A DNA stretch of 64,000 nt from an uncultured Rickettsiales bacterium (lineage in GTDB: Bacteria; Myxococcota_A; UBA796; UBA9615). The stretch spans positions 6,771-70,770 of the forward strand of contig CAZEKB010000023.1 in NCBI GenBank assembly GCA_964512225.1. Direction: 5' to 3'. This document shows positions 1 to 64,000 of this stretch, piece after piece (within the stretch, counting starts at the first letter, position 1; the number at the start of each line of letters is the position of its first letter). The position numbers and the translations under genes were made by a program. The notes under the pieces were generated by a model, which searched no databases, was not told the origin of the DNA, and was given only the letters and a program-made list of their open reading frames with translations.

Positions 1-94
1 CGGGGGCCGCATGCCGCTGACCGAGTACGGCCTGCCCGACACGGACCTCGACGCCATCGAGGAGTGGATCCTCGCGGGGGCTCCGAAGGACTAG
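1..94 (+). CDS. C-terminal fragment of an upstream gene (…MPLTEYGLPDTDLDAIEEWILAGAPKD*); function unknown
   Basis: A frame open from the window edge to TAG at 92-94 with normal, non-Arg-rich composition. It converges on the minus-strand lipoprotein gene and their stops overlap by 3 nt. Confidence 0.3.
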   Translation, partial: GGRMPLTEYGLPDTDLDAIEEWILAGAPKD

Positions 95-3000
95 GGGATG
101 TACTCGATCTCCACGCGACCGATGGGCCCGGCCGCGTCTTCGACGGCTACGGGGCCGGGCGCCCCCAGGGGGGTGGTGCCGGTGGGGTTCAGGGCGAGGT
201 TGGCGTCGTACTCCAGGCGCCACACCTGAACCGTCGCGCTGCCGTAGGGCACGACGACGGGGGTGACCCCGGGGACCGTCGAGTCCTGGCTGTACATCGA
301 GTGCATCGGCGTATTGCCGCGGCCCCCGAGGACGCCGATCTTCTCCCCGGCCAGCACCGGGATGTTCACGACCATCACGTCGGCCGCGGGCTGGAGCGCG
401 GCGTAGAAGAGGCTGATCGGCGTCGTGGTGCTGCTGCCCGCGCCCCAGGTCGAGGGGAAGACCAGCACCTCCACGTTCTGGAAGTCGCCGGCGTTCGAGT
501 CGGCGGGGATCCACAGGGTCGTGATCGTCATGTTGGCCGGGGCCTCGAACCACATGCCCCGCGTCTCGGTGTCCTGCGAGTAGGTCGAGCCCGCGGCCCC
601 CGGCCCCAGCGTGAGGGCCGGCTGCACGGTGACCGAGTCCGTGCCCGAGGGGCCCGGATCGAAGCCGTCGTGCCCGTTCATGGAGCAGGTCCACAGGTCG
701 TTCACGAAGGTGAGGCTCTCGTCGATCGTCTGGCCCGTCTGGAGGACCGACTGACCGTTCCGCGTCCAGAAGCGCGCCGTGGAGACCGGGTCGCCGTCCG
801 GGTCGATCGCGGGCGTCGTGGCGAGGCACGTCAGGTCGTTGAGCACCCCGGGGACGTCCGGGGTGATGTCGACCACGGGAGCCAGCGGCGGGGAGTTGGC
901 GACGGTGAGGTGCGTGCTCTCCTGCCACGCCCCGTAGTCCCAACCGTCGTGCGGTCGGGCCCGGCACCAGACCGAGTCCCCCCGGTCGAAGAACGTGGCG
1001 GTCCCGGTCTGGATCGCGCCCCCGTCGAGGCCGGCCGTCGTCGCCACGACGGTGCCGCCGATCACCCCCACCGGCTGGACGAGCCACTCGTACTCCCACG
1101 TGACCGCGTCGGGGTCGGGATCGGTGATCACCCCCGTAGCGCAGGTCGCCTGCGTCTCCGTGTAGAGGATCGCGGGGACCACGGCGGGCGCGGTCGCCGC
1201 GGGCACCGTGTTGAGGATCGGCACGACGTTGGAGAGCACCTCCGGGCCGACCTCCGTGCCGTCGTCGATGGTCACCCCCACCCAGACATCGTCGAAGTGG
1301 TCGAAGTCGGCGCCGGTCAGGGCCGCGGTCGTCGCGCCGGCGATGGCCGTGGGGGGGATCGTCGCGTTGTCGCGGTACCACTGGTAGGCCACCGTGGTGC
1401 TCGCGCCCTCGGGGTCGACGCCCCCGGTGTAGGCCGCCTGCAGCGGGGTGTCCTCGTAGCCCGGCGTGGGGGTCACGGTCACGGCCGTGGGCGCCGCGGG
1501 CACGTTGATGAACGCGGGCGCCGACAGGAACATCGGGCCGATGTCGGCGCCGTCCCAGGGCGTGAGCTCGCAGTGCAGCGGGTCCCCGGCGACGGCCGAC
1601 GTCCCGGGCACGAAGGTCGCGCTCGTGGCGCCCGCCACGGCGGCGCCGCTCACCACCCACTGGTAGAGGTAGCCCTCGGGGTCGCCGTCGACGTCCTGCC
1701 AGCCGGTGGTGGTGAGGCTGAAGGTCGTCGCCGTCGTGCCCAGGGTGGGGGATGCGGTCGCCGACCCGCCCACCGGGGGCGTGTTGTCGATGATTACGTC
1801 CGCCGTGCCCGGCGGCCCGTAGGTCTGGCCGTCGAACGCGCGGATGAGGACCTGCCAGGTCTCGGCCTTCGAGGTGGCGGTGTCCGGGATCGACTGCAGC
1901 CCGTCGTAGGCGGGGGCCGGGACGCCGTCGATCGTCCACGAGTACGCGTAGGTCAGGGGGTCGTTCTCGGGGTCGTTCGCGGGCGTCGCCACGGACGCGG
2001 TGAGCGTATCGAGGGTCGTGGGCCCCGGCGGGCCCAGGGCGGCCACCGGGGCGTTCGGGGCGCCGTTGACGAGGATCGTCACCGAGTCCGTCGCGGTGCT
2101 CCCGATCGAGTCGGTGACCTCGAGCGTGATCAGGTGCGCGCCCCCGACGAGCGTGTCCGGCAGGACCTCGTCGTCGAGCACGCCCGACGGCTCGGCCGCC
2201 TTGTCCGCGACGAGGCCCTCGCGATCGCTGAACCACTCGACGGTCAGGTCCTCGTTCGCGTCCTCCCGGTCGGTGGCGAGGCCCCCGAGGACGAGCGCGA
2301 GGTTGCTGCTCGCGGGCGTGGTGGCGGTGGGGGCCGTGATCTCGGCGACGGGGGGCTCGTCCACGACGATGTCCACCCGGTCCGTGCAGTCCAGCCCGAG
2401 GTCGTCCACGACGACGAGGGTCAGCTCGTGCGCGCCGACGCTCAGGGTCGGCGCGGTGAGGGCGACGTCCCCGTCGTCGTCCGGGGTCGCGTCGCCCAGG
2501 GGGCCGTCGACGTCGCTGGAGAAGCTCACCGCGAGCACGGGCCCGGGGACGTTGGGATCGGTCGCCTCGGCGAGCAGCTCCAGGTCCGGCCCGTGGGGCA
2601 CCACCGCTCCATCGAGCGGCGAGAGGATCGCGCAGTCCGGGGGCTGATTCGGCCCGCCGACCTCGACCGCGACGCCCGCGGTCCCGATGTTGCCGTGGGT
2701 GTCCACCACCCGCGCCTGCAGGACGTGGCGGCCGATCTCGAAGCCGCGCTCGATCGTCGTCACGCCCTCGGCGTCGGGCTCGAGCCCCTCGGCCAGACCC
2801 ACGCCGTCCTCCACCGCCCAGAACACGCGCAGGTCCTGGGGGTGGTCCTCCGTGTCGGACACCCGCGAGCGCAGGTTCAGGGGGCGGTCCACGTAGTAGA
2901 AGCCGTCGCTCCGGGGGGTGTCGATCACGATGACCGGGGCGTCGCCCGAGAGCACCGTCACGAGCACCGTGTCCGTGCACTGTTCGCCGTCGGGGTCGGT

Positions 3001-3327
3001 GATCGTCGCCGTGATCGTGTGGGCGCCGGGGGCGAGGTCGTCGGTGCTGAAGGCGTGGTCGCCGTCGTCGTTCAGCGAGCCCGACGGCAGCGCGTCGCCG
3101 AGGCTGGACGTCCAGGCGAACCCGATGAGGTTCGGGGTCGTCCCCCCGTCGCTCGCGTGGACCTCGAAGGCGACCTCGTCACCCACGTACACCGTGGCGC
3201 CGTCCTCGCCCGGCGCGACGATGAAGCAGGTCGGCGGCCCGGCTCCGGCGAGCTGTCCGCAGCCGGCGAGCGCGAAGCTCGCGGCGACCACCCCGATCCC
3301 CCCCGCGGCGGCGAGGAGGCGTCTCAA
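91..3327 (-). CDS. Giant (1079 aa) cell-surface lipoprotein with many Ig/cadherin-like β-sandwich repeats (recurring DPDGD / DGD motifs)
   Basis: TTG start at 3327-3325 with a GGAGG 6 nt upstream. N-terminus MRRLLAAAGGIGVVAASFALAGC carries a lipobox (LAGC). The rest is a long Thr/Pro/Asp/Gly-rich repeat region. The annotated ORF upstream of the TTG is Arg-rich junk. The start overlaps the stop of the β-barrel gene (TTGA). Confidence 0.8.
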   Translation of the reverse strand: MRRLLAAAGGIGVVAASFALAGCGQLAGAGPPTCFIVAPGEDGATVYVGDEVAFEVHASDGGTTPNLIGFAWTSSLGDALPSGSLNDDGDHAFSTDDLAPGAHTITATITDPDGEQCTDTVLVTVLSGDAPVIVIDTPRSDGFYYVDRPLNLRSRVSDTEDHPQDLRVFWAVEDGVGLAEGLEPDAEGVTTIERGFEIGRHVLQARVVDTHGNIGTAGVAVEVGGPNQPPDCAILSPLDGAVVPHGPDLELLAEATDPNVPGPVLAVSFSSDVDGPLGDATPDDDGDVALTAPTLSVGAHELTLVVVDDLGLDCTDRVDIVVDEPPVAEITAPTATTPASSNLALVLGGLATDREDANEDLTVEWFSDREGLVADKAAEPSGVLDDEVLPDTLVGGAHLITLEVTDSIGSTATDSVTILVNGAPNAPVAALGPPGPTTLDTLTASVATPANDPENDPLTYAYSWTIDGVPAPAYDGLQSIPDTATSKAETWQVLIRAFDGQTYGPPGTADVIIDNTPPVGGSATASPTLGTTATTFSLTTTGWQDVDGDPEGYLYQWVVSGAAVAGATSATFVPGTSAVAGDPLHCELTPWDGADIGPMFLSAPAFINVPAAPTAVTVTPTPGYEDTPLQAAYTGGVDPEGASTTVAYQWYRDNATIPPTAIAGATTAALTGADFDHFDDVWVGVTIDDGTEVGPEVLSNVVPILNTVPAATAPAVVPAILYTETQATCATGVITDPDPDAVTWEYEWLVQPVGVIGGTVVATTAGLDGGAIQTGTATFFDRGDSVWCRARPHDGWDYGAWQESTHLTVANSPPLAPVVDITPDVPGVLNDLTCLATTPAIDPDGDPVSTARFWTRNGQSVLQTGQTIDESLTFVNDLWTCSMNGHDGFDPGPSGTDSVTVQPALTLGPGAAGSTYSQDTETRGMWFEAPANMTITTLWIPADSNAGDFQNVEVLVFPSTWGAGSSTTTPISLFYAALQPAADVMVVNIPVLAGEKIGVLGGRGNTPMHSMYSQDSTVPGVTPVVVPYGSATVQVWRLEYDANLALNPTGTTPLGAPGPVAVEDAAGPIGRVEIEYIP

Positions 3328-4205
3328 GATTCGCCTCCGGGGGCGGGCGCCGGCGGCACGGGGGGGAAGGCCCCGAAGCGCACCGACCAGCGCATGTCCA
3401 GGGCCACCGCGGCGCGCTCCCGGCCGACGATCGGGATCGTCGCGCCCAGCTCGAACCCGAACCGGTGGCGGTCCGACAGGCGCAGGCCGATGGCGGCGGC
3501 GACCATCTCCACCGGCGCCTGGTACCCGAAGTTGCCCTGCAGGTCGACGACGATGGCGAGCGCCGGCAGCGGCCGCAGCTCCACGCCGAAGTTGCCCGCG
3601 AAGCCCGCGCGCGGTCCGGCCGCCCCCGCGCTGATGGCGGCCGACGCCATGAGGCCGACCTGGCCGCGCAGGTGGACCGTCGGGTGGACCCGGCCGAGCA
3701 CGCCGACGCCCACGTCGAAGGCGATGGGCCGGGCGTTCTTGTAGAGCCAGGTGGTGGGGAGGACGACCTTGCCCGTCACCCCGAGCGTCGCCCGCTCGAG
3801 GTCGAGGAAGCGGCCCGTGCCCCCCAGCGAGAGGTGTCCGAGCCCGATGAAGCTCGCGCCCAGGGGAGCGAGCACCTGCTCGTAGCGGAAGGCCTCCCAG
3901 CTCGCGAAGATCTCGATGCGCTCGTGCACGGCGTAGCTGCCGTCGAGCGTGACCGCGCCCTTGAGTCGCCCGTAGAAGTTGGCGGCGTCGGCGATGAGCG
4001 ACAGCCCGCCCACCACGCCGAACTCGTTGCGGCCGCACAGCCTGCGCGCCGTGCCGAGGTCCCCGTCGAGCACGCCGGACTGGAGCGCGCCCTGGCCGAG
4101 GCCGTAGGAGAAGTCGTCGCAGGGGCCCGCCTGCGCGGTGCTCGGGGCGGCGAGCAGCGCGGCGAGCGCGAGGGTCGCGAGGGCGAGGGTGGTGCGCGGG
4201 CTCAT
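3324..4205 (-). CDS. Outer-membrane β-barrel-like protein (293 aa) with a Sec signal peptide
   Basis: ATG at 4205. Signal peptide MSPRTTLALATLALAALLAAPSTAQA, then alternating hydrophobic β-strand patterns. Near-C-terminal …RWSVRFGAF is followed by a Pro-rich tail. ATGA overlap with the upstream PHP gene and TTGA overlap with the downstream lipoprotein gene. Confidence 0.7.
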   Translation of the reverse strand: MSPRTTLALATLALAALLAAPSTAQAGPCDDFSYGLGQGALQSGVLDGDLGTARRLCGRNEFGVVGGLSLIADAANFYGRLKGAVTLDGSYAVHERIEIFASWEAFRYEQVLAPLGASFIGLGHLSLGGTGRFLDLERATLGVTGKVVLPTTWLYKNARPIAFDVGVGVLGRVHPTVHLRGQVGLMASAAISAGAAGPRAGFAGNFGVELRPLPALAIVVDLQGNFGYQAPVEMVAAAIGLRLSDRHRFGFELGATIPIVGRERAAVALDMRWSVRFGAFPPVPPAPAPGGES

Positions 4206-7168
4206 CGGTCGGCTCCGTCGAAGCCGTCGCCGTCGCGATCGATCAGCAGCGGGTTGGTGAACGACATGGGGAAGCCGTGCTTGACCACGGTCTGGAACAG
4301 GTAGCCGGGCGACGTTCGATCCGTGGGGATCGGCGGGTCCGTGACCGGCCCCACGTCTTCGAGGCACTCGGTCCCCGGGTCCTCCTCCAGGCCCTCGACG
4401 TCGCGCCAGTCGATCGTCCCGTCGCGGTTGTTGTCCCCGGTGTCCGGGAAGCCGTCGCAGTCCAGGTCGGCGTTGGGCTCGAGGGGGACGCCCGCTTCGA
4501 CCGAGATCCAGGCGTCGCCGCTCGCGGGGAGGATGTCGGCGAGGGGGATGCTCGTATCGAGGCGCAGCAGCCCGTCCTCGCCGAGCGGATCGGCGGGCTG
4601 GGCGAGCTCGGTCGCGAAGGTGCGGACGACCTCGCTGTTCACCACCACCCGGACCTCCGTGATCGGCACCCACGGCGCCCCGGTCACGGTGATGTCGAGG
4701 GTCGCGTCGGCGCCGGGCACGAACCCCTCGGTCGACGGCGTGCGCACGGCGCCCCCGTCGTCCGTGGTCGCGACCTCGACGACGGGTCCGTTGGTCCCCA
4801 TCATCCGGCCCTCGCGGATCGCCCGGTTGAAGCGGGCCTGGTCGAAGGCGCCCACCTCGTCGTCGCTCCAGACCAGCGTGCGGGGCGTGCCCAGCACGTT
4901 GCCGCCGAGGCTGTGCGAGTCGCTGTTGGCGGTCCCCGCGCGGACCACGCCCTGGTCGAGCAGGTAGTGCCAGTAGGCCCGGTAGCGCACCAGGTACTCG
5001 TTGTCGGTCCCGTTCATCACCTCCTGCGCGTGGTAGTCCGCGTTGGAGAAGGCGGCGCCTTCGGGGACGGCGTCGAAGAGGCCCGGCAGGGAGCCCTCGG
5101 GCGCGTCCGCGAGGTTCTGGTTCGCGTCGATCGCCATGGCGGCGGCCCACCCGGTGTCGCGTCCGAAGTCGAACCCGCTCATGGGGTGGTTGAGCTGGAT
5201 CACGCCGGTGTCCGCGGGCCAGCCCACCTCCTGCGCCCGCGTGAACAGCTCGCCGGGCAGGGCGAGCTCGTCCCAGGGGCCGCCGTTGTAGGGGAGCGTG
5301 GGGTCGTACGTGAAGGGCCAGAGGTTCCAGTGGCCGATCACCTGGGGGTACTCGGGATCCTCGATCAGGTCGAAGAGGATGTGCCCGGTCGTCTCCATGC
5401 CGACCATCAGCTCCATGCGGTCGTAGGCCTCGAGGTCGAGCATGGCGGTGGCGTAGTCGCCCACGGCGTCGTGATCGGTGGCGGCGATGACGTCGATCCG
5501 CGACGCGAGGAACGCCGCGACCCGCGGGTGATCGGGGATCGAGGCGTCGAACGACTTGCTCCCGTGCACGTGGAAGTCGGCCGACAGCGCGCCCGCCGGC
5601 AGCAGGTCGAGCGACGTCACCGCGAGGTCCGCCGTCGCCTCTCCGCCCGCCGTCACGGTCACGCCGCGGGCGGCCGCGAGCGTGGAGAAGGGCCCGGTGG
5701 ACGTGAACACGTCGTAGGTGCCGGGGAGGATCGCGACGGTGGAGGCGCCGTCCGGGGGCACGAGGACGCGGTTGCAGGCCGGGGAGCCGCCGTGGGGCGG
5801 GCCGAGGAGGGGGGCGCACTCGTGGAAGACGCCGTGCATCGCGGCCGCGACGGCGTCGTGGGTGGCGTCGTCGGCGGGGTGGACGAAGGCGAGGAGGTGG
5901 TCGTCCGCGCCGTCGACCGTGCCGTCGATCGTGAGCAGGCCGACGGCGGGGATCGTGATGTCGACGGTGCCCGAGGTCGCGTCCACGGTGGCGGCCGCGG
6001 GCGGGGTCCGAACGCCGAACACCTCGATCTCCACGAGGTAGTCGCGGTCCGGGGGCACGGCGACGCTCCAGGTGCCGTCGCCCCCGGGGCGGGTCTGCGT
6101 CCACGGGACGCGCTCCTCGACGGGCGTGGCGGCCGTCCCCTCGGTCACGAGCACGACCGCGCGCAGGCCCTCGGGCAGCTCCGTGCCGTCGGCGCCGTCG
6201 ATCGTGATCGTCCCCCCGAGCGTGGCCACCGCGTCGCCCCGCGTCACCATCGCGAGCTCCACGGCGGGGGCCAGGTCGGGGCCCTCGGTCACGCCGATGA
6301 AGCGCTCGTGGACCATGTAGTCGCGCGGCGCCACGATGCGGTTCTTGCGGCCCACGAGGGTCAGGTCCTCGCTCTGCAGGCCGGAGAGGTCGGGCTCGTC
6401 GTCGTTGCAGGAGACCGCGAAGTAGGTGGCGGCGGGCGCGGTGTGCTCGCCCGCGACCATGAACGGCATCGTGTGGATCGCGTCGGGCAGCGTGGAGAGG
6501 CCGAAGGAGGGGTGCTCGAACCCGCGGCCCGCGACGGGGCTGAAGCCGACGTTCTCCCGGCCGCCCCAGTAGAAGGCGTCGGACATGGTCCAGGACCAGG
6601 TGTCGGCCTCGAGGTTCACGACCTCGGTGCGCACGCGGACGCCGGGATCGCAGGTCCTCATCTCGTAGCGGGTGGCCACGGGCACGTCCGGGCGGCCCTG
6701 GAGCGTGCCCCGGAACTGCACGCCGACGATGCCCGGCTCGCGCAGGGGCAGGACCTCGGTGTAGTGGAAGGCCTCGTCGGGCAGGACCCCGACACCGTGC
6801 TCGATGTGCCGGAGCGAGTCGTTGTCGTCGCCGGTGGTCGACAGGTCGAGCAGAACGCCGCCCGTGGGGGCGATGTAGTGGGGGTGGTCCAGGGCGTCGA
6901 TGACGGCCGTGGCCCGGCCGTTGCTCAGGAGGATGTCGCCGACGGCCCCGAGAGAAGCGATCCCGCCGGGGACCTGGTCCTCGGAGTCGATGAACTCGAC
7001 GACGAGCCCGGAGGTCGCCTCGGGGCAGTCCCCGAAGGTGAGCTCGGCGCACGGCGACGGGACGATGCAGCCGTCCGCGGGGTCGAGGCACCCCTCCTTG
7101 GCACAGCCGGCGAGGTGGAGCGGGAGGACGAGGAGGAGCAGCGCGCCGAGCAGAGAACGTGGAGACAT
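4202..7168 (-). CDS. PHP-domain (polymerase/histidinol-phosphatase-like metal-dependent phosphoesterase) lipoprotein, 988 aa
   Basis: ATG at 7168. N-terminus MSPRSLLGALLLLVLPLHLAGC has a lipobox. PHP signature HVHGSKSFDASIPDHP…IAATDHDAV. The long upstream extension in the tool ORF is Arg-rich. Confidence 0.75.
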   Translation of the reverse strand: MSPRSLLGALLLLVLPLHLAGCAKEGCLDPADGCIVPSPCAELTFGDCPEATSGLVVEFIDSEDQVPGGIASLGAVGDILLSNGRATAVIDALDHPHYIAPTGGVLLDLSTTGDDNDSLRHIEHGVGVLPDEAFHYTEVLPLREPGIVGVQFRGTLQGRPDVPVATRYEMRTCDPGVRVRTEVVNLEADTWSWTMSDAFYWGGRENVGFSPVAGRGFEHPSFGLSTLPDAIHTMPFMVAGEHTAPAATYFAVSCNDDEPDLSGLQSEDLTLVGRKNRIVAPRDYMVHERFIGVTEGPDLAPAVELAMVTRGDAVATLGGTITIDGADGTELPEGLRAVVLVTEGTAATPVEERVPWTQTRPGGDGTWSVAVPPDRDYLVEIEVFGVRTPPAAATVDATSGTVDITIPAVGLLTIDGTVDGADDHLLAFVHPADDATHDAVAAAMHGVFHECAPLLGPPHGGSPACNRVLVPPDGASTVAILPGTYDVFTSTGPFSTLAAARGVTVTAGGEATADLAVTSLDLLPAGALSADFHVHGSKSFDASIPDHPRVAAFLASRIDVIAATDHDAVGDYATAMLDLEAYDRMELMVGMETTGHILFDLIEDPEYPQVIGHWNLWPFTYDPTLPYNGGPWDELALPGELFTRAQEVGWPADTGVIQLNHPMSGFDFGRDTGWAAAMAIDANQNLADAPEGSLPGLFDAVPEGAAFSNADYHAQEVMNGTDNEYLVRYRAYWHYLLDQGVVRAGTANSDSHSLGGNVLGTPRTLVWSDDEVGAFDQARFNRAIREGRMMGTNGPVVEVATTDDGGAVRTPSTEGFVPGADATLDITVTGAPWVPITEVRVVVNSEVVRTFATELAQPADPLGEDGLLRLDTSIPLADILPASGDAWISVEAGVPLEPNADLDCDGFPDTGDNNRDGTIDWRDVEGLEEDPGTECLEDVGPVTDPPIPTDRTSPGYLFQTVVKHGFPMSFTNPLLIDRDGDGFDGADR

Positions 7169-7209
7169 GGGGAGATCATCCTGCGCCAGAGCGCCCGTGA
7201 CAACGTCGT

Positions 7210-8595
7210 TCACTGCGACGCGGTCCGGGCCGCCTCCAGGTTGGCGGGGGTCCACATGGGCGACGGCCACCAGACCTCGGCCACGGGATCGGCGTACATG
7301 CGTCGCCATCGGGACGGGTCGAGCGGGGGGACGGCGCCCGTCGGCCACAGCAGGACGCCGGTGCGGAAGCGGCCCACGGCCTCGTCGAAGGTCGAGGCGT
7401 CTCCCGTGCGTCGGCGGAGCAGGTCGGCGACGTCGGGGCCGAAGACCAGGCGGCCGTCGGCGAGGACGGTGGACGTGGGCCACAGGCGGTAGAGCGCGTA
7501 GCCGGACCAGGCGCCGGTCGTATCGATGCCCGCGGGCACGCCCGTCCGCTCGAGGAAGTCGCAGGCGGCCACGGGGAAGCGGTCGCGCTGGAGGACGTCG
7601 AACCGCTCGTCGAGGGACCACCGGCCCCCGGCCCGGGCCCCCGCGACGACGACGCAGGCGGCGATCAGGGCGGCGGCGGCCCGACGGGACGGGGGTCGGC
7701 GGACGAGGAGGAGCCCGACGGGGATCGCGGCGAACCAGGCCCACCGGGCAGGGCCGCAGGCGGCCAGCGCGCAGCCGATCGCGGTCCACTTCTCCACGTC
7801 GACCGCGTCGTCGTCGCGCGCCAGGAGGACGGCCGATACGAGCCCCGCGCCGACGCCCAGGAGCATGACCATCCCCCACCATCCCTCCCGCAGGTACACG
7901 CGCGTGCCCCGCAGCTCCGGCACGAACTCGGCGGGCCACTCGGCGTGGGAGGCGACGGCCCCGGCGAGCCCGTCCCAGGCGCCGGGCGCGCTCGCGATGG
8001 CGACGGCCCCCAGGGCGAGGATCCCGAAGGCCCGGCGGGTGCGCAGGGAGACGGCCCAGGCGCCCACGAGGGCGAGCCACCACAGGGAGGAGACGGCGTG
8101 GAGGTTGGCCCAGACCGCGGCGAGCCCCACCGCGGCGAGCTCGGCCACGCCCAGCGCGCGTCGGCGGACCAGCCCCACGAGGCCGACGACGAAGAGGAGC
8201 TCGAACACGTGCGGCCGGGCGCGGACGCGGTCCTCGAACAGCACGAGCAGCACGGCGGCGGCGACGAGCGCGGCGCCGGTGGAGCCCGACGCCCGGCGGA
8301 CGATGCCCGCCCAGGCCCCCACCGCGGCGGCGATCACGGCGGCGTGCAGGGCGCGCAGACCGGCGGGGCCGGCGAGGTCGTCGAGGCCCGACAGGAGGAG
8401 CTCGTAGAGCCACTGGAACGTCGACCAGGCGGCCTCGGGGTGGGCGGCGCTGAAGACGTCGGTGGTGGGGATGCCGCCCGCGCGGATCGCGCGCCCGACG
8501 GCGACGTGCCAGAAGACGTCGATGTCCCAGAGCGGGCGCCACACCCAGGCGAGGGCGACGGTCGCGACGCCCAGGGCGAGCGCCCACGCCCTCAT
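7210..8595 (-). CDS. Polytopic integral membrane protein (about 11 TM helices plus a C-terminal soluble domain); possibly a GT-C-type glycosyltransferase
   Basis: A 461-aa ORF with many hydrophobic helices and an Arg/Trp-rich C-terminal domain. It lies between the methyltransferase and the PHP lipoprotein on the same strand, 13 nt after the methyltransferase stop. Confidence 0.6.
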   Translation of the reverse strand: MRAWALALGVATVALAWVWRPLWDIDVFWHVAVGRAIRAGGIPTTDVFSAAHPEAAWSTFQWLYELLLSGLDDLAGPAGLRALHAAVIAAAVGAWAGIVRRASGSTGAALVAAAVLLVLFEDRVRARPHVFELLFVVGLVGLVRRRALGVAELAAVGLAAVWANLHAVSSLWWLALVGAWAVSLRTRRAFGILALGAVAIASAPGAWDGLAGAVASHAEWPAEFVPELRGTRVYLREGWWGMVMLLGVGAGLVSAVLLARDDDAVDVEKWTAIGCALAACGPARWAWFAAIPVGLLLVRRPPSRRAAAALIAACVVVAGARAGGRWSLDERFDVLQRDRFPVAACDFLERTGVPAGIDTTGAWSGYALYRLWPTSTVLADGRLVFGPDVADLLRRRTGDASTFDEAVGRFRTGVLLWPTGAVPPLDPSRWRRMYADPVAEVWWPSPMWTPANLEAARTASQ

Positions 8596-8608
8596 GCCGG
8601 CGACGCGC

Positions 8609-9352
8609 TCAGTCGGTCCGCCGGGCGAGGGCGATGATCGACGCCCCGGCGGGCAGGTCGACGGCCTTCATGAGCTTCGACTCGACCTTGAGCGCCCCGA
8701 TGAGGAGGTTGTTGATCCAGTCCGGGACCTCCACGTAGGAGGCGCCCTTCTCGTGGGACGTCGGGTCGAGGCCCTGGGCGATGCGGAAGCCGATGATCCC
8801 GAGCAGCGGGATGGAGATGGCGTAGCTGCGGCGGATGACGGAGAAGCCGCCGCGGTTGAGCAGGCTGTGGAGCTCCGAGGCGACGTAGCGGCGGCGGTGG
8901 CCGAGGGCTTCGTCGTGCACGGACCACAGGAACCGGTAGGCGGGGACGGTGAGGAGGACGAGGCCGGACGGGCGCAGGACGCGCCGCATCTCGGCGAGGC
9001 CCTCGGCGTCGTCGTCCAGGTGCTCGATGACGTCGAAGGCGCACGCGAGGTCGAAGCTGCCGTCCTCGAACGGGAGCGCCAGCGCGCCGCCCTCGGCGAC
9101 CCGGTCCGGCCCGAGGCCCCGCTCCCGGCACGCGTCGAGGCCGGGGCCGGGGGGCTCGACACCCACCGCGCGGCCGAACTGATCGAGCAGCTCGAGGTTG
9201 CGGCCGGAGCCGCACCCGACGTCGACGATGTCCATCGAGGCCTCGGGCCCGACGTACCGCTCGAGCGTCCGGCGGATGAGGTACCGGCGGCCCACGTGCC
9301 ACCAGTACTTCTCCTCCATCCGCGCCATGCGATCCTGTTCTACGGCGTCCAT
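8609..9352 (-). CDS. Class I SAM-dependent methyltransferase (Methyltransf_11-like)
   Basis: Motif I VDVGCGSGRN, an acidic post-I residue, and LRPSGLVLLTVP (motif III). The start is taken as MDAVEQDR… at 9352. Alternative in-frame ATGs lie at 9328 and 9319. Confidence 0.8.
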   Translation of the reverse strand: MDAVEQDRMARMEEKYWWHVGRRYLIRRTLERYVGPEASMDIVDVGCGSGRNLELLDQFGRAVGVEPPGPGLDACRERGLGPDRVAEGGALALPFEDGSFDLACAFDVIEHLDDDAEGLAEMRRVLRPSGLVLLTVPAYRFLWSVHDEALGHRRRYVASELHSLLNRGGFSVIRRSYAISIPLLGIIGFRIAQGLDPTSHEKGASYVEVPDWINNLLIGALKVESKLMKAVDLPAGASIIALARRTD

Positions 9353-9452
9353 CGGCGGGGACTCTACGCGTGCCCGGGGGGTCCGCACCAGTCGGCGGGG
9401 CCCCCGGGGGGGGCGAGGGCAGCCGACGCGGCAGCGGGCTATCATCGGCGCC

Positions 9453-10187
9453 GTGACCAGCTCCGACATCGACGGCAACCCCGCGCTCACCCTCGTCGTG
9501 CCCCTCCTGGACGAAGAGGGGAACGTCGAGTCCGTCGCCGAGGATCTCCTGTTCGCGTTCCGCACCGCCGACATCCCGCTCCGGCTCCTGCTCGTCGACA
9601 ACGGCAGCAAGGACGGGACCCGCGCCAAGGTGCGGGTCCTCGAGGCGAACAACGACGAGGTCCGCGGCATCTACCTCGACGAGAACGCGGGGTACGGCGG
9701 CGGGATCCTCGCGGGCATGGCCGAGGCCGACACCCCGCTGCTCGGCTGGATGTGGGGCGACGCGCAGATCGAGGCGGGCGACGTGGTCCGCGTGTACCGG
9801 CGCCTCCTCACCGACAAGGCCGACCTCGCCAAGGCCCGCCGCGTCCAGCGCGTCGACGGCTGGCAGCGCAGCATCGTGACCCGCGTCTACAACCTCGCGA
9901 CCCTGTGGCTCTTCCACGTCCCCAGCGTCGATACCAACGGCTGCCCCAAGATCTTCACCCGCGCCGCGTGGGAGGAGCTGGCCCCGAAGTCCACCGACTG
10001 GTTCCTCGACCCCGAGGTCATGATCGGCTACGGCCGCAAGGGCCTGAAGCTGGCCGAGGTCGACGTCCTCGCGAAGCCGCGGACCAAGGGCGTCAGCAAG
10101 GTGGGCACCGGCACCGTCGCCGAGTTCATCGTCAACCTGCTGCGCGCCCGCGCCAAGGTGAACAAGGGCGAGGCGGACCTGCGGTGA
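9453..10187 (+). CDS. GT2 family polyprenol-phosphate sugar transferase (DPM1/GtrB/ArnC-like)
   Basis: LTLVVPLLDEEGN…LLLVDNGSKDGT…ENAGYGGGILAGM…R.DGWQRSIVTRVYN…VDTNGCPKIFTR. A GTG start at about 9453 is inferred from the domain boundary; the 255 nt of tool ORF upstream of it is Arg-rich. The stop overlaps the rfbF start (GTGA). Confidence 0.7.
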   Translation: MTSSDIDGNPALTLVVPLLDEEGNVESVAEDLLFAFRTADIPLRLLLVDNGSKDGTRAKVRVLEANNDEVRGIYLDENAGYGGGILAGMAEADTPLLGWMWGDAQIEAGDVVRVYRRLLTDKADLAKARRVQRVDGWQRSIVTRVYNLATLWLFHVPSVDTNGCPKIFTRAAWEELAPKSTDWFLDPEVMIGYGRKGLKLAEVDVLAKPRTKGVSKVGTGTVAEFIVNLLRARAKVNKGEADLR

Positions 10188-10978
10188 GCGATCCGCGCGT
10201 CGTCATCCTCTGCGGCGGGCAGGGGACGCGCCTCCGCGAGGAGACCGAGTACCGCCCCAAGCCCATGGTCAGCGTCGGCGGGCGGCCCCTGCTGTGGCAC
10301 ATCATGCGGATCTTCGCCCACCAGGGCCTGGACAGCTTCGTGCTGTGCCTGGGCTACAAGGGCGAGATGATTCGGGATTACTTCCTGAACTACCGCGAGC
10401 AGACCGCCGACGTCACCGTCAAGTTCGGCCGCGACGGTCGCAACAACGACCTCACCTTCCACGCCCCCCACGACATCGAGGGCTGGGAGGTCACCCTCGC
10501 GGACACCGGGGCCCTCACCCAGACCGGCGGCCGCATCCACCGCGTGCGCGACTACCTCGGCGACGGCCCCTTCCTCATGACCTACGGCGACGGCGTCGCC
10601 GACATCGACATCCAGGCGCTGCTCGCCCACCACCGGGCCTCGGGCAAGCTCGCCACCGTCACCGGCTTCCGCCCCCTGTCGCGCTTCGGGGTCATGGAGC
10701 GGGACGGCGACGGCAACGCGGTGGGGTTCCGGGAGAAGCCCCGGATGAAGGACTGGATCTCCGGCGGCTTCTTCGTCCTGGAGCGCGGGGTCCTCGACTA
10801 CCTCGACGACGAGTGCGTCTTCGAGCGCGAGCCCCTGAGCCGCCTCGCCGCCGACGGGCAGCTCGCCGTGTACACCCACGAGGGCTACTGGCAGTCGATC
10901 GACACCTACCGCGAGTACCTCGACATGAACCGCCGGTGGGACGCCGGCGACCGGCCGTGGGCGGTGTGGGAGCGATGA
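10184..10978 (+). CDS. rfbF: Glucose-1-phosphate cytidylyltransferase
   Basis: VSDPRVVILCGGQGTRLREETEYRPKPMVSVGGRPLLWHIMRIFAHQG… The alignment to RfbF/DdhA is strong. GTG start overlaps the GT2 stop. Confidence 0.9.
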   Translation: MSDPRVVILCGGQGTRLREETEYRPKPMVSVGGRPLLWHIMRIFAHQGLDSFVLCLGYKGEMIRDYFLNYREQTADVTVKFGRDGRNNDLTFHAPHDIEGWEVTLADTGALTQTGGRIHRVRDYLGDGPFLMTYGDGVADIDIQALLAHHRASGKLATVTGFRPLSRFGVMERDGDGNAVGFREKPRMKDWISGGFFVLERGVLDYLDDECVFEREPLSRLAADGQLAVYTHEGYWQSIDTYREYLDMNRRWDAGDRPWAVWER

Positions 10979-11958
10979 GCTTCTGGGGCGGACGCTCGGT
11001 CCTCGTCACCGGCGCGAGCGGCCTCCTGGGCGGCGCCCTCGTGCCCGCGCTCCTCGATCGGGGCGCCCGCGTCTCCGTGCTGCTGCGCGACGACGTGCCC
11101 GACTGTCGCCTCGTGCGATCGGGGGACATCGACCGCGTCATCCGCGTCCGGGGAGACATCACCCGCGTCGAGGAGGTCGAGCGCGGCCTCGCCGAGCGCG
11201 AGGTCCAGGTCCTCTTCCACCTCGCCGCCCAGGCCATCGTGGGCACCGCCCGTCGGTCGCCCTGGCAGACCTTCGAGTCCAACGTCCGCGGCACGTGGAA
11301 CGTCCTCGAGGCGGCCCGCCGGGTCGGGACCTGCCGCAGCATCGTCGTGGCGAGCTCGGACAAGGCCTACGGCCCCAGCGACGACCTGCCGTACCGCGAG
11401 ACGCACCCCCTCGCGGCCGTCGGCCCCTACGACGCCAGCAAGGCCATGACCGACATCGCCGCGCAGTCCTACGCCGCGACGTACGACCTCCCGCTGACCA
11501 TCGTGCGCGCGGGCAACCTCTACGGCCCCGGCGACCTGCACTGGAACCGGCTCATCCCCGAGATGATCCGCGCCCGGCTGAGCGGGGAGACGCCGGTGCT
11601 CCGCTCGAGCGGCCACGCCACCCGCGACTGGCTCTTCGTGGACGACGCCGTGGACGCCTACGTGCGCCTCGCCGAGCGCTCCGGCGACGCGGACGTCCGG
11701 GGCCAGGCCTTCAACGTCGCCCCCGGGGAGCCCGCGTCGGTGCTCGCCGTCTGCCGGGCGATCGACGACGCCCTCGGCATCCACGAGCCGCCCCACGACG
11801 TCCGGGGCACCGCCGAAGCAGACGGCGAGATCCCCGACCAGTCCCTCGATCCGAGCAAAGCCGAGCGGCTCCTGGGGTGGCGCGCCGCGACGGACCTGCA
11901 GGCGGGCATCGCCGCCACCGTCGACTGGTATCGGGCGCTGCTGACCCCGACGCCGTAG
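10975..11958 (+). CDS. rfbG: CDP-glucose 4,6-dehydratase
   Basis: SVLVTGASGLLGGAL…YDASKAMTDIAA… (SDR extended fold, YxxxK). ATGA overlap with rfbF. Confidence 0.9.
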   Translation: MSFWGGRSVLVTGASGLLGGALVPALLDRGARVSVLLRDDVPDCRLVRSGDIDRVIRVRGDITRVEEVERGLAEREVQVLFHLAAQAIVGTARRSPWQTFESNVRGTWNVLEAARRVGTCRSIVVASSDKAYGPSDDLPYRETHPLAAVGPYDASKAMTDIAAQSYAATYDLPLTIVRAGNLYGPGDLHWNRLIPEMIRARLSGETPVLRSSGHATRDWLFVDDAVDAYVRLAERSGDADVRGQAFNVAPGEPASVLAVCRAIDDALGIHEPPHDVRGTAEADGEIPDQSLDPSKAERLLGWRAATDLQAGIAATVDWYRALLTPTP

Positions 11959-12624
11959 TCAGAACAAGCTGCCTTGCGCCTCCGCGGCTACGATCCGTCG
12001 GGCCGTCTCCCACTTGGTGCGCACGCACGCCGGCCACGCCCGGTTCTCCGCCCACCGCTTCTTCAGGAACGCCACGGTGTGCGGGTCGCCCGGGTAGCCG
12101 GACCCCAGGGGCTCCCCTTCGAACGCCTCGATGCGGCGCAGCTCCGCGTCCCGGTGGACCTTCGCGAAGATCGACGCCGCCGAGCAGCACGGGTGGGTGT
12201 CGTCGGCGCCGTTCTCGGCCACGATCACCATCCCCCACACCCCGCGCGCGCTCAGCCGGATCGTGATGTCTTCGACGTACCCGGGGATCTGCTTCGGCGG
12301 GACCGGCGCGTCGAGCACCAGGATGTCCGGCCGCAGCTCCACCGCGAGGTCGACGATCACCTCCTTGCCGAGCACGTTCAGCGACTTGCTGTCCAGGATG
12401 GCGGGGGACAGCTCGACCACCCGGTGCGCGAGGATCGTCTCCGACATCGCGAGCGCCTCGTCGCGCAGCCTGACGCGCTTGTCCGCCGGGACCTTCTTGC
12501 TGTCCCGGAACCCGGCCGTGCGGAGCCGCTTCTCGCGGGTCGCGTCCACGAGGCAGGCCCCGAAGACCATCGGCCCCAGGACGCAGCCGCGCCCCGCTTC
12601 GTCGATCCCCAACCGTGTCGCCAT
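11959..12624 (-). CDS. rnhB: Ribonuclease HII
   Basis: MATRLGIDEAGRGCVLGPMVFG… DEAGRG is the catalytic motif. 221 aa. The exact start is ±1 nt because of an indexing ambiguity. Confidence 0.9.
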   Translation of the reverse strand: MATRLGIDEAGRGCVLGPMVFGACLVDATREKRLRTAGFRDSKKVPADKRVRLRDEALAMSETILAHRVVELSPAILDSKSLNVLGKEVIVDLAVELRPDILVLDAPVPPKQIPGYVEDITIRLSARGVWGMVIVAENGADDTHPCCSAASIFAKVHRDAELRRIEAFEGEPLGSGYPGDPHTVAFLKKRWAENRAWPACVRTKWETARRIVAAEAQGSLF

Positions 12625-12678
12625 GGGCGAAGGGTAGCGGCGCGCGGTAGAACCGGGGGCCCCGCCGGGAGGTTCTTC

Positions 12679-15006
12679 ATGTCCGTTCGCGCCGTCCTCG
12701 CCCTCGCCGCCGTCGCCGTCCTCGCCGCGTGCCCCCCCGAGCCCGCCCCGACCGACGACGACGACGCCGCCCTCGACGACGACGACATGTACGAGGAGCT
12801 CGGCATCCCCGACGACCGGGGCATGGCCGTCCCGTTCCTCGGGGAGGAGCCGACCCTCTCCGTATTCCCCGCGCGCCCCCACTCCGAGATGGAGGTCGCG
12901 ATGGTCCTGGACCTCGAAGGCGCCGTCTCCGCGACGCTCGACGTCTCCGGCCCCGGCTGCGGCGGCTTCCGCCCCCTGTCCGGCGAGCTCCCCCTCGAGC
13001 AGACCGCCCTCGCGGGCGCCCAGGGGGAGTGCTTCTTCAGCGCGCTCATCACCACGCCCGACGAGGACCTGATCGAGGAGGCGCGGTTCGTCGTCCAGCC
13101 CCTCGAACCGGACGTGCCCGACGTGGGCGTCGTGGGCGGCATCCTCCGGTACGACGCGTTCCCCGAGCCCTCCCCGGACGCGCCCCCCCTGACCACCCTG
13201 ACCGTGCCCGAGCTCGTCGACGTGCGGGAGCCCGTGGTGGTGAGCTTCGACCGCGACGAGGCCGCCGACGCCCGCGGGGTGCTGGTCGCCGTCGACGGAT
13301 ACGACGCCTGGTGGTACCTGCCCATCGAGGACCCGACCCTCTGGGACGCCTCCGTCGAGCTCGAGCTCGATCCCGAGCTGCTGAATCGCCTCGGCGAGCG
13401 CCTGAACGTCCAGATCCAGGTCGCCCTCCTCGTGGGCGTCGGCAGCCTCGTGACCCCGCCGCTGTCGCGCGCGCTGTCCGTCGGCGGGGTCCCGGGCGAG
13501 GTCGGGGTCGTCGTCGAGTGGGGCACGAACGCGGACATCGACCTGGTGGTGATCGGCCCCGACGGCGAGCGCGTCAGCATCGCCGGGAGCAACGGCCCGG
13601 GGACGCACAGCGGCGACCAGGGCTGCACCGGGTCCGCCCCCTACACCGAGACGATCTCCTGGGCCCCCGGGGTCTCGCTGCCCGGCGTCTACGACGTCGA
13701 GGTGCAGGTCACGAACGACTGCGACTACTTCTTCACCCCGGTCACCCTGTCGATGGTCTTCTGCGGGGCGGGCTCGCCCACCGTCGAGCAGCTCGAGCTC
13801 GGCGTGACGGGGGGGATCCATCGGACCTCCTTCACCAGCGACTGCGAGGCCACCGTGAGCGGACGGGTGCGCTACCAGGACTTCCCGGTCACGACCGGGG
13901 GGTGGGGCGCGAGCAACATGCTCCCCGCGCGGAACGTGGACGTGGAGGCCGTGCGGGGGACGGACGGCGCGGTCCTGGGGCGGGCCACGACCGACGCGGC
14001 GGGCGACTACCGCATCGACTTCTTCAACGGCGGCGACCCCGCCTACACCGTGCGCGTCGTGGCCGAGCACGTGGGCCCCACCGTGTCCCAGCGCGTCCAG
14101 ACCAACGCGGGGAGCCTGTGGGTGTGGAACTCCGTCGATACCTTCGACAGCTCCGCGAACCCGGTCGAGACGGACGTCGACTTCGAGATCCTGGGCGTCG
14201 ATGGAGCCGCCGTCCTGAACATCTTCGACCAGGGCGTCACCCTCGCCGCCTACGCCCGCACCCTCTCCGGGCGACGGCCGTCGGACTCCACGTGGCACTG
14301 GACGTCGGGGCAGCTGGCCAACCACCTCAACGGGTTCGGCGGCGGCGGCTCCCACTACACCCGCGACAGCAACCTGTGGATCCGCGGCGCGTCGACCCAG
14401 GGCGAGATCAACAACGGCATCCCCAACAACACGGACGAGTGGGACGACACGGTGATGGCCCACGAGTACGGGCACTTCGTCGAGGACGACTACTCCATCG
14501 GGGACAGCCCCGGCGGCCAGCACTTCATCAACGGGTACTCCGACCCTCGCCTGGCGTGGAGCGAAGGCTTCGCCACCTGGTTCGGTCAGGCCGCGCTGGG
14601 CAGCCCGTGGTACCTCGACCGCGCCGGGAACGTGTGGTCGGTCCGCTACAACGCCGAGTCGGGCGGGGGCATGCCGCTGGGCAACAGCCCCGCGCAGCTG
14701 TCGGGTCAGGTGTGCGAGGCGGTCGTGACGATGATCCTGTGGGACCTCTTCGATACGACGAACGAGGTGTTCGACTCACTCCAGGGGCAGACGGCGGGCA
14801 TCTGGGCGTCGTTCGGCACGTACCTGCCGGGCGCGAACTTCGCGGACCGCGGCGTGGCGGGTCGCGACCTCGTGGACTTCGTGGACGGCCTGCGCTGCCT
14901 CGGCGCGATCGCCGACGGGACGGTCCTGGACGGCCTCACGGGCAACGTCCAGACCCGGCACCAGATGTCCTACGACTGGCCGGTGCTCGCCTCCTGCGTG
15001 CCCTGA
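12679..15006 (+). CDS. Secreted zinc metalloprotease lipoprotein (HExxH: MAHEYGHFVED), 775 aa
   Basis: GGGAGG SD 6 nt upstream of the ATG. N-terminus MSVRAVLALAAVAVLAAC (lipobox), then a poly-Asp stretch and the HEYGH zinc-binding motif. Confidence 0.75.
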   Translation: MSVRAVLALAAVAVLAACPPEPAPTDDDDAALDDDDMYEELGIPDDRGMAVPFLGEEPTLSVFPARPHSEMEVAMVLDLEGAVSATLDVSGPGCGGFRPLSGELPLEQTALAGAQGECFFSALITTPDEDLIEEARFVVQPLEPDVPDVGVVGGILRYDAFPEPSPDAPPLTTLTVPELVDVREPVVVSFDRDEAADARGVLVAVDGYDAWWYLPIEDPTLWDASVELELDPELLNRLGERLNVQIQVALLVGVGSLVTPPLSRALSVGGVPGEVGVVVEWGTNADIDLVVIGPDGERVSIAGSNGPGTHSGDQGCTGSAPYTETISWAPGVSLPGVYDVEVQVTNDCDYFFTPVTLSMVFCGAGSPTVEQLELGVTGGIHRTSFTSDCEATVSGRVRYQDFPVTTGGWGASNMLPARNVDVEAVRGTDGAVLGRATTDAAGDYRIDFFNGGDPAYTVRVVAEHVGPTVSQRVQTNAGSLWVWNSVDTFDSSANPVETDVDFEILGVDGAAVLNIFDQGVTLAAYARTLSGRRPSDSTWHWTSGQLANHLNGFGGGGSHYTRDSNLWIRGASTQGEINNGIPNNTDEWDDTVMAHEYGHFVEDDYSIGDSPGGQHFINGYSDPRLAWSEGFATWFGQAALGSPWYLDRAGNVWSVRYNAESGGGMPLGNSPAQLSGQVCEAVVTMILWDLFDTTNEVFDSLQGQTAGIWASFGTYLPGANFADRGVAGRDLVDFVDGLRCLGAIADGTVLDGLTGNVQTRHQMSYDWPVLASCVP

Positions 15007-18000
15007 GGCGCGGCCGCGCCGGGCGGCGACGGCGGCTTCGGCGACTCCGGCCAGCTCCAGATGCCGCCCGACCGGAACTGCTCCCAGCCCCAGCGGAGCC
15101 ACCGCAGCAGGCGTGAGGCCAGCCACAGCGCCCACAGCAGCATCGCCACGCGCCACACCCAGATCGGCAGCCACAGGACGCCCGGCCGGGGGAGCTCCCC
15201 GCCGCTGGTGTCCGTGAACCACTGCAGGACGTTGCCCCAGCTCCCGCCCCCGGCGACCCCGAGGTCGGGCTGCAGCACGAGGCCCGCGTAGACCCCGGCG
15301 TAGAGCACGCCGAGGGCGCCGATCGTGAGGCCGAGGATCACGAGCTGCCCGAGGTCGTGCAGCGCCCACTCGTCGGGCTTGCGACGCCCGCGCAGGGAGA
15401 GCGCGATGAGCCAGAGCACGAGCACGCTCGACGCCGCGGGCGGCACCTGGGTGAGTCCGAGCCCGAGGAGGAACCAGTCCACGCCCGAGAGCGGGGTCGG
15501 CGCGTAGCGAGCGAGCAGGAACGCGATCAGGAACAGCAGCAGGATGTACTGCCACACCGTCACGACGGGCCCCCAGGCCGGCCCCCAGGTCCACAGCACC
15601 CAGCGGTGATCGGGCAGCGTCCACTGGATCTGGACGTTCGCGGCGTCCTGGCCGATGTCCACGGGCGGCGCGGACTGCACGAACCCCGACGCCACCGGCA
15701 GGCCCCACTCCACGTACAGCTCGGTGGCCCCCGGCTCGATCGCGAATACGAGCCGGTCCCCCTCGGGCTGCGCCGGGTGGTCCCGGCCGTTGAGCCGGAA
15801 CGTGCGGAGCATCGCCCCCGGCGGCAGCGTCAGCGACTGCTCTCCGCCCTGGCTCGAGCGCAGCGACACCGTGATGTTCGCCTCCTGGAGGCGACGCCCC
15901 GACGTCAGGTTCATGAGGACGGTGTCGACGGTGGTCGTGGCGCCCTCGGCGGGGGTCGGGCGCGCCAGGCCCAGCGTCAGCGTCTCCCCGGGCCACGGCT
16001 GCCACCGGGGCAGCCATCGCCCCTCGGCGAGGTGCCGCGTGGGCGCCAGCCCTTCGGCGGCGCACGACCAGATCGGGGAGCAGTCGAGGCTCCAGACCTC
16101 GGTCCAGGGGCGGTCGGTCGGCGCCGTGAGCTCGAGGCGCTCGGTCTCGGCGAGCGTCGAGTCCCAGGCCCGCGCGGTCTCCCCGGGCTCCAGGGCCACG
16201 ACGGCGACGTCGCCCTCCTGGACGATCCCCGGCGTCGTCACGGACTCGCCCGGCAGCAGCGGGACGCGCAGCAACACCGCCCGGTTCCCTCCGCCGAGGC
16301 GCAGCACCTGGTTGTGGACGAGCCACGGGACGCCCAGGTCGAGCTCGCGATGGATCTGCAGCCACGGCGGCAGCTCGGCGTTCTCTTCCGCCGACGTCCC
16401 TTCGAGGGCGTCGTCCAGGGGGCGGCTCCGCGACAGCTGCACGGCGCCCGGGGGCGCGGCGTCGGGCCGGTGGCCGGCGAGCGTCCAGCCGTCGCCCTTC
16501 CAGGTGAGCACGCGCGGCGGCGCCGGGAACTGCAGGGCCACCTCGTCGCGGGCGGGGCCCGACAGCTCGATGCGGTGGACGCCCGCGGGCACGCGCATCA
16601 CCAGGAACCCCGAGGCGTCGCGGTGGAGCGCCACCACGTCTCGTCCGTCGAGGCGGACGCGCGCCGGGGCCCACGCCGAGTCGGGACCGGGCAGCCGCCA
16701 CGGCGCCAGGGCCGCGGCGTGCACGTCGGCCACGAGGGTGAGCCCGGCCGCGTCGGCGCGCAGCTCCAGCTCGGCGCTCTGCACGCAGTTCGGCTCGCAG
16801 GCGGGCCGCTTCACGAGGTGGTCGCGGAGCTCGGCGAGGAGCTCGGGGGAGGGGGCCTGCGCCGCGGCGACCCCGGGCAGGGCGGGGAGCGCGAGGGCGA
16901 GCAGCAGGACCAGCGGTCCCATCCTCGGCAGCGTGCCGTGGGAGATCGTCAGCTCGTCCTCGTCGGTGTCGGTCTCGGGGTCGTCGCCGCCGTCGGGGTC
17001 GTCGTCGCCGTCGGGGTCGTCGTCGCCGTCGGGGTCGTCGTCGCCGTCGGGATCGGGCTCCGGCTCGGGTCCCGGCTCCGGCTCGGGCTCGTCGTCCGGC
17101 TCGTCGTCCGGCTCCGGGTCGGGGGGCACGGTCCCCGTGCGACGCGGGTCGCCCAGGAGGAGCAGGAGGAGGATCGCTCCCGCCACCCGGGCGAGCCCCA
17201 GGGCGCCGTTCGTCCCGGGCCCCAGCAGCGTGAGGCGGATCGTGTGATCGGCCGACACCGGCCCGTTCCAACGGAGCTCGTGCCGCTCCCAGACCCACCG
17301 CGGCAGCCCCGGCCCCGTCTGCACGACGGCCTGGGGATCGAGCCGCGCCGCGCGCTTGCCCCAGCCGATCGAGCTCTCGGAGTACCCGTAGCTCGCCCCC
17401 GCCTTTCCGGGCGGCGGGCTCTTCGGCCTCTGCTTCTTGTAGGCGTCGACGTTGGCCTGGATCACCTTCTGCTCGTGCTGCAGGTCCTCCTCGGCGACCT
17501 GGCTCATCACGTCGCCGCCCGCGTCGCCCAGGGTGTAGTCGTAGCTGTTCATGGCGCCCGCGCCGTCGCGGTCGAGCTGCGGGAAGAACGCCGCGCGGCT
17601 CGCCTCCCACGAGAACACGACGACGTTGACCGCGAGGCTGAACACCACGGCCCAGCGGACCCAGTGGACGAGCCTCCCGAACGGGCCCGCGGGGAGGACG
17701 CGCAGCAGGCCGAGCAGGGCGAGCAGCGTGATCCAGGCGAACTTCGGGGCGTCCGGCTCCTGCCAGGACAAGGCGAGAACGACCAGCGCGATCGCCCCCC
17801 AGCCGCGGGACGTGAGGCGGCCCACCGCGAGGGCGATCAGCAGCACGAGGAAGAGGTCCATCAGCGTCCATCGCTCGAGCCAGGACCGGGACGCTTCGTC
17901 GACCCCGCTCGCCGCGAGCAGGCGCCAGCCGGGGGGCAGGTGCAGGCTCGCCCGGAGGCTGCGAGCGTCGCGGTTCCACCCCACCGCGGGGAGGGTCGCG

Positions 18001-19268
18001 CTGCGGGCCCAGACGCTCGCGCCCACGAGGCGGAGGGCGCCGTCCCGCACCTCCACGCCGCCGCCGCCGCCGTCGCCCTGGGTGACCAGCTGGTCCTGGC
18101 CGCCGACGCGCGCCCGGCCGAGCGTCCCCGGCGCCGCGAGCTCGAGGCGGCCGCCCTGGAACAGGCTGCCGGTGACCTGATCGCGCACCGCGAACTCCTC
18201 GCCGTCGAGGGACAGCCAGATCTCACGCTTCACCTCGAGGCGATCCGGGGGCGGATCGGCCTCGCCCCGGCGCAGCTCCACGAAGTCCAGGGAGCCCCCC
18301 ACGCCCACGCGCCACGCGGGCAGCCCGCGCCAGGCGTCGGGCAGCGACGTGCGCGACGGGTCCACGCCGGGGGCGCCGTCCACCCGCACCGAGCGCACGG
18401 CGGGGGCGGCCTGGAACACCCACACCTCCTCCGCGGGCCAGGGATCCCCCACCTTGGGGGCGGTGAGCCCGGGCACGGGCCCGTCGGACCGGGACGCGAT
18501 CGTGATCTCCCAGTCGCCCGGGCGCAGCTGCACCTGCAGCGATCCCTCGCCGTCGAGGCGCGCGGGGAGGCTGCTCGACAGCGACGTGGGGGTGGTGCCG
18601 GCGAGGGTCGGGGAGCCGAGGTCGACCTCCCGGGATCGGCCGGAGACCCGCAGGCGCAGCTTGGTGGCGACCGTCACCGGGACGCCGTCCTCGATGCGTC
18701 GATGCACCTCGATCGCGAGGCGATCCTCCTCGGCCTCTTCGGAGCTGCCGCCCCGGAGCCAGAGCAGCCCGTCCGCGTCGCGGCGCGGGGTCTGCACCGT
18801 CGCGCCGTGGACGGTGAGATCGACGAGCGCGATCGTGGGCGGGACCGCCAGCGACTCGGGGAGGCGCGCCCAGCGGAAGCTGCCGGACACCCGCCGCGTC
18901 CCCGGCTCCAGCCGCACCGCCGGGCTCGACGACGACGCCAGCACCGCGGGCGCGCCCCCTTCGCGGAGGTCGCGGGGCCACCGGATCGCGTCGCCCGGGA
19001 GCGCGACCACCGCGGGGGCGTCCACCACGGCGTCGAGCGTGAAGCGGCCGCCCCGATCGTCCAGATCCAGCGTCAGGCGCCCGGGCCACACGCACAGGGG
19101 GCTCTCGGCGAGGCGCGCGCAGGCCACCTTCTCCTGGCCCCGCAGAGCCCACGGGATCCACTCCTGCAGGGGCGCCGGCACGGCCTCTCGGTCGGCGGCG
19201 GCGGCGATCGCGGGCGAGAGAAAGAGGACGGCCGCGAGGGCGGCGAAGGCGCGTGCGATCAGGGTCAT
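14970..19268 (-). CDS. 1432-aa secreted/membrane protein: signal peptide, large extracytoplasmic domain, 4 TM, acidic (DGDDDP)n linker, second signal-peptide-like segment, second extracytoplasmic domain, C-terminal 5-6 TM bundle
   Basis: A single uninterrupted frame with sensible composition. N-terminus MTLIARAFAALAAVLFLSPAIAAAA. Internal MGPLVLLLALALPALPGVAAAQA at codon 783 (ATG at 16922). The opposite-strand and alternate-frame ORFs are Arg-rich artefacts. Confidence 0.6.
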   Translation of the reverse strand: MTLIARAFAALAAVLFLSPAIAAAADREAVPAPLQEWIPWALRGQEKVACARLAESPLCVWPGRLTLDLDDRGGRFTLDAVVDAPAVVALPGDAIRWPRDLREGGAPAVLASSSSPAVRLEPGTRRVSGSFRWARLPESLAVPPTIALVDLTVHGATVQTPRRDADGLLWLRGGSSEEAEEDRLAIEVHRRIEDGVPVTVATKLRLRVSGRSREVDLGSPTLAGTTPTSLSSSLPARLDGEGSLQVQLRPGDWEITIASRSDGPVPGLTAPKVGDPWPAEEVWVFQAAPAVRSVRVDGAPGVDPSRTSLPDAWRGLPAWRVGVGGSLDFVELRRGEADPPPDRLEVKREIWLSLDGEEFAVRDQVTGSLFQGGRLELAAPGTLGRARVGGQDQLVTQGDGGGGGVEVRDGALRLVGASVWARSATLPAVGWNRDARSLRASLHLPPGWRLLAASGVDEASRSWLERWTLMDLFLVLLIALAVGRLTSRGWGAIALVVLALSWQEPDAPKFAWITLLALLGLLRVLPAGPFGRLVHWVRWAVVFSLAVNVVVFSWEASRAAFFPQLDRDGAGAMNSYDYTLGDAGGDVMSQVAEEDLQHEQKVIQANVDAYKKQRPKSPPPGKAGASYGYSESSIGWGKRAARLDPQAVVQTGPGLPRWVWERHELRWNGPVSADHTIRLTLLGPGTNGALGLARVAGAILLLLLLGDPRRTGTVPPDPEPDDEPDDEPEPEPGPEPEPDPDGDDDPDGDDDPDGDDDPDGGDDPETDTDEDELTISHGTLPRMGPLVLLLALALPALPGVAAAQAPSPELLAELRDHLVKRPACEPNCVQSAELELRADAAGLTLVADVHAAALAPWRLPGPDSAWAPARVRLDGRDVVALHRDASGFLVMRVPAGVHRIELSGPARDEVALQFPAPPRVLTWKGDGWTLAGHRPDAAPPGAVQLSRSRPLDDALEGTSAEENAELPPWLQIHRELDLGVPWLVHNQVLRLGGGNRAVLLRVPLLPGESVTTPGIVQEGDVAVVALEPGETARAWDSTLAETERLELTAPTDRPWTEVWSLDCSPIWSCAAEGLAPTRHLAEGRWLPRWQPWPGETLTLGLARPTPAEGATTTVDTVLMNLTSGRRLQEANITVSLRSSQGGEQSLTLPPGAMLRTFRLNGRDHPAQPEGDRLVFAIEPGATELYVEWGLPVASGFVQSAPPVDIGQDAANVQIQWTLPDHRWVLWTWGPAWGPVVTVWQYILLLFLIAFLLARYAPTPLSGVDWFLLGLGLTQVPPAASSVLVLWLIALSLRGRRKPDEWALHDLGQLVILGLTIGALGVLYAGVYAGLVLQPDLGVAGGGSWGNVLQWFTDTSGGELPRPGVLWLPIWVWRVAMLLWALWLASRLLRWLRWGWEQFRSGGIWSWPESPKPPSPPGAAAPQGTQEASTGQS
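16990..17060 (-). repeat. Tandem 21-nt coding repeats (gtcgtcgtcgccgtcggg ×~3) encoding the (DGDDDP)n acidic linker
   Basis: Direct nucleotide repeats are visible on the plus strand at 16984-17055. Confidence 0.6.
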
Positions 19269-19455
19269 GGAGGCTCCCGAAGAACGGGAGGTTCGACAGC
19301 CTGCCCTCGATCGGGTTCCCGGCTGCCCGCTCCTCCCGACCCCAGCCTACAGATCCACGGGCCGAAACTCGCCCGGTCTCGCGGTCCGCCGAGTGCTTCG
19401 GTTGTCTCGTATGCAATCGGCTGGAAATCGGCACGCGGATCGGCAATCAGGCTCA

Positions 19456-19485
19456 TTGACACCCATTTCCGCGCGTCCTTATATT
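19456..19485 (+). promoter_or_regulatory. σ70-like promoter (TTGACA – 17 nt – TTATAT) upstream of the lipoprotein operon
   Basis: ttgacacccatttccgcgcgtccttatatt lies in the 325-bp divergent intergenic region, about 105 nt upstream of the ATG at 19594. Confidence 0.4.
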
Positions 19486-19593
19486 GACGCTCCCGAGGTC
19501 CCGGCCGCGGTGGGTCCCCGTTTGCCCTCCGCGCGCGACAGGCTGAGACCGATCCCCATGAAGGGGAGTCTTACGGGGGAGGAGTTCCGCCCG

Positions 19594-21474
19594 ATGACGT
19601 TCAGGACCCGATTCCCCATCGCCCTCGCCGCCGCCTTCGCGGTCGCGGGCTGCACGATCGAAGCCGATCCCAACACCGTCGAGGTCGTGGAGGCCGAGCC
19701 CCTCGTGCGCGTCAGCCCCTCGGCGGGCGGCCAAGGGATGGCCTACGAGGTCAAGCTCCGCGGGCTCAACACCCAGTGGCAGCCGGGGGACGTCACCCTC
19801 GACCTCGGCCCCGACATCCAGATCGCGTCGGTCGAGGTGACCGGCCCCAACCACGCCACGGCCGCGATCCAGGTCGGCGAGAGCGCCCAGCTGGGGTTCC
19901 GGCCCATCACCGTCGGGTTCCTGCGCGACGGCGAGGCCACGAGCTTCACGCTCGAAGGCGACGAAGGCTTCCTGGTGGAGACGGGCGGCTTCACCGTGTC
20001 GCCGTCGACCGCGCGCCTCGGCGAGACGCTCACGATCGACATCGTGGGCACGAACACCAACTTCCAGGACGGGTCCACCTGGGTCGACTTCGGCGAGGGC
20101 GTCTTCGTCAACTACGTCACGGTGCTGGACGAGACCCACGCCGTCGCCTCGGTCTCCGTGGATCAGCGCGCGTTCCCCGGAAACCACGACATCGTCGTCT
20201 TCAACGGCCCCACCGGCTGGTCGCTGCAGGACGGGCTGTTCGTCGACCGCACCGCCATCGCCATCGAGATCGACCCCGCCTTCGGCAACCAGGGCGAGCA
20301 GCTCTCGTTCACGCTGCAGGGTCGCAACACGCACTTCCAGGACACGACGCTCGTCAACGAGGCCGGGCTGACCGTCCGTCGCACCACGCTCGTGGACCTC
20401 GGCCCCAGCATCTGCGTCAACGAGTTCTGGCCCAACTGCCAGGACCGGGTGCGCCCCGGCGGCGAAGTGCAGGTCGTCAACGGCGAGCTCGCGCTCGGCC
20501 AGATGCACATCAGCAACGGCGCCCAGCCGCAGACGTACGACGTGCGCATGTACGTGCTCGAGGAGCTCCTCGGCGCGCCCCCCGAGGAGTACACGATCGT
20601 CGAAGAGGTCATCTGCCACGACTGCTTCGAGGTGCGACCCGTCCCGATCAACTGCAAGGACAACCCGGGCGTCAGCCTGTCCTTCAGCATCTCCCGGAAC
20701 ATCAACAACGACACCTGCGCCATCGAAGAGCGCGTGTCCGCCGGGGTGGTCTTCTACACGCCGCTCGATCCGCCCTGCGGCAACCCCGGCCAGATGCCGC
20801 CCCCGCCCTGGGACGTCAACGGGATCCTCACGCCCCCGCCCCCGGCCGACTGCCCCGGGCCGCGCACGTGCGACGCGGGCGACTTCGTCTACTTCGAGTC
20901 GGATCTCAACGTCATCACGATGGCGAAGAACGAGAACCCGTTCACGGGCGAGATCGGCTACTCGCCCATCGCCCCGCTGACGCTCGACGACTACAAGTTC
21001 GGCTACGTGGACTACGACCTGCGGGCCGAGGGCAGCGACGACCCGACCCAGATCCCGGCGTTCACGATGGAGGACGTGCTCTTCACGCTCCCCGCCGACT
21101 TCCAGCTCCTCGAGCCCATGGTCTGCGAGAACTTCACGCACGACCCGGCCCTCGAGCTGCCCATCGCCTGGACCCCCGCGCAGACGTACGACGTCGCCGG
21201 GCTGTCCTCGGTGTACGCCACGTCCGACGCGGAGGGGCAGGCCTACCAGCTGCTCGCCTTCCCCTGGGACGACGGCGAGTACGAGTTCCCGTCCGACTGG
21301 CTCGGCGCTCTCCCCGAGGGCGGCGGCTACTTCATCTTCGGCGCCGGCGTGAACGAGCCGAAGTGGTTCCTGGACTTCGGCGAGGGCCCCGTGGGGCTCG
21401 AGAACCAGGCTCGCTCGGGCCTCTCCTACCGCGGCTTCATGCTGCTGCAGGGCGCCGAAGAGGACGAGGAATAG
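19594..21474 (+). CDS. Lipoprotein (626 aa), function unknown
   Basis: GGGGAGGAG SD 8-9 nt upstream of the ATG. N-terminus MTFRTRFPIALAAAFAVAGC (lipobox). An in-frame ATG 36 nt upstream, at 19558, is less likely to be the start. Confidence 0.7.
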   Translation: MTFRTRFPIALAAAFAVAGCTIEADPNTVEVVEAEPLVRVSPSAGGQGMAYEVKLRGLNTQWQPGDVTLDLGPDIQIASVEVTGPNHATAAIQVGESAQLGFRPITVGFLRDGEATSFTLEGDEGFLVETGGFTVSPSTARLGETLTIDIVGTNTNFQDGSTWVDFGEGVFVNYVTVLDETHAVASVSVDQRAFPGNHDIVVFNGPTGWSLQDGLFVDRTAIAIEIDPAFGNQGEQLSFTLQGRNTHFQDTTLVNEAGLTVRRTTLVDLGPSICVNEFWPNCQDRVRPGGEVQVVNGELALGQMHISNGAQPQTYDVRMYVLEELLGAPPEEYTIVEEVICHDCFEVRPVPINCKDNPGVSLSFSISRNINNDTCAIEERVSAGVVFYTPLDPPCGNPGQMPPPPWDVNGILTPPPPADCPGPRTCDAGDFVYFESDLNVITMAKNENPFTGEIGYSPIAPLTLDDYKFGYVDYDLRAEGSDDPTQIPAFTMEDVLFTLPADFQLLEPMVCENFTHDPALELPIAWTPAQTYDVAGLSSVYATSDAEGQAYQLLAFPWDDGEYEFPSDWLGALPEGGGYFIFGAGVNEPKWFLDFGEGPVGLENQARSGLSYRGFMLLQGAEEDEE

Positions 21475-21487
21475 GAAGAAGGCCCGC

Positions 21488-22366
21488 ATGACGCGACTCT
21501 CGACGAACCTCTCGATCCTCCTGATCTCCGGCGCGCTCCTGGGCGCGACCGGCTGCCAGGACAACGGGATCCGCGCGCTGAACTTCGGCAAGACGGCGAT
21601 CATCACCGGCGACTTCGACACCGTGGAGCAGCTCATCCAGGAGGTCGCGAACGTCAGCGAGGTCCAGGCGGACATCCACCGCTACCACGGGTACGTCGAC
21701 GGTCCCCACTTCGAGACCGAGGTGGACCCGGCCCCCAGCCTCCAGGTGGAAGACCTCCTGCGCGGCAACATCAATACGCTGTCGTCCTTCTCGACCGTCT
21801 TCTTCTCCTGCGGCATGCGGGGCGTGGGCGAGTTCCGATACAACGGCGTGGCCGAGGACGATCACCTCGTCATCGACGGCACGGTGATCGACAACCTGCA
21901 GAACACGGCCCGGCGCGGCGCGAACCTGTACTTCTCCGACTGGACGTACGACTTCGTGAAGGCGTCGTGGCCCGACCAGATCGACTGGCTCGGGGACGAC
22001 GACCTCGACTCCGCCCAGAAGGGCATGGCCGGTCCGGTGGCGGCGCGCGTGGTCGACGAGGCGCTCGCCGAGCAGATGGAGGTGCCCGTGGGCACCGAGA
22101 TCGAGATCGAGTTCAACCAGAGCGGGTGGGCCGTGATCGAGAGCGTGTCCGACGACGTCGAGGTCCTCGTCGAGGGCGACATCCTCGTGGACGACGTCGA
22201 GTCCGGGCAGCCGCGCGCGATCGCGGGGGCCCCGCTCGTGGTGGCCTTCGACTCGCCCACCGGCAGCGGACGCATCGTCTACACCGCGTTCCACAACGAG
22301 GCGCAGCTGACGGACGACGCCCGAGACGTCCTCCGCTTCCAGCTCGGCCAGCTCGCAGGAAACTGA
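21488..22366 (+). CDS. Lipoprotein (292 aa), function unknown
   Basis: N-terminus MTRLSTNLSILLISGALLGATGC. It starts 13 nt after the preceding stop. Confidence 0.7.
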   Translation: MTRLSTNLSILLISGALLGATGCQDNGIRALNFGKTAIITGDFDTVEQLIQEVANVSEVQADIHRYHGYVDGPHFETEVDPAPSLQVEDLLRGNINTLSSFSTVFFSCGMRGVGEFRYNGVAEDDHLVIDGTVIDNLQNTARRGANLYFSDWTYDFVKASWPDQIDWLGDDDLDSAQKGMAGPVAARVVDEALAEQMEVPVGTEIEIEFNQSGWAVIESVSDDVEVLVEGDILVDDVESGQPRAIAGAPLVVAFDSPTGSGRIVYTAFHNEAQLTDDARDVLRFQLGQLAGN

Positions 22367-22370
22367 AGGC

Positions 22371-24164
22371 ATGACCCCACGCATCTTCCGCCGCGGCCTC
22401 GCCGCGGGCGTCCTGCTCGTGTTCGCCTTCGCCGCGGGCGCTTGCGAGAACGACATCCGGCTCTTCGAGAAGACCCAGAACGACGTGTTCGTTCAGGAGC
22501 TCCGCCGCAAGGTCGACGTCCTCCTCGTCGTCGACAACTCGTGCTCGATGATCGACGAGCAGCAGAAGCTCGCCGCGAACTTCGACAACTTCATCGCCCA
22601 GTTCCTCAACGCCGAGGTGAACTACCAGATCGGCGTCACGACCACGGACATGTCCGACCCGACCCAGAGCGGGCGGCTCGTGGGCGATACCAAGATCATC
22701 ACCGCGGACATCCCCATCGACGAGGCCCGCGGCCTGTTCCAGGACAACGTCAAGGTCTGCTCCCAGGGCAGCGGCTTCGAGCGCGGGCTGGCGGCGGCAG
22801 AGGCCGCGCTCACGACCCACATGGACGACGGCGGCGCGAACGTCGGGTTCCTGCGCGAGGACGCGGCCCTGTCGGTCGTGATCGTGTCCGACGAGGACGA
22901 CCTCAGCCCCAAGCCGGTCGGCGAGTACCTGACCACGATCAAGGGCGTGAAGGGCGCGGCCGGCTACCGGGACGACACGCTCGTGAACATCTCGTCCGTC
23001 GTCGGCGATCCCCCGAGCGGCTGCGAGCAGCCCGCCCCGGTGATCCCCGACTGCACGGACGGCGTCGACAACGAAGAGGATGAGCCCGACGGCGACGTGG
23101 ACTGCGCGGACGACGACTGCGCGACCTCCCGCTGGTGCCTGTTCGACAACTTCGGCGAGCTCGACTGCACGGACGGCGTCGACGACGACAACGACGGCGC
23201 GGTGGACTGCGCGGACGCGGACTGCGGCGGCTTCAACCACTGCCGCGAGAGCGAGTGCGCCGACGGCGAGGACGACGACGGCGACGGCCAGGCCGACTGC
23301 CGCGACATGGACTGCCTGGTGGATCAGCCCGAGGTGTGCGGGGAGCTCGACTGCGAGGACGGCGAGCTGCTGCACAACAGCCCCGACCCCCAGGACCGCG
23401 TGCCCAACTTCTGGCTCGACTGCGGCGACCCGTCGTGTTTCGCCCAGGAGGAGACCGCCGAGCTGTGCCAGGGCGGGCGGTTCGACATCGGCGTGGACGA
23501 CCCGACCTGGGGCGGGGGCTACAAGGACCGCTGCGAGCTCACGGTCGAGTACGACGCCGCCAACGGCAGCCTCGACCAGGCCGACGGCCTCGACATCGAC
23601 GACGCGTCCGGCCTCGACGGCGAGCTGGCGGGCTGCGCGGACCCCGACTGCGCGACCTACTGGCTGTGCGCCGTCCCGAACCTCGACGTGGAGGGCACGG
23701 CCGAGTGCGGCGACTGCCTCGACAACGACGGGGACGGCGCGGAGGACTGCGAGGACCTCGACTGCCTCGAGTCGGACTTCTGCGACAACCCCTACCCGAT
23801 CGACCCGGGCAGCCGGTACATCGACGTGTCGCACCGCAGCGGCGGGATCGTGACGTCGATCTGCGCCGAAGAGTTCTCCGGCCTCGTGCGCGAGCTCGGC
23901 CTGAACATCTCGGGCCTGCGCTCGATCTTCTACCTGTCGTCCTGGCCCCAGCGCGGGAAGATCCAGATGCGCTACAACGACGCCCGGTCGGACGAGCTGA
24001 TCACCGAGGGGTGGGCCCACGACGTCGACCAGAACCGCATCGTCTTCGACGAGGAGGCGATCCCCCCCGAGGGCACGATCATCTACGTCACCTACCCGCG
24101 CGCCACCCGACCGCCGTCCGAACAGGCCGAGCCGGAGCCCGAGTCCGAGGACGACGCCCGATGA
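22371..24164 (+). CDS. Lipoprotein with N-terminal von Willebrand factor A domain (MIDAS DNSCS) and C-terminal Myxococcus-type cysteine-rich repeats (CxDGxDxDxDGxxDCxDxDC)
   Basis: MTPRIFRRGLAAGVLLVFAFAAGAC, then VDVLLVVDNSCSM, then multiple CTDGVDNEEDEPDGDVDCADDDC-type repeats. Confidence 0.8.
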   Translation: MTPRIFRRGLAAGVLLVFAFAAGACENDIRLFEKTQNDVFVQELRRKVDVLLVVDNSCSMIDEQQKLAANFDNFIAQFLNAEVNYQIGVTTTDMSDPTQSGRLVGDTKIITADIPIDEARGLFQDNVKVCSQGSGFERGLAAAEAALTTHMDDGGANVGFLREDAALSVVIVSDEDDLSPKPVGEYLTTIKGVKGAAGYRDDTLVNISSVVGDPPSGCEQPAPVIPDCTDGVDNEEDEPDGDVDCADDDCATSRWCLFDNFGELDCTDGVDDDNDGAVDCADADCGGFNHCRESECADGEDDDGDGQADCRDMDCLVDQPEVCGELDCEDGELLHNSPDPQDRVPNFWLDCGDPSCFAQEETAELCQGGRFDIGVDDPTWGGGYKDRCELTVEYDAANGSLDQADGLDIDDASGLDGELAGCADPDCATYWLCAVPNLDVEGTAECGDCLDNDGDGAEDCEDLDCLESDFCDNPYPIDPGSRYIDVSHRSGGIVTSICAEEFSGLVRELGLNISGLRSIFYLSSWPQRGKIQMRYNDARSDELITEGWAHDVDQNRIVFDEEAIPPEGTIIYVTYPRATRPPSEQAEPEPESEDDAR

Positions 24165-24736
24165 ATCGGCTCGCGGCCCTCTTCGCCGCGCTGTGCGCCT
24201 GCGCCCTGATCCTCGGCGCGGGGGCGTGCGATCAGGCCGAGTGCGAGACGTCCGCCAACTGCCCCCAGGGCGAGGTGTGCAACGCCGACGGGCGGTGCGA
24301 GATCCAGACCTGCGGCAGCTCCCTGGACTGCAACATCGAGGAGTTCTGCGACTTCGAGAGCGGCAACTGCACCAGCGGCTGCCTGAACGACCGCGACTGC
24401 CTCCCCACGCACGCCTGCGAGACCGAGTCGCGCACCTGCGTGCGCCCGGGCTGTCGAAACACCCAGCTCGACTGCAACATGGGCGAGTTCTGCAACAACC
24501 TCACGGGCGAGTGCTACGACGCCGGGGGGTTCTACTGCTCCACGTGCGAGAGCAGCGAAGACTGCGGCTCCGCCAACAACGTGTGCCTGCGCATGGGCGG
24601 CTCGAACCAGACCTACTGCGGCGTCGACTGCTCCGGCGGTCAGGAGTGCCCGCGCGGGTACGAGTGCGCGCGCGTGCGCAGCCTGGGGGACGTGACGGTC
24701 GGCTTCCAGTGCATCGCCGCCTGCTGGGAGCTCTGA
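24161..24736 (+). CDS. Small cysteine-rich lipoprotein (191 aa; five C-x3-DC-x5-C-x5-C modules)
   Basis: ATGA overlap with the VWA gene. N-terminus MNRLAALFAALCACALILGAGAC. Contains 30 Cys. Confidence 0.7.
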   Translation: MNRLAALFAALCACALILGAGACDQAECETSANCPQGEVCNADGRCEIQTCGSSLDCNIEEFCDFESGNCTSGCLNDRDCLPTHACETESRTCVRPGCRNTQLDCNMGEFCNNLTGECYDAGGFYCSTCESSEDCGSANNVCLRMGGSNQTYCGVDCSGGQECPRGYECARVRSLGDVTVGFQCIAACWEL

Positions 24737-24740
24737 GACC

Positions 24741-27632
24741 ATGCTGCGAGCCGCTCGCCTCGTCCTCGCCCTGGCCTGCGTCGTCGTCGTGGGGTGCCCC
24801 ACCGACGGGGAGGATCCCACCCCCGAGCCCACGCCCCCGGACTGCGACGGCGAGTACACGCCGCCCGAGCTGGCGATCGTCCCCATCGAGGACGGCCGGC
24901 CCACCGGCTTCCCCGTGGACGTGATCGTCGAGGCCGTGGACGAGGACGGCATCAACAACGTCCTGCTGTACTACCGGACCGAGGGCGTCCTCGACTGGGC
25001 CTTCATCTTCCTGAGCGAGATCCCCGACCAGGAGAACCTGTACGGCGGCCAGATCCCCGCGGGCGTCGTGCGCGAGCCCGGCGTCGACTGGTACATCGTG
25101 GCCGAGGACGTGGGCGAGTGCGCGACCGACGCGCGCCTGCCGCCGGACGCCCCGGACAGCTGGCTGAACTTCAAGACCGAGGTCTCGGTGCACCCCATCC
25201 CGGTGTCCGAGAACTTCGACACCGAGAACTGCGGCGAGGACCTCGACGACCTGGGCTGGACCTCGTGGATCGGGTCGTTCCCCCAGGAGCGCCACGCCTG
25301 GAAGACCGACCCCCGCGGCCCCCTGTCGGGCGGGTGCTCGGCCTACCACGACGAGGGCATCCCGGGGGGCCTGTGGCCCTGCCCCGCCGACGGCGGCGGC
25401 ATCGAGCGGGACAACTGGCTGATCACCCCCGCGCTCGACTTCACCACCAAGGAGGCCGTGGCGGTCCGCTGGTTCGAGCGGCACCGCGAGTCGGGCATCT
25501 GCGCCGAGCTGCACGAGCTGTACGTCAGCACCGGCTCGCCGGACCCGGCGGGCGAGGACTGGCAGCTGCTGGCGGGCGACCTGCCCCTGCCGGGGGCGTC
25601 CTGGCAGTCGTCCGACTGGTACGACCTCACGGAGCTCGCGGGCACCGAGCGCGTCTACCTCGCGCTGCGCTACCTCGGCGGCTCGGCGGGGCGCTGGCAG
25701 ATCGACGACTTCTACGTGGGCGAGCCGCTGGCGGACCTCGTGCTCGCCGAAGCGCCGACCCTGGACGAGACCGTCGAGCCCGGCACCACCGGCATCGAGC
25801 TCGCGCTGACCGTGCGGAACACGTCGGAGCTGTACGGCTCGCCGCAGCTCAACGCGACGCTGACCACGGGCGACGACGACCTCTCCATCACCGCCGCCGA
25901 GACCACGCTGCCCCCGCTGGCCGTGGGCGAGAGCGCGCCCCTGGACGCGAGCTTCGTCTTCGACGTCCTGGCCACGCACCCGGACAACGCGTACCTCGAC
26001 TTCGGTCTCGTCCTCGACGACGGGGACGCGGGCCACACCTGGACCATCCCCATCCGCATGCTCATGGGCCAGGAGAGCTACGTGACCGTCACGGTCACCA
26101 CGCCCGCCCTCTCGGAGCTGGACCTGGAGCTGGGCTACGGGTCGTTCGCGGCGCCCACCTTCTCGGTCGCGACCAACAGCGAGCTCCAGCCGGAGGTGCC
26201 GGACACGGACACGCGCACCTGGCGGCTGGACGTGACGGAGCACGCGGCGGTCCTGCCCCCGGGTCCCGGCGACGCTCGCTGGTACCTCGAGTGGGAGAAC
26301 GACACGGGCTTCGTGGGCGCGACGGTCGACTCGCTGGTCTTCGAGGTCGGCGGGGTGCAGTACGCCCCCGAGGACCTGCCCGCCGTCGTGAACGATCGGG
26401 AAGGCGACCACCTCCTCTTCCCGCCCCCGCCGGTGCTCGTGGTCGAGAGCTTCGAGACGGACCCCGATCCGGCGGCCCCGGGCACGAGGGTCACGCTGCA
26501 GAACGTCGTCCTGCGCAACGACGGCGCGGCCACGGCGGGGGCCGTCGACTGCATCGCGGGCTCGGCTCACCCCCACGCCGTGAACTTCTCCACCGCCCCG
26601 TCCGGGTTCGGCGGAGCGATCCTCGAGCCCGGGGCGACGGGCACGTCGGACACCGATCTGTCCTTCGACATCGCGCCCCAGCACACCGACAACACCGACA
26701 TCCCCGTGACGCTGGTATGCACGGACGGCGCGGACACGCTCACCCCCGGGCTGGACGTCCCCGTGCCCTACCCGAACATGACGACCCTGTCCGTCCGCAT
26801 CGACGACGACGCGGGGAACGACGACGGCTACGCCGACGCGGGCGAGACCGTGGACGTGTGGATCACCGTCACCAACGACGGCGCGCTCCCCACGGGCGGC
26901 GCCGTCACGGCCACGCTGACCCCCGCCCCCGCCGACAGCACCGCCGTGTTCGTGGCCCCCGGGAGCACTGCGCTGACCTTCGGCGCGGCGGCCTTCGATC
27001 CGGGGACGTCCGCCGAGGCGGACCAGAGCTTCTCGCTGGCCGTCGACGGCGCGGCGCTCATGGGCGACACGATGGTCTTCGACGCCGTCTACGAGTCCGA
27101 CGGCGATACCTGGACCGAGCAGGTCGTCGTCGAGGTCACGGGGCTGCCCTGGACCGACTGCTCCGAGCCGGACGACCCGATGGGGGACAGCGTCGGCACC
27201 TTCGACTTCGACATCAAGGGCTGCGCGAGCCGCAGCGACGACACGCTGCTGCAGATCCGCCTGGACTCCTGGACCCCGTTCAACCCGGCCACGACCGCCG
27301 TGTGGTTCTTCCTGTACGAGGTCCCCCTGCTCTACAGCATCGAGTACGTGCCCCCGGGCCTCGACTTCGAAGAGGGCTGCGTGGCGGGCGACGACATCGT
27401 CGGGCCGACGATGATGCCCACGGTCCTGAGCGACGGGCTCAGCTCGACGGTCCGGCTCCACCTCGACGACCTCGGGACCAACGGCGAGATCGGTCGCAAC
27501 GTGCAGGTCGCCTTCGGGGTCGGGTACTGCAGCGAGATCAACTACTGCGACACGTATCCCGTGGGCGCCGTCGCGTTCAGCGGGGGAGCCGCGAGCTGCA
27601 ACGAGAGCGCGTACATCCCCATCAACTGGTAG
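24741..27632 (+). CDS. Large lipoprotein (963 aa) with adhesin/MAM-like and Ig-like domains
   Basis: N-terminus MLRAARLVLALACVVVVGC. Starts 5 nt after the preceding stop. Confidence 0.7.
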   Translation: MLRAARLVLALACVVVVGCPTDGEDPTPEPTPPDCDGEYTPPELAIVPIEDGRPTGFPVDVIVEAVDEDGINNVLLYYRTEGVLDWAFIFLSEIPDQENLYGGQIPAGVVREPGVDWYIVAEDVGECATDARLPPDAPDSWLNFKTEVSVHPIPVSENFDTENCGEDLDDLGWTSWIGSFPQERHAWKTDPRGPLSGGCSAYHDEGIPGGLWPCPADGGGIERDNWLITPALDFTTKEAVAVRWFERHRESGICAELHELYVSTGSPDPAGEDWQLLAGDLPLPGASWQSSDWYDLTELAGTERVYLALRYLGGSAGRWQIDDFYVGEPLADLVLAEAPTLDETVEPGTTGIELALTVRNTSELYGSPQLNATLTTGDDDLSITAAETTLPPLAVGESAPLDASFVFDVLATHPDNAYLDFGLVLDDGDAGHTWTIPIRMLMGQESYVTVTVTTPALSELDLELGYGSFAAPTFSVATNSELQPEVPDTDTRTWRLDVTEHAAVLPPGPGDARWYLEWENDTGFVGATVDSLVFEVGGVQYAPEDLPAVVNDREGDHLLFPPPPVLVVESFETDPDPAAPGTRVTLQNVVLRNDGAATAGAVDCIAGSAHPHAVNFSTAPSGFGGAILEPGATGTSDTDLSFDIAPQHTDNTDIPVTLVCTDGADTLTPGLDVPVPYPNMTTLSVRIDDDAGNDDGYADAGETVDVWITVTNDGALPTGGAVTATLTPAPADSTAVFVAPGSTALTFGAAAFDPGTSAEADQSFSLAVDGAALMGDTMVFDAVYESDGDTWTEQVVVEVTGLPWTDCSEPDDPMGDSVGTFDFDIKGCASRSDDTLLQIRLDSWTPFNPATTAVWFFLYEVPLLYSIEYVPPGLDFEEGCVAGDDIVGPTMMPTVLSDGLSSTVRLHLDDLGTNGEIGRNVQVAFGVGYCSEINYCDTYPVGAVAFSGGAASCNESAYIPINW

Positions 27633-27717
27633 CCGCGACACCCGCTCCTTCGTCGCTTATGTTGTAGGCGTTCAGGATCCCCGCCCGCCGATCGGCGAGC
27701 GGTCTGCAGGAGTTCGA

Positions 27718-28515
27718 ATGGCCCCCAAGGCGCTCCCCGACGGATACCACCTCTCGCTCTCCATCTCCCAGTCGCTGTGGTCCGACCTGCTGGGACAAGC
27801 CCTCCCGATCCAGGTCGGGACCGGCGAGTTCGAGCTCATCGAGCAGAGCCGCAAGCTGCTGCACATGGCCGAAGACCAGGTGAAGGGGCTGCTCACCGGC
27901 GCCGGCGAGGCCATGGACTCGGCCCCCGTCATCGGCGGGTCCGTGGGCAAGGGCGTGCGCGGCAAGCTCAAGGGCGTGGCCAAGCGGGGCCGGAACTTCC
28001 TCTCGCGCAAGGTCGAGGAGAGCGTGAAGGTCACGGGCAACTGGAAGGTCAACGTCGCCAAGGACGGCAGCTCGTTCGACTACCACGACGACGGAGTCAC
28101 CCTGGACGCGCGCGTCGGCGTGGAGGTCGAGGGCCGGGCCCTGCTGCTGGGCGACCAGTTCGAGATCCCGTTCACGATCACGCACGACGTCAACGGCACC
28201 GCCTCCCTGGACGAGGTGGGCTTCAACAGCGACCGCAACCAGCTCGAGGGCAGCCTCGGCAGCGTGTCGCTGTCCCTGGGTGAGAGCCTCCCCCTGCGGC
28301 TGCTGAAGACCGTCGCCGACCGGCTGATCGAGCAGCAGATCATCAAGATGAACCCGCTGCCCCTCATCCCGAGCTCGACCATCGAGAACATGGTCCTGCC
28401 CGCGGGCGGGCCGCTGCGGCTGTCGGCCTCGATCGAGGACCTGTTCGTCGGCATCAACGGCGAAGACCTGACGCTGTCCGTCCGCTTCGCGTTCACGGGC
28501 GACGCCGCCGCTTGA
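27718..28515 (+). CDS. Hypothetical cytoplasmic protein (265 aa)
   Basis: GCAGGAG SD 5 nt upstream of the ATG. Composition is normal. The stop overlaps the downstream start (TTGA). Confidence 0.55.
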   Translation: MAPKALPDGYHLSLSISQSLWSDLLGQALPIQVGTGEFELIEQSRKLLHMAEDQVKGLLTGAGEAMDSAPVIGGSVGKGVRGKLKGVAKRGRNFLSRKVEESVKVTGNWKVNVAKDGSSFDYHDDGVTLDARVGVEVEGRALLLGDQFEIPFTITHDVNGTASLDEVGFNSDRNQLEGSLGSVSLSLGESLPLRLLKTVADRLIEQQIIKMNPLPLIPSSTIENMVLPAGGPLRLSASIEDLFVGINGEDLTLSVRFAFTGDAAA

Positions 28516-29720
28516 CCAGCCCCGCCGGATCCATCGCCGGACACGTCCTGACTCCCCGCGGCGACGGGAAGACGGCCCTGCTGCGCGACGCCCGCGTGGC
28601 GTGGGCGGGCGGGCGCATCACCGAGATCGGCTCCGGCACCGGCGACCTGTTGCTGATCCCCGGGCTCGTCGACGTCCACGTCCACCTCCCCCAGCACCGC
28701 GTCCGGGGCCGCTTTCAGGACGCGCTGCTGCCGTGGCTGCGCGACAGCATCTGGCCCGAGGAGATGCGTTTCGCCGAGCGCGAGTACCGCGAGGGGTGCA
28801 CGCGCGAGTTCCGGCAGGGGCTGATCGCGGCGGGCACCACCGCGGCCATGGTGTACGGCTCCCCGCTGGGCGACTCCGCCTACGCCGTCCTGGAGGACCT
28901 CGCGCCGCTGTGCATCAAGGGCGGCGACGTGCTGATGGACCGCAACGGCCCCGCCGCGACCCTGCGCGCGGCCCCGGCGGCGATGAAGGAGGCGGCCGAG
29001 CACGTGGCGACGTTCGGGGAGCGGTACGCGGTGACCCCGCGGTTCGTCCCCACCTGCTCCCCCGCGCTGATGACCGCCTGCGGGGAGCTGCTGGCGACGA
29101 CCGACGCGCGCATGCAGACGCACCTGTCCGAGAACCTCGACGAGGTCGCGTGGGTGCGGGATCTGCACCCCGAGTGCGACTCCTACACCGCCGTGTACGC
29201 GGAGCACGGGCTGCTGGGGCCGCGCTCGATCTTCGGGCACTGCATCCACCTGTCGGACGCCGAGCTGACCATGCTCGCCGAGTCGGGGTCGTGGGTCGCT
29301 CACTGCCCCACGTCGAACGTCGCGCTGGGGAGCGGGCGCATGCCCCTGGAGCGGATCCGCGCGGCGGGGATCCCGATCGCGCTGGCGACGGACGTGGGGG
29401 CGGGGCCGGAGCTGTCGATGCTGCACGTCATGGCGACGTGCGTGGACGTGCACCGGGGCGTGGTGGACGTCGCTCCGTCCGAGGCGCTCCGTCTGGCCAC
29501 CGTCGCGGGGGCCGCCGCCATGGGCGAGCCCGCGCGCGGAGCGTTGAAGCCGGGTTTCCACGCCGACGTCGTGGGGCTCCATGTGCCCGGCGGACTGCGC
29601 CGGAGCGACGACGCGGACAGCGTCCTCGCGCGCATCTTCGAGGAGTTCCGAGATCGCTGGGACGACGCCGTCGCCGCGGTGTTCGTGAGCGGCGAGCGCG
29701 TCGACGCCGCGCTATCGTGA
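28512..29720 (+). CDS. guaD: Guanine deaminase-like amidohydrolase
   Basis: GLVDVHVHLPQHRVRGRFQDALLPWLRDSIWPEEMRF aligns with the GuaD signature HIHYPQ…LLEWL…FP.E.R(F/Y). TTG start overlapping the upstream stop; a downstream GTG is also possible. Confidence 0.75.
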   Translation: MTSPAGSIAGHVLTPRGDGKTALLRDARVAWAGGRITEIGSGTGDLLLIPGLVDVHVHLPQHRVRGRFQDALLPWLRDSIWPEEMRFAEREYREGCTREFRQGLIAAGTTAAMVYGSPLGDSAYAVLEDLAPLCIKGGDVLMDRNGPAATLRAAPAAMKEAAEHVATFGERYAVTPRFVPTCSPALMTACGELLATTDARMQTHLSENLDEVAWVRDLHPECDSYTAVYAEHGLLGPRSIFGHCIHLSDAELTMLAESGSWVAHCPTSNVALGSGRMPLERIRAAGIPIALATDVGAGPELSMLHVMATCVDVHRGVVDVAPSEALRLATVAGAAAMGEPARGALKPGFHADVVGLHVPGGLRRSDDADSVLARIFEEFRDRWDDAVAAVFVSGERVDAALS

Positions 29721-29748
29721 CCGGGCGCCGAGGAGGAGCCGACCGACG

Positions 29749-31481
<1,733 letters not shown>

Positions 31482-31485
<4 letters not shown>

Positions 31486-31880
31486 CGCGGGAGGTCACGA
31501 TCCGGGTGGGCACGGTCCGGCTGGGCGACGACGGAGTGGTCCGGCAGGACTTCGTCGAGGGGGCCTACATGGAGGTCGCCGACTCCCGTGAGGCCATCGC
31601 CGCCGTCCGGGAGCTCACCGGGGACGTGCCCGCGTTCCTCCTGACGGACATGCGACACGTGAAGGGGGCGTCGTCGGAGGCGCGCGCGTTCGGCTCGACC
31701 CCCGAGATGGTCCCGTACATCGCCGCGATCGCCCTCCTGACCTCCTCGCCGCTCACGCGGATGATCGCCAACTTCTTCGTGCGGTTCACCCGCCCCGCCT
31801 ACCCCGTGCGCATGTTCACGGACCGGGACGAGGCGCTCGCCTGGCTCCTCGCCGCCAGGACCCGGGCCGCAGCGAGCTGA
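31482..31880 (+). CDS. Small STAS/SpoIIAA-like domain protein coupled to the hybrid kinase (hypothetical)
   Basis: ATGA overlap with the kinase stop. 132 aa ending …DRDEALAWLLAARTRAAAS. Confidence 0.5.
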
Positions 31881-31887
31881 CCGCTCG

Positions 31888-32499
31888 TCAGTCGTTGGCG
31901 GCGCCCGCGTCGATCCAGTTCTCGATGCCCGTGCGGTGATCTTGGTTGATGGGGAGGATGGCGCCGAACGGCATCGTCGCCCCGGTGTCCTCCCCCTCGG
32001 CCGGAGGCGCGTTCCCCTGGGTCCAGTTGATCTTCGCGAGCAGGAAGCTCTCCGCCGGGTTCCCGGGGTCGACCCTCAGCCACGTGCTCTCGGTCGACTG
32101 CGCGCCCACGACCCGGTCCCAGCCGTCCGGCTCCGTGATCCCGAACATGCCGCTCACGTGGGTCTCGGCCCGGTGACAGCCGCAGCTGACGGTGAAGACG
32201 TCCAGCTGAATCTGCGTCCAGGAGTACTCGTCGAGGGTGCCGTCGCAGTCCTGGTCGAGGCCGTCGATGAGCTCGGGGGCGCCCGGGTGGACGGTGGGGT
32301 CGTCGTCGTCGCAGTCGACGTCGTCCCCGAACCCGTCGCCGTCGTTGTCGGGGCCGTCTCCGACCACGTCGTCGTCGTCGGTCGCGTCGTCGTCGTCGGC
32401 ATCGGCTGCCGAGTCGTCGTCGTCGACGTCGGGGGAGGGGCAGGCGAAGAGGCCGAGCGCGGCGACCGCGCCGAGGAGGGGACGGGAGCGCCGGGTCAT
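31888..32499 (-). CDS. Asp-rich lipoprotein (203 aa)
   Basis: ATG at 32499. N-terminus MTRRSRPLLGAVAALGLFAC, then a poly-Asp region. Confidence 0.6.
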   Translation of the reverse strand: MTRRSRPLLGAVAALGLFACPSPDVDDDDSAADADDDDATDDDDVVGDGPDNDGDGFGDDVDCDDDDPTVHPGAPELIDGLDQDCDGTLDEYSWTQIQLDVFTVSCGCHRAETHVSGMFGITEPDGWDRVVGAQSTESTWLRVDPGNPAESFLLAKINWTQGNAPPAEGEDTGATMPFGAILPINQDHRTGIENWIDAGAAND

Positions 32500-32516
32500 G
32501 GCCTCAGGATAGACCG

Positions 32517-33047
32517 TCAGCCGGGGGGCGGCCCCTCGTCGCGGGCCCGGTACACGGCCGCGCCTTCGACGTAGTGGCTCCACGAGTAGCGGATCCACTC
32601 GAGCTCCTCGGCGGTGGTCTCGCGGACGCGTCGGCCGGGGCTGCCGAGCACGAGCGAGCGGGGCGGGACGACCGTCCCCATGGTCACGAGCGCGCCCGCC
32701 CCGACGATGCTCCCGGCCCCGATCACGGCGTTGTCCATGATCACCGAGCCCATCCCGATGATGCACCCGGACTCGACCCTGCAGCCGTGCAGGATCGCCC
32801 GGTGTCCGACGGTCACCCGCGGTCCCACGACGGTCACGGACTTGCCGCCGGTGTTGTGCAGCACGGCGCCGTCCTGGACGTTCGTATCCTCGCCCACCAC
32901 GAGGGGGCCGTCGTCGCCGCGGAGGACCGCGGTGGGCCACACCGACACGCGGGCGTCGATGCGCACCTCGCCGATCACGACGGCGGATCGATGCACCCAG
33001 GCGGTCGGGTCGATCTCGGGGAGCATCCCCGCGTACGGCTCGATCAC
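32517..33047 (-). CDS. Gamma-class carbonic anhydrase family protein (hexapeptide repeat, PaaY/YrdA-like)
   Basis: (V)IEPYAGMLPEIDPTAWVHRSAVVIGEVRIDARVSVWPTAVLRGD…NVQDGAVLH. GTG start at 33047 overlaps the Rieske stop (GTGA). An alternative ATG lies at 33026. Confidence 0.85.
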   Translation of the reverse strand: MIEPYAGMLPEIDPTAWVHRSAVVIGEVRIDARVSVWPTAVLRGDDGPLVVGEDTNVQDGAVLHNTGGKSVTVVGPRVTVGHRAILHGCRVESGCIIGMGSVIMDNAVIGAGSIVGAGALVTMGTVVPPRSLVLGSPGRRVRETTAEELEWIRYSWSHYVEGAAVYRARDEGPPPG

Positions 33048-34159
33048 TCGGGGCCCCCCACCCAGCGGTTCAGGACGGTGTGGAAGTGGGAGACCGCCGC
33101 TTCGTCGTCGTGCAGGACCTGCGTCTCCAGTCGCCCGCTCGCGACCCCCGCCTGGAAGCGGTCGAGCATGTCCAGGTCCTCGGCGAGGATGTACCGGGAC
33201 GCCGCCGCGGTGGCGTGGGCGCGCAGCAGCTCGAGGCCGCGGGCGCCCCGGCGCTTGCAGAAGAGGTAGTGGAGGCGGCAGGACGTCGCGTCGACCGGAT
33301 AGACCTGCATCACCGTGAGGTGGTACGGCAGCACGTTGACGAGGAAGTTCGGGAAGATCAGGTACTTGTGCAGGGCCGTCAGCTGCTTGTCCGTGTAGGG
33401 GCCGCCCCGGGTGCAGCGCCGGTCGAGGGCGCGACGCCAGGAGTAGAGCGCGATGTCCAGCCGTTGGCGGGTGTGGTCCCCGTACGACGCGAAGTCGGGG
33501 CCGTCGGAGACGTGCCGATTCACCGTCCGGGAGTGCACGACGGGCACGTGATAGAAGTCGACGACGTTCTCGAGCATCGCCTTCCAGTTGACCGGGACCG
33601 TGAGCACCTTCTCCTTGATGGCCCGCATGTCCTCCAGTCGGTAGGGCTCGAGCTCCTCGGGGATCCCCGCGAGCGTGTCCAGCAGCGGGGGGGCTTCGTC
33701 GTCGAGCGTGCCCCACAGGAAACCCATGAACTCCGCCGTGCGCACCGGGTGCAGCCCCATGCGGTCCTTCCTCAGGCGCTTCAGGCCGTCGGGGCGGGGG
33801 ACGTGGGCGAGCTCGCCGTCGAGCCCGTAGCCCCAGCCGTGGTACGGGCAGTGCAGACGGTCGGTCGTGCCGCGCCCCTCCAGGATCTTCGAGCCCCGGT
33901 GGCGGCAGGAGTTGTGGAAGGCGCCGAGGCGGCCCCGCTCGTCGCGCACGACCGCGATCGACTCGCCGAGCTCGTCCACCGTCCAGTAGTCGCCCGGCCT
34001 CGGCGCCCGCCACGTCGGCCCCAGGCAGAGCCAGGCGCGCCGGAAGACCGCGCGCCGCTCGACCTCCAGGAACTCGGGGTCCGTGTAGCGCGAGCTGGCG
34101 ACGCGACGCACCGAGCGGTGGGGCTCCAGGGGCGTGACGTTCGCGCGCGTGAAGGTCAT
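33044..34159 (-). CDS. Rieske [2Fe-2S] non-haem iron oxygenase, α-subunit-like
   Basis: Rieske motif CRHRGSKILEGRGTTDRLHCPYHGW. 371 aa. Confidence 0.85.
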   Translation of the reverse strand: MTFTRANVTPLEPHRSVRRVASSRYTDPEFLEVERRAVFRRAWLCLGPTWRAPRPGDYWTVDELGESIAVVRDERGRLGAFHNSCRHRGSKILEGRGTTDRLHCPYHGWGYGLDGELAHVPRPDGLKRLRKDRMGLHPVRTAEFMGFLWGTLDDEAPPLLDTLAGIPEELEPYRLEDMRAIKEKVLTVPVNWKAMLENVVDFYHVPVVHSRTVNRHVSDGPDFASYGDHTRQRLDIALYSWRRALDRRCTRGGPYTDKQLTALHKYLIFPNFLVNVLPYHLTVMQVYPVDATSCRLHYLFCKRRGARGLELLRAHATAAASRYILAEDLDMLDRFQAGVASGRLETQVLHDDEAAVSHFHTVLNRWVGGPE

Positions 34160-34471
34160 GGGCGCGTGGAGGTTAGCCGTCGCGGGGCCCGTTCGCAGGC
34201 GTCACGGCGCCGGTCTGCGGGGGGCGTCCGCGGGGTCGGGCGACGCGGCGCCCCCCGGGATCGAGTGGACGTCCGGAAATCCGAGGCTAAACTGCGTCTT
34301 AGAGGTCAAAGCCCGGCTTTTTCGGAGCTCCTTCGGGACTTCGCTGGAGTCATCCCGTCAACCCCCGCAGGGAGGCAGCGTCCGAAGGTTCCTGTTGACA
34401 CTCGCCCACCGCGACGGTCAACATGATGGTGCTCGCAGACGGACCCACCCCGCATTTCGAGGAGGCATGGC

Positions 34472-34531
34472 ATGAACTGGCGTCCCGCTCCGATTCCGAA
34501 GCCGACCCCGAAGCCCCGCCCCAAGTCCTAA
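34472..34531 (+). CDS. Candidate 19-aa proline-rich sORF MNWRPAPIPKPTPKPRPKS
   Basis: GAGGAGG SD at 34460-34466, 5-6 nt before the ATG. A TTGACA lies about 65 nt upstream. TAA stop. It sits in a 400-bp intergenic region and has no downstream plus-strand gene. Confidence 0.3.
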   Translation: MNWRPAPIPKPTPKPRPKS

Positions 34532-34647
34532 GGGCGGCGCCTCGCCCCTCACCCGGGGTCTTCAATTGCCGGTTCGCCCGGCGCTGAAGTAGTCGACAAA
34601 CTTCGTGTAGACCGCCGTCGCTCGCGACGGCGTTTCTACTTGGGGCT

Positions 34648-37600
34648 TCACAGGTCGAAGAAGACCTCGGGGGGCGGGTCCGTACAGGGCCCGCCTTCGA
34701 TCGTCTCGGCGTGCACGCGGCCTCCCGGCGAGACGATCCTGACGTTCAGCCGGTGCCGAGGCTCGGCCCCCTCTTCCAGCCCCTGATCGGTGCACGTCGG
34801 CGCGTTCGGCTCGAGGAACCGCACCGAGCGCATGTCTTCGGAGGGGTCGGTCACCCGCACCCGCCCGGGGGGCGTCGGCGGCACTCGGTAGCGTCGGAGC
34901 TCCAGGTGCTCGAAGGACCAGCTGCCGTCGGGCAGCAGGTGGTCGTCGGCCCACTGCAGCGCCCTCGCCGCGGCGTCGGCCGAGAACTTCGCGCGCCCGA
35001 ACATGCGCTCGTCGACCACGCCGACCCACAGCCGGTGGAAGTGCCCGTTGGTCGCGCTGGTCTCGAACGGGAGCGCCTCGTCGATGGCCTCGAGGAAGAC
35101 GCGCTTGCCGTCGATCTCCCACGCGACGCCGTCCTCGCGGTCCACGAGGCGGGCGTCCCCCCGCGTCAGGTAGTGGCTCAGGGGACCGCGTTGGCCCCAC
35201 AGGGGCAGGACGGCCACGGCGTCGCGGTCGGCGAGTTCGGCGAGGATGCGGTCGGCGGCGTCGTCGTAGGCGGGCCGCGGCGACGCCGCCGGGGCGATCG
35301 CGAGGCGGAAGGCCGACAGGGTCCACAGCAGCCCCGCCGCGACGACGAGGAGACGCTCGACCCGGCCCGCGCGGAACGCGAAGACGACGCCCAGCGCGCC
35401 GCACCCCATCAGCAGCGGCGCGAACCACGACACCCAGCGGAAGCCGTAGAACACCCGCCCGTCGAGGTGGTCGACGAGGTTGGCGTGGAAGAAGAAGGTG
35501 CCTCCCGCCCAGGCGGCCGCGGCGGCGAGGAGGAGCAGGCCGATCTGGGCGTCGCGACGCAGGACGGCCACGAGCCCCACCGCGGCCAGGCCGAACCCGA
35601 GGAGCGCCCCCCCGGGCCCGTCGCCGGGGTGGGCGCCCGCGGTGACCGTCGCGAACTCGCCCAGGAACGCCCACCGGCCCGGGTCGAGCGGATAGACGGA
35701 CGCGAACAGTCGCGTATCCAGCGCGACGGTCGCGAACGAAGCGAAGTGCAGGAAGGACCAGCCGAGCGGCAGCGGCGCGAGCAGCAGCGCGGCCTTCAGC
35801 GCGCTGCGCCCCGCCTCCGCCCAGCGGGGATCGTCCCGGCGCCGGGCCACGAAGACGCTCACCGCGACCACCTGCGCGGCCCCCAGGATCGCGACCGTGT
35901 AGTGGCACAGGAACCCCGCCACGAGGCACCCCACCCAGGCCCGCCACGAGCCCGGCGTGCCCTGCTCCAGCGCGCGGATCATCAGCTCGATCGAGCCCAC
36001 CGACACGAGGGCCGTGAACGCGTACGGCGTGGCGTCCGCGCCGGGGTGCACGCCCGTGGCCGTGAGCGCGTACAGCCCCGCGGCCAGCAGCCCCGCGGTG
36101 GGGTCGACCCGGCGCAGGAGCCGGTGCAGCACCCACACGGTCGCGAGGGACGCCGCGAAGGACGGCAGGCGCAGGGCCCACGCGGCGTCGGTGATCGCGC
36201 CGATCCCGGAGAGGAGCGCGTGCCACAGCGGGGGGTGGGTGACCTCCAGGCTCGCGGGCTCGAGCACGGCCTGCAGGACGCGCTCGCCCAGGGGCGTGGC
36301 GATCGTGCCGTCGACGTCCACCGGCACGATCCGGCGCGAGCCGGGCCCGTAGGTGTGCTCGATGAGCTCGAGGGGACCGGAGACCAGGCGCGGGATCCGG
36401 GCGATCGCCGCCGCGACCAGGATGGCGATGAGCCCCATCCGCTCGCCGGGGACCATCGGGGGGGCCTCCCCCCCGGCCCGTGGAGCCCCCGTGCGTCGGC
36501 CCGCGCCGGGTCCGATCGACGCCGTCCTCGGCCCCGGGCCCGGGGCGGGCGCCGCGGGTCGCAGGAGGCGCAGCCCGAGCAAGCCCCCGCCGTAGAGCAG
36601 GAGCACCAGGAGGACCGGTGCCATCCACCAGCCCGCGAGCGGGCCCCCGTCCGCGCGGGCCAGCGCGGGGCCGCGAGGCAGGGCCCGGAACCGGACGAAG
36701 CCGCGGGGGCCCCGGGGGGGGACCGGCGCGAGGTCGTGGGGCAGGTGGAACGTCACCGTCGGGCCGTCGGGCCGGAGGATCCGCTGCCGCAGGAAGACCC
36801 ACACGTCGCCGTCGGGCTCGTCGTACTCGGCGACCCAGGTCCCGTCCTCCCGCACCGGGACCGTGGCGAGCGGGGGCTCGGCCAGGTCCAGCGATCCGAC
36901 GACCAGCACCTCGTGGGTGGAGCTCGGGTCGAGGGGAGCGACCGACCCCCGCAGCTCCGCGGCGGCGGCGGGGGCGGCGAGCGTCCCGGCGAGCACGGCC
37001 GTCAGGGCGAGGGCGGTGAGCGTCGTCCGCGGGTCCCGGCGGGGCAGGCCCGCGCCGAGCCCCAGGAGGAGCATCCAGCCGACGGCGCCCGCCGCGAGCG
37101 TCCCGACCAGGCCGGGGGGCCGGAAGCGGAGCCGGAACGACGTCGTCCCGGCGGGGACCACCACCCCCGTCTGCACCTGGTTGACGGGGAAGGTGCGCAG
37201 CGTGCCCGACGCGGTCTCGGCCCGGCGGCCGGCGTGCGTCCGCTCGGGGAGCACCACCACGACCTCGCGGTCCGCCCGGACCACGACGCGGCCCCCGTCC
37301 ACCGAGCAGGTCGCGCCTCCGGGGAGGCCGGGGGAGTCGGCCGACTCCAGGACACCGAGCTCGAGGCCCGCGGCCAGGCTCGCCTCCACGCGCGCCGAGG
37401 GATCGTCCACCCGCTCCCACCGCGTCGGGAACCAGCACGGCGGGGGCGGGGCGGGGGACCGAAACGCGATCTCGTCGCCCCACACGGCGACGGGCACGGC
37501 GTGCAGGGCCATCGTGCGGGTGCCGAGGCCGTCGGGGGTGCCGAACAGCGCCCGCAGGACGTCGTCGTCCCCCTGCACGGTCTGCAGCTGATCGGCCAGG

Positions 37601-39264
37601 GGGGTGAGCGCGGCGATCTGTCGCGCGGGCGGCAGCTTGCTCCGTCCCGCGACGCCCCGGATGCCCGTCGCCACGCCGTAGTGCGGCGGGATCGCCCGCC
37701 CGAGCAGGTCCGCCTGCTGGGCGGGGGCGTCGATCTCGGGCACACGGACGTCCCACTCGACGCCGGTCCGCACGTCGGCCTCCCCGGCGGCGGTCAGCGC
37801 GGAGTCGAACCCCTGGGCGAGGTCCTGGATGTCGAGGTAGCCGTCGGCGAGCAGGGCCGGATCGGTGCGGATGGCCGAGGCGGGCACGAGCGGGGTGGAC
37901 GGCACGACGGCGTGGGCGCGGATCGAGAAGAGGGCGACATCCGCCGCCGCGACCAAGAGCAGCAGCCCCCGACGGCGGTCGGCGGACTCCACCGAGCGGA
38001 AGATCACGACCACGAGCGCGAGGGTCGCGGCGGCCTGCGCGGCCCCCAGCGCCGAGGTGCCCACCGGCGCCTCGCTGCCGAGCAGCCACCGGGCGAGGGG
38101 CCGCGCGAGGGTGGCCAGGGCGAACAGCCCCAGGACTGCCATCGGGGCGGCCCCCGCCCGCAGGCGTCGGACGAGCGCGGGGGCGGGGATCTCCGTGAGG
38201 CGGTCCAACGCCTGCGCCCCCAGGATCGCGGCCGGGTAGAGGGCGAGCGCGGCGTAGACGAGGTCGACCGGCGACGACACCACGCGCAGGGGGGCGAACA
38301 CCCAGCGCAGGCCGGGCACCGCGGAGGCGCCCGCGCCGAAGAGGAGGAGCGCCCAGAGCACCATCCGGCGGTCGCGGAGCGGGACCACGCGAAGGGCGCC
38401 GAGCACGAACGCGACGGCGAGCACCGGCCCCGGGGTCAGGTCGCGGACGAGGACCCGCGGGGTGGGGGCGAGCCACCCCGCGAGGTTGCCGAGGCCGAGC
38501 GCCTGGTCGACGGGCAGGCCGCCCCCGCGGGCCCCCGCCTCCCCCAGCTCCAGGAGCATGGGGACGTACCCGGGCGCGCCCGCGAGCAACCCCAGTCCGC
38601 CCGCGATGGCCGCGCCGCGCAGGTCCCGTCCGCGCACGACCGCCCACAGCGCGAGCGCGGCCCCGGCCGTCGCCGCGACGCGCAGGTGCGTCCCCAGCAG
38701 CAGGAGCGCGATCGCCGCGCCCCCGGCGGCGAGCAGCCGTCGTCGTCGTCGGCCCTCGGCCTCGGCCGCGAGGTGGAGGCAGCCCAGCACGACCGGGAAC
38801 CACACGAAGGCGGGCCAGGAGTCGAACTGCGCGTCGATCACGGCCGACGCGCCGATCGGTCCGACGGCGATCGCCAGGCCCGCGATGGTGGCGGACGCCG
38901 AGCTCGCCCCGTGGACTCGCACGGCCCAGCGCGTAGCCACGAACGTCCCGATCCCATGGAGGATCGTCACGACGAGCAGGGCGGGGAGCGCGGGGGCGAC
39001 GAGGCCCGGCAGGACCCCCGGATAGAAGGGGCCCATGGGGACCACGTCCGCGAACAGCGAGACCCCGCCGAGCTTGCCCGGGACCCACCACGGCGACGTG
39101 CCCGTGGCGAGCGCGTGGCGCAGCCACTCCCACGACGGCAGCGCGTAGTAGAGCGCGTCGTCGGGCACGTCGACGCCGTCGGCGACGAGCAGCGGCCCGA
39201 GCAGCGCGGCGAGGGCGACCCCGGCGACGGCGAGCTGCGTCCTGGGATCCTCCCACCGGCTCAT
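34648..39264 (-). CDS. Very large (about 1540 aa) polytopic membrane protein with two GT-C-like modules (N-terminal YfhO-like, C-terminal GT39/ArnT/PMT-like)
   Basis: Coherent hydrophobic-helix-rich frame (tool ORF 34648..39273). The alternate frame 34562..39337 and the antisense ORF are Arg-rich junk. The preferred start is ATG at 39264 (MSRWEDP); TTG at 39273 is the alternative. The second module begins at about MGLIAILVAAAIARIPRL. Confidence 0.6.
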   Translation of the reverse strand: MSRWEDPRTQLAVAGVALAALLGPLLVADGVDVPDDALYYALPSWEWLRHALATGTSPWWVPGKLGGVSLFADVVPMGPFYPGVLPGLVAPALPALLVVTILHGIGTFVATRWAVRVHGASSASATIAGLAIAVGPIGASAVIDAQFDSWPAFVWFPVVLGCLHLAAEAEGRRRRRLLAAGGAAIALLLLGTHLRVAATAGAALALWAVVRGRDLRGAAIAGGLGLLAGAPGYVPMLLELGEAGARGGGLPVDQALGLGNLAGWLAPTPRVLVRDLTPGPVLAVAFVLGALRVVPLRDRRMVLWALLLFGAGASAVPGLRWVFAPLRVVSSPVDLVYAALALYPAAILGAQALDRLTEIPAPALVRRLRAGAAPMAVLGLFALATLARPLARWLLGSEAPVGTSALGAAQAAATLALVVVIFRSVESADRRRGLLLLVAAADVALFSIRAHAVVPSTPLVPASAIRTDPALLADGYLDIQDLAQGFDSALTAAGEADVRTGVEWDVRVPEIDAPAQQADLLGRAIPPHYGVATGIRGVAGRSKLPPARQIAALTPLADQLQTVQGDDDVLRALFGTPDGLGTRTMALHAVPVAVWGDEIAFRSPAPPPPCWFPTRWERVDDPSARVEASLAAGLELGVLESADSPGLPGGATCSVDGGRVVVRADREVVVVLPERTHAGRRAETASGTLRTFPVNQVQTGVVVPAGTTSFRLRFRPPGLVGTLAAGAVGWMLLLGLGAGLPRRDPRTTLTALALTAVLAGTLAAPAAAAELRGSVAPLDPSSTHEVLVVGSLDLAEPPLATVPVREDGTWVAEYDEPDGDVWVFLRQRILRPDGPTVTFHLPHDLAPVPPRGPRGFVRFRALPRGPALARADGGPLAGWWMAPVLLVLLLYGGGLLGLRLLRPAAPAPGPGPRTASIGPGAGRRTGAPRAGGEAPPMVPGERMGLIAILVAAAIARIPRLVSGPLELIEHTYGPGSRRIVPVDVDGTIATPLGERVLQAVLEPASLEVTHPPLWHALLSGIGAITDAAWALRLPSFAASLATVWVLHRLLRRVDPTAGLLAAGLYALTATGVHPGADATPYAFTALVSVGSIELMIRALEQGTPGSWRAWVGCLVAGFLCHYTVAILGAAQVVAVSVFVARRRDDPRWAEAGRSALKAALLLAPLPLGWSFLHFASFATVALDTRLFASVYPLDPGRWAFLGEFATVTAGAHPGDGPGGALLGFGLAAVGLVAVLRRDAQIGLLLLAAAAAWAGGTFFFHANLVDHLDGRVFYGFRWVSWFAPLLMGCGALGVVFAFRAGRVERLLVVAAGLLWTLSAFRLAIAPAASPRPAYDDAADRILAELADRDAVAVLPLWGQRGPLSHYLTRGDARLVDREDGVAWEIDGKRVFLEAIDEALPFETSATNGHFHRLWVGVVDERMFGRAKFSADAAARALQWADDHLLPDGSWSFEHLELRRYRVPPTPPGRVRVTDPSEDMRSVRFLEPNAPTCTDQGLEEGAEPRHRLNVRIVSPGGRVHAETIEGGPCTDPPPEVFFDL

Positions 39265-39323
39265 GGACCCCAAGAGTAGACGACGACGGTCCCGGGGGCG
39301 GTGTCGGCGGGCATGATGCGACC

Positions 39324-40751
39324 GTGCAAACGGCCATCGTTCAGGCGGGGGCGGTCGACGAGTCGCTCGCGCTCTGCGACCTCGCCGGGGAGCTCGGAGC
39401 GGCGGGTCACGACGTCGGGCTCGTCCTCGAGGCGCAGGAGCCGGACTTCGAGGCCGCGGTCGCGCGGCTGGCCCCCGACGTCGTGTTCGTGCAGGCGGCG
39501 TTCATGGGCGAGCAGTGGGTCCGGCGGATCCTCCCCCGCCTGCCCCCGGGCGTCCCCGCCGTCCTCGTGGGCACCGCGGCGACGTTCGACCCCGACCTCG
39601 TCGTGCGGGTGGGGGCCTGGGGCGCGCTCCAGGGAGAGCTCGACGACTCCGGGCCCGCCCTGGTCGCTGCGCTCGCCGGGGGCGACCTCGCCGCCGTCCC
39701 CGGCCTGGTCCGGCCCGACGGCGTCGGGGGCACGACCGGCGTCCCCTGGGGCGATCCCCCGGGCGACCTCGACGTTCGACCGCTCCCGGACCGCGCGCTG
39801 TACTTCGACCGCTACCCCGCCCTCGGCCGGTTCCCCTGGAAGCGGTTCGCGACCGGCCGGGGGTGCGTCCACTCCTGCGGCTTCTGCTACCTGCCCGGCC
39901 TGCGCGAGAGCTACGGCGGGGCCCGCGCGGCGGTGCGGCGCAAGTCGGTGAGCCGGGTCATCGAGGAGGTGCGCGCGGTGCGGGCCCGCTGGCCGCTCAC
40001 GCACATCCACTTCGCCGACGACCTGTTCGCCCCGAAGCGGGCGTGGCTCGAGGAGCTGGCGGAGCGCTTCCCCCGGGAGATCGGCGTCCCCTTCTCCTGC
40101 AATACGTCGCCCGAGACGATCACGGAGCGCAACGCGGTGCTGCTGGGGATCGCGGGCGCGCGCGTGGTGGGGATCGGCCTCGAGACGGGCACCGAGCGCA
40201 ACCGCAGCGAGCTGCTCGGTCGGCCCACGAAGGACGCGGCCATCCGCGCGGCGGCGTCGCGGCTCAAGGCCCAGGGCGTGCGCCTGCTGACGTTCAACAT
40301 GATCGCGAACCCCGGCGAGACGGTGGAGGACGCGATCGCCACCGTGCGGCTCAACCAGGAGCTCGGCACGGACTTCCCCCGCATCAACCTGGCCTACCCC
40401 GCGCCCGGGTCGCACCTGGAGACGCTGATGGCGGAGCGGGGCATCCCCCCGATCGCCCCCGACGCTCACGAGCGCAGCGACTGGCGAGCGTGGTGCGCCG
40501 AGGGCGACCCGGTGCCCTACGAGGTCCTGGCTCGGCTGTTCCGCCTCGCCGTGCGCCGCCGCCTCCCCGAGCCCCTCCTGCGGCGCCTCATGACTCGGAT
40601 CCCGGACGCGAAGTGGTTGCTGCCTCTGGTCTTGTACGATGCGAGCGTCGAGATGCGGTGGAGCGGTGTCCCGTTGTGGGAGGCCGTGCGCTACGGGTGG
40701 CGAGTGGGCCCCCCGAATCGTCGCGTGACGTACCACGAGAGCCTCCCCTGA
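39324..40751 (+). CDS. B12-binding-domain radical SAM protein (class B rSAM)
   Basis: N-terminal Rossmann-like cobalamin-binding-type domain, then GRGCVHSCGFC (the CxxxCxxC rSAM cluster motif). GTG start. 475 aa. Confidence 0.85.
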   Translation: MQTAIVQAGAVDESLALCDLAGELGAAGHDVGLVLEAQEPDFEAAVARLAPDVVFVQAAFMGEQWVRRILPRLPPGVPAVLVGTAATFDPDLVVRVGAWGALQGELDDSGPALVAALAGGDLAAVPGLVRPDGVGGTTGVPWGDPPGDLDVRPLPDRALYFDRYPALGRFPWKRFATGRGCVHSCGFCYLPGLRESYGGARAAVRRKSVSRVIEEVRAVRARWPLTHIHFADDLFAPKRAWLEELAERFPREIGVPFSCNTSPETITERNAVLLGIAGARVVGIGLETGTERNRSELLGRPTKDAAIRAAASRLKAQGVRLLTFNMIANPGETVEDAIATVRLNQELGTDFPRINLAYPAPGSHLETLMAERGIPPIAPDAHERSDWRAWCAEGDPVPYEVLARLFRLAVRRRLPEPLLRRLMTRIPDAKWLLPLVLYDASVEMRWSGVPLWEAVRYGWRVGPPNRRVTYHESLP

Positions 40752-42205
40752 TGATCTGGAAGAAGCGCCCCGGGCGGCGCGACGAGAAGGCGACCAGGCG
40801 CTTCCCGGGGGCCGAGATCTCTCGGTCCGGGGCGGACCTCGTCGTGCCCGAGGGGGACGCCGACGACACATTCGACACGGGCGCCGAAGAGGCCCCGCTG
40901 GTCCTCATCGTGGTGGACGGCCGGCCCGGCGCGGCCGCTCCGGAGACGGCCTTCCGGGCGCTCGGCTACCGCACCCGGGTCGAGCAGTCCGGGCCCGACG
41001 CGGTGTTCGCGCTCGACTCGGAGTCGCCCGAGGTCGTATTCCTCGACTGCTGGCGGTCCGAGATGGACCCCATGTCCTTCCTGAACGTCGCCCAGCGGAT
41101 GCGCCCCGACCTCGGCGCGTCGGTCATCGCGCTCGTGCCGTCGGAGGACGACGGCTTCCGCAGAGCGCTCCTCGAGGACGCGGGCGTCGAGGCCCTGGTG
41201 TCGCCCCCCCTCACTGCGGGATCGGTGGCCGGGGCCGTGGGCCGGGTGCGCCTGCGCGAGCTCGCCCCCATCGGCGCGGCCACGGTCGCGGAGACCGAAG
41301 ACGTGGCGGTGGTGGAGGAGGCCGAGCCCTCGATGCGCGTGCAGGTCGTGCCGTCGGGCGAGGTGCGAGCCCCGGGCGAGGTGATCGACGGTCGGTACGA
41401 GGTCCTGGGCCTGTTCGGCAAGGGCGGGGCGGCCCACGTCTACCGGGTCAAGGACCGGGTCCGCGACGAGGAGCTCGCCCTCAAGCTGCTCAAGGCCAAC
41501 GCGCTCGACCCCCACGCGGAGCGGCGGTTCGAGCGCGAGCTGCGCATCCTCGCGTCGCTCGAGAACCCGAGCATCGTCCGCACCTACGACAACGGCCGCC
41601 TCGACGGTCGGCCCTACTTCACGATGGAGGCGCTGGACGGTCGCACGCTGCGCCGGTTCATGCGCGAGGTCTCGGCTCGCGACCTGTCCACCCGCTTCGC
41701 GATCGAGCTGCTGCTTCACATCTGCCGGGGGCTCGCGGCGACCCATCGGCTCGGCGTCATCCACCGCGACATCAAGCCGTCGAACCTCTTCGTCGTGGGG
41801 GACGGGCCCCAGGTCAAGCTGACGGACTTCGGCATCGCCCGGGACGACGATCCGAGCTCGGCGATGACGACGATCGGGATCGTCGTGGGCACGCCGGGCT
41901 ACGTCGCCCCCGAGCGCCTCGTCGTGGGCGGGCCGCACGCTCCGGCGTCCGACATCTTCAGCCTCGGCGTGGTGGGATACGAACTGTTCGCGCGGCGGCG
42001 TCCGTTCCAGGGGAGGAACCCGGCCGACCTGCTGCGCGCCATGACCGAGGAGTCTCCGATGCCGCTGACGAAGATCGATTCCCGTGTGCCCCACTCGCTC
42101 GACGCGCTGCTGCGCTCGATGGTCGCGCCCGAGCCCGGGCAGCGGCCGCGCAGCGTGGTCGACGTGGCCTCCGAGCTCCGGCGGATCCGGGCGGCTCTGC
42201 GATGA
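40751..42205 (+). CDS. Ser/Thr protein kinase with N-terminal receiver-like (pseudo-CheY) domain
   Basis: ATG overlaps the rSAM stop (TGATG). LVLIVVDG…VVFLDCWRSEMD. Kinase motifs GKGGAAHVYRV, HRDIKPSN, DFG, GTPGYVAPE. Confidence 0.8.
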   Translation: MIWKKRPGRRDEKATRRFPGAEISRSGADLVVPEGDADDTFDTGAEEAPLVLIVVDGRPGAAAPETAFRALGYRTRVEQSGPDAVFALDSESPEVVFLDCWRSEMDPMSFLNVAQRMRPDLGASVIALVPSEDDGFRRALLEDAGVEALVSPPLTAGSVAGAVGRVRLRELAPIGAATVAETEDVAVVEEAEPSMRVQVVPSGEVRAPGEVIDGRYEVLGLFGKGGAAHVYRVKDRVRDEELALKLLKANALDPHAERRFERELRILASLENPSIVRTYDNGRLDGRPYFTMEALDGRTLRRFMREVSARDLSTRFAIELLLHICRGLAATHRLGVIHRDIKPSNLFVVGDGPQVKLTDFGIARDDDPSSAMTTIGIVVGTPGYVAPERLVVGGPHAPASDIFSLGVVGYELFARRRPFQGRNPADLLRAMTEESPMPLTKIDSRVPHSLDALLRSMVAPEPGQRPRSVVDVASELRRIRAALR

Positions 42206-43248
42206 AACGCTTCCTGGTCGGCCTCCTCCCCGTCGCCCTCCTCGCCTGCGATCCGCCCCGGGAGGGGGACGAGCCCGGCGAGTGCAGCGACGGCATCGAC
42301 AACAACAACGACGGCGCGGTCGACTGCGCCGACGAGCAGTGCCTCCGGTCGCCGGACTGCGCCGGGGACGACGACGACGTGGTGGACGACGACGACGCGG
42401 TGGACGACGACGACGCGGTGGACGACGACGACGCGGGCCCGGGCGACTGGGTCGACATCACCGCCGGCGACTTCCACTCCTGCGCGCTCGACTCGAACGG
42501 GAACGTCGCGTGCTGGGGCTGGAACCACGCGGGCCAGGGCACCTCCCCCGGCGTCGCGTTCACGAACATCGGCGCCGGGTGGTCCCACACCTGCGGGCAG
42601 GACGAGGCGGGCGTCGTGCACTGCTTCGGCCGGGACGACGAGCTCGACTGGGGCCAGGGCGAAGCGCCGGAGTCGCCGTTCGCGAGCATGGGCGTCGGGT
42701 CCCACCACACCTGCGGCGTGGGCGAGGACGGCGCCTCCACCTGCTGGGGTCGCAACGAGGACGGGCAGACCGACGTCCCCGCGGGGGCCTACGTCGAGAT
42801 CCAGGGCGGCAAGTTCCACACCTGCGGGCTGCGCACCGACGGCGAGATCACGTGCTGGGGCGACGAGAGCGAGGGGCAGCTCGAGGCGCCCCCCGGCCCG
42901 TACGAGCACTTCGCGGTGGGCGAGTTCGCGGGGTGCGGCGTGCTCCGCAGCGGCGACGTCGTGTGCTGGGGGATCGACCAAGGCGACCTGCTGAGCCCCC
43001 CGCAGGAGCCGTTCACGGCCCTCACGGTCGGCAAGGCGCACGCCTGCGGCCTGAACGTCGGCGGGAGCGTGACCTGCTGGGGCGTGGGCCGCAGCGGCGA
43101 GACCGAGGTCCCCGCGGGGTCGACCTGGGTCGCGATCGACGCGGGATCGAGTCACACCTGCGGCATCACGACCGGCGGCGAGCTCGGCTGCTGGGGCAGC
43201 GACGAGACCGAGAAGGGCGAGGAGGTGGGTCAGTCGACCCCGCCGTGA
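42202..43248 (+). CDS. RCC1-repeat lipoprotein with poly-Asp linker
   Basis: ATGA overlap with the kinase. N-terminus MKRFLVGLLPVALLAC. Repeated HTCG…G.V.CWG RCC1 signatures (about 7 blades). DDDDVVDDDDAVDDDDAVDDDD linker. Confidence 0.8.
   Translation: MKRFLVGLLPVALLACDPPREGDEPGECSDGIDNNNDGAVDCADEQCLRSPDCAGDDDDVVDDDDAVDDDDAVDDDDAGPGDWVDITAGDFHSCALDSNGNVACWGWNHAGQGTSPGVAFTNIGAGWSHTCGQDEAGVVHCFGRDDELDWGQGEAPESPFASMGVGSHHTCGVGEDGASTCWGRNEDGQTDVPAGAYVEIQGGKFHTCGLRTDGEITCWGDESEGQLEAPPGPYEHFAVGEFAGCGVLRSGDVVCWGIDQGDLLSPPQEPFTALTVGKAHACGLNVGGSVTCWGVGRSGETEVPAGSTWVAIDAGSSHTCGITTGGELGCWGSDETEKGEEVGQSTPP
42367..42438 (+). repeat. Tandem 24-nt coding repeats (gtggacgacgacgacgcg) encoding poly-Asp
   Basis: Direct repeats visible in the sequence. 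Confidence 0.55.
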
Positions 43249-43258
43249 TCGAGAGCCG

Positions 43259-45859
43259 ATGACGGAGTCCTCGTCCGCGCGACGAAGCCTCGCCGTCGCG
43301 GCGGGGCGGGGCGCCTTCGCGGCGCCCTTCTTCGTCATGCCGGCGTTCCTCACGATCGACGCGCCGGACCTTCATCAGGGCCACGGAGTCCACGTCCAGG
43401 AGGCGATCGCGCTGGCGCTGCTCGGCGCCGTGATCGGGCTGGTCCGGGGCTTCGACGGGGGCGGGGGCGGGGCGGACTTCCTGCGGCGGCTCGGTCGGGC
43501 GGGGGCCGTGGTCCTGGGCGTCGCCGCGACGATCGCCGCGCTGCCGTGGATCGCCGTGCGGGCCGCCGACCGCGCGGCGGATCTGCTCGACGTCTTCCCC
43601 GCCGACGCTTACGGCTGGGGCGACCGGTACGTGCCGGACGCGCCGACCCTCGTCTTGATCGCGCTGGTCGCGATCGGCGAAGCGATCCGACGGCATCGCG
43701 GCGTCGCGTACGCGGGCCCGCACGTGGCCCTGATCGCCTGCGTCGGGGTCGCCGGGGCGCGGTTGGCCGAGCTCGCCGCCGTCGCCGGACCCGTCCCGCG
43801 GTGGGCGCTTTGGGGCCTCCTCGCCGCGCTGCTCCTGCCCCGGGGCGTGGCCTGGGAGGAGGCCCTCGACGCCGTCCCGGCCCGGGCGGCCCTGGCCGTC
43901 GCGGGCGTGCTCGCGGTGGGGGCCGTCGCCCCCCCGACGCTGCCGTCGCTGTTGCTCGACGCGGCGGTGGTCGCCATCGCCTGGAGGTTCGGCCAGTCCG
44001 GGCGCGGCGCGCTGCGGATCCCGCCGGAGCTGAGCACCCTCGGCTTCGCGGCGGCCGCGGTCTTCCTCGTCCCCGCGGCCTGGCTGCTGCTCACCGTGAT
44101 CCCCGCGGCGGCCGGGGCGCTTGCCTCGCTCTTCCCGGCCGAGCACCCGGACGGCTTCCGCGCCTTCGCCGCCTGGGTTCGCGTCCCCGCCATCGGCTTC
44201 GGGCTCGTGGGGCTCGCGCACGTCGTCCGCGGGGGCGATCGGCGCTGGGTCCTGGGGGCCGGGGCGTGGATCGCCGTGGGGTTCGTCGGCGCCGCCCTCG
44301 TGGGGGTGCTGTACGGCACGCCGGCGGCCGATCTCGCCTCGATCCTGCCGTCGCTCGGCGCGGGCGTCGCCGCCATCGCGCTCCTCCGCGGCCCCTCGCC
44401 GGCGGGGCGCGCGCTGGGGGCGGGCCCGGTGGTCCTGGCCGCCGTCGTGGGGGCGACCGCGGGGCGGATCGTATGCGCCTCCTTCCTCCCGATGATGTCG
44501 CCGGTCGCCTTGCAGCTCGGCGTCGGCGCGCTGATCGGGGGCTTCGCGGGTCGAGCCCTGGCGGGTCGACTCGAGGGGCCGCCCGACGCCCCCTGGGGGT
44601 ACGCGGGCACCCTCTTCGTGTGGGTGTATTCGGCCTACCTGCCCATGTTCGTGGCCGTCGCCTACGGGCTGCATCGGGAGTGGGTCCTGGCGGTGCTCGC
44701 GGTGGCCGCCGTCGTGCTCGCCACGACTCGGGTGCGGGCCCGCTGGGTGGTGTACGGCTGCTTCTACGCGACGTTCGCGATCGTCGCTTCGTTCAAGACG
44801 GGCCCGTCCGAGCAGCACTGCGCGACGGTGGCGGCGACGGGGGGCGCCGACCTGGTCTTCCCCCGGTTCGGGGCCGATCACGACCGCACCCTCGTGGAGC
44901 CCTACGACGTGCTCCCCGTGCGGGGGACGTCCCACGTGATCGTGGCGCAGAAGCGGTACCAGAAGACGGGCGGGCACCTCGCGCTGATCGACGTCGAGCG
45001 AGGCGTGGAGACGGGGCGGCTGCGGCCGGGCGACCTCCGCGTCCCCGGCAGCCCGGCCACCTGGCCCGAGCGGATGGAGTGGGACCCCCGGCGCGGCACC
45101 GCGTGGGTGCAGATCCTCGCCGGGGACAGCTACTCGATGTGGGAGGTCGCCGCGACGCCGGCGACGGCCCCGACCCGGCTCGAGCTCCGGCGGCGCGTGC
45201 CCCTGCTGTGGGAGCCCGGGAGCCCCGGCATCGACGAGCGCCTCGATCGGCTCGTGGTGTCGCTCGTGCCCAACCGGGAGGAGAGCGCGCCCCCGCTGCT
45301 CGGCGCGTACGACCTCGAGACGCTCAAGGGCCGGCTGCCCGACCGACTCGCCGACGACGCGCGGGGCGTGTTCGAGATGGCCGACTACGTGGCCGTCGAC
45401 GCGTGGTCGGGTGCCTACTACGTGCCCGCGTTCATCGACCTCGTCCGCTTCGCGATCGTGGAGGTGAGCGCGGAGGACGGGCGCAGCCTTCGCCGTCGGG
45501 AGACCTTCCACCCCACCGTGGGCCTCGCCGCCGACGGGCGCCGGGGGCGGATCCACCTCACCAACTCGATGGCGAGCACCCTCGACATCCGGTCCACGGC
45601 GGACCTCCGCCTCCTGCAGCGCCTGCCCACGGGGGCGTTCCCCCGGGACGTCGTCTTCGACGCCGACCGGGGCCTGCTCTTCGTCGCGGGGTACGGCGAC
45701 GGCGTGGTCACCACCTTCGACGTCGCCGGCGCGGAGGCCCGCCCCGTCGCGGAGGTCCGCCTGGGCCCCCTGCTCCGCGGGTTGGGGCTGGATCCCGTGA
45801 GCGGGCGCGTCTTCGGCGCGTCGGGGTGCGGGGTCTTCGAGGTGCCGACGGCCCGGTGA
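43259..45859 (+). CDS. Membrane protein: N-terminal about 12-TM domain plus C-terminal β-propeller-like domain (866 aa)
   Basis: Hydrophobic Ala/Gly/Leu/Val-rich N-terminal half with many predicted helices. The C-terminal half is soluble. Starts 10 nt after the RCC1 gene. Confidence 0.55.
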   Translation: MTESSSARRSLAVAAGRGAFAAPFFVMPAFLTIDAPDLHQGHGVHVQEAIALALLGAVIGLVRGFDGGGGGADFLRRLGRAGAVVLGVAATIAALPWIAVRAADRAADLLDVFPADAYGWGDRYVPDAPTLVLIALVAIGEAIRRHRGVAYAGPHVALIACVGVAGARLAELAAVAGPVPRWALWGLLAALLLPRGVAWEEALDAVPARAALAVAGVLAVGAVAPPTLPSLLLDAAVVAIAWRFGQSGRGALRIPPELSTLGFAAAAVFLVPAAWLLLTVIPAAAGALASLFPAEHPDGFRAFAAWVRVPAIGFGLVGLAHVVRGGDRRWVLGAGAWIAVGFVGAALVGVLYGTPAADLASILPSLGAGVAAIALLRGPSPAGRALGAGPVVLAAVVGATAGRIVCASFLPMMSPVALQLGVGALIGGFAGRALAGRLEGPPDAPWGYAGTLFVWVYSAYLPMFVAVAYGLHREWVLAVLAVAAVVLATTRVRARWVVYGCFYATFAIVASFKTGPSEQHCATVAATGGADLVFPRFGADHDRTLVEPYDVLPVRGTSHVIVAQKRYQKTGGHLALIDVERGVETGRLRPGDLRVPGSPATWPERMEWDPRRGTAWVQILAGDSYSMWEVAATPATAPTRLELRRRVPLLWEPGSPGIDERLDRLVVSLVPNREESAPPLLGAYDLETLKGRLPDRLADDARGVFEMADYVAVDAWSGAYYVPAFIDLVRFAIVEVSAEDGRSLRRRETFHPTVGLAADGRRGRIHLTNSMASTLDIRSTADLRLLQRLPTGAFPRDVVFDADRGLLFVAGYGDGVVTTFDVAGAEARPVAEVRLGPLLRGLGLDPVSGRVFGASGCGVFEVPTAR

Positions 45860-45902
45860 GTCGCGCCGGCGACACGCGCGCGCCGCCCCGTGATAGACCC
45901 CC

Positions 45903-46775
45903 GTGATGCTTCGCCTCCTGCTGTTCGCCTCGTTGCTTTCGCTGGCGGTCGGATGCCCGGCCGAGCGACCCAGCGAAACCCCCGCTCCCGCAGGCCCCTC
46001 CGCGTCGCCTTCCGAGGTCCGGCCCCGGGCGGTGACCGTGAGCGTTCGCCCCCACGCGACGCTGCCGTCGGAGTCCGCCCTCGTCTTCCTGGGCTTCGCC
46101 GACGCGGACGTGGACGGCGGGCACCCGAAGCAGCGCAAGCTGCCGAACTGGTACTGGAGCAGCGAGCGGCTCGAGATCCGGCCCGAGATGAAGCTCCAGG
46201 TCGACATGCCCGACCGGACGAACCTCATCGTGATCGTCGACGCCAACGAGGACGGGCGGCCTTCGCCCGGAGAGCGAAGCACCCAGATGCTCCGCGGACC
46301 CGGCGACGCGGCGACCTTCACGGCGACGATCGATCGTTCGTTCGGGGAGCTGTGGGGGGACGTGCGCCTCAGCGACGTCGACCCCTCCGAGGGTTCGGGC
46401 GTGGACGCGGCGCCGGGCCGCAGCACGACGTTCCGGATCGACGCGGATCCGCGGGTCAAGGTCGCGGGGGGGAGCATCCTGTTCGTGGGCTACGAGGACA
46501 CCGAGCTCGAGGGCGGCAAGCCCATGCCCGACGCGCAGGCCTGGTTCTTCTGGAGGGTGATCCAGGACGAGATCACCTGGCCGATGACGGTCGCCGCGCG
46601 CGTCCCCCGCGAGGGCAAGTACTTCGTGGTGGTCGATCTCGACGGGGACGCGCAGGCCGGCCTCGGGGATCTCACGACCCCGGCGCTCGCCCCTCCGGAC
46701 CCCCGGACCGGGACGGACGCGCTGGAGGTGGTCCTGGACCGGACGTGGACCTTCGCCGAGGAGGAGGAGGAGTGA
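45903..46775 (+). CDS. Lipoprotein (290 aa), function unknown
   Basis: N-terminus MMLRLLLFASLLSLAVGC. Ends EEEEE*, overlapping the hslO start. Confidence 0.65.
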   Translation: MMLRLLLFASLLSLAVGCPAERPSETPAPAGPSASPSEVRPRAVTVSVRPHATLPSESALVFLGFADADVDGGHPKQRKLPNWYWSSERLEIRPEMKLQVDMPDRTNLIVIVDANEDGRPSPGERSTQMLRGPGDAATFTATIDRSFGELWGDVRLSDVDPSEGSGVDAAPGRSTTFRIDADPRVKVAGGSILFVGYEDTELEGGKPMPDAQAWFFWRVIQDEITWPMTVAARVPREGKYFVVVDLDGDAQAGLGDLTTPALAPPDPRTGTDALEVVLDRTWTFAEEEEE

Positions 46776-47638
46776 CCGATCGGCTGCTGCGCGGGATCTC
46801 GCGCGACAAGCTCCACCGCGTCTTCGTGGCCCGCACCACCGAGGCCGTCCGGGAGGCGACCGCCCGGCACCAGCTGGCGGGGGTGCCCGCGATGGCCCTC
46901 GCCCGCGGCATGACCGCCGCGCTGATGGCGGCGGTCACCGACCCCGAGTGGCACCGCGTCTCCTTTCAGTGGGCGACGCGGGCGGCGCTGGGGACGATGC
47001 ACGTGGACGTGCGGGCGCCCGGTGATCTGCGGGGGTACGTGAGCCTCGCCGAGGACGCCGCCGAGTCCGTCGGTCGGCCGCTGATCGACTGGGTCCGGCC
47101 CGGCCTCCTGGTCGCGCTCCGGCAGGAGGCCTCGGGGCGCTTCTCCCAGGGACAGATCCCGATCGATCCGGGCGAGGTCGACGTGGACGTCGAGACCTAC
47201 CTGCGACGCAGCGAGCAGGTCGCTTCCGGGCTGCGCGTGCTCGCCACGGAGGACGCCGCGGGCGGGCCTCGCGAGGTGGTCGGCGTGCTGGTGCAGACGC
47301 TCCCGGGCGGAGACCCGGGGCGCGCGATCCTGCCCGACGAGCTCCGCGAGCGGACGCGGGCTCCGGGTCCCCTGAACGACATCGCCGCCGCCGCGCTGCC
47401 GGGCCTGGCCATCGACATCCTCGAGGAGACGCCCCTGCGCTTTCAGTGCGCGTGCAGCCGGTCCCGGGTGGAGATGAGCATCCGCCTGCTCGGGGCGTCC
47501 GACCTCGAGCAGATGATCGCCGCGGGCGAGTCCACGGCGGTGCGGTGCGAGTTCTGCGCGGCGGTCTACGACGTGGGCGTCCCCGACCTCGCGCGCATCC
47601 TGCAGGGCCTGCGCGAGCACCCGATCGGCGAGGCCTGA
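46772..47638 (+). CDS. hslO: Hsp33 redox-regulated chaperone
   Basis: GTG start overlapping the upstream stop and preceded by GGAGGAGGAGGAG. C-terminal zinc centre CAC…(n)…CEFC (CxC…CxxC). Confidence 0.85.
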   Translation: MTDRLLRGISRDKLHRVFVARTTEAVREATARHQLAGVPAMALARGMTAALMAAVTDPEWHRVSFQWATRAALGTMHVDVRAPGDLRGYVSLAEDAAESVGRPLIDWVRPGLLVALRQEASGRFSQGQIPIDPGEVDVDVETYLRRSEQVASGLRVLATEDAAGGPREVVGVLVQTLPGGDPGRAILPDELRERTRAPGPLNDIAAAALPGLAIDILEETPLRFQCACSRSRVEMSIRLLGASDLEQMIAAGESTAVRCEFCAAVYDVGVPDLARILQGLREHPIGEA

Positions 47639-47642
47639 CGGG

Positions 47643-48182
47643 CTAGGACGGGGCCGCGGCCTCCCAGGCGGCGTAGGCCTGCTCCCCGAACAGCACGAAG
47701 TCGATCGCCTCGAGCGCGCCCGCCTCCGCGCGGCACGTCGCCCACGCGATCTCCGCCGCTTCGTCCAGGGGGTAGCCGTACACGCCGCACGAGATGGCGG
47801 GGAACGCGATCCGACGCAGGCCGCGCTGGTCGGCGAGCCGCAGGGTGCTCCGGTACGCGGACTCGAGCAGCGGCGCCGAGGCTTCCGGCGATCGGTAGAC
47901 GGGGCCGACGGTGTAGAGGACCCACGACACGCGGAGTCGACCGAAGGCGGGCGTGATCCGAGCTTCGCCGGTGGGGCAGCGCACGCCGAGGGCGACCTGG
48001 GGCACCGCCTCGCAGGCCTTCCGCAGCGCCTTCCCGGCGGCCCGGTGGATGGCGCCGTCCACCCCGCCGCCGCCGAGCATGCCCTCGTTCGCCGCGTTCA
48101 CGATCGCGTCGCCCTCCCACTCGGTCAGGTCGCCCCGGATCAGGGTGGTCGTGCAGGCTGCGGTGAGGGCGAAGGTGCGCAC
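47643..48182 (-). CDS. Macro domain protein (O-acetyl-ADP-ribose deacetylase, YmdB-like)
   Basis: AIVNAANEGMLGGGGVDGAIHRAAG signature. Confidence 0.85.
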   Translation of the reverse strand: MRTFALTAACTTTLIRGDLTEWEGDAIVNAANEGMLGGGGVDGAIHRAAGKALRKACEAVPQVALGVRCPTGEARITPAFGRLRVSWVLYTVGPVYRSPEASAPLLESAYRSTLRLADQRGLRRIAFPAISCGVYGYPLDEAAEIAWATCRAEAGALEAIDFVLFGEQAYAAWEAAAPS

Positions 48183-48215
48183 CCGGACAGCGTAGTCCGG
48201 GCCGAAGCGGAGGAG

Positions 48216-50498
48216 CTACTCGGGGTAGCTGAGCTCGAGCCCGTCCTCCCAGCCGTCGGGCACGGGATCGGGCTTCACCTTGCGGTCCACGTGCACCTTC
48301 CCGCCGTCGAGCAGGGCGCCGAACAGCAGCTCGTCGGCCAGGACCTTGCGGATGTGCTCGTGGATCACGCGCGACATCGGCCGGGCCCCGAACTTCGGGT
48401 CGTAGCCCTTCTTCGCGAGCCACTCCTTGGCGGCGTCGGTGACCTCGAGGGCGACCTTCTTGTCGGCGAGCTGGCCGTCCAGCTCCAGCAGGAACTTGTC
48501 GACGACCATGCGCACGACGTCCGGGGGCAGGCCCTTGAACTGCACGATCCCGTCGAGCCGGTTGCGGAACTCGGGGCTGAACACCCGCTCCAGCGCCTTG
48601 TTCTTGCCCTGCTTGGCCCCCGGCGCGCCCCCGCCGAACCCGACCTTGTTGCGGTCCGCGTCTCGGGCGCCCGCGTTCGTCGTCATGATGATGACGACCG
48701 AGCGGAAGTCGGCCTTGCGGCCGTTGTTGTCGGTGAGCGTGGCGTGGTCCATGACCTGCAGCAGGATGTTGAACAGGTCCGGGTGCGCCTTCTCGATCTC
48801 GTCGAGGACGAGGACCGAGTGCGGGTTCTTGACGATCGCGTCCGTGAGCAGGCCGCCCTGATCGAAGCCGACGTAGCCCGGGGGCGCGCCGATGAGGCGG
48901 CTCACCGTGTGCTTCTCCATGTACTCGGACATGTCGAAGCGCAGGAAGTTGACGCCCATGACCGACGCCAGCTGCTTCGCCAGCTCGGTCTTGCCGACGC
49001 CGGTGGGGCCCGAGAACAGGAAGCTGCCGATGGGCTTGTCCGGCGCGCCGAGGCCGCTGCGGTTCATCTTGATCGCGGCCGTGACGGTCGAGATCGCGTC
49101 GTCCTGCCCGAAGATCAGGAGCTTCAGGTCCCGCGCCAGGTCCTTGAGCTTGACCTTGTCGTCCTTGCTGACGGTGCGCGGGGGGATGCGCGCGATCTTC
49201 GCGACGACCTGCTCGATGTCCTTCGGGCGGATCGTCTTGCGGCGCCGGTGCGCGGGCTGGAGCATCACGTAGGCGCCGGCCTCGTCGAGCACGTCGATCG
49301 CCTTGTCCGGCAGCTTGCTGTCGTTGATGTGGCGCGCCGCCAGCTCGGCCGCCGCCCGCAGGGCCGCGGTGGTGTAGCGGATCCCGTGGTGCTCCTCGTA
49401 CCGGTCCTTGAGTCCCTGGAGGATCTTGACCGTCTCTTCCACCGTCGGCTCCACGATGTCGATCTTCTGGAAGCGACGCGCGAGCGCTCGGTCCTTGCCG
49501 AAGGCGGACTTGTACTCGGCGAAGGTCGTGGACCCGATGCAGCGGAGCTCGCCGGAGCTGAGGGCGGGCTTGAGCATGTTGCTCGCGTCCATCGTCCCGC
49601 CGGACGTGGCCCCGGCGCCCACGACGGTGTGGATCTCGTCGATGAACAGGATGTTGTCCGGGTCCCCGGTGATCGTCTCGATCAGGGCCTTCAGTCGCTC
49701 CTCGAAGTCGCCGCGGAAGCGGGTGCCGGCGAGGAGCGAGGCCATGTTCAGCGAGTAGAGCTTCGCGTTCAGCAGGACCTCGGGGACCTTGCCCTCGTGG
49801 ATCGCGAGGGCGAGCCCTTCGGCGATCGCCGTCTTGCCGACGCCGGGGTCCCCGACCAGCACGGGGTTGTTCTTCCGACGCCGACACAGGACCTGGACGG
49901 TGCGCTCGATCTCGGCGTCGCGGCCGATGAGCGGGTCGATCTTCCCCTGCGCGGCGCGGTCGATCAGGTCGATGCAGAAGCTGCCCAGCGGGTCCGACAG
50001 GGCGCCTTCGCGCTCGCCGTCTTCGCTCACGCCCTTCGGCGTCTTGGACGTGACCCCGCCGGTCCCGTCCTTGGTGATCCCGTGGGAGATGAAGTTCACG
50101 ACGTCGAAGCGCGTGACCTCCTGCTGCTCGAGGAAGTAGACCGCGTTGCTCTCCTCTTCGCGGTACATCGCCACGAGGAGGTTGCCGGCGTTGATCTCGT
50201 CGCGGCCCGAGCTGCGGGTGTGCATGGCGGCCCGCTGCAGTACGCGGCGGAAGGAGATCGTCTGCTGGGGCTCGATGTCGGCGCCCTCGGGCAGAGGCTC
50301 GACGTCCTCGCTGAGGAACGCCGTGAGCTGGGCCCGCAGCTCCTCCAGGTCGGCGTCGCAGGCGCCGAGGATGTCCTTGGCCGTGGTGTCGTCCAGCATC
50401 GCCAGCAGGAGGTGCTCGAGCAGCAGGTACTCGTGGCGCATCTCCATCGCGGTCTCGACGGCGCGGCGAAGGGTCTCTTGGAGCTCTCGGGTCAGCAT
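48216..50498 (-). CDS. clpA: ATP-dependent Clp protease ATP-binding subunit ClpA
   Basis: Two AAA+ modules (GDPGVGKT and GPTGVGKT Walker A) and an N-terminal Clp_N repeat. 760 aa. Confidence 0.95.
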
Positions 50499-50595
50499 GG
50501 CGTACTGATAATCATTCCGCAGCCCCCGTGCCGGCGCCAGTGCGGCGCGCGAACCGTGACATCCTCGGGCTCGCGGCGCGACGCGGCGGCAGGGG

Positions 50596-50970
50596 TCAGT
50601 ACCGGGTCACCACCCCGGCGTCGGAGCAGTCGTCTTCGGGCTCGGTGCTGCTCGCGTCCACGGGATCGCCGCCGGTCGAGTACCAGTGCACGGTCTCGGT
50701 GTACGACGCCAGCCCGGCCTCGCAGTCGGCGGTCAGATCCGCGTCGGGGCAGGCCGTGCCGTAGGCGTACACGCCCCCGAGGCTGTCGCACAGCGAGCTG
50801 AGGGAGCTCGCGCAGGTCGCGCTGAGCTGGGTCGCGTAGAGGGGGTTGTCCGGCGCCGCGAACTCCACGCATCGGGACTCGTCGGCGATCAGGTCGCAGG
50901 AGCAGACGTCGGAGCCGCAGCCCGCCAGGGCGACGGCGGCGAGGACCGCGAGGGCGGGGGAGAGGCGCAT
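50596..50970 (-). CDS. Small Cys-rich lipoprotein (124 aa) between clpS and clpA
   Basis: ATG at 50970 preceded by AGGAG, which overlaps the clpS stop (TAGGAGccccgATG). N-terminus MRLSPALAVLAAVALAGC. Contains 10 Cys. Confidence 0.6.
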   Translation of the reverse strand: MRLSPALAVLAAVALAGCGSDVCSCDLIADESRCVEFAAPDNPLYATQLSATCASSLSSLCDSLGGVYAYGTACPDADLTADCEAGLASYTETVHWYSTGGDPVDASSTEPEDDCSDAGVVTRY

Positions 50971-50978
50971 CGGGGCTC

Positions 50979-51299
50979 CTATTCGGCTTCCATCGAGCAC
51001 TGCAGGGGGAACTCGTGCCGCTGGGCCGCGGCGAGGACCTGCTGCACCTTGGTCTCGGCGATCTCGTGGGTGAAGACGCCGGCGATCCCCACCCCGTGGT
51101 GGTGCACGTGCAGCATCACGCGCGTCGCGTCCACTTCGTTGAGGCGGAAGAGCTGCTGCAGGATGGCGACCACGAACTCCATGGGGGTGTAGTCGTCGTT
51201 GTGCAGCAGGACCTTGTAGCGCTTGGGGCGCTTGGTCTTGGGCTTTTCCTTGGTGGCGACGCCGCCCTTCCGGCGGGTGCCCGTCTGATCGTCGGCCAT
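50979..51299 (-). CDS. clpS: ATP-dependent Clp protease adaptor ClpS
   Basis: YKVLLHNDDYTPMEFVV…MLHVHHHGVGIAGVFTHEIAETK. 106 aa. Confidence 0.9.
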   Translation of the reverse strand: MADDQTGTRRKGGVATKEKPKTKRPKRYKVLLHNDDYTPMEFVVAILQQLFRLNEVDATRVMLHVHHHGVGIAGVFTHEIAETKVQQVLAAAQRHEFPLQCSMEAE

Positions 51300-51323
51300 G
51301 GCGGCGCCATAATAGATCCGTAG

Positions 51324-52460
51324 ATGGAGATGACCATCCAGGAGGGTGTCGCGGGCATCGATCCCGAGCAGTGGGACCGCCTCGACCACAGCCCCTCGCC
51401 GTTCCTGGAGCACGCGTTCCTGCACGCGCTCGAGACGTCCGGCTCCGTCGGCGACGGCACCGGCTGGAAGCCGCTCTTCGTGACGCTGGTCCACGACGGC
51501 GAGCTCCTGGGCGCAGTCCCCGCCTACATCAAGAGCCACTCGTACGGCGAGTACATCTTCGACTGGGCCTGGGCGAACGGGTCCCAGCGCTCGGGGCTGC
51601 CCTACTACCCCAAGCTCGTCGTCGCGGTGCCGTTCACGCCCGCCGCAGGGCGTCGGATCCTGCTGGCGCCGGGGCAGGGGCGCGAGACGGCGCTGGCCCT
51701 GTCGCGGGCCGTCCGGGAGCTCGCCCGCGACGTCGGCCTCAGCTCCGTCCACTGGCTCTTCTGCACCCGCGAGGAGCAGGAGCTGCTCGCCTCGGACCGG
51801 TGGATGGCCCGCCTCACGATGCAGTACCACTGGTTCAACCGCGGCTGGTCGACGTTCGACGACTTCCTGGGGGCGCTGCGGGGGAAGCGTCGCCGGGAGC
51901 TCCGGCGCGAGCGTCGCAAGGTCGCCGACGCCGGGATCGCGGTGCGGATGCTCTCCGGCTCGGAGATGACGTCCGAGCACTGGTCCGCGATGCAGCGCTT
52001 CTACCGGGATACGACCGGGCGCAAGTGGGGCAGCGCCTACCTGGAGCCCGCCTTCTTCTCGACGGTGGGCCGCACGATGCCCCACCGCGTGCGCTTCGCC
52101 GCCGCCGAGAAGGACGGCCGCCTGATCGCCGGGGCCCTCAACTTCGAGCGCGACGACGCGATGTTCGGGCGCTACTGGGGCTGCGACGAGGGGCACGCCG
52201 CGCTCCACTTCGAGACCTGCTACTACGCCGCCATCGAGCACAGCATCGACGCCGGCCTGAGCCGCTACGAGGCGGGCGCGCAGGGCGGCCACAAGATCCC
52301 GCGGGGGTTCCTGCCGGCCCCGACGTACAGCGCGCACTGGCTCGCCCACCCCGGCCTCGGGCGCGCGGTGGGGGGCTTCGTGGAGCAGGAGCGGCGCGAG
52401 ACCGAACACGCGATGGCGATGCTCGCCCGTCGCTCGCCCTTCGCCGACCCGCGTCGGTAG
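51324..52460 (+). CDS. GNAT-fold N-acyltransferase, DUF482/FemAB-like (BioF2-like) family
   Basis: SPFLEHAFLHALETSGSV…GWKP.H N-terminal signature of the DUF482 family. 378 aa. Confidence 0.7.
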   Translation: MEMTIQEGVAGIDPEQWDRLDHSPSPFLEHAFLHALETSGSVGDGTGWKPLFVTLVHDGELLGAVPAYIKSHSYGEYIFDWAWANGSQRSGLPYYPKLVVAVPFTPAAGRRILLAPGQGRETALALSRAVRELARDVGLSSVHWLFCTREEQELLASDRWMARLTMQYHWFNRGWSTFDDFLGALRGKRRRELRRERRKVADAGIAVRMLSGSEMTSEHWSAMQRFYRDTTGRKWGSAYLEPAFFSTVGRTMPHRVRFAAAEKDGRLIAGALNFERDDAMFGRYWGCDEGHAALHFETCYYAAIEHSIDAGLSRYEAGAQGGHKIPRGFLPAPTYSAHWLAHPGLGRAVGGFVEQERRETEHAMAMLARRSPFADPRR

Positions 52461-52469
52461 ACTCCCGCG

Positions 52470-54233
52470 GTGCCGCGGCTGCTCCTGATCGTCGGACTGA
52501 TCCTGCTCGTCCCCGTCGCCACCGCGGCGGAGGACGTCGAGCCCGCGGCCTCCGAGCCCGCCTACGAGCCCGCCTCCGAGCCCGCCGTCGAGCCCGCCGA
52601 CGAGTCCCGCTCGGACGCCCGCGTCGCCCTCGCCGAGGAGCGCTGGGACGACGCGCTGGCCGCCGCCGAAGCGGCCCTCCGCGCCGACCCCGCGGACTAC
52701 GACGCCCTCCTCGTGAAGGCCCTCGCCTACGAGGGTCGCGGCGATCTCGAGCGCGCCGAGTCCCTCCTCGTGGCCTTCCAGGAGCTGGTCTCGGGGCGGC
52801 TGATCCCCAAGGAGGCCAACGACGCTCTCGACCGGGTGCGGGCCGCCCGTCGCGAGGAGGGATCGACGCTCGCGGCCGCGGAGGTCGCGGCCCCGGAGGA
52901 CGAGGTCGAGGTCGACCTGCTCGTCCGCTCCGACCTGCACCCCGACGAGGTCGAGGCCCTGACCCGCCGGATCCGCGAGGCGGTGGAGGCGGGCCGATGC
53001 ATGGCCGCGATCGCCGACGCGAAGTCGATCGTGGACGCCGCGTTCGACGACCCGCGCGGCTGGGCCCTGCTCGGCGACGCGCGGCGCTGTGCGGGCGACA
53101 CCCTCGGCGCCGTCGACGCGTACCGGCGGGCGCGGGCGCTGGGCAGCGACGACCCCGGCGTCCTCGTCGTGCTCCGCAGCCTCGAGGCGACCTTCGGGGA
53201 GCTGCGGGTGCGGGTGGTGCTCGACCGTCCGCTGGAGGTCCCGCGCGTGGTCCTGCACATGGGCGATCGCGAGCGGAAGCCGGACTTCCGCCGCGGCGGC
53301 GAGTCCGTGTTCCGCGATCTCGACTCGCCGGGCACGTTCACCCTCGTCGTGAGCGGGCTCGGCCTGCGAGAAGAGGTGCGGGCCGTCGATCCGCTGGCCC
53401 CGGGCGAGCATCGCCGGGTCGAGATCGAGACGACGTACGTGGGCGTCGGCACGCTGAAGGTGGGGCCCCACGAGCCGTCGGACTGCCGCGTGCGGGTGCG
53501 CGACGCGAACGGGCCCGAGGTCGGCCCCGGGGGCGTCGTGGAGGTCACGGCGGGGGACGTCCGCGTCTACGTCTCCAACGAGTACGGCACTCTCACCCAC
53601 CACGTCCGCGTGCCCCCGGGCGAGACGGTCGAGATCGACCCCCTGCCGCTGGTTCCGTCCACGCTGACGGTCGTCGGCCTGCCCGTGGGGTCGACGGTCC
53701 GGGCGTACGTGGACGGGATGCAGGAGGGGACGTACGCGGAGCGGGAGGTGCGCGTCGACCGGGAGGGCGCGACGGTGGACGACGAGACCGGCGTCCTCAT
53801 CGCGCCGCCCCTGCGCATGGGCCCGCTCATGGGCGGCAGCGGGGGGATCTTCCTGGAGCACCCGCGCCTCGGGGTCGCGGCGGCGGACGTCTCCCTGCAG
53901 CCCGGCCGAGTGAACGCCACGACCTTCGCGTGGCGCACGCTCGAGGGGGTCGACGGGGTCAAGGACGAGTTCGCCCGGTGGAAGAACACGCAGGAGGGGC
54001 GCCGGTCGATGCGCGCGCCGCCCTGGGTGCCTCCGTTCGCCGTGGGGATCGGCTCCGCGTTGGTGGCGGGGGCCCTGCTCGCGGGGGGGCTCGACACCTA
54101 CGACGACGGCCTGTTCGCGAGCTCCGCGGGGACCGGGATCGTCTCGGGGATGGCCTTCGGGATCGCGATCGGGGTGGGCGTCGCCTCACCGCCCCGGGAG
54201 GCCTGGTCGGCCTGGCGTCCAGAGGGGTTCTGA
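52470..54233 (+). CDS. Secreted TPR-like protein with acidic N-terminal repeats and a C-terminal TM anchor
   Basis: GTG start. Signal peptide MPRLLLIVGLILLVPVATAAEDV, EPA-rich repeats, TPR-like helical region, and a C-terminal hydrophobic segment. Confidence 0.6.
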   Translation: MPRLLLIVGLILLVPVATAAEDVEPAASEPAYEPASEPAVEPADESRSDARVALAEERWDDALAAAEAALRADPADYDALLVKALAYEGRGDLERAESLLVAFQELVSGRLIPKEANDALDRVRAARREEGSTLAAAEVAAPEDEVEVDLLVRSDLHPDEVEALTRRIREAVEAGRCMAAIADAKSIVDAAFDDPRGWALLGDARRCAGDTLGAVDAYRRARALGSDDPGVLVVLRSLEATFGELRVRVVLDRPLEVPRVVLHMGDRERKPDFRRGGESVFRDLDSPGTFTLVVSGLGLREEVRAVDPLAPGEHRRVEIETTYVGVGTLKVGPHEPSDCRVRVRDANGPEVGPGGVVEVTAGDVRVYVSNEYGTLTHHVRVPPGETVEIDPLPLVPSTLTVVGLPVGSTVRAYVDGMQEGTYAEREVRVDREGATVDDETGVLIAPPLRMGPLMGGSGGIFLEHPRLGVAAADVSLQPGRVNATTFAWRTLEGVDGVKDEFARWKNTQEGRRSMRAPPWVPPFAVGIGSALVAGALLAGGLDTYDDGLFASSAGTGIVSGMAFGIAIGVGVASPPREAWSAWRPEGF

Positions 54234-54299
54234 GTCCCTTCGCCCCCGGCTCCGACGGGCGGCGTCGGGTCGGTTATTCTCCGCGCCGCGGAGGTCGGC

Positions 54300-56402
54300 A
54301 TCGCTCGTTTCGAGCCCGGACAACAGATCGGGACGTACACCCTGCGGCGCAAGCTGGGGCAGGGTGCGTACGCCGAGGTGTGGCTGGCCGTCCAGGAGGG
54401 GGGCACGCTCGGCTTTCGCAAGAAGGTCGCGCTGAAGCTCGTCCGTCCGGGCAAGGAGGACGACGACGACGAGACCCAGGCCTTCCTCCGCGAAGCGAGC
54501 CTGGTCGCCAACCTGCGGCACCCCAACATCGTCGACACGCTGAGCGTCTCCCAGGAGGGCGGCACGCTCCACATCGCGATGGAGTTCGTGGACGGCGGCA
54601 CGCTCCACGACCTCGTGAACCGGTGCCTGCGGTTCGGGCTCGCGCTCCCGAACTCCGTGGTGTGCTCGCTCCTGATCGACATCTGTCGCGGCCTCGCCGC
54701 GGCCCACGAGGCGGAGGACGTGGACGGTCACCCCCTCAAGGTGATCCACCGGGATCTCAAGCTCGGCAACGTGCTGCTGGACAAGACCGGGGTCGCCAAG
54801 GTCGCGGACTTCGGCATGGCCAAGGCGGCGGGGGACATGACCGCCACCGCCACCGGCTTCGTGAAGGGGACGCCCGCGTACGTCGCCCCCGAGGTCTGGG
54901 AGGGGGCGCGTGAGTTCACCCCCGGCGTCGACCTGTTCGCGGTCGGGTGCATCGCCTACTCGCTGGTCACGCGCAAGCGGCTCTTCGACGGCGAGAACGT
55001 CGCGTCGATCTACGGGCAGATCTGCAAGCGGAGCCCCGAGCAGGAGTCCGCTCCGGTGGGCGACAAGTACCCCGGCCTCGCCCCCATCACCGAGAAGCTC
55101 CTCCAGCGAGACCCGGCCGATCGGTATCAGCGGGCCAAGGACGTCGCCGACGACCTGCTCGAGCTCCTCCGGCGGACGCCCGCGGCGGGGGAGATCCACG
55201 ACTTCCTGTGGCTGCTCGACCGGATCGAGGCGTACGAGTCCGACGTGGACGCCGAGGACGAGACGCACGGGGCGGCCCCGTTCAAGATCCCCGAGCAGAC
55301 CGAGGCGGGCTGGGCCGTCGCCATCGAGCGCGCGCTGGGGCAGAGCGTGGGCGTGCTCCCCCTGGCGACGTCCGGCGGCGCGGTGGAGCTGCCCACCCCC
55401 GAGCGACCGCCCTCGAACAAGCCCGTCCAGCTGACCGCGCCCCAGGCTTCGGCGGTCGAGGGTCCCCCGCCCACGCCGCCGACCCCGCCGCCGAAGAGCG
55501 GGGAGGTCCTGCGCACCCAGCTCCTGCCGCCCCGCGACTCCGAGGGTGCGGGCGAGCGCACGTCGATGAACGTCGAGCTCGCCCTCAAGGCGGACAAGAG
55601 CGCGCGGATCGAGGCCCGCAAGCGCAAGCAGCGGGTGGTGCAGTCCCGCCGTCGGCTGCAGATGGTGATCCTCGTGCTGGTGGGCGTGCTGGCGGTGATC
55701 GGCGGCCTCATCCTCGGCCGGGAGGACACCGAGGAGGGGGCCGGGGAGTCGGCCGAGCAGGGGGAGCCGGCGGCGGTGCCCGACCTGATGATCGTGCGGG
55801 ACGACGGGGAGGAGGCGTCCGGCGAGGCGTCTCCGGACCCGGCCTCGGGCGAAGCGGCGGGCGAAGAGCCGGCGGATGCGAGCCCGGAGGCGGGGTCGTC
55901 CGAGGAGGCCGAGGGGACGCCGGGGGCGGACGCCGACGCGGCGGACGCGGAGCCGGAGGCGACCCCGGCGGACGGGGATGCGCCCGGGGAGGACGCCGAG
56001 GCCGCGGGGGAGGACGCCGAAGCGCCTGCCGAAGAGGGCGAGGCGGCCCCCGACGGCGAGGCCGCGGGCGACGGTGGGAGCGAGACCGAGGACCCGGCCG
56101 CCGAGACCGAAGCGACCCCCGCCGAGGCGGGCTCGACCGACGCGTGCGTCGTGGTCAGCGCCTCCCCCCGGGGGGCGAAGGTCTGGATCGACGGAGCGCT
56201 GAACGACCGGTCCGCGGGGTCGCCGTTCGGGGTCGTGGTCCCCGCCGGTGAGCATCGCGTGCAGATGGGGATGGTGAGCACCCCGAGCGTCGAGCAGACG
56301 GTCACGATCGGGGGCGGCGAGGCCAAGTCCGTGCACTGCACGCTCACGGGCGAAGCGGGCTGTCGCACCGCCGCCGCCGACATCGCCGCCTGCGGGCTCT
56401 GA
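54300..56402 (+). CDS. Ser/Thr protein kinase, single-pass TM, acidic low-complexity spacer, C-terminal PEGA domain
   Basis: Kinase motifs HRDLKLGN, DFG, GTPAYVAPE. TM helix MVILVLVGVLAVIGGLILG. PEGA-like SPRGAKVWIDGALNDRSAGSPFGVVVPAGEH. The first canonical start is GTG at 54378, which is downstream of the glycine-rich loop (GQGAYAEV); the listed start assumes an ATC at 54300 preceded by a GGAGG. Confidence 0.7.
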   Translation: MARFEPGQQIGTYTLRRKLGQGAYAEVWLAVQEGGTLGFRKKVALKLVRPGKEDDDDETQAFLREASLVANLRHPNIVDTLSVSQEGGTLHIAMEFVDGGTLHDLVNRCLRFGLALPNSVVCSLLIDICRGLAAAHEAEDVDGHPLKVIHRDLKLGNVLLDKTGVAKVADFGMAKAAGDMTATATGFVKGTPAYVAPEVWEGAREFTPGVDLFAVGCIAYSLVTRKRLFDGENVASIYGQICKRSPEQESAPVGDKYPGLAPITEKLLQRDPADRYQRAKDVADDLLELLRRTPAAGEIHDFLWLLDRIEAYESDVDAEDETHGAAPFKIPEQTEAGWAVAIERALGQSVGVLPLATSGGAVELPTPERPPSNKPVQLTAPQASAVEGPPPTPPTPPPKSGEVLRTQLLPPRDSEGAGERTSMNVELALKADKSARIEARKRKQRVVQSRRRLQMVILVLVGVLAVIGGLILGREDTEEGAGESAEQGEPAAVPDLMIVRDDGEEASGEASPDPASGEAAGEEPADASPEAGSSEEAEGTPGADADAADAEPEATPADGDAPGEDAEAAGEDAEAPAEEGEAAPDGEAAGDGGSETEDPAAETEATPAEAGSTDACVVVSASPRGAKVWIDGALNDRSAGSPFGVVVPAGEHRVQMGMVSTPSVEQTVTIGGGEAKSVHCTLTGEAGCRTAAADIAACGL

Positions 56403-56429
56403 GCCGCGCGGCAGTCCGAAGCCGCTGCA

Positions 56430-56578
56430 GGCGGCAAGAACCCGGGTGTTTCTCCGAACCGGGCGCGTTGTTGCCGGTTCTGCGGCAAGAACTCGGGTGC
56501 TTCTCCGAACCGGGCGCGTTGTTGCCGGTTCTGCGGCAAGAACTCGGGTGTTTCTCCGAACCGGGCGCGTTGTTGCCG
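56430..56578. repeat. Intergenic tandem direct repeat, 51-bp unit × about 2.9
   Basis: gcggcaagaac(c/t)cgggtg(t/c)ttctccgaaccgggcgcgttgttgccggttct repeated at 56430, 56481 and 56532. Each junction forms a TTGCCG-gttctg-CGGCAA hairpin. Confidence 0.75.
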
Positions 56579-56600
56579 CCTCGCGCCTACCGGATCCCCC

Positions 56601-56981
56601 TCAGTCGTCGGCGAAGCCCGCGCGCGAGACGTCGCGGAACGTCGCTTCGACGTGGGTCAGCACGCCCCGATCGGAGCTGTAGACCTCGAACGACGTCCCG
56701 TCGATCGCGCGGATGAGGAGCCACGGCGCGCTCGCGCCCGACCGGCGCGCCTCGAAGTCGCCCTCGACGGTGCGATCGATGCCCGCGACCAGCTCCAGGA
56801 ACTCCGCGCCGGGGATGTCCAGGCCCTCGTCCGCCGCGTGCTCCAGCGCCTGCATCGCCGCGCCCTCGACCTCGACGTACCGGCACCGCCACGTGGACCG
56901 CAGCGCGTCCTTTTCGCAGAGCTGCAGGATGTCGTCGAGGTCGAGTCCCCCGTCGTCGTTCGCGATCTGCACTCCGCGCAT
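56601..56981 (-). CDS. Small hypothetical protein (126 aa) divergent from the ECF σ gene
   Basis: ORF with balanced composition. The overlapping longer ORFs are Arg-rich. Confidence 0.4.
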   Translation of the reverse strand: MRGVQIANDDGGLDLDDILQLCEKDALRSTWRCRYVEVEGAAMQALEHAADEGLDIPGAEFLELVAGIDRTVEGDFEARRSGASAPWLLIRAIDGTSFEVYSSDRGVLTHVEATFRDVSRAGFADD

Positions 56982-57103
56982 GGCGCCTCCGTGCGGAGCA
57001 TGTCCCCGTCGCCGTCCTCACACAAATCTCTGACAAGGCCGCGACAATTCCGTACCGGTCCCTGACACCGAAGCGCAGGGGGCTGGATAGGCTGACTCGG
57101 CCG

Positions 57104-57718
57104 ATGCGGACGCCGCTGCCCCCGGACGCCGAGCTCATCGCCGCGCTGCGCGGCGGGGACGATGCCATGTTCGGGGCGATGCTCGACCACTGGACGCCGA
57201 GCCTCCGCCGCCTCGCCCGGTCGTTCGTGCGCACCGACGCGTCGGTCGAGGACGTGGTCCAGGAGACCTGGGCGGCGGTCGTGAAGGGCCTCGCCCGCTT
57301 CGAGGGGCGCAGCTCGCTCAAGACCTGGGTGTTCACCATCCTCGCGAACCGCGCGCGGACCCGGGGCGCCAAGGACGCGCGGACGGTCCCCGAGTCGGCC
57401 CTGTCCGAGCCCGGGGAGGCCTCTCCGATCGCCGATCGGTTCACCGATCGGGGGACGTGGCTGAAGCCGCCTCGACGATGGCAGGACTTCTCGGCCGAGG
57501 CCGTGACCCTGTCCAAGGAGACGGCGGAAGCCCTCGAGGCGGCCATCGAGGCGCTCCCTCCGCGCCAGCGGGCGGTCGTACTCCTGCGTGACGTGGAGGG
57601 CGTCGAGGCGCAAGATGCGTGCAACCTTCTGGAGATCAGCGAATCCAACCAGAGGGTGCTACTTCACCGCGGACGCAGTCGGTTGCGCTCGGCGCTGGAG
57701 CAGCACCTCGGAGAGTGA
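57104..57718 (+). CDS. ECF (σ70 family group IV) RNA polymerase sigma factor
   Basis: σ2 region VQETWAAVVKGLARFEG…WVFTILANRARTR and σ4 region RQRAVVLLRDVEGVEAQDACNLLEISESNQRVLLHRGRSRLR. Confidence 0.85.
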   Translation: MRTPLPPDAELIAALRGGDDAMFGAMLDHWTPSLRRLARSFVRTDASVEDVVQETWAAVVKGLARFEGRSSLKTWVFTILANRARTRGAKDARTVPESALSEPGEASPIADRFTDRGTWLKPPRRWQDFSAEAVTLSKETAEALEAAIEALPPRQRAVVLLRDVEGVEAQDACNLLEISESNQRVLLHRGRSRLRSALEQHLGE

Positions 57719-57730
57719 CCGACCCGGACG

Positions 57731-58039
57731 ATGCCGCTGATCTCGACCTGCAAGGACCTCACCGAGAACGCCGACGCCTACCTGGCCGGCGACCTGGGGT
57801 GGTTCGCGCGCGCCCAGGTCCGGCTGCATCTGTGGATGTGCGACCACTGTCGCCGGTACGTGGACCAGCTCGCGGCCACGATCGCCGCGCTGAAGGCGAT
57901 GCCCGCGCCCGAAGGGCCGCCCCTCGCCGAGCCCGTCCGTGAGGAGCTGATGACGTCGTTCCGGTCGCTCGAGGCGAAGGCGATCGTCGACGCCGAGGAG
58001 GCCTCGGACGCCTCCACCGACCCCGGTCCGTCGGGCTAG
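57731..58039 (+). CDS. Zinc-finger anti-sigma factor (ZAS family)
   Basis: HLWMCDHCRRY is the HxxxCxxC ZAS motif. Lies 13 nt downstream of the σ gene. Confidence 0.8.
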   Translation: MPLISTCKDLTENADAYLAGDLGWFARAQVRLHLWMCDHCRRYVDQLAATIAALKAMPAPEGPPLAEPVREELMTSFRSLEAKAIVDAEEASDASTDPGPSG

Positions 58040-59031
58040 GCCAGCGCCCCCCCGCAGCTGGAGCCCGCGCCCGCGGTGCAGCCGAAGCAGTGCTTCGCCA
58101 CCGCGATCGGACGCTCGGCCAGCTCCTGGAAGCTCCGGACGTCCCACACCGTGCGGGCCCCCACGGCGTCGAGGAGCGGCAGCTCCAGCATCTGGTTGAA
58201 GTCGCAGTCGTACATCCGCCCGCGCCAGTCGATGGAGACGAGGCTGCGGCACATCAAGCCGTCGACCGTGCCCGGGTTGAACGACTCGAGCAGCAGCGCC
58301 TCGTACTCCTCGCGCTTGCCGTCGCGCTCGAGATCGTGGAGGAAGCGGCTGATGGGCATGTTCGTGATCGTGATCAGGTTGCTGAACTCGACGCCGAAGT
58401 CTTCGCGCAGGCGGCGCTTGTAGTCGGCCTCCAGGCCCGCCTGGGCGGGGGGGAGGAACGGACCGCCGGGGTTGTAGACGAGGTCGAGCACGCCGCCCCC
58501 GGGCACGCCGATCCCGGCCGCGTTGAGCTTCGTGAGCGCCTCGATGCTCTTCGTGAACACGCCCCCGCCGCGTTGCTTGTCGACGTTCTTCTCCGAGTAG
58601 CAGGGCAGGCTCGCGGTGACCTCCACGCCCGCCCGCGCCAGGAAGTCGACCAGGTCGTCCTGGCCGGGCTCGAAGAGCACGGTGAGGTTGCAGCGATCGA
58701 TCACGCGCTTGCCGAGCCCTCGGGCCGCCGCTACGAGCCGACGGAAGTCGGGGTTGAGCTCCGGCGCGCCGCCCGTGAGGTCCACGAGCTCCACCTCGGG
58801 CGCCCCCTCGAGCAGCTCGATGAGCCGGTCGACGGTGTGCGACTCCATGATCTCGGTGCGCTTCGGGCCCGCGTCCACGTGGCAGTGACGGCAGGCCTGA
58901 TTGCACAGCTTGCCCAGGTTGACCTGCAGCCAGGTCACGGGCGCCGCGCGCAGCGGGCCCAGGTCGTGAGCGCGCAGCGTGCGCTCGAACGGAGCGGGGT
59001 CGTGGGACAGGACGGCAAGCGCGGTCGACAA
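58036..59031 (-). CDS. Radical SAM/Cys-rich domain protein (TIGR04167-like, ArsS-like (seleno)protein family)
   Basis: TTG start with an AGGAG 8 nt upstream that overlaps the upstream stop. LQVNLGKLCNQACRHCHVDAGP (rSAM CxxxCxxC). C-terminal KHCFGCTAGAGSSCGG Cys cluster. Confidence 0.75.
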   Translation of the reverse strand: MSTALAVLSHDPAPFERTLRAHDLGPLRAAPVTWLQVNLGKLCNQACRHCHVDAGPKRTEIMESHTVDRLIELLEGAPEVELVDLTGGAPELNPDFRRLVAAARGLGKRVIDRCNLTVLFEPGQDDLVDFLARAGVEVTASLPCYSEKNVDKQRGGGVFTKSIEALTKLNAAGIGVPGGGVLDLVYNPGGPFLPPAQAGLEADYKRRLREDFGVEFSNLITITNMPISRFLHDLERDGKREEYEALLLESFNPGTVDGLMCRSLVSIDWRGRMYDCDFNQMLELPLLDAVGARTVWDVRSFQELAERPIAVAKHCFGCTAGAGSSCGGALA

Positions 59032-59040
59032 GGAGCTCTC

Positions 59041-60930
59041 CTAGGGCTGGAGCTTGGATTCACGGGCGCCCGGCTGCAAGCCCAGCGCGGCCTCCACGAC
59101 GCCCGCGAGGACGTCGGGTCGGTGGAGCGACGCGAGGTGCACGACGTCGCCTTCGCGGTCGACGACGACCTGCCGGGGGTACGGGGAGATCGACTCGGGG
59201 AAGGCGTACGCGCTGCGTGAGCCGTCGTCCCAGGCGAGGGGGAAGGTGACGCCCGTGACCTCGCGGAACGACCGCAGCAGGGCGTCCGTCTCGGCCACCT
59301 GGCCGGACGCGACTCCGATCAGCACGAGCCCGTCGTCCGCGTAGGCCTGGTGGAAGGCCGACTCCAGGTCCGGAAACTCCAGACTGCACACGGGTCAGAA
59401 GGTGGCGAAGTAGGCGAGGAGCACGACGCTCCCGCGCAGGTCTTCGAGGGCGATCGCGGGGCCGTCGATGTCGTCGAAGACGGACGCGGCCGCGGGCTCA
59501 CCGACCCCGATCCCGGGCATGTTCGCCTCGACGTGAAGCCGGAGCTCGGGCTGGTCCGGGTCGTCCGTGAGGAGGAGGACGTCGGTGCTCACGCCCGCGT
59601 CGGTGATCGAGTCGTAGGTGACGGTCGCGGTCGCGGTCTCCCCGGGCGCGAGCACCTCCGGCACCTCCACCGAGAGCTCCTCGATCCGGGGGTCGACGCC
59701 GCGGAACGTGAGCTCGGTCTCTCCGCCGTTGGTGACCCGCACCGGAAACGACGAGGAGCTGCCCGGGGGCGTGCTCGAGAACAGCACCGGGTTGGGCGAC
59801 ACCTCGAGGTCCGGGGCCGCGCGGTCCGGGAACCACCGATACGAGACGAGCTCGGTCCAGTTGCCCGAGAAGATCACGTCTTCGTGGGTGGCGATGCCCA
59901 TCGTCCGGCTCTCCCGGCGATCGCTCGGGCCCAGCGGCAGGGGCTCGCGCGCGACGGGCAGCAGGGCCTTGGGCGTCACCTCGAACACGCGGACGTCGGC
60001 CCAGTCGGCGAGCGCGATCGCGGGTCGGTCCGAGGCCGACGGGGGTCGGAGCCAGGCCACGGCCGTGCCCGCGCCGGGGGTGTCGACGGCGTGCAGCAGC
60101 GTCGGCGCCGACGGGTCCTCGAGCGCGACGACGCCCACCCCGGCCGTCCCCATCGCGACCCCCAGGACGGGGGGGAGGCCCGCGTCGGCGTGCGCTCGCG
60201 CCGTCTGCTCGGAGGGCAGGGCCAGGTCCTTGGCCGCGCCCTGCAGCGGGAGCGTGTGCAGCACGGTGGGCGCCGCCGGGTCCGCGAGGTCGACGGTGAC
60301 GAGGCCCCCCGCCCCGTCCGCGACCCAGGCGCGATCGCCCCGCGCGGCCACGGCCCACGCGTTCGTCGTGGGGGCGCGCCCCAGCTCGACGAGGTCGCCG
60401 CCCTCGCGTCGATGGACGATCAGCCCCGCCTCGTGGGCCGCGAGCAGGAGCAGGTCGCCGTGGATCGTCATGCCCTCGGGGTTCTCGGGGATCGGGTGCA
60501 TGCCGATCTCGTCGGGGCGCTCCACGTCGGTCAGGTCGGCCACGCCGATCCACGACTGCGGCTGCATCGAGTTCGCGCGGTTCGTGACGTAGGCCCGTCG
60601 CTGGTCGTCGACCACCACGTGCTGGCACCGGGGGAAGCTCCGGCTGCCCAGGGAGAAGCCGATGCGGCTGCGGTAGTCCAGGTCCTCGGGGTCCGAGGCG
60701 TCGTACACGTTCATCCCCAGCACGCCGCTGCAGAAGTAGACGAGGCCGTCGCGGTACTCGACCTCGTTCAGCTCGCTGAAGGACGGGCCGCCGTAGGTGT
60801 CCAGCACCTCCACCGGATCGCCGTAGGGGGACTCGTACTCGGGGGGCGTGGCCCCGTCGGGAGGGTCCTCCGGTCCGTCGGGGACGCAGCCCACGAGGGC
60901 GATCAGGGCGATGGCGGGGAGATGCCTCAC
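59041..60930 (-). CDS. Candidate selenoprotein: lipoprotein with β-propeller-like domain fused to a TlpA/thioredoxin-like redoxin domain with a U-P-V-C active site (in-frame TGA at 59395-59397)
   Basis: GTG start at 60930 (GGAGG upstream). N-terminus MRHLPAIALIALVGC. The tool ORFs 59395..60930 and 59041..59391 share one frame and are separated by TGA-CCC. The read-through …VVLLAYFATF-U-PVCSLEFPDLE… matches the thioredoxin-fold WCxxC region. Confidence 0.5.
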
Positions 60931-60960
60931 GCACCTCCGAGTCTGCCCGGAGGGCGGAGG

Positions 60961-61512
60961 TTACGGGCGCGCGGTGGGCAGGAGCGTCGCCAGGGCCGTC
61001 AGCTGGGCGCCGAGGTCGACCGAGTCCGGGTCGAGGTGGCGCAGCACGAAGATGCCGAAGAAGAAGCTCAGCACCGTGGACGCCCCCGCCGGATCGAGGC
61101 CGAGGCGGTCCGACAGGACGCCCCGGTAGGCGGCGACGTTCTCGAGGATGATCCCGCGGACCTCGTCTCCCTCCTGGCGGCTGAAGTCGAGCGCCACCAG
61201 CAGGGAGCGCTGCAGGTCGTCCGCCCGCCCGACGATGAACGCGGCGGTCGCGGCGGCGGCGGTGGCGGGGTCGGCGCCGGCCGGGATCCGCTCGTACGCC
61301 TCGGCGACGTCGCGGCCCACGCGGCGGGCGTACATCGCCTGGGCCATGGCGACCTTGCCCTCGAAGTAGTGGTAGAGCGTGCCCGTCGACACCCCGAGCT
61401 CGCGGGCGATCCCGCGCATCGTCAGGGCGCTCCAGCCCCGCTCGGCGAAGAGCTCGAAGGCTCCGTCCAGCAGCTCTGCGCGGCGGGCATCGTGATCGAC
61501 GATTCGGGGCAA
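60961..61512 (-). CDS. TetR/AcrR family transcriptional regulator
   Basis: HTH: ALTMRGIARELGVSTGTLYHYFEGK. Confidence 0.85.
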   Translation of the reverse strand: MPRIVDHDARRAELLDGAFELFAERGWSALTMRGIARELGVSTGTLYHYFEGKVAMAQAMYARRVGRDVAEAYERIPAGADPATAAAATAAFIVGRADDLQRSLLVALDFSRQEGDEVRGIILENVAAYRGVLSDRLGLDPAGASTVLSFFFGIFVLRHLDPDSVDLGAQLTALATLLPTARP

Positions 61513-61525
61513 CGACTCTCCGGGG

Positions 61526-62578
61526 TCAGGCGGCCAGGCGCGCCTGCTCGCGAACGATCTGCCGATCCATGACCGAGTGGAACACGGGGGGCAGCAGCGC
61601 CAGCAGGATCATGCCCGGATACCCCGTCGGCAGCTGGGGGCCGCCTTCGTGGTGTCGCAGCTGGGCGAAGTGACGACGCGCGTTGGCGTGGTGATCGGCG
61701 TGCCGGGTGAGCTCGAACAGCAGCGCGCGTCCGATGGTGTGGTTGCTGTTCCAGCTGTGGGCGGGGAGGACCCGACCGAGGCGGCCGTCGGCGCGGCGAT
61801 CGCGGCGCAGACCGTAGTGCTCGACGTAGTTGATGGTCTCCAGCAGCAGGAACCCGACGATCGCCGAGCCCACGAACGCGAGCGCGGGGACGAGGCCGAA
61901 CACGACACCCACGCCGGCGACCATCGCGACCTGGATCAGCTGGAAGCGGAGCATCTCGTTGCGCAGCGACAGCGTGGGGTTCGCGACCTTGCGACCGAGC
62001 CGCTGGGCCTCGAGCTCCCAGGCGTGCAGCCAACCCCCGATCGAGCTGCGGAGCCAGAAGCGGTACACGGACTCCCCGCGGCGCGAGGTGGCGGGGTCGT
62101 CCTCCGTGGCCACGCGGGCGTGGTGGCCGCGGTTGTGCTCGATGATGAAGTGCATGTAGAGGCTGGTCGCGAGCAGCACCTTCGCCGCGGCCTGGTCGAG
62201 CTTGTTCGCGCGGTGGCCGAGCTCGTGGCCGAGGTTGATGCCGAACGCGCCGCAGCAGATCCCCACGGTGAAGATCGCGCCCGCGATCTCCCACCCCGTG
62301 AGCGCGCCCGCCGCGATCTGCGCGGGCAGGTAGGCGACGAGGCCGATCTGCAGGGGGATGAGCCCGTAGACGAGGGCGTCCAGCCCGCGCCTGCGCAGGG
62401 GGGTCGGATCGGCCTCGGCGCGGGTGTTGTCCGTCGTGCCGGTGAAGACCAGCTCGGCGAGGGGGATCAGGCCGAACGCCACGGCGGGCAGCGCGAGCAG
62501 CCAGGCGCCTCCGAGGTGGAGGGCGACGAAGGCGATCGCGGGGAAGGCGTAGACGAAGAGGTAGGTGGCGGGGTGCAT
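61526..62578 (-). CDS. Membrane fatty-acid desaturase/alkane 1-monooxygenase (AlkB)-like di-iron enzyme
   Basis: His boxes HELGHR, EHNRGHH and NYVEHYGL…HADHH, with about 6 TM segments. Confidence 0.8.
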   Translation of the reverse strand: MHPATYLFVYAFPAIAFVALHLGGAWLLALPAVAFGLIPLAELVFTGTTDNTRAEADPTPLRRRGLDALVYGLIPLQIGLVAYLPAQIAAGALTGWEIAGAIFTVGICCGAFGINLGHELGHRANKLDQAAAKVLLATSLYMHFIIEHNRGHHARVATEDDPATSRRGESVYRFWLRSSIGGWLHAWELEAQRLGRKVANPTLSLRNEMLRFQLIQVAMVAGVGVVFGLVPALAFVGSAIVGFLLLETINYVEHYGLRRDRRADGRLGRVLPAHSWNSNHTIGRALLFELTRHADHHANARRHFAQLRHHEGGPQLPTGYPGMILLALLPPVFHSVMDRQIVREQARLAA

Positions 62579-62690
62579 CGGGGCTGCTTTCGGTCGAATC
62601 GTGCCTGGGATTTATTTCGAACGCTCGTTATAAAAACAGAGAGATCCGGGAGGGTCAACAGATTTCTCGACGCTGCCCTAGGCTCCCGAC

Positions 62691-63608
62691 ATGACACGAC
62701 CTGCGCGCGTTCTGATCACCGGGGGGACCGGGCTCGTCGGCCGACGCCTGGCCGCGGCCCTGATCGAGGACGGCTCGGAGGTCGTGGTGCTGTCCCGCGA
62801 CGCGGCGGCCGCCCGGGAGCGGGTGCCGGGGGCCGAGGCCTTCGACTGGGCGCCCGAGGAGGGCCCGCCGCCGACCGAGGCGTTCGCGGGCGTGGACGCG
62901 GTCGTGAACCTCGCGGGGGAGCCCGTCGACGGCCGCTGGACCGCCGTCAAGAAGGGACGGATCCGCGAGAGCCGGGTGGCGGGGACGGCCAACCTGGTCA
63001 CCGCGCTCGCGCGCCTGCCCGACGACGCGCGCCCGGGCGTCCTCGTCTCGGCCTCGGCGATCGGCTACTACGGGGAGACCGGGGACGACGAGAAGACGGA
63101 GACGTCACCGTCCGCGGACGAGTTCCTGGGCGAGGTGTGCGCGTCCTGGGAGGCGGCCGCCGAAGCCGCCGAGGGCCTCGGCCTGCGGGTCGTGCGGCTG
63201 CGCATCGGGCTGGTGCTCGACCCGTCGGGGGGCGCCCTGGCCAAGATGCTGCCCCTGTGGAAGCTCGGCCTCGGCGGACCGATGGGCGGGGGGCGTCAGT
63301 GGGTCGCGTGGATCCACCGCGCGGATCTCGTGCGCCTGATCCGGTTCGCGATCGGGAGCGACGTGTCGGGGCCCCTCAACGCCACCTCTCCGCACCCGGT
63401 GCGCCAGGCGGAGCTGGCGGCGGCGCTCGGGAGGGCCCTGGGTCGGCCCGCGTTCATGCCCGCGCCCGCCTTCGCGCTGAAGGTGGCCCTCGGCGAGTTC
63501 TCGGTGGAGGTCCTGGGCAGCCGACGCGTCGTCCCGGATCGCACGCTGGCCGTCGGCTTCGAGTTCGCCTTCCCCACCCTCGAGGCCGCGCTCGAGGACC
63601 TTCTCTGA
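62691..63608 (+). CDS. TIGR01777 (YfcH-like) NAD-dependent epimerase/dehydratase family protein
   Basis: VLITGGTGLVGRRL… Rossmann fold plus the C-terminal DUF1731-like region. Confidence 0.85.
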   Translation: MTRPARVLITGGTGLVGRRLAAALIEDGSEVVVLSRDAAAARERVPGAEAFDWAPEEGPPPTEAFAGVDAVVNLAGEPVDGRWTAVKKGRIRESRVAGTANLVTALARLPDDARPGVLVSASAIGYYGETGDDEKTETSPSADEFLGEVCASWEAAAEAAEGLGLRVVRLRIGLVLDPSGGALAKMLPLWKLGLGGPMGGGRQWVAWIHRADLVRLIRFAIGSDVSGPLNATSPHPVRQAELAAALGRALGRPAFMPAPAFALKVALGEFSVEVLGSRRVVPDRTLAVGFEFAFPTLEAALEDLL

Positions 63609-63642
63609 ATAACCGCGCGGCGACCCTCGTCACTCCTTGCAA

Positions 63643-63659
63643 CGGCCCTCTCGGGCCCG
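63643..63659 (+). promoter_or_regulatory. GC hairpin (CGGCCC-tctc-GGGCCG) in the 5' leader, followed by a GGAGG SD
   Basis: Perfect 6-bp inverted repeat 14 nt upstream of the ATG at 63673. No U-tract follows, so it is not a canonical terminator. Confidence 0.3.
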
Positions 63660-63672
63660 TGGAGGTGAGACG

Positions 63673-64000
63673 ATGCTACGCACCCTGTTGATCTCGGCGC
63701 CCGCGACGCTGCTGCTGCTGCTGCTGACGGCGGCCGGTCCGGCCCTGGCGCAACCGACCGGCGCGCCCACCTCGGGGGACGCCTCCCCCGCGGACGACCT
63801 CGACGAGCTCGAGGAGCAGGCGAAGCAGGATCACTCCCGCAAGGCCCGGGACCGTCGCTCCCGCAAGCGTCGAGCCCATCGCCACCGCCACCGCCACCGC
63901 CACGGCTGCGGCCACGTCGTGCTCCGCCATCGAACGGCGCGGCCCCGCATCGTCGTCGAGGAGGAGCCGGTGGTCGTCGCCCACGGCAACAAGCGACCCC
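63673..64000 (+). CDS. Secreted protein with HRHRHRHRH His/Arg repeat (5' partial; runs off the window)
   Basis: GGAGG SD 7 nt upstream of the ATG. Signal peptide MLRTLLISAPATLLLLLLTAAGPALAQP. Confidence 0.5.
   Translation, partial: MLRTLLISAPATLLLLLLTAAGPALAQPTGAPTSGDASPADDLDELEEQAKQDHSRKARDRRSRKRRAHRHRHRHRHGCGHVVLRHRTARPRIVVEEEPVVVAHGNKRP

Follow-up and report, generated by a model that had tools for sequence, protein, structure and literature searches.

Relation to described glycosylation systems

Three-component systems for periplasmic glycosylation, such as GtrA/GtrB/GtrC (PMC11127046; PMC7389260), are the template against which we read a locus at the start of a 64,000-nucleotide stretch of marine myxobacterial DNA (the window). 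In both, a polyprenyl-phosphate glycosyltransferase and a GT-C transferase would work on opposite faces of the membrane, and of the solved relatives of the GT2 enzyme encoded in the window, GtrB ranks second. However, the locus differs in its probable CDP-sugar donor, in a GT2 that is peripheral and TM-less, and in a GT-C with no sequence relationship to Gtr-type GT-Cs, and no flippase gene was found in the window. Among solved proteins, the GT2 is most closely related to ArnC, with a full-length alignment that includes the GxSK motif. Like the Arn pathway (ArnA/B, the GT2 ArnC, and the GT-C ArnT), which modifies lipid A, the locus encodes sugar-nucleotide tailoring enzymes together with a GT2 and has a GT-C partner. 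Unlike Arn, it employs CDP (via RfbF) instead of UDP, lacks equivalents of ArnD, ArnE, and ArnF, and has a GT2 with WGD instead of DAD and without the two C-terminal TM helices of ArnC. Its local GT-C also lacks the signature of PMT_2, the Pfam family that includes ArnT.

The Pgf system of Streptococcus mutans (PgfS GT2, membrane proteins PgfM1/PgfM2, and the SDR PgfE) has the adhesins Cnm and WapA as its targets (PMC5856776). It shares with our locus the combination of a GT2 with an SDR and polytopic membrane proteins as well as a large surface adhesin-like gene adjoining the machinery. The window differs in that its SDR is dehydratase-like rather than an epimerase, that it includes a cytidylyltransferase and a methyltransferase, and that its Gram-negative host has a lipoprotein in place of an LPXTG adhesin. 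The protein O-mannosylation systems (mycobacterial Ppm1/Pmt and eukaryotic DPM1/PMT-TMTC) are similar in their short, TM-less GT2, a property of human DPM1 and of the Ppm1 catalytic domain, and the TMTC proteins also in the C-terminal TPR repeats found in some relatives of the GT-C family. They differ in donor nucleotide and sugar and in that the window GT-C has no detectable PMT/PMT_2 signature; no membrane-anchor partner for the window GT2 was identified. Finally, the locus shares RfbF (by equivalog assignment) and an RfbG-like SDR with the CDP-3,6-dideoxyhexose pathway (DdhA/DdhB) of Salmonella and Yersinia O-antigens. This SDR aligns end to end with the structures 1RKX and 1WVG and has the catalytic Asp-Lys and YxxxK in common with them, but it is around 30 aa shorter and scores under the family cut-off. 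In contrast to that pathway, there is no DdhC/DdhD (E1/E3) and no downstream reductase or epimerase, and the product would feed a polyprenol-phosphate GT2 rather than a Leloir O-unit transferase.

Organization of the locus and a recent inversion

Eight genes make up the locus (Table 1). Their calls are based on a GC3 frame plot and start-codon analysis and agree with independent public calls on identical contigs, so that the eight genes and six junctions of a first-pass annotation of this DNA all hold; the one difference is the length of the giant lipoprotein, 1078 instead of 1079 aa. On the minus strand, the junctions from giant lipoprotein to methyltransferase are TTGA (−4 nt), ATGA (−4 nt), a gap of 41 nt, and a gap of 13 nt, while GT2/rfbF and rfbF/SDR are joined by GTGA and ATGA (−4 nt each) on the plus strand. 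The minus-strand RNase HII gene directly adjoins the SDR stop codon (0-nt spacing). This close packing is ordinary and operon-like, since 4-nt overlaps are also common in the rest of the window (around 6 of roughly 25 same-strand junctions in our gene calls), and it does not exceed the background of this 73% GC genome.

Table 1. Features of the locus and of the surrounding window (positions within the window).
Feature	Position	Strand	Details
Thr/Pro-rich lipoprotein	91-3327	minus	1078 aa, TTG start, lipobox LAGC
Signal-peptide protein (outer-membrane barrel)	3324-4205	minus	293 aa
PHP (CehA/McbA) lipoprotein	4202-7168	minus	988 aa, lipobox LAGC
Sigma-70-like site	7175-7203	minus	TTGTCA-17-GATGAT, within 41-nt gap upstream of PHP gene
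Polytopic GT-C-fold membrane protein	7210-8595	minus	461 aa
Class I SAM methyltransferase	8609-9352	minus	247 aa
Divergent methyltransferase/GT2 intergenic region	9353-9452		100 nt, product of inversion
Inverted block	9416-11933		2.5 kb, GT2-rfbF-SDR plus 37 bp upstream, relative to sister genome
GT2	9453-10187	plus	244 aa
rfbF	10184-10978	plus	264 aa
SDR (RfbG-like)	10975-11958	plus	327 aa
RNase HII gene (synteny marker)	11959-12612	minus	PF01351
PMT_2-type GT-C	34648-39273		1541 aa, around 25 kb from cluster, same window

The divergent layout is a lineage-specific and recent inversion and not a design feature. In a sister genome (L008/L063), all eight genes are co-directional in the order GT2-rfbF-SDR-methyltransferase-GT-C-PHP-barrel-lipoprotein, with overlaps or gaps of up to around 40 nt and with methyltransferase and GT-C abutting or overlapping. 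Comparison of the window to L008 by blastn aligns the inverted block in one sense and its flanks (4200-9373 and 11975-14000) in the opposite sense with a breakpoint at 9373/9416, so a three-gene block inverted in place explains the divergent appearance. As the full eight-gene association is found in these two genomes only, at 65% to 94% identity, it is little informative by itself. A consequence of the inversion is that the run from methyltransferase to giant lipoprotein would need its own promoter, which would lie in the new intergenic region. No intrinsic-terminator-like site was found in positions 1-12700, and the single sigma-70-like site in these 12.7 kb (0.2 expected) is a weak candidate for an internal promoter of the PHP-barrel module. 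The giant lipoprotein gene closes the run, and in identical contigs a convergent gene comes next.

A widespread cassette coupling a GT2 to CDP-sugar genes

The GT2 matches PF00535 (50 bits), and a profile of its family ranks ArnC (6e-18), GtrB (1e-14), and DPMS (6e-11) above all other solved GT2s, in line with its first description as DPM1/GtrB-like. No hydrophobic segment or TM helix is found in its sequence. In the family alignment, W-G-D-x-Q is invariant (D-x-D-x-Q in relatives), VDD is replaced by VDN, and PRxxGxSK is conserved. By sequence, the protein is a peripheral member of the ArnC/GtrB/DPM1-type polyprenyl-phosphate glycosyltransferases. Its best NCBIfam match is PgfS (E 1e-10), but at 41 bits, far under the cut-off of 500, it is no PgfS equivalog.

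RfbF passes the equivalog cut-off of TIGR02623 (313.5 bits versus 300.25), confirming the earlier assignment, and is by its family a true glucose-1-phosphate cytidylyltransferase with CDP-glucose as product. For the following gene, annotated as rfbG before, the dehydratase motifs support this assignment whereas the score against TIGR02622 (183.7 bits) is under the RfbG equivalog cut-off of 278. Its alignment to 1RKX and 1WVG begins at an N-terminal SFWxG motif, and SSDKAYG and YDASK correspond to TSDKCY and YSNSK of dehydratases, while the epimerase 7YS8 has SSGGSIYG. The dehydratase motifs are present in 16/16 cassette-linked SDR orthologues, and the protein is probably a divergent short form of RfbG-like CDP-glucose 4,6-dehydratase within the extended SDRs. 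The methyltransferase (matching Methyltransf_11/23/25) is encoded directly 3' of the SDR in L008/L063 (94% identity) and L076 (73%), with homologues of 31% to 38% identity near the cassette in L112, L123, and L139, which indicates that it was ancestrally the fourth gene of a GT2-rfbF-SDR cassette. The cluster has no 4-reductase (a second SDR is present in many other cassettes), and the gene set thus does not define the transferred sugar.

This GT2-rfbF-SDR(-methyltransferase) cassette is conserved in distant taxa, often near GT-C genes. Among loci with room to show it, rfbF follows within 200 nt of the GT2 in 2/2 cases at 80% GT2 identity or more, 9/13 at 55% to 80%, and 14/47 below 55%. The GC content of these loci runs from 42% to 72%, and the stop/start overlap of GT2 and rfbF is conserved in genomes of 42% to 73% GC. 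At L135, the GT2 is flanked by an SDR gene and a gene for a TylC3-type NDP-hexose C-methyltransferase, another tie of the GT2 family to modified deoxysugars. Relatives carry an RNase HII gene upstream of the GT2 on the same strand, and in many Myxococcota (L096, L108, L144) RNase HII is followed by the GT2 without rfbF, so this family is not invariably accompanied by CDP-sugar genes.

The loading of a CDP-derived sugar onto polyprenol phosphate, as originally proposed, is a reasonable reading of the recurrent coupling of GT2 and rfbF(-SDR), often by a GT-C, in many distant lineages; the association is kept in homologue neighborhoods rather than lost. To our knowledge, characterized polyprenyl-phosphate GT2s all take UDP- or GDP-sugars, and we found no example of a CDP-sugar-using one in the literature. 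Together with the family members beside RNase HII that lack rfbF and with distant cassettes that hold extra GT4/GT1 genes able to take a CDP-sugar, this leaves some room for a GT2 with a conventional UDP- or GDP-sugar donor next to RfbF, SDR, and methyltransferase feeding an unrelated cytoplasmic pathway (O-antigen or secondary metabolite). We consider such an arrangement unlikely, because the GT2/rfbF overlap is kept across this wide range of GC contents and no second cytoplasmic glycosyltransferase is found in the window cluster or in marine Myxococcota cassettes. The family-invariant VDN (for VDD) and WGD (for DxD) would also be compatible with an altered nucleotide preference.

The GT-C membrane protein and its neighborhoods

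The 461-aa membrane protein has no match in Pfam or NCBIfam, but its AF2 model (pLDDT 93.4) returned the GT-C fold suspected earlier: The top 17 Foldseek matches in the PDB are all GT-C proteins (DPY19, PglB, STT3, AftA/B, ALG9, EmbC). A conserved WDIDxFWH in loop 1 is followed by RPH, WANLH, and DGR, and the C-terminal part is modeled as an alpha/beta periplasmic domain. We thus assign it, from the model, as a GT-C-fold membrane glycosyltransferase.

Its genomic company is variable. This GT-C subfamily adjoins the cassette in two closely related genomes only, and its 13 orthologues of 46% to 57% identity sit in a recR/dnaX-type context with 0/7 partners within 10 kb; likewise, no GT2 lies within 10 kb of around 40 more remote relatives. 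The commonest cassette neighbors in other lineages are PMT_2-type GT-Cs, with PMT_2 or PMT-type genes beside the cassette in L112 (directly upstream of the GT2, 53.7 bits), L121 (two copies), L123, L133, and the P0069 contig, and a PMT_2-type GT-C is also encoded elsewhere in the window. It may therefore be that the 461-aa protein adjoins the cassette incidentally and uses a general donor such as polyprenyl-phosphate-mannose or -glucose while the cassette product goes to another GT-C, such as this 1541-aa PMT_2-type protein, or to none. We regard this as doubtful, though a serious alternative: Homologues of the window's own GT-C family adjoin GT2-rfbF in L082 and L067 (hhalign 93%, E 3e-7, 358 columns), and methyltransferase and GT-C are directly joined in the co-directional array of L008. 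The orphan status of so many relatives is weak evidence, since it is common for GT-C genes and their donor synthases to be encoded apart (as for PMT/Ppm1 and Emb/Aft). A distant family member within a Tad/Flp pilus locus (L147) and the relatives bearing C-terminal TPR repeats hint at protein substrates.

PHP lipoprotein, barrel, and giant lipoprotein

The annotation of a PHP-domain lipoprotein is well founded, as the 988-aa protein exceeds the cut-off of NF038032 (CehA/McbA; 100.3 bits versus 80, residues 529-860) and carries this metallohydrolase domain with HxH, TDH, and DSH motifs in its C-terminal half. Similarly, AF2 modeling of the 293-aa protein (pLDDT 82.6, 13 strand segments) agrees with the outer-membrane beta-barrel of the first-pass annotation, predicted to be around 12-stranded with a signal peptide. 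Its best Foldseek matches are FapF (the most similar), a COG4313 channel, and autotransporter beta-domains (TM 0.55 to 0.6). The two genes, translationally coupled in the window through their ATGA overlap, form an independent module: PHP lipoprotein homologues of 50% to 52% identity lie directly upstream of a barrel homologue in L146 and separated from it by one opposite-strand gene in L145, and neither locus has a giant lipoprotein, GT-C, or methyltransferase with the pair.

The giant lipoprotein matches Big_13, REJ, and Big_7 (Ig-like/PKD/REJ-type repeats) and is rich in Thr (11.5%) and Pro (9%); Ser/Thr make up 43% of a 30-aa stretch (516-545). This composition would suit a dedicated adhesin operon reminiscent of pgf-cnm (PMC5856776), in which the GT2/GT-C pair specifically glycosylates the 1078-aa lipoprotein and the barrel serves its export or display. 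In the window and in L008/L063, the genes lie next to each other with translational coupling, the best structural matches of the barrel comprise autotransporter beta-domains and FapF, a polypeptide transporter, and the pilus-locus and TPR-bearing GT-C relatives hint at protein substrates as well. Nevertheless, we find this scenario highly improbable. The giant lipoprotein stands beside other cluster genes only in L001-3 and L008/L063, no homologue is present where the cassette and GT-C partners occur in other lineages, and the partner of the barrel in L145/L146 is the PHP lipoprotein. With joint linkage in two close genomes only, and with the PHP-barrel pair and the 13 GT-C orthologues standing alone elsewhere, the proposed roles of giant lipoprotein as acceptor and barrel as export partner are unsupported. 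The five-gene run from methyltransferase to giant lipoprotein is likewise not a conserved unit, given that the methyltransferase is ancestrally part of the sugar cassette (L008, L076), that PHP and barrel genes occur as a pair by themselves, and that the 13 GT-C orthologues have none of the seven partners. Synteny thus splits the first-pass proposal into an association of GT2 and CDP-sugar genes that is upheld and an acceptor/export association that homologue neighborhoods lack.

A composite region with a putative glycosylation route

We favor, with a probability of roughly one half, that the region is a lineage-specific composite of the sugar cassette, a GT-C, the PHP-barrel module, and an Ig-repeat surface lipoprotein, in which GT2 and GT-C would serve a common glycosylation route. 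RfbF, going by its family, makes CDP-glucose, which the SDR, judging from its motifs, most likely converts to CDP-4-keto-6-deoxy-glucose. On the cytoplasmic side of the inner membrane, the GT2 would then most likely load this CDP-activated hexose, which may be methylated and perhaps modified further, onto polyprenol phosphate. A flippase step (none of the GtrA type was found in the window) would bring the lipid-linked sugar to the periplasmic face, where the GT-C would use it on an envelope acceptor, which could be a protein but also a glycolipid or a component of LPS. The GT-C family behind this last step is very large (34,665 representative homologues, i.e., around 35,000) and yet is represented by no Pfam or NCBIfam model.

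Gene layout and inversion of the sugar cassette

The window has a GC content of 73%, and long spurious ORFs are common; genes were defined by GC3 frame plots together with start-codon analysis. The resulting layout matches public gene calls on identical marine metagenomic contigs, and the junctions, in window order TTGA, ATGA, 41 nt, 13 nt, GTGA and ATGA, are exactly those reported in the first-pass annotation. Since 4-nt overlaps also occur at about 6 of the approximately 25 same-strand junctions elsewhere in the window, this packing points to ordinary operon structure and is statistically nothing special. Scanning of 12.7 kb, which is uninformative for Myxococcota, found no terminator and a sole, weak sigma-70-like promoter match at 7175-7203 (minus strand), in the gap of 41 nt just ahead of the PHP gene, at the boundary between the GT-C gene and the PHP-barrel module.

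Genes of the array, with their positions in the window
Gene or product	Length (aa)	Position	Strand	Start or lipobox
Giant lipoprotein	1078	91-3327	minus	TTG start, ...FALAGC lipobox
Signal-peptide protein (barrel)	293	3324-4205	minus	
PHP lipoprotein	988	4202-7168	minus	...HLAGC lipobox
Polytopic membrane protein (GT-C)	461	7210-8595	minus	
Methyltransferase	247	8609-9352	minus	
GT2		9453-10187	plus	
rfbF		10184-10978	plus	
SDR		10975-11958	plus	

What had been described as a divergent locus is the product of a recent rearrangement that inverted the GT2-rfbF-SDR block. In the sister genome (locus L008), the whole array is co-directional, running from GT2 (6750) through rfbF (-4), SDR (-4), the methyltransferase (11-nt gap), GT-C and PHP genes to the barrel (-4) and giant lipoprotein (-4) genes. 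At the DNA level, window positions 9416-11933 align with L008 in one sense and the flanks (4200-9373 and 11975-14000) in the opposite sense, and more distant marine Myxococcota carry RNase HII, GT2, rfbF and SDR genes on one strand, with the methyltransferase gene next in relative locus L076. This switch of sense and the gene order of the relatives indicate that the three-gene block was inverted in place between the RNase HII and methyltransferase genes. The methyltransferase is ancestrally part of the sugar cassette. A search for inverted repeats bounding the inversion gave only imperfect GC-rich matches of the background type, none of them at the breakpoints (9373/9416 and 11933/11975). The SDR (plus strand) and RNase HII (minus strand) genes converge with 0 intergenic bases between their stop codons (11956-11958 and 11959-11961), and no terminator-like structure lies there; the zero spacing probably arose as a side effect of the inversion. 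Elsewhere in the window, five consecutive genes for lipoproteins or secreted proteins (21488-28515, plus strand; 292, 597, 191, 963 and 265 aa) match in sizes and N-termini a block without Pfam matches that five relative loci (L068, L076, L082, L143 and L144) carry in divergent orientation upstream of RNase HII-GT2; in the window genome, it has shifted to a place about 9 kb distant.

Conservation of the cassette and its neighbors

Synteny of the cassette was assessed in 80 metagenome loci with relatives of the GT2, counting those with room to show rfbF. An rfbF gene follows within 200 nt of the GT2 gene in both of the two loci with at least 80% GT2 identity, in 9 of 13 at 55-80% and in 14 of 47 below 55%. 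Usually a dehydratase-like SDR gene comes next after rfbF, often followed by a second SDR gene and a methyltransferase gene. These loci range from 42% to 72% GC, and the pairing of the GT2 family with rfbF and a dehydratase-like SDR extends across genomes of 42% to 73% GC; the cassette, GT2-rfbF-SDR with or without the methyltransferase, is thus a conserved unit. Several Myxococcota carry RNase HII and then GT2 without rfbF.

GT-C genes adjoin this cassette recurrently and in independent lineages. PMT_2 or PMT type GT-Cs lie beside it in loci L112 (immediately upstream of GT2), L121, L123 and L133 and on the P0069 contig, and the neighbor in L082 and L067 is related to the GT-C family of the window itself (hhalign probability 93%, E 3e-7, 358 columns). 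The homologue in L082 (678 aa), beside GT2-rfbF, overlaps by 4 nt with the gene of a 302-aa lipoprotein with a Pro/Glu-rich linker (both genes at 11510-14451, minus strand), again a pair of GT-C and lipoprotein but with a different lipoprotein. In locus L135 (8955-11988), a 42%-identical GT2 homologue has an SDR gene on one side and, on the other, a gene for a TylC3-type (Methyltransf_13/14) NDP-hexose C-methyltransferase; rfbF is absent, and the arrangement is another hint that this GT2 family handles modified deoxysugars. Searching annotated plasmids with the GT2 found only a 33%-identical haloarchaeal GT2 beside a GT39 gene, which illustrates the general pairing of GT2 and GT-C enzymes and not the rfbF cassette.

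The CDP-sugar genes and the GT2

We identified the products of the array at the level of family or fold. RfbF scores 313.5 bits against the TIGR02623 equivalog model (cut-off 300.25) over residues 5-262 of 264 and is thus assigned by its sequence as a glucose-1-phosphate cytidylyltransferase. The SDR falls below the RfbG equivalog cut-off (TIGR02622, 183.7 versus 278.45 bits), and its best PDB sequence match is a UDP-glucose 4-epimerase at 119 bits, with the CDP-glucose 4,6-dehydratase 1RKX at 114 bits. In spite of this best match, an epimerase is less likely, because the catalytic SDK and the N-terminal FWxG match dehydratases and not the epimerase. From its N-terminal SFWxG motif on, the SDR can be aligned over its whole length with dehydratases 1RKX and 1WVG, and its SSDKAYG, YDASK and SFWGGRSVLVTG segments align with their S/T-D-K, Y-x-x-x-K and FWxGxxVxVTG motifs. 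The counterparts of SSDKAYG and YDASK in the two dehydratases are TSDKCY and YSNSK, whereas epimerase 7YS8 has SSGGSIYG. These dehydratase motifs are kept in 16 of 16 cassette-linked orthologues. No 4-reductase is encoded locally.

The sole Pfam match of the GT2 is the generic PF00535 at 50 bits. When its family profile was compared with the PDB, the top seven sequences were ArnC (6e-18), GtrB (1e-14) and archaeal DPMS (6e-11), with other solved GT2s at 1e-6 or worse, and the protein is accordingly classified, at the profile level, as a putative polyprenyl-phosphate GT2 of the ArnC/GtrB/DPM1 type. It is not a PgfS equivalog, as would be expected in a Pgf-type adhesin O-glycosylation system (NF047588, 41 bits versus a cut-off of 500). 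In the family alignment (A3), the (V/I)DDGS nucleotide-binding loop of ArnC, GtrB and DPMS is replaced by an invariant DNGS, and LDADLQ of ArnC aligns with MWGDxQ, which keeps an invariant last Asp and Gln but has an invariant Trp in place of the first Asp. These WGDxQ and DNGS variants are a possible signature of altered nucleotide specificity. Further toward the C-terminus, the GT2 has the R-x-x-G-x-SK segment and juxtamembrane helix of its class: EREFGESKY of ArnC aligns with PRTKGVSKV of the GT2, whose residues R210, G213, S215 and K216 are invariant among 23 sequences. The GT2 ends at residue 244 right after this amphipathic segment, with no hydrophobic 19-mer and thus no C-terminal TM helices, of which ArnC and GtrB have two and archaeal DPMS four. 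Such a TM-less GT2 resembles the catalytic domains of DPM1 and Ppm1.

A large GT-C family without a Pfam or NCBIfam model

The 461-aa membrane protein has no Pfam (E ≤ 0.01) or NCBIfam match, including none to PF13231 or PF02366 of the PMT_2/GT39/GT83 families, and hhalign of its family against the bona fide PMT_2 neighbor in L112 gave a probability of 0.3%. Its structural model (pLDDT 93.4, 27 homologues) is that of a GT-C fold: each of the 17 top-ranking Foldseek matches is a GT-C enzyme (DPY19, PglB, STT3, AftA, AftB, ALG9 and EmbC), on which ground a transporter or an O-antigen ligase was rejected. A WDIDxFWH motif directly after TM1 provides the acidic residue expected in the first extracytoplasmic loop; D26 is kept in at least 90% of sequences and H30 is invariant, even when relatives at 22-30% identity are included, and the L082 relative has SPDTWWH at this position. 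From this predicted fold and the adjacency to a polyprenyl-phosphate GT2, we infer that the protein may use a polyprenyl-phosphate-linked sugar.

An exhaustive profile search retrieved 34,665 representatives of this family (50% identity clustering) at E ≤ 1e-3, including 11,356 at E ≤ 1e-30 with full-length alignment. The membrane part of ten sampled members had no Pfam or NCBIfam match, and some of them carry C-terminal TPR repeats. Where members are named, their sources are Dormibacteraeota, Myxococcota and Acidobacteriota, and their labels read "hypothetical" or "tetratricopeptide repeat protein".

We also compared the surroundings of the GT-C gene with those of its relatives, drawn from 55 genome loci and several metagenome loci. 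Its seven neighbors in the array occur only on the contigs of the window itself and in the one sister genome (L008; L063 in metagenomes), whose GT-C is 81% identical, and none of the seven lies within 10 kb of any of 13 orthologues at 46-57% identity. More distant relatives mostly have no GT2 gene nearby. Among the exceptions is a 30%-identical one clustered with YfhO, GT2, GtrA, methyltransferase and epimerase genes. Another, the distant family member P0037 (29% identity; locus L147, 3114-14083), lies inside a Tad/Flp pilus cluster, flanked by tadG-like and prepilin-peptidase/rcpC genes and with two Flp pilin genes nearby, a context suggesting that some members of the family glycosylate pilin.

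The window encodes a second GT-C-type enzyme of 1541 aa (34648-39273, minus strand) with approximately 19 TM segments and a PMT_2 domain (48 bits). Since PMT_2-type GT-Cs are the usual neighbors of the cassette elsewhere, this protein could equally use the cassette's lipid-linked sugar.

The PHP-barrel module and the giant lipoprotein

The PHP lipoprotein contains a CehA/McbA domain (NF038032, 100.3 bits versus a cut-off of 80) at residues 529-860 of 988, with HVHG, TDHD and NSDSH motifs visible in its sequence. The 293-aa protein has a signal peptide and is modelled as a barrel of about 12 strands. It has no family HMM match in Pfam or NCBIfam, and FapF, the COG4313 channel and autotransporter beta-domains are its closest Foldseek matches (E 3e-8, TM 0.55-0.6) at an identity of only 11-13%. 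It is thus, as modelled, a predicted outer-membrane barrel, and membership in the Fap system is not implied. Homologues of the barrel (45-47% identity) each follow a PHP lipoprotein gene (50-52%) in the Myxococcota-like contigs L145 (6354-10834) and L146 (7032-10876), the latter with the same 4-nt overlap as in the window; neither locus has GT-C, methyltransferase, GT2 or giant lipoprotein genes, and the PHP-barrel pair is therefore an independent module. The first-pass annotation had proposed the barrel as a possible export partner; partnership with the PHP lipoprotein is the more plausible role for it. Ig-like, PKD and REJ repeats occur in the giant lipoprotein, which has a high Thr and Pro content. 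Its suggested role as the glycosylation acceptor is possible but has no comparative support.

A proposed CDP-sugar route to the envelope

Glycosylation via lipid carriers by pairs of GT2 and GT-C enzymes is the basis of polymyxin resistance, of O-antigen serotype conversion, of teichoic-acid decoration and of protein O-glycosylation. To our knowledge, UDP- or GDP-sugars are the donors of every carrier-loading enzyme known so far. For the array we propose that RfbF would make CDP-glucose, which the SDR would convert to CDP-4-keto-6-deoxyglucose. The GT2 would then load this product, either as such or after methylation or reduction, onto polyprenol phosphate, a flippase would move the lipid-linked sugar across the membrane, and the GT-C would pass it to an envelope acceptor. 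No flippase is encoded with the cluster, as there is neither free coding space nor a small multi-TM ORF in 1-12.7 kb, and blastp of a GtrA protein (PF04138 family) from relative locus L007 against all ORFs of the window found no match.

This scheme follows the same logic as Arn, Gtr and other three-component systems, Pgf and Ppm1/Pmt (PMC11127046, PMC5856776, PMC7389260). What sets the array apart is its supply of CDP-sugar, a GT2 that lacks TM helices and has variant motifs for nucleotide and metal, a GT-C whose family is unannotated, and the absence of a linked flippase. In our literature searches, neither a CDP-dependent polyprenyl-phosphate GT2 nor this cassette was described. We see roughly one chance in three that this GT2 family comprises the first polyprenol-phosphate glycosyltransferases with a CDP-activated hexose of the 4-keto/6-deoxy type, possibly methylated, as their donor, feeding a huge, unannotated GT-C family of approximately 35,000 representatives that installs the sugar on envelope proteins or glycolipids.

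For genome annotation, the array illustrates that a tight run of overlapping genes in a genome of high GC content can be a mosaic, recently put together from independent modules, and the 461-aa protein offers a concrete, well-modelled entry into a GT-C family that is very large and for which Pfam and NCBIfam have no model. A conserved cassette that links a carrier-loading GT2 with the chemistry of CDP-glucose would bring in a new class of donor and open new lipid-linked deoxysugars to glycoengineering. If our reading is true, this would be a widespread and previously undescribed CDP-sugar branch of extracytoplasmic lipid-carrier glycosylation.

Follow-up and report, generated by a model that had tools for sequence, protein, structure and literature searches.

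A conserved run of five lipoprotein genes containing a VWA/MIDAS candidate adhesin and a cysteine-rich partner in an uncultured marine myxobacterium-like lineage

Results and discussion

We analyzed a window of 64,000 nt (the whole stretch of DNA under study) in which five successive plus-strand genes encode lipoproteins of 626, 292, 597, 191, and 963 aa: g1 (19594..21474), g2 (21488..22366), g3 (22371..24164), g4 (24161..24736), and g5 (24741..27632). They are separated by gaps of 13, 4, −4, and 4 nt, and the coordinates, sizes, and gaps given in a preliminary description of this DNA were exact on rechecking. The reading frames are supported by GC3 values of 0.93–0.97, and the same five genes were called independently on six metagenome contigs. 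Each protein begins with a basic n-region, followed by a hydrophobic segment and a lipobox (VAGC, ATGC, AGAC, AGAC, and VVGC in g1 to g5, with the lipidated Cys at positions 20, 23, 25, 23, and 19, respectively); all five were scored as signal peptides ending in [LVI][ASTVI][GAS]C. The run of five lipoproteins that had been proposed is real, and both signal peptide and lipobox are kept in approximately 18 species-level relatives. Ortholog lipoboxes, including those of g1 and g5, are conserved except in truncated open reading frames and a few mild variants (NLGC, WGC, and TNGC). Under lenient criteria, at most four of the 30 other genes in the window resembled lipoproteins, and fewer than 0.2 such runs would be expected by chance in a genome of 5,000 genes, whereas this one is retained in about 18 species-level loci. 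None of g1 to g6 (g6 being the next gene downstream) matched an anti-phage defense model in PADLOC, and a defense-system reading was rejected on this ground. All homologs of the five genes are metagenome or MAG proteins. The NCBI taxonomy labels of the MAGs that carry the relatives are inconsistent (Rickettsiales, Enterobacterales, Deltaproteobacteria, and Myxococcota).

The residues at position +2 of the mature proteins are T, Q, E, D, and P in g1 to g5, and none is Lys. Lys at +2 is the inner-membrane retention signal in the sorting rule reportedly described for Myxococcus xanthus by Bhat et al. in 2011, and by this rule the five proteins carry no such signal. Judged from these N-termini, g1–g5 are probably exported and sorted to the outer membrane, where they may be exposed at the cell surface.

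The five genes also appear to form one transcription unit. A sigma-70-like promoter (TTGACA-18 nt-TATATT; 19456..19485, plus strand) lies 108 nt upstream of the g1 start and is the sole such site in 19000–30000 (11/12 matches; 0.3 expected). The corresponding site, TTGACx-18-TATAxT, was found upstream of g1 in 14 of 16 orthologous loci at 10/12 matches or better, and in one more at 9/12, at a distance of 70–115 nt from g1 (23 nt in two loci). Conversely, it was found upstream of g2, g3, g5, or g6 in none of the 15–18 loci compared, and no plus-strand terminator was detected. In 18 loci, neighboring genes lie very close together or overlap (median gaps from g1 to g5 of 12, 19, −1, and 2 nt in 16–18 loci). 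Because of this spacing and the single conserved promoter-like site ahead of g1, with none internal, g1–g5 behave as one operon that would be transcribed from a sigma-70-type promoter.

The next gene, g6 (27718..28515, plus strand; 265 aa), starts 85 nt after g5, with neither a promoter-like site nor a plus-strand terminator in between, and may be co-transcribed with g1–g5. It is kept after g5 in 15 loci (46–87% identity) and has no Cys and no family or PDB matches. Since it lacks a signal peptide and is absent in two of the related loci (L087 and L088), we set it aside as a sixth member and regard it as a possibly co-transcribed gene whose membership of the system is doubtful.

Sequence families covered little of the cluster: Pfam returned nothing for g2, g3, g4, g5, or g6, even at E ≤10, and when ortholog alignments of g1, g2, g5, and g6 served as profiles against the PDB, nothing emerged beyond noise or a weak Ig-like match. 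g1 has N-terminal Ig-like domains, of which residues 135–202 match Pfam PF09099 (Ig-like domain III; 30.8 bits, cut-off 22), followed by a Cys-containing C-terminal domain of no recognized fold; the profile search found no sequence relative of g1 in the PDB. In g5, residues 218–325 match NF038128 (choice_anch_J; 40.7 bits, cut-off 30), residues 61–137 weakly match the Ig-like domain of PPAD, and residues 581–743, in the long C-terminal region, weakly match a region of the MXAN_5808 family (myxobacterial peptidase). By these profile matches, g1 and g5 are predicted Ig-like and choice-of-anchor-J β-sandwich proteins.

The AF2 model of g2 (pLDDT 85.3, pTM 0.83) has the class-I glutamine-amidotransferase fold with an added β-sandwich; its Foldseek matches in the PDB were 3fij and 3rht (GATase1-like), PurQ, and PabA (E 4e-7 to 1e-4, probability 1.0). 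D151 and H269 are invariant, and D151 sits at the strand–helix elbow. The Cys-His-Glu catalytic triad is not conserved among g2 orthologs, many of which have D or S in place of C108, and an active amidotransferase role was rejected on the basis of these replacements. g2 thus differs from GATase1, DJ-1, and ThuA-type domains, with which it shares the fold, in being a lipoprotein with an extra β-sandwich, without the conserved triad, and restricted to one lineage: a search of 5.8 billion proteins yielded only 78 homologs, almost never outside the cluster. As its nucleophile is not conserved, the modeled g2 is best described as a lineage-restricted glutamine-amidotransferase-like pseudo-enzyme or scaffold.

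The fold of g2 bears on one alternative for the whole cluster, namely a surface complex for nutrient capture or processing, similar to the "utilisome" of Bacteroidota, in which g2 and the β-sandwich proteins would bind a polymer or modify it, with the VWA protein g3 in an accessory role. The fold resembles the GATase1-like domains of GH42 β-galactosidases, γ-glutamyl hydrolases, and a levan-utilisome component, polysaccharide utilization loci typically contain runs of consecutive lipoproteins, and an amidohydrolase gene lies downstream. However, besides the lost nucleophile (with Asp at the elbow), none of the five genes matched an enzyme family, no TonB-dependent transporter was found among the genes scanned, and the amidohydrolase belongs to the conserved background synteny; in many loci, other genes stand between it and the cluster. 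We consider this alternative improbable.

The third gene, g3, encodes a VWA/MIDAS domain and a C-terminal β-strand region. The MIDAS motif DNSCS reported in the preliminary description was recovered at residues 55–59 (D55-N-S57-C-S59; 22533..22547, plus strand). Together with G133-S134-G135-x-E137 and S173-D174-E175, D55, S57, and S59 are invariant in 18 full-length orthologs. Across 54 long and short members of the family, D55, S57, S59, G133, E137, S173, D174, and E175 remain invariant and G135 nearly so, whereas S134 does not; which of the downstream residues would coordinate the MIDAS metal is judged here from conservation. The Pfam VWA models PF00092 and PF13519 did not match g3 even at E ≤10, and Pfam VWA models gave weak matches in only one of the 54 members (E 0.0035–0.0075). 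The AF2 model (pLDDT 82.1) matched the VWA domain of TFIIH p44 (top match), the βI domain of integrin β3, αI domains, and TRAP in Foldseek (probability 1.0, E down to 6e-7). g3 accordingly combines the two hallmarks of a VWA domain, a DxSxS motif with candidate downstream metal ligands and an α/β Rossmann-like fold.

VWA domains also occur in non-adhesive roles, as assembly factors and as chelatase or MoxR partners. Genes for a MoxR AAA+ ATPase, DUF58, or transmembrane VWA proteins were not found among the scanned window genes around the cluster or in the related loci, and a Bat/MoxR-VWA operon was rejected because these hallmark genes are missing. The preliminary description had suggested metal binding or adhesion; adhesion is the best-supported function, since g3 is a MIDAS/VWA protein, and we treat g3 as an adhesin candidate.

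The VWA domain of g3 is interrupted after strand βE by an insertion of 255 aa (residues 219–472; 23025..23786, plus strand) that holds six acidic double-disulfide modules. Four of them are canonical (C-x-D-G-x-D-x-D-x-D-G-x-x-D-C-x-D-x-D-C; residues 228–250, 266–285, 296–315, and 446–465) and two are degenerate, ending in DCGDPSC356 and GCADPDC427, so that the "six or more" repeats counted earlier amount to four, or to six only with the degenerate ones. The repeats belong to NF033662, a family of acidic double-disulfide repeats defined by at least 41 bits and four Cys per acidic unit of about 30 aa (68.5 bits in four stretches of g3). The family named previously, TIGR02232 (myxo_disulf_rpt), was rejected, with no match among the NCBIfam hits of g3 and g4 at E ≤0.1; a MopE-type Cu-motif identity was likewise rejected (no match to PF11617). 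The g3 module CGDCLDNDGDGAEDCEDLDC aligned with the C-rich domain of teneurin-4 (PDB 7plp, E 0.004), whose crystal structure shows three Ca2+ coordinated by the aligned acidic residues (PMC9058538). This resemblance to the teneurin C-rich domain and to thrombospondin type-3 repeats is a motif-level match only, and, unlike in teneurin, the module of g3 is bacterial, occurs in tandem copies, and lies within a VWA domain. The acidic modules are thus predicted to bind Ca2+, and because they match a solved Ca2+-binding module, the metal-binding part of the earlier proposal seems right in the Ca2+ sense.

By alignment, the acidic-repeat insertion is missing from the short paralogs of g3 and from the ortholog at locus L023. 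Elsewhere in the family, inserts at two VWA-loop sites differ: L087 and L088 carry one of approximately 130 aa, and L091 has a lamin-tail domain. Such variation suggests the tuning of specificity that is typical of adhesins. Where the insertion lies with respect to the MIDAS face is presumed from VWA topology rather than taken from measured coordinates.

The repeats could instead be the functional part of a device for sequestering Ca2+ or another metal, or for binding matrix mineral, with the MIDAS secondary. g3 contains 22.6% Asp plus Glu, its repeats match the three-Ca2+ module, and a MopE-type metal-motif protein is encoded nearby at 31888–32940. On the other hand, the repeats are a late insertion in one clade (L023, L087, L088, L091, and all short paralogs are without them), members without repeats still keep both the MIDAS motif and g4, and the MopE Cu motif is missing from g3, which together make this explanation quite improbable.

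The fourth gene, g4, overlaps the g3 stop by 4 nt (median g3–g4 gap of −1 nt in 18 loci) and encodes a small lipoprotein with a four-Cys period of roughly 23 aa. It contains 29 Cys rather than the 30 reported before: 26 belong to the mature chain, two to the signal peptide, and one to the lipobox. A set of 116 diverse members of its family retains all 26 mature Cys as well as D79 and D104; the family comprises 811 representative clusters, and none of ten sampled clusters had an informative name. The score of g4 against TIGR04201 (Myxo_Cys_RPT) was 13.6 bits (E 0.057), below the 25-bit threshold. The likeness to that family is confined to the four-Cys period.

In more than 70 of 79 species-level loci, and in differing genomic contexts, the VWA gene is followed immediately by a g4-like gene. 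A short form of the g3–g4 pair occurs without g1, g2, or g5 in more than 55 loci, and 21 loci have the pair next to ffh, grpE, and other housekeeping genes, with none of these three. The recurrent neighbors of the short pair are housekeeping genes (ffh, grpE, spoU, mazG, and DUF4340); no other conserved neighbors were found for it, and the upstream genes at locus L008, among them one for an FG-GAP/MopE protein, were seen again only in close relatives. The short pair therefore stands alone. Hence the g3–g4 pair, which the preliminary description had not singled out, is the truly conserved core of the cluster.

The larger cluster is also conserved. The order g1-g2-g3-g4 is kept down to 31–35% identity, at L091, so the scattering of homologs that would have spoken against a functional unit is not observed. 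A 6-kb insertion in the lineage of the window lies outside the five genes and not within them. However, synteny across the clade extends to the flanks, with RNase HII upstream and both ECH and amidohydrolase downstream, even at the most distant loci, L023 and L087, and because these housekeeping flanks are conserved as well, the adjacency of g1, g2, and g5 to g3–g4 is weaker evidence than it appears. Taken at face value, the equally conserved flanks and the many short pairs could mean that only g3 and g4 are functionally linked, g1, g2, and g5 being unrelated lipoproteins held adjacent by general conservation of gene order. We regard this as unlikely, given the few-nucleotide or overlapping gaps, the sole promoter-like site ahead of g1, the placement of the 6-kb insertion, the persistence of g1 to g4 together at L091, and the near confinement of g2 homologs to the cluster.

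Among named families, the best score of g3 was with NF052240, the MIDAS adhesin of the Bd0875 type (66.3 bits in two stretches; 52–67 bits for the short paralogs). As this is far from the equivalog cut-off of 700 bits, g3 is a distant relative of Bd0875 and not its equivalog. Bd0875 of Bdellovibrio bacteriovorus and g3 share a VWA domain with a DxSxS motif near the N-terminus and disulfides, and the insertion of g3 may correspond to the "cap" of Bd0875. In Bd0875, residues 1–56 and 326–378 form a small domain with conserved Tyr/Trp, and the MIDAS domain bears a cap (PMC11003981). The model of g3 has an N-terminal strand at residues 35–41 and C-terminal strands at 519–577, which could form a comparable small domain, and a conserved aromatic residue in the C-terminal region is common to both proteins (W548 in g3, invariant in the alignment). 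Unlike Bd0875, g3 has a putative cap made of the acidic double-disulfide repeat array and is a member of a five-lipoprotein operon, and its Cys-rich downstream partner was not found beside two Bacteriovoracaceae homologs (L068 and L079).

CglB of M. xanthus is an outer-membrane lipoprotein (C20) with MIDAS residues D56, S58, and S60 (PMC9946355). The lipobox Cys25 and the DxSxS motif of g3 mirror it, in a likeness of layout that we compared via published values; both proteins contain about 4–5% Cys with structural disulfides, and the extra small β domain of CglB may have a counterpart in the C-terminal β-strand region of the g3 model. The GltABCHK platform with which CglB acts is not encoded at this locus, and, unlike g3, CglB has not been described with a Cys-rich partner gene or acidic repeats. 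Asp-to-Ala mutations in the MIDAS abolish function in both Bd0875 (PMC11003981) and CglB (PMC9946355).

The third relative, CglD, a β-integrin-like gliding lipoprotein of M. xanthus represented by NF033765, matched the short paralogs of g3 over the VWA region only (25–39 bits; model positions 634–871), whereas g3 itself had no match at E ≤0.1; the scores fall far short of the 400-bit equivalog cut-off of that family. CglD and g3/g4 nevertheless are lipoproteins with the same three elements, namely a MIDAS VWA domain, acidic repeats that bind Ca2+ (predicted for g3), and a Cys-rich disulfide "stalk". CglD is a single chain of 1130 aa in the order repeats, EGF-like, and VWA, with DxDxDG repeats of the thrombospondin type (bioRxiv 10.1101/2023.10.19.562135). 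In contrast, g3 carries its repeats within the VWA domain, and a separate gene, g4, encodes the Cys-rich module. The earlier statement that the cluster is not a named system therefore holds for the five-gene set; it does not hold for the VWA component, which belongs to the class of MIDAS-adhesin lipoproteins that includes Bd0875, CglB, and CglD.

These relatives also bear on a fairly unlikely alternative: an envelope assembly at the outer or inner membrane that faces the periplasm, with the VWA/MIDAS domain mediating protein–protein assembly within the envelope, for example as an accessory of motility, secretion, or tethering. Most bacterial lipoproteins face the periplasm, many disulfides require only an extracytoplasmic location, and VWA domains are often assembly modules, TFIIH p44 being the top structural match of g3. 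Even CglB stays within the Glt platform of the outer membrane before becoming exposed (PMC9946355). Nevertheless, the closest characterized relatives (Bd0875, CglB, and CglD) are surface adhesins, the choice-of-anchor J domain of g5 is a type from surface-sorted proteins, the variable cap inserts of g3 suggest a diversifying, outward-facing specificity, and the conserved cluster contains no membrane-machine genes.

We favor, at roughly even odds, an outer-membrane lipoprotein adhesion module encoded by the g1–g5 operon, with translationally coupled g3 and g4 as its functional core. This module most likely serves attachment at the cell surface in a Ca2+-loaded form and is related to adhesins that function in the gliding and prey invasion of other predatory bacteria. 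The integrin-I-domain-like MIDAS of g3 would carry a Mg2+ or Ca2+ ion to which an acidic group of the ligand binds, as in Bd0875 and CglB, and in the marine clade the six acidic modules would form a surface-loop cap rigidified by the Ca2+ of seawater. g4 would be a rod or knot of 13 disulfides, most likely docking on g3 as a stalk, mask, or co-receptor. The proteins g1 and g5, and g2 as an inactive scaffold with an amidotransferase fold, would be lineage-specific accessory lipoproteins of the same surface assembly, which may act as a physical complex in matrix binding.

A more specific form of this adhesion reading, possible but rather doubtful, is that g3 and g4 make up a two-chain, integrin-like adhesin, with one polypeptide supplying the MIDAS head and the other the Cys-rich stalk or mask, and that the five-lipoprotein operon elaborates the pair; Asp79 or Asp104 of g4 would fill the MIDAS of g3 until a substrate displaces it. 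An Asp of g4 at the MIDAS would then be a self-contained counterpart of the "masking" of CglB in Myxococcus gliding.

MIDAS/VWA lipoproteins are substrate-coupling adhesins in myxobacterial gliding (CglB and CglD) and in prey invasion by Bdellovibrio (Bd0875), but their partners and diversity beyond model strains are poorly known. The present locus adds a large candidate adhesin family missed by Pfam, a nearly invariable Cys-rich partner gene from a large family of its own, and two loop sites with differing putative "cap" modules, including the predicted Ca2+-binding repeats, the lamin-tail domain, and others. If the pair is a functional two-chain adhesin, it would offer a testable handle on surface and prey attachment by uncultured marine predatory bacteria, as well as a bacterial parallel to the head-plus-stalk design of integrins. 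The g3–g4 pair is spread over many uncultured Myxococcota and Bradymonadia-like lineages.

Translation coordinates of the five consecutive plus-strand genes g1 to g5 place products of 626 aa (19594–21474), 292 aa (21488–22366), 597 aa (22371–24164), 191 aa (24161–24736), and 963 aa (24741–27632) at intergenic gaps of 13, 4, −4, and 4 nt, exactly as in the preliminary description. The G+C content of the window is 72%, and all five frames were backed by GC3 values of 0.93–0.97 (GC3 analysis). The translations and inspection of the lipoboxes also bore out the claim of five lipobox-bearing products: each starts with a basic n-region and a hydrophobic core, followed by a lipobox (VAGC in g1, ATGC in g2, AGAC in g3 and g4, and VVGC in g5). 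Because at most 4 of the 30 other genes in the window resemble lipoproteins by lenient criteria, a chance run of five is unlikely. Independent gene calls on six marine metagenome contigs with an identical g2 protein (JGI 3300007754, 3300007510, and 3300007511, and ENA assemblies) gave the same g1–g5, every member of which is annotated as "hypothetical"; these contigs also trace the window to marine metagenomes. In Myxococcus xanthus, a Lys at position +2 bears on lipoprotein sorting; since none of the five products carries one, they would be sorted to the outer membrane; one alternative is a periplasm-facing assembly.

The five genes are organized as an operon. A sigma-70-like site upstream of g1 (TTGACA-18-TATATT, 19456–19485) was the sole such site in 11 kb (0.3 expected), and no plus-strand terminator-like sites were found in 19000–30000. 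Scanning 300 nt upstream of g1 in each of 16 orthologous loci gave a top promoter-like match of at least 10/12 for 14 of them and of 9/12 for a fifteenth; these sites nearly always read TTGACx-18-TATAxT and mostly lay 70–115 nt ahead of the start codon. Applied to the regions before g2, g3, g5, and the next plus-strand gene, g6, the scan found such a site in 0 of 15–18 loci. Median intergenic distances from g1 to g5 were 12, 19, −1, and 2 nt (16–18 loci), and the g3–g4–g5 junctions were the tightest in the cluster, which suggests translational coupling.

We examined synteny by scanning GTDB species representatives and by tblastn with all window genes. Genes g1–g5 occurred in order in 16 loci (approximately 45–65% identity), followed in most by g6 (L007, L009–L022). 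More distant carriers were L023 and L087 (33–50% identity) and, likewise, L088, and the most remote case of the g1–g2–g3–g4 order was L091, a 4.8-kb contig retaining genes like these four at 31–35% identity. Background synteny was also high: RNase HII upstream and the ECH and amidohydrolase genes downstream were kept, even in L023 and L087, and adjacency alone therefore overstates the link of g1, g2, and g5 to the core of the cluster. A functional link confined to g3–g4 is accordingly one of the alternatives. RNase HII (11959–12624, minus strand in the window) directly precedes g1 in 14 other loci. Two large genes in between, encoding a 775-aa lipoprotein (lipobox LAAC; 12679–15006, plus strand) and a 1432-aa protein in which no domain was recognised (14970–19268, minus strand), were present only in the window lineage and L009; they are a lineage-specific insertion of approximately 6.7 kb that leaves the five-gene block and its promoter intact.

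The real core of the cluster is the g3–g4 pair, and the pairing of the VWA gene with its partner is near-obligate: a g4-like Cys-rich gene lay directly downstream of the g3 relative in more than 70 of 79 distinct loci. The majority of these paired loci contained a short VWA gene (approximately 310–390 aa) without g1, g2, and g5, and the long cluster and the short pair often occurred in one MAG (L018 with L025; L021 with L027). We found no constant neighbours of the short pair beyond its two genes. In 21 genomes, this putative adhesin pair sits in a stable housekeeping neighbourhood (ffh, grpE, spoU, and DUF4340): ffh (SRP54) adjoins the short VWA gene on its upstream side in L028, L032, L037, and 18 other loci, with GrpE, SpoU, and DUF4340 genes nearby; in the three loci named, ffh is encoded on the opposite strand. 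The g4 family comprised 811 representative clusters at E ≤1e−3 and 275 at E ≤1e−10, mostly of 170–260 aa; ten sampled clusters yielded no informative names. Among 116 diverse small members, 26 Cys, Asp79, and Asp104 were essentially invariant, and 104 had a lipobox. The g4 product itself contains 29 Cys, one fewer than initially counted, with 26 in the mature chain. Such a conserved Cys-rich partner gene of a VWA lipoprotein is new here.

A clade-specific insertion of acidic Cys repeats sits within the VWA/MIDAS fold of the g3 product. A Pfam search of g3 returned no match, and 1 of 54 g3-family members weakly matched Pfam VWA models. The AF2 model built from 54 sequences (pLDDT 82, pTM 0.73) matched TFIIH p44 VWA, integrin beta3 beta-I, alpha-I domains, TRAP, and PTMP1 at a Foldseek probability of 1.0. 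Residues D55, S57, S59, E137, and D174 were invariant in the 54 members, and S134 only among the 18 full-length orthologs. Approximately 45 full-length relatives (56–88% identity) were all from marine metagenomes or MAGs and all unnamed or "hypothetical".

Alignment with the short forms delimited the insertion to residues 219–472, which follow the strand ending VVGDPPSGC218 and precede R482-Y483. g3 scored 68.5 bits (cut-off 41) against the NCBIfam acidic double-disulfide repeat model NF033662; of the six or more repeats originally proposed, four acidic Cys modules are canonical and two are degenerate. The repeat CGDCLDNDGDGAEDCEDLDC aligned with the teneurin-4 C-rich domain (PDB 7plp, E 0.004), in the crystal of which acidic residues hold three Ca2+ at thrombospondin-type-3-like and LDL-A-like sites (PMC9058538). 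The 325-aa ortholog in L023 is without the insertion. Three distant orthologs without the acidic Cys insert carry other material at an earlier site, after G101-R-L: a different insert of approximately 130 aa in L087 (5193–6533) and L088 (9923–11221), and a lamin-tail domain (PF00932) in L091 (3074–4645). Also new are the modular caps inserted at two loop sites of a VWA domain and the predicted Ca2+-repeat array within that of g3. In L091, an acidic double-disulfide repeat occurs in the g1-like gene. The g3 search also returned lamin-tail-domain proteins of 480–560 aa from Myxococcota MAGs (P0051–P0112; 47–66% identity over 12–18% of g3), a large set with acidic double-disulfide repeats; as they have these repeats in common with g3, the repeat is a mobile module in these lineages. 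In L003 (12330–12712), compared with L001 (12330–12700), a 17-nt deletion in g3 removes the GGIVTS strand (assembly ERZ23498913); together with a 29-nt gain upstream, it leads to g3 and g4 being called as one 766-aa gene. Either the repeat region is misassembled or the strain carries a pseudogene or fusion.

The overall layout of g3 (lipobox Cys25, an N-terminal strand, DxSxS at 55–59, the inserted cap, and a C-terminal beta-strand region with invariant W548) parallels Bd0875 of Bdellovibrio and CglB of M. xanthus. The adhesin Bd0875 has a small domain of residues 1–56 and 326–378, a conserved Tyr/Trp, and a MIDAS-domain cap, and its D66A mutant is non-functional (PMC11003981). The gliding lipoprotein CglB, compared with g3 by layout, has C20, then D56, S58, and S60, a beta-jellyroll, and 17 Cys, and its D56A mutant is non-functional (PMC9946355). 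g3 fell below the equivalog thresholds of both Bd0875 (NCBIfam NF052240, 66 bits, cut-off 700) and the gliding lipoprotein CglD; short g3 paralogs aligned to the CglD VWA region (NF033765 positions 634–871, 25–39 bits). The g3 product is a distant member of the MIDAS-adhesin lipoproteins, a class known from predatory Bdellovibrionota and Myxococcota, and the g1–g5 set is not a described system.

A search of 5.8 billion proteins yielded only 78 homologs of g2, almost all being orthologs from the cluster. Its AF2 model (pLDDT 85, pTM 0.83) combines a class-I glutamine-amidotransferase-like fold with a beta-sandwich, and Foldseek matched it to 3fij, the GATase1-like protein 3rht, PurQ, PabA, and GH42 middle domains (E 4e−7 to 1e−4). 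Many orthologs have Asp or Ser in place of the candidate nucleophile C108; an invariant Asp151 occupies the strand-helix elbow, and His269 is likewise invariant. We read g2 as a non-catalytic scaffold, a GATase-like pseudo-enzyme. This orphan GATase-fold lipoprotein is also new. g1 contains at least one Ig-like domain (PF09099 at 135–202), and no relatives of its C-terminal domain were found. g5 contains a choice-of-anchor J domain (40.7 bits, cut-off 30), with weak matches to an MXAN_5808-family peptidase region (581–743) and, Ig-like, to PPAD (61–137). The 265-aa g6 product (27718–28515, plus strand) lacks both a signal peptide and Cys, is basic in a central stretch, and gave no family or PDB match. 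g6 follows g5 in 15 loci (46–87% identity); L087 and L088 lack it. The gene has no promoter-like site before it and may be co-transcribed, but is outside the lipoprotein set.

The carriers of g1–g5 are all uncultured, and we infer function from these features. As in characterised relatives, g3 would bind a ligand carboxylate via a MIDAS-held cation. Judging from VWA topology, the insertion would leave the beta-E loop on the MIDAS face and may form a Ca2+-rigidified cap tuning specificity. g4 may serve as a stalk, mask, or co-receptor docked on g3, and g1, g2, and g5 would be lineage-specific accessory surface proteins. Alternatively, the set may form a nutrient-capture complex or serve in Ca or metal sequestration.

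Outside the cluster and on the opposite strand, a gene at 31888–32940 (minus) encodes a protein of 350 aa whose putative Cu-binding motif is of the MopE type (PF11617, E 4e−11). Downstream of the amidohydrolase gene, plus-strand genes for a hybrid histidine kinase (PAS-HisKA-HATPase-receiver, 29749–31485) and a DUF7793/SpoIIAA-like protein (31482–31880) overlap by 4 nt. The minus strand also contains three very large ORFs: one of 1541 aa with a PMT_2 glycosyltransferase region (34648–39273), one with Ig-like, PKD, and REJ domains (91–4038), and one with no domain match (4202–8587), the latter two of which, read from internal start codons, may begin with lipoprotein signals.

Follow-up and report, generated by a model that had tools for sequence, protein, structure and literature searches.

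A six-gene string behind a radical SAM gene in an uncultured Myxococcota-like bacterium, probably a lineage-specific mosaic

Genes and junctions at the locus

The window (the whole stretch of DNA analysed, 64,000 nucleotides) comes from an uncultured, marine, high-GC, Myxococcota-like (myxobacterium-like) bacterium. It carries a string of six plus-strand genes for a radical SAM enzyme (rSAM), a Ser/Thr kinase, an RCC1-repeat lipoprotein, a membrane protein with YVTN-like repeats (the TM/YVTN protein), a 290-aa lipoprotein and Hsp33; a giant PMT_2 gene, outside the coordinates covered by an earlier note on this DNA, diverges from the first of them (Table 1). The gene identities and all five junctions given in that note are borne out: the six ORFs lie where it placed them, public gene calls made independently for this metagenome contig (L001/L002) agree, and domain searches match.

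The note took the six genes for a redox/radical-linked envelope signalling or modification system. As a single co-evolved system, the rSAM would make or sense a signal, the receiver-kinase would transduce it, the envelope proteins would act and Hsp33 would protect the components. Such a reading draws on six co-directional genes that overlap or stand no more than 43 nt apart, on the lack of any terminator-like site on the plus strand, on three products being envelope proteins and on the retained redox-switch cysteines of Hsp33. Close spacing, however, is typical of this genome: of the window's 33 pairs of co-directional neighbours, 12 overlap and 14 have gaps of 0-50 nt (26/33 in total), and the tight packing of the six genes is unexceptional.

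Table 1. Features of the locus, in window coordinates
Feature	Position	Strand	Basis or remark
Giant PMT_2 (GT-C) polytopic membrane protein, 1,538-1,541 aa	34648..39264	-	PMT_2 1.6e-12, residues 1013-1140
Divergent intergenic region, 59 nt	39265..39323	.	between giant PMT_2 gene and rSAM
Radical SAM enzyme, 475 aa	39324..40751	+	Pfam; AF2 model; Foldseek
rSAM/kinase junction	40749-40753	+	TGATG, 1-nt overlap
Soluble Hanks-type Ser/Thr kinase, 484 aa, N-terminal degenerate receiver	40751..42205	+	Pkinase 1.2e-45
Receiver-like (pseudo-receiver) domain, kinase residues 51-151	40901..41203	+	weak Response_reg match
Kinase/RCC1 lipoprotein junction	42202-42205	+	ATGA
RCC1-repeat lipoprotein, 348 aa	42202..43248	+	RCC1_2 3.7e-42, five repeats
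RCC1 lipoprotein/TM protein junction	43248 to 43259	+	10-nt gap
TM/YVTN protein, 866 aa	43259..45859	+	hydropathy, profile match
TM protein/290-aa lipoprotein junction	45859 to 45903	+	43-nt gap
290-aa lipoprotein, lipobox AVGC, two ~120-aa repeats	45903..46775	+	sequence features; no Pfam family
290-aa lipoprotein/Hsp33 junction	46772-46775	+	GTGA
Hsp33 (HslO-type) chaperone, 288 aa	46772..47638	+	HSP33 3.6e-47
Macro-domain protein	47643-48182	-	convergent to Hsp33
ClpA	48216-50498	-	right-hand anchor of syntenic backbone
ClpS	50979-51299		beyond ClpA; part of right-hand anchor

The radical SAM enzyme and the divergent PMT_2 gene

The rSAM matches Pfam Radical_SAM at 4e-15 and has a single canonical cluster motif, CxxxCxxC, at C181/C185/C188. 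Its AF2 model (pLDDT 87.8) shows a class-B-type architecture, with an N-terminal Rossmann (B12-like) domain, a TIM-barrel core carrying the motif and a helical C-terminal domain, and the top Foldseek matches are MgmA (9ccb), TsrM (6wtf), AprD4 (6fd2), OxsB, CysS and TokK (E 1e-18 to 1e-14, TM 0.6-0.67). The earlier assignment to class B (B12) holds for fold and motif. The B12-binding Pfam match is weak (23.8 bits, under the 32.1 cut-off); AprD4, a cobalamin-free look-alike, illustrates that a class B fold is no guarantee of cobalamin use (PMC12931638). By sequence, HpnJ (1e-18) and AprD4 (2e-12; 2e-11 for PDB 6fd2) are closest. Every curated NCBIfam equivalog scores 5- to 20-fold under its cut-off (the best, HpnJ, 67 vs 577). 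The family comprises 75 clusters, nearly all unnamed, whose few lineage labels are Deltaproteobacteria or Myxococcota.

Were the rSAM a RiPP maturase, the cluster would make a modified peptide and the kinase would serve as in class III/IV lanthipeptide synthetases. We consider this scarcely credible. Weak NCBIfam matches of the rSAM (ApyD 3.8e-10, rSAM_ocin_1 5.5e-5) and of the kinase domain to LanL/LanKC models lean that way, but all RiPP-model scores are far under their cut-offs, the 59 nt upstream of the rSAM and the overlap downstream leave no space for a precursor gene, no lyase, cyclase, protease or exporter accompanies it, the kinase is without lanthionine synthetase domains, and homologue neighbourhoods are of glycan/lipid type. 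Among 70 loci of distant rSAM homologues, which are paralogues at 28-55% identity whose substrates may differ, the neighbours include 149 B12-rSAM paralogues, with GT2 at 13 loci, NAD sugar epimerase/dehydratase at 8, and LPG_synthase_TM, methyltransferase and sulfatase-family proteins at 6 each.

Closer to the window, where rSAM relatives are 59-70% identical, the recurring neighbour is the divergent PMT_2 protein and not the kinase. This protein has about 20 hydrophobic segments, and searches found neither a PDB sequence match nor an internal duplication. It adjoins the rSAM or lies near it at about 12 of the 14 loci with an rSAM at least 59% identical; homologues at 41-76% identity take this place in L003-L010, L085, L087 and L089, and L083 has no PMT_2 gene. 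Most relatives have an SGNH/GDSL gene inserted between the two, L003 has 4 kb there, and the adjacency could be mere synteny. The intergenic region holds a -10-like CATGAT, which stops 6 nt short of the GTG start codon of the rSAM. The window has GCATGATGCG in common with L003 and L087, whereas GCTATC(G/C)T stands at that position in the 59-70% clade. A sigma-70 scan found no promoter, and CATGAT is put forward as a putative rSAM promoter element.

The kinase and its place behind the radical SAM gene

The kinase has its GKGG, ALK, HRDIKPSN, DFG and APE motifs intact, and a sequence scan finds no TM segment. The degenerate CheY-like receiver described by the earlier note is confirmed: it matches Response_reg at E=0.011 (16.4 bits vs a cut-off of 30.2), and all 30 of its PDB matches (E <= 10) are receiver-domain proteins, either response regulators or hybrid kinases aligned in their receiver, although the best E is no better than 1e-3. 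Aligned to true REC-kinases, it has D56-G57 for the DD pair, retains the acceptor D99, and has V129/P130 at the Thr position and S151/P152 at the Lys position. With the acceptor Asp kept but Thr, Lys and one residue of the acidic pair lost, it is therefore more probably a docking or dimerisation module than a phospho-acceptor. Orthologues are limited to P0076-P0079; identity then falls from 70% to 37%, with the kinase domain alone aligned.

The relatives compared all come from MAGs or metagenome contigs, whose taxonomy labels are unreliable. Among them, the kinase adjoins the rSAM only at rSAM identities of 80% or more (the window, L003 at 90%, L087/L088 at 85%, L097 at 80%). The identical 1-nt TGATG overlap, CC(C/T)TGATGG, recurs on contigs of four or more separate samples or assemblies, whose rSAMs are 80-100% and whose kinases are 67-81% identical. 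At 59-70% rSAM identity neither kinase, RCC1 protein nor TM protein is ever alongside; the gene 3' of the rSAM is variously a 384-aa protein, YHYH, urocanase (other strand) or a TPR protein. Conservation of the pair in relatives, on which the earlier note let its reading depend, holds at shallow depth and fails beyond it, and the pair is a genuine inherited unit confined to a shallow clade. The literature on neighbouring topics (B12-rSAM reviews, GT39/Myxococcota, the myxobacterial kinome, B12-rSAM/glycosyltransferase clusters), where the pairing itself was no search topic, yielded no description of it, in keeping with the earlier remark that it is not a described signalling module.

What follows the kinase differs among the lineages. 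The window continues with RCC1, TM protein, lipoprotein and Hsp33; L003 with RCC1, a PMT_2 paralogue (minus strand), lipoprotein and Hsp33; L087, which has only the first two of the six window genes in common, with a 431-aa protein, a NACHT protein and a PLD protein. The RCC1 lipoprotein has a lipobox LLAC (both this and the lipobox of the 290-aa protein are read from sequence), an acidic double-disulfide repeat, a poly-Asp linker and five RCC1_2 repeats. Besides the window, L003 (76-77%) and L097 (61%) have it 3' of the kinase and L087 does not, giving three of four lineages.

These observations bear on a narrower proposal, a true functional module of two genes, rSAM and pseudo-receiver kinase, or of three if the RCC1 lipoprotein is included. 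Either the rSAM or the GT-C protein would be a substrate of the kinase, or the rSAM product would control the kinase, so that envelope glycoconjugate tailoring is coupled to Ser/Thr signalling. The proposal is rather unlikely. The stop/start overlap is the same in four or five independent contigs and has been kept down to ~70% kinase identity while downstream genes changed, which argues for selection on co-expression; the catalytic motifs are complete in all four kinase orthologues, RCC1 usually follows, and calling the kinase an add-on may understate a real functional link to the rSAM. Set against this, the pair has one evolutionary origin with no independent recurrence, and kinases lie within 7 kb at only 5 of the 70 distant rSAM loci, by our own estimate no more than kinase density predicts (the window's 64 kb hold two).

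Another reading makes the kinase a PD-T4-6/Stk2-like defence kinase against phages, acquired within a variable island behind the rSAM; this is very improbable. PADLOC PD-T4-6 models do match the kinase at 1.6e-73, and among the post-kinase genes of L087 are one for a NACHT NTPase and one for a PLD-family protein that matches DrmC models. A control shows the PD-T4-6 match to be generic, however, the window's other kinase and the unrelated kinases P0104 and P0117 scoring equal or better, and neither the NACHT and 431-aa proteins of L087 nor the other five window genes have a PADLOC match.

Backbone, mosaic and comparison with known systems

The TM/YVTN protein has roughly 12-13 TM segments in residues 1-495 (hydropathy scan) and a profile match to the YVTN surface-layer propeller 1l0q_A (E=4.9e-7, positions 751-850). 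The "TM beta-propeller" of the earlier note is thus partly shown, as a polytopic N-terminal domain with C-terminal all-beta YVTN-like repeats, the AF2 model being unusable (pLDDT 36.7). A word-indexed search of 5.8 billion clusters returned three clusters only, and its relatives P0197 and P0198 (the latter from the same sample as L087 but a different contig) share another context, conserved between them: a 517-aa gene, a 783/789-aa gene (minus strand), a 640-aa gene and the TM protein. It is missing even from the 90% relative L003, where the PMT_2 paralogue fills its place on the other strand, and this pattern marks it as a recent arrival.

A search of 1.84e9 proteins gave 58 representatives of the 290-aa lipoprotein (E<=1e-3), aligned in 1-4 stretches (one outlier has 13), and 22 members gave no consistent Pfam match. 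Homologues adjoin Hsp33 in L003 and L008 and ClpA in L009. Hsp33 has its zinc centre (CxC...CxxC) intact in the motifs FQCAC and RCEFC, and occurs at 42-85% identity in L003, L008, L083, L085 and L089, listed as without kinase, RCC1 or TM genes. The neighbouring ClpA shows 72-94% identity in L003, L007, L008 and L009, and several relatives have the lipoprotein and Hsp33 pair beside it. Gene order points to this pair and ClpA as a syntenic backbone that exists without the upstream genes.

A single six-gene system is unsupported, because kinase, RCC1 and TM genes are absent beside the 59-70% rSAMs, the relatives of the TM protein lie elsewhere and the Hsp33 backbone is independent. The intact set is found only in the window's own contigs, and we regard the idea as very improbable and, so far as gene order can tell, largely refuted by synteny.

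We therefore favour, at a probability of about 0.6, a lineage-specific mosaic in a variable chromosome stretch over one conserved functional system, the relatives splitting the string into three units: rSAM with kinase, the TM/YVTN protein, and lipoprotein with Hsp33. The backbone in relatives runs through a cytochrome oxidase operon, a hexapeptide protein, (a Rieske oxygenase), the giant PMT_2/GT-C gene (minus strand), the rSAM (plus), variable genes, a shorter PMT_2 paralogue (minus), the repeat lipoprotein with Hsp33 (plus) and ClpA-ClpS (minus). In the shallow clade the kinase would have been inserted directly behind the rSAM and translationally coupled to it, usually with the RCC1 lipoprotein next; in the window alone the TM/YVTN protein occupies the position that the short PMT_2 paralogue has in L003. 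The rSAM may carry out radical tailoring (C-methylation or an AprD4/HpnJ-like rearrangement) of a sugar or glycolipid head group, its product feeding an envelope glycoconjugate pathway that perhaps involves the neighbouring GT-C enzyme. The kinase might, tentatively, be a regulatory addition peculiar to this clade and expressed together with the rSAM.

Hsp33 is established as a redox-regulated cytosolic oxidative-stress holdase, and the window protein, presumably an ordinary one placed here by synteny, has a full-length Pfam HSP33 match but stays under the NCBIfam HslO equivalog cut-off (148 vs 244 bits); in this lineage the repeat lipoprotein gene precedes hsp33. The kinase resembles REC + Pkinase fusions (e.g. 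P0104, P0170) in domain order, overall length, acceptor Asp and complete kinase domain, but its receiver, with DG for DD and without Thr and Lys, is sub-threshold in Pfam, and the kinase adds an N-terminal tail of ~45 residues and has a fixed place behind the rSAM gene. The giant protein shares the PMT_2 domain and polytopic topology of PMT_2/ArnT-like GT-C glycosyltransferases in its C-terminal half, but at 1,541 aa it is double their usual size, and its N-terminal 770-residue polytopic half is without a family match.

The rSAM family has the three-part architecture and CxxxCxxC of the class B enzymes (MgmA, TsrM, OxsB, CysS, TokK, AprD4), but only 15-21% identity to the solved structures, and forms a narrow clade apart from them that keeps a C-terminal ...RVTYHxSLP tail. 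Its best sequence matches, HpnJ and AprD4, both act on glycosides, rearranging or dehydrating them. Clusters of the hpnA-I-J-K-L type tailor glycolipid head groups (hopanoid side-chain modification), and distant rSAM homologues adjoin the same domain families (GT2, NAD sugar epimerase, LPG_synthase_TM), although these neighbours are all under the Hpn equivalog cut-offs (HpnA 77 vs 368), none matches the NCBIfam equivalog models for HpnL or HpnI, and no squalene-hopene cyclase was seen in the neighbourhoods. For the rSAM, the most likely target of tailoring is an envelope glycoconjugate, and the enzyme's partner in the window's own clade is instead a GT-C (PMT_2) protein.

Gene calls and packing of the six-gene string

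The six plus-strand open reading frames at 39324-47638 stand as the earlier note described them, and the same six genes appear in the public calls on the identical metagenome contigs ENA ERZ23498639 and ERZ23498913 (L001 and L002, the window's own contigs). All five junctions are borne out by the sequence: the overlaps TGATG (where one base is common to the stop of the radical SAM enzyme, or rSAM, and the start of the kinase), ATGA and GTGA, and the gaps of 10 and 43 nt on either side of the 866-aa protein. Profile searches likewise return the expected domains, namely Radical_SAM at 4e-15 (PF04055, 56.8 bits against a cut-off of 29.5), Pkinase at 1.2e-45 (156.4 bits against 31.7, a Hanks-type kinase), RCC1_2 at 3.7e-42 (141.5 bits against 22, in five repeats) and HSP33 at 3.6e-47 (PF01430, 161.5 bits over profile positions 1-271 of 273). 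A Pfam search gives no family for the 866-aa or the 290-aa protein.

The tight spacing of these genes is ordinary for the window. Gene calling by GC3, which agrees with the public calls, finds overlaps in 12 of the 33 co-directional neighbour pairs and places 14 more 0-50 nt apart. Overlapping stop and start codons are the default in this compact, high-GC genome (72-78% GC around this locus), and are no marker of functional systems. Promoter and terminator scans of the plus strand, which are uninformative for an organism of 73% GC, yield no sites, and Rfam at gathering thresholds has no match in the whole window.

Features of the window, with positions, strand and family assignments
Feature	Positions	Strand	Remarks
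Very large genes	91-8595	-	with 12679-19268, little or no family assignment: 1,078-aa protein with Big_13/REJ/Big_7 matches only; 1,003-, 461-, 775- and 1,432-aa proteins without Pfam match
Sugar-nucleotide trio	9198-11958	+	GT2, NTP_transferase, CDP-glucose 4,6-dehydratase-like epimerase/dehydratase (184 bits, cut-off 278)
Very large genes	12679-19268		see 91-8595
Seven consecutive genes	19743-28515	-, +	no Pfam match at 1e-4: 122, 186 aa (-); 292, 597, 191, 963, 265 aa (+)
Giant PMT_2 (GT-C) protein	34648-39264	-	1,541 aa, divergent from rSAM
Region with -10-like element	39300-39323
rSAM	39324-40751	+	475 aa
Junction TGATG	40749-40753
Kinase	40751-42205	+	484 aa
Junction ATGA	42202-42205
RCC1 lipoprotein	42202-43248	+
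TM/YVTN protein	43259-45859	+	866 aa
Lipoprotein	45903-46775	+	290 aa
Junction GTGA	46772-46775
Hsp33	46772-47638	+
TPR protein	52470-54233		587 aa
Second Hanks kinase	54378-56402	+	674 aa
ECF sigma/zf-HC2 anti-sigma pair	57104-58039
Second radical SAM protein	58036-59391	-	DUF3641 (2e-52), beside a truncated-looking AhpC/TSA-like gene

Elsewhere in the window, the stretch of seven consecutive genes may be an island of unknown function; its first half (20-24 kb) has the lowest GC of the window, 0.67-0.70. Deoxy-sugar donors could come from the sugar-nucleotide trio, at a distance of 27 kb from the rSAM.

Conservation of the string and of the rSAM-kinase pair

We fetched 80 genomic loci with a profile of the rSAM, added further contigs by exact-protein look-up, and compared all window proteins across them. 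The full six-gene order occurs in the window's own contigs only, and relatives keep two, three or five of the genes; the single redox/radical-linked envelope signalling system proposed earlier is thus not a conserved unit. What recurs is a backbone of cytochrome oxidase genes, a hexapeptide protein, (a Rieske oxygenase,) the giant PMT_2 protein (-), often an SGNH/GDSL gene (-), and the rSAM (+), followed by variable genes, a short PMT_2 paralogue (-), a repeat lipoprotein, Hsp33 (+) and ClpA-ClpS (-). On this comparison with relatives, the string consists of three evolutionary units side by side: rSAM and kinase with or without the RCC1 lipoprotein, the TM/YVTN protein, and the lipoprotein with Hsp33.

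Among the loci compared, a kinase lies directly behind the rSAM in a shallow clade only, represented by L003 (rSAM 90% identical, kinase 81%), L087/L088 (85% and 67-70%) and L097 (80% and 73-77%), and every pair locus has the junction CC(C/T)TGATGG. Next after the kinase, L003 and L097 carry the RCC1 lipoprotein; L087 lacks it there and has instead genes for a 431-aa protein, for a NACHT NTPase and for a PLD protein. In relatives of 59-70% identity (L004-L011, L083, L085, L089) the rSAM has no kinase beside it, nor an RCC1 or TM protein, and the gene after the rSAM is a different one in each of their sub-lineages. The pair singled out in the earlier note is therefore real and shallowly conserved, but its adjacency does not extend to these relatives. 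Kinase orthologues (P0076-P0079) are 70-100% identical, the next identity is 37% and covers the kinase domain only, and the homology search finds no orthologues outside the shallow clade.

The rSAM-kinase overlap has been kept through about 30% kinase divergence while the downstream genes changed, which suggests selection for co-expression and keeps alive the idea of a two- or three-gene module of rSAM and kinase with or without RCC1. We give that module roughly one chance in five, since the association has a single origin and the genome is kinase-dense: kinases occur at 5 of 70 loci of distant rSAM paralogues, which by our estimate is no more than a density of two in 64 kb predicts, so that enrichment of kinases near these paralogues was rejected. 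Upstream of the rSAM, a -10-like element is conserved 6-9 nt before the start codon in the window and in L003, L005, L006, L009, L010, L083, L087 and L089. Its sequence is GCATGATGCG in the clade of the window and GCTATC(G/C)T in that of 59-70% identity, and its presence suggests that the rSAM is transcribed from a promoter of its own, as an mRNA with no leader or almost none.

The kinase itself is a complete, soluble Hanks kinase, with GKGG, ALK, HRDIKPSN, DFG and APE all present in the translation and conserved in orthologues, and with no TM segment on reading the translation. Its N-terminal domain scores 16.4 bits (E=0.011) against PF00072 Response_reg, below the gathering cut-off of 30.2, and all 30 of its weak PDB matches are receiver-domain proteins (best E 1e-3). 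Alignment with two genuine REC-kinases from the homology search reveals an incomplete catalytic quintet, in which D56-G57 supply half of the acidic pair and the acceptor D99 is kept, V129/P130 stand at the Thr position and S151/P152 at the Lys position; the degenerate receiver (VDG/LD, no Lys) had been described correctly. The architecture as such has precedents in other REC-kinase fusions (P0104, P0170); the new features are the degeneracy of the receiver and the fixed position behind the rSAM. PADLOC models of the PD-T4-6 defence kinase match this protein at 1.6e-73, and a PD-T4-6/Stk2 reading was rejected because control kinases match equally or better, as expected of a generic kinase-domain match. 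The second Hanks kinase of the window lies downstream of the TPR protein and upstream of the ECF sigma/anti-sigma pair. L045 (3164-4321 and 7634-8986), from the MAG of L005 (whose 68% rSAM orthologue has no kinase), carries a window-like kinase that is separated by 3.3 kb, and by at least two ORFs, from a downstream rSAM paralogue of 37% identity; this kinase is 36% identical to that of the window over residues 68-466, which include part of the receiver region.

The remaining genes have histories of their own. Signal peptides read from the translations of the RCC1 and 290-aa proteins end in a lipobox Cys (MKRFLVGLLPVALLAC and MMLRLLLFASLLSLAVGC; lipoboxes LLAC and AVGC). In the 866-aa protein, residues 1-495 contain some 12-13 hydrophobic segments, and a three-sequence profile of the C-terminal part gives, over some 100 residues, a match at 4.9e-7 to the YVTN propeller 1l0q_A (Pfam Lactonase, E=0.016); an AF2 model built with its only three homologues (pLDDT 36.7) gives a beta-rich secondary-structure pattern and is too poor to confirm a propeller. 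A word-indexed search finds three clusters only. Both relatives share another context, in which the TM protein is preceded by genes of 517 aa, 783/789 aa (opposite strand) and 640 aa; P0198, one of the two relatives, shares its sample with L087 but lies on another contig. In L003 a PMT_2 paralogue of the 837-aa type, encoded on the opposite strand, stands where the window has the TM protein.

The 290-aa lipoprotein adjoins Hsp33 in L003 and L008 as well. Its family (P0199-P0256) is small and uncharacterised, with 58 representatives at E <= 1e-3 among 1.84 billion, and consists of repeats of about 120 aa in one to four copies (13 in one outlier). Conserved W and WP positions are seen in the family together with D-x-D-rich, Ca-binding-like stretches; 22 members searched against Pfam give no consistent domain, only stray weak EF-hand-like matches in two. 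Hsp33, with its CxC and CxxC zinc cysteines, is a standard family member with redox-switch cysteines; it scores 148 against the cut-off of 244 for the NCBIfam HslO equivalog. Its presence in the same chromosomal neighbourhood in relatives without the upstream genes means that it gives no indication of a redox theme for the cluster. The result mainly guards against over-reading: the apparent "redox envelope signalling operon" resolves into a syntenic backbone with recent insertions.

Many MAG records with these high-GC, Myxococcota-like loci (L003, L005, L008, L019, L036 and others) are titled "uncultured Rickettsiales," "Enterobacterales" or "Klebsiella pneumoniae," titles that look wrong and are unfit for taxonomy; the placement in Myxococcota/Deltaproteobacteria is taken from the NCBI names of P0012 and P0025 and from gene content.

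The radical SAM enzyme and its giant GT-C neighbour

All 21 homologues compared keep the three cysteines of the CxxxCxxC motif (C181, C185 and C188), and as no other cysteine is invariant, no auxiliary cluster is indicated. The B12-binding profile PF02310 scores 23.8 bits, under its cut-off of 32.1, and residues 1-140 show a beta-alpha Rossmann pattern with pLDDT above 90 in an AF2 model built from the 21 homologues (overall pLDDT 87.8, pTM 0.89). A Foldseek search of the PDB with this model finds MgmA (9ccb, 8e-19), AprD4 (7e-18) and TsrM (6e-18), and also OxsB, CysS and TokK, so that by predicted fold the rSAM groups with class-B-type enzymes; the search gives no split between methylases and non-methylases. 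AprD4, among the nearest relatives of the rSAM, has the same fold without cobalamin (PMC12931638), and "class B" therefore denotes an architecture here, not a cofactor assignment. The PDB sequence matches are AprD4 (2e-11) and MgmA (5e-4) only. The family is small: a search of 5.8 billion clusters at E <= 1e-10 yields 75, of which almost all are unnamed MAG or metagenome proteins; the few lineage labels are "Deltaproteobacteria" or "Myxococcota."

Of the conserved partners of the rSAM, the giant GT-C protein is the most informative; it lies on the other strand and outside the coordinates of the operon proposed earlier. A PDB sequence search with this protein has no match. PMT_2/GT-C is recognisable in its C-terminal half only; the polytopic N-terminal half, about 770 residues, has no match in Pfam or the PDB and, by an internal duplication test, is no duplicate of the C-terminal half. 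A shorter paralogue of that C-terminal half, of about 837 aa, recurs in relatives and is missing from the window. Most relatives (L005, L006, L009, L010, L085, L087, L097) have between the giant PMT_2 gene and the rSAM a gene for a protein of about 310-340 aa, putatively of one family, which is labelled GDSL/SGNH lipase in L087, L088 and L097 and is absent from the window and L089.

Distant homologues and likeness to known systems

For 70 more distant rSAM homologues (28-55% identity), a count of the genes up to 7 kb away gives 149 B12-rSAM paralogues, at most seven per locus (L069), together with GT2 glycosyltransferases (13 loci), NAD sugar epimerases/dehydratases (8), an unknown 458-aa family (7), rSAM-SPASM proteins (7), LPG_synthase_TM (6), SAM methyltransferases (6), sulfatase-family proteins (6) and protein kinases (5). 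One 48% homologue sits with GH31, Lip_A_acyltrans/Polysacc_deac and methyltransferase genes. From these neighbours, and from the GT-C protein beside the rSAM in the clade of the window, our best inference is that the rSAM performs a radical tailoring step on an envelope sugar or glycolipid. In L069 (a Zixibacteria MAG, 2304-15482) distant homologues lie in an array in which about 13 kb carry as many as seven B12-type rSAM paralogues; similar arrays occur in L078, L059, L048 and L092, and GT2, epimerase, LPG_synthase_TM, methyltransferase and sulfatase-family genes often accompany them. A RiPP reading of the window's cluster was rejected, there being no precursor ORF and no accessory genes.

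A narrow, uncharacterised clade of class-B-fold rSAMs beside a giant GT-C protein, with distant relatives in multi-rSAM sugar/glycolipid clusters, may be a sign of unknown glycoconjugate chemistry in the envelope of uncultured marine bacteria resembling Myxococcota. The stably inherited pairing with a pseudo-receiver kinase, if functional, would add a new mode of control over radical chemistry. Still less probable than the bare module is a clade-specific one of rSAM, pseudo-receiver kinase and RCC1 lipoprotein, in which translational coupling would wire Ser/Thr phosphorylation to radical tailoring of a glycoconjugate made with the giant GT-C enzyme. Searches of reviews on B12-rSAM enzymes and of literature on GT39/Myxococcota, the myxobacterial kinome and B12-rSAM/glycosyltransferase clusters, which did not target the rSAM-kinase pairing directly, gave nothing specific, and the pairing is apparently undescribed.

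By sequence, the nearest curated families are HpnJ (TIGR03471, 67.4 bits against a cut-off of 577.6), the ladderane-type B12 rSAM (TIGR04072, 52.7 against 360), AprD4 (NF033070, 46.9 against 500) and BzaD (44.8 against 450). The rSAM falls 5-20 times under these cut-offs, reaching the equivalog level of none of HpnJ, AprD4 or the ladderane type, and its match is confined to the core (about residues 113-373). Hpn-cluster membership of the distant neighbourhoods was rejected (HpnA 77 of 368 bits, no match to HpnL or HpnI). The domain set around the distant homologues resembles, as an analogy only, glycolipid head-group tailoring clusters such as hpnAIJKL. What the window's cluster adds is new members of known families, ordered in a way specific to this lineage.
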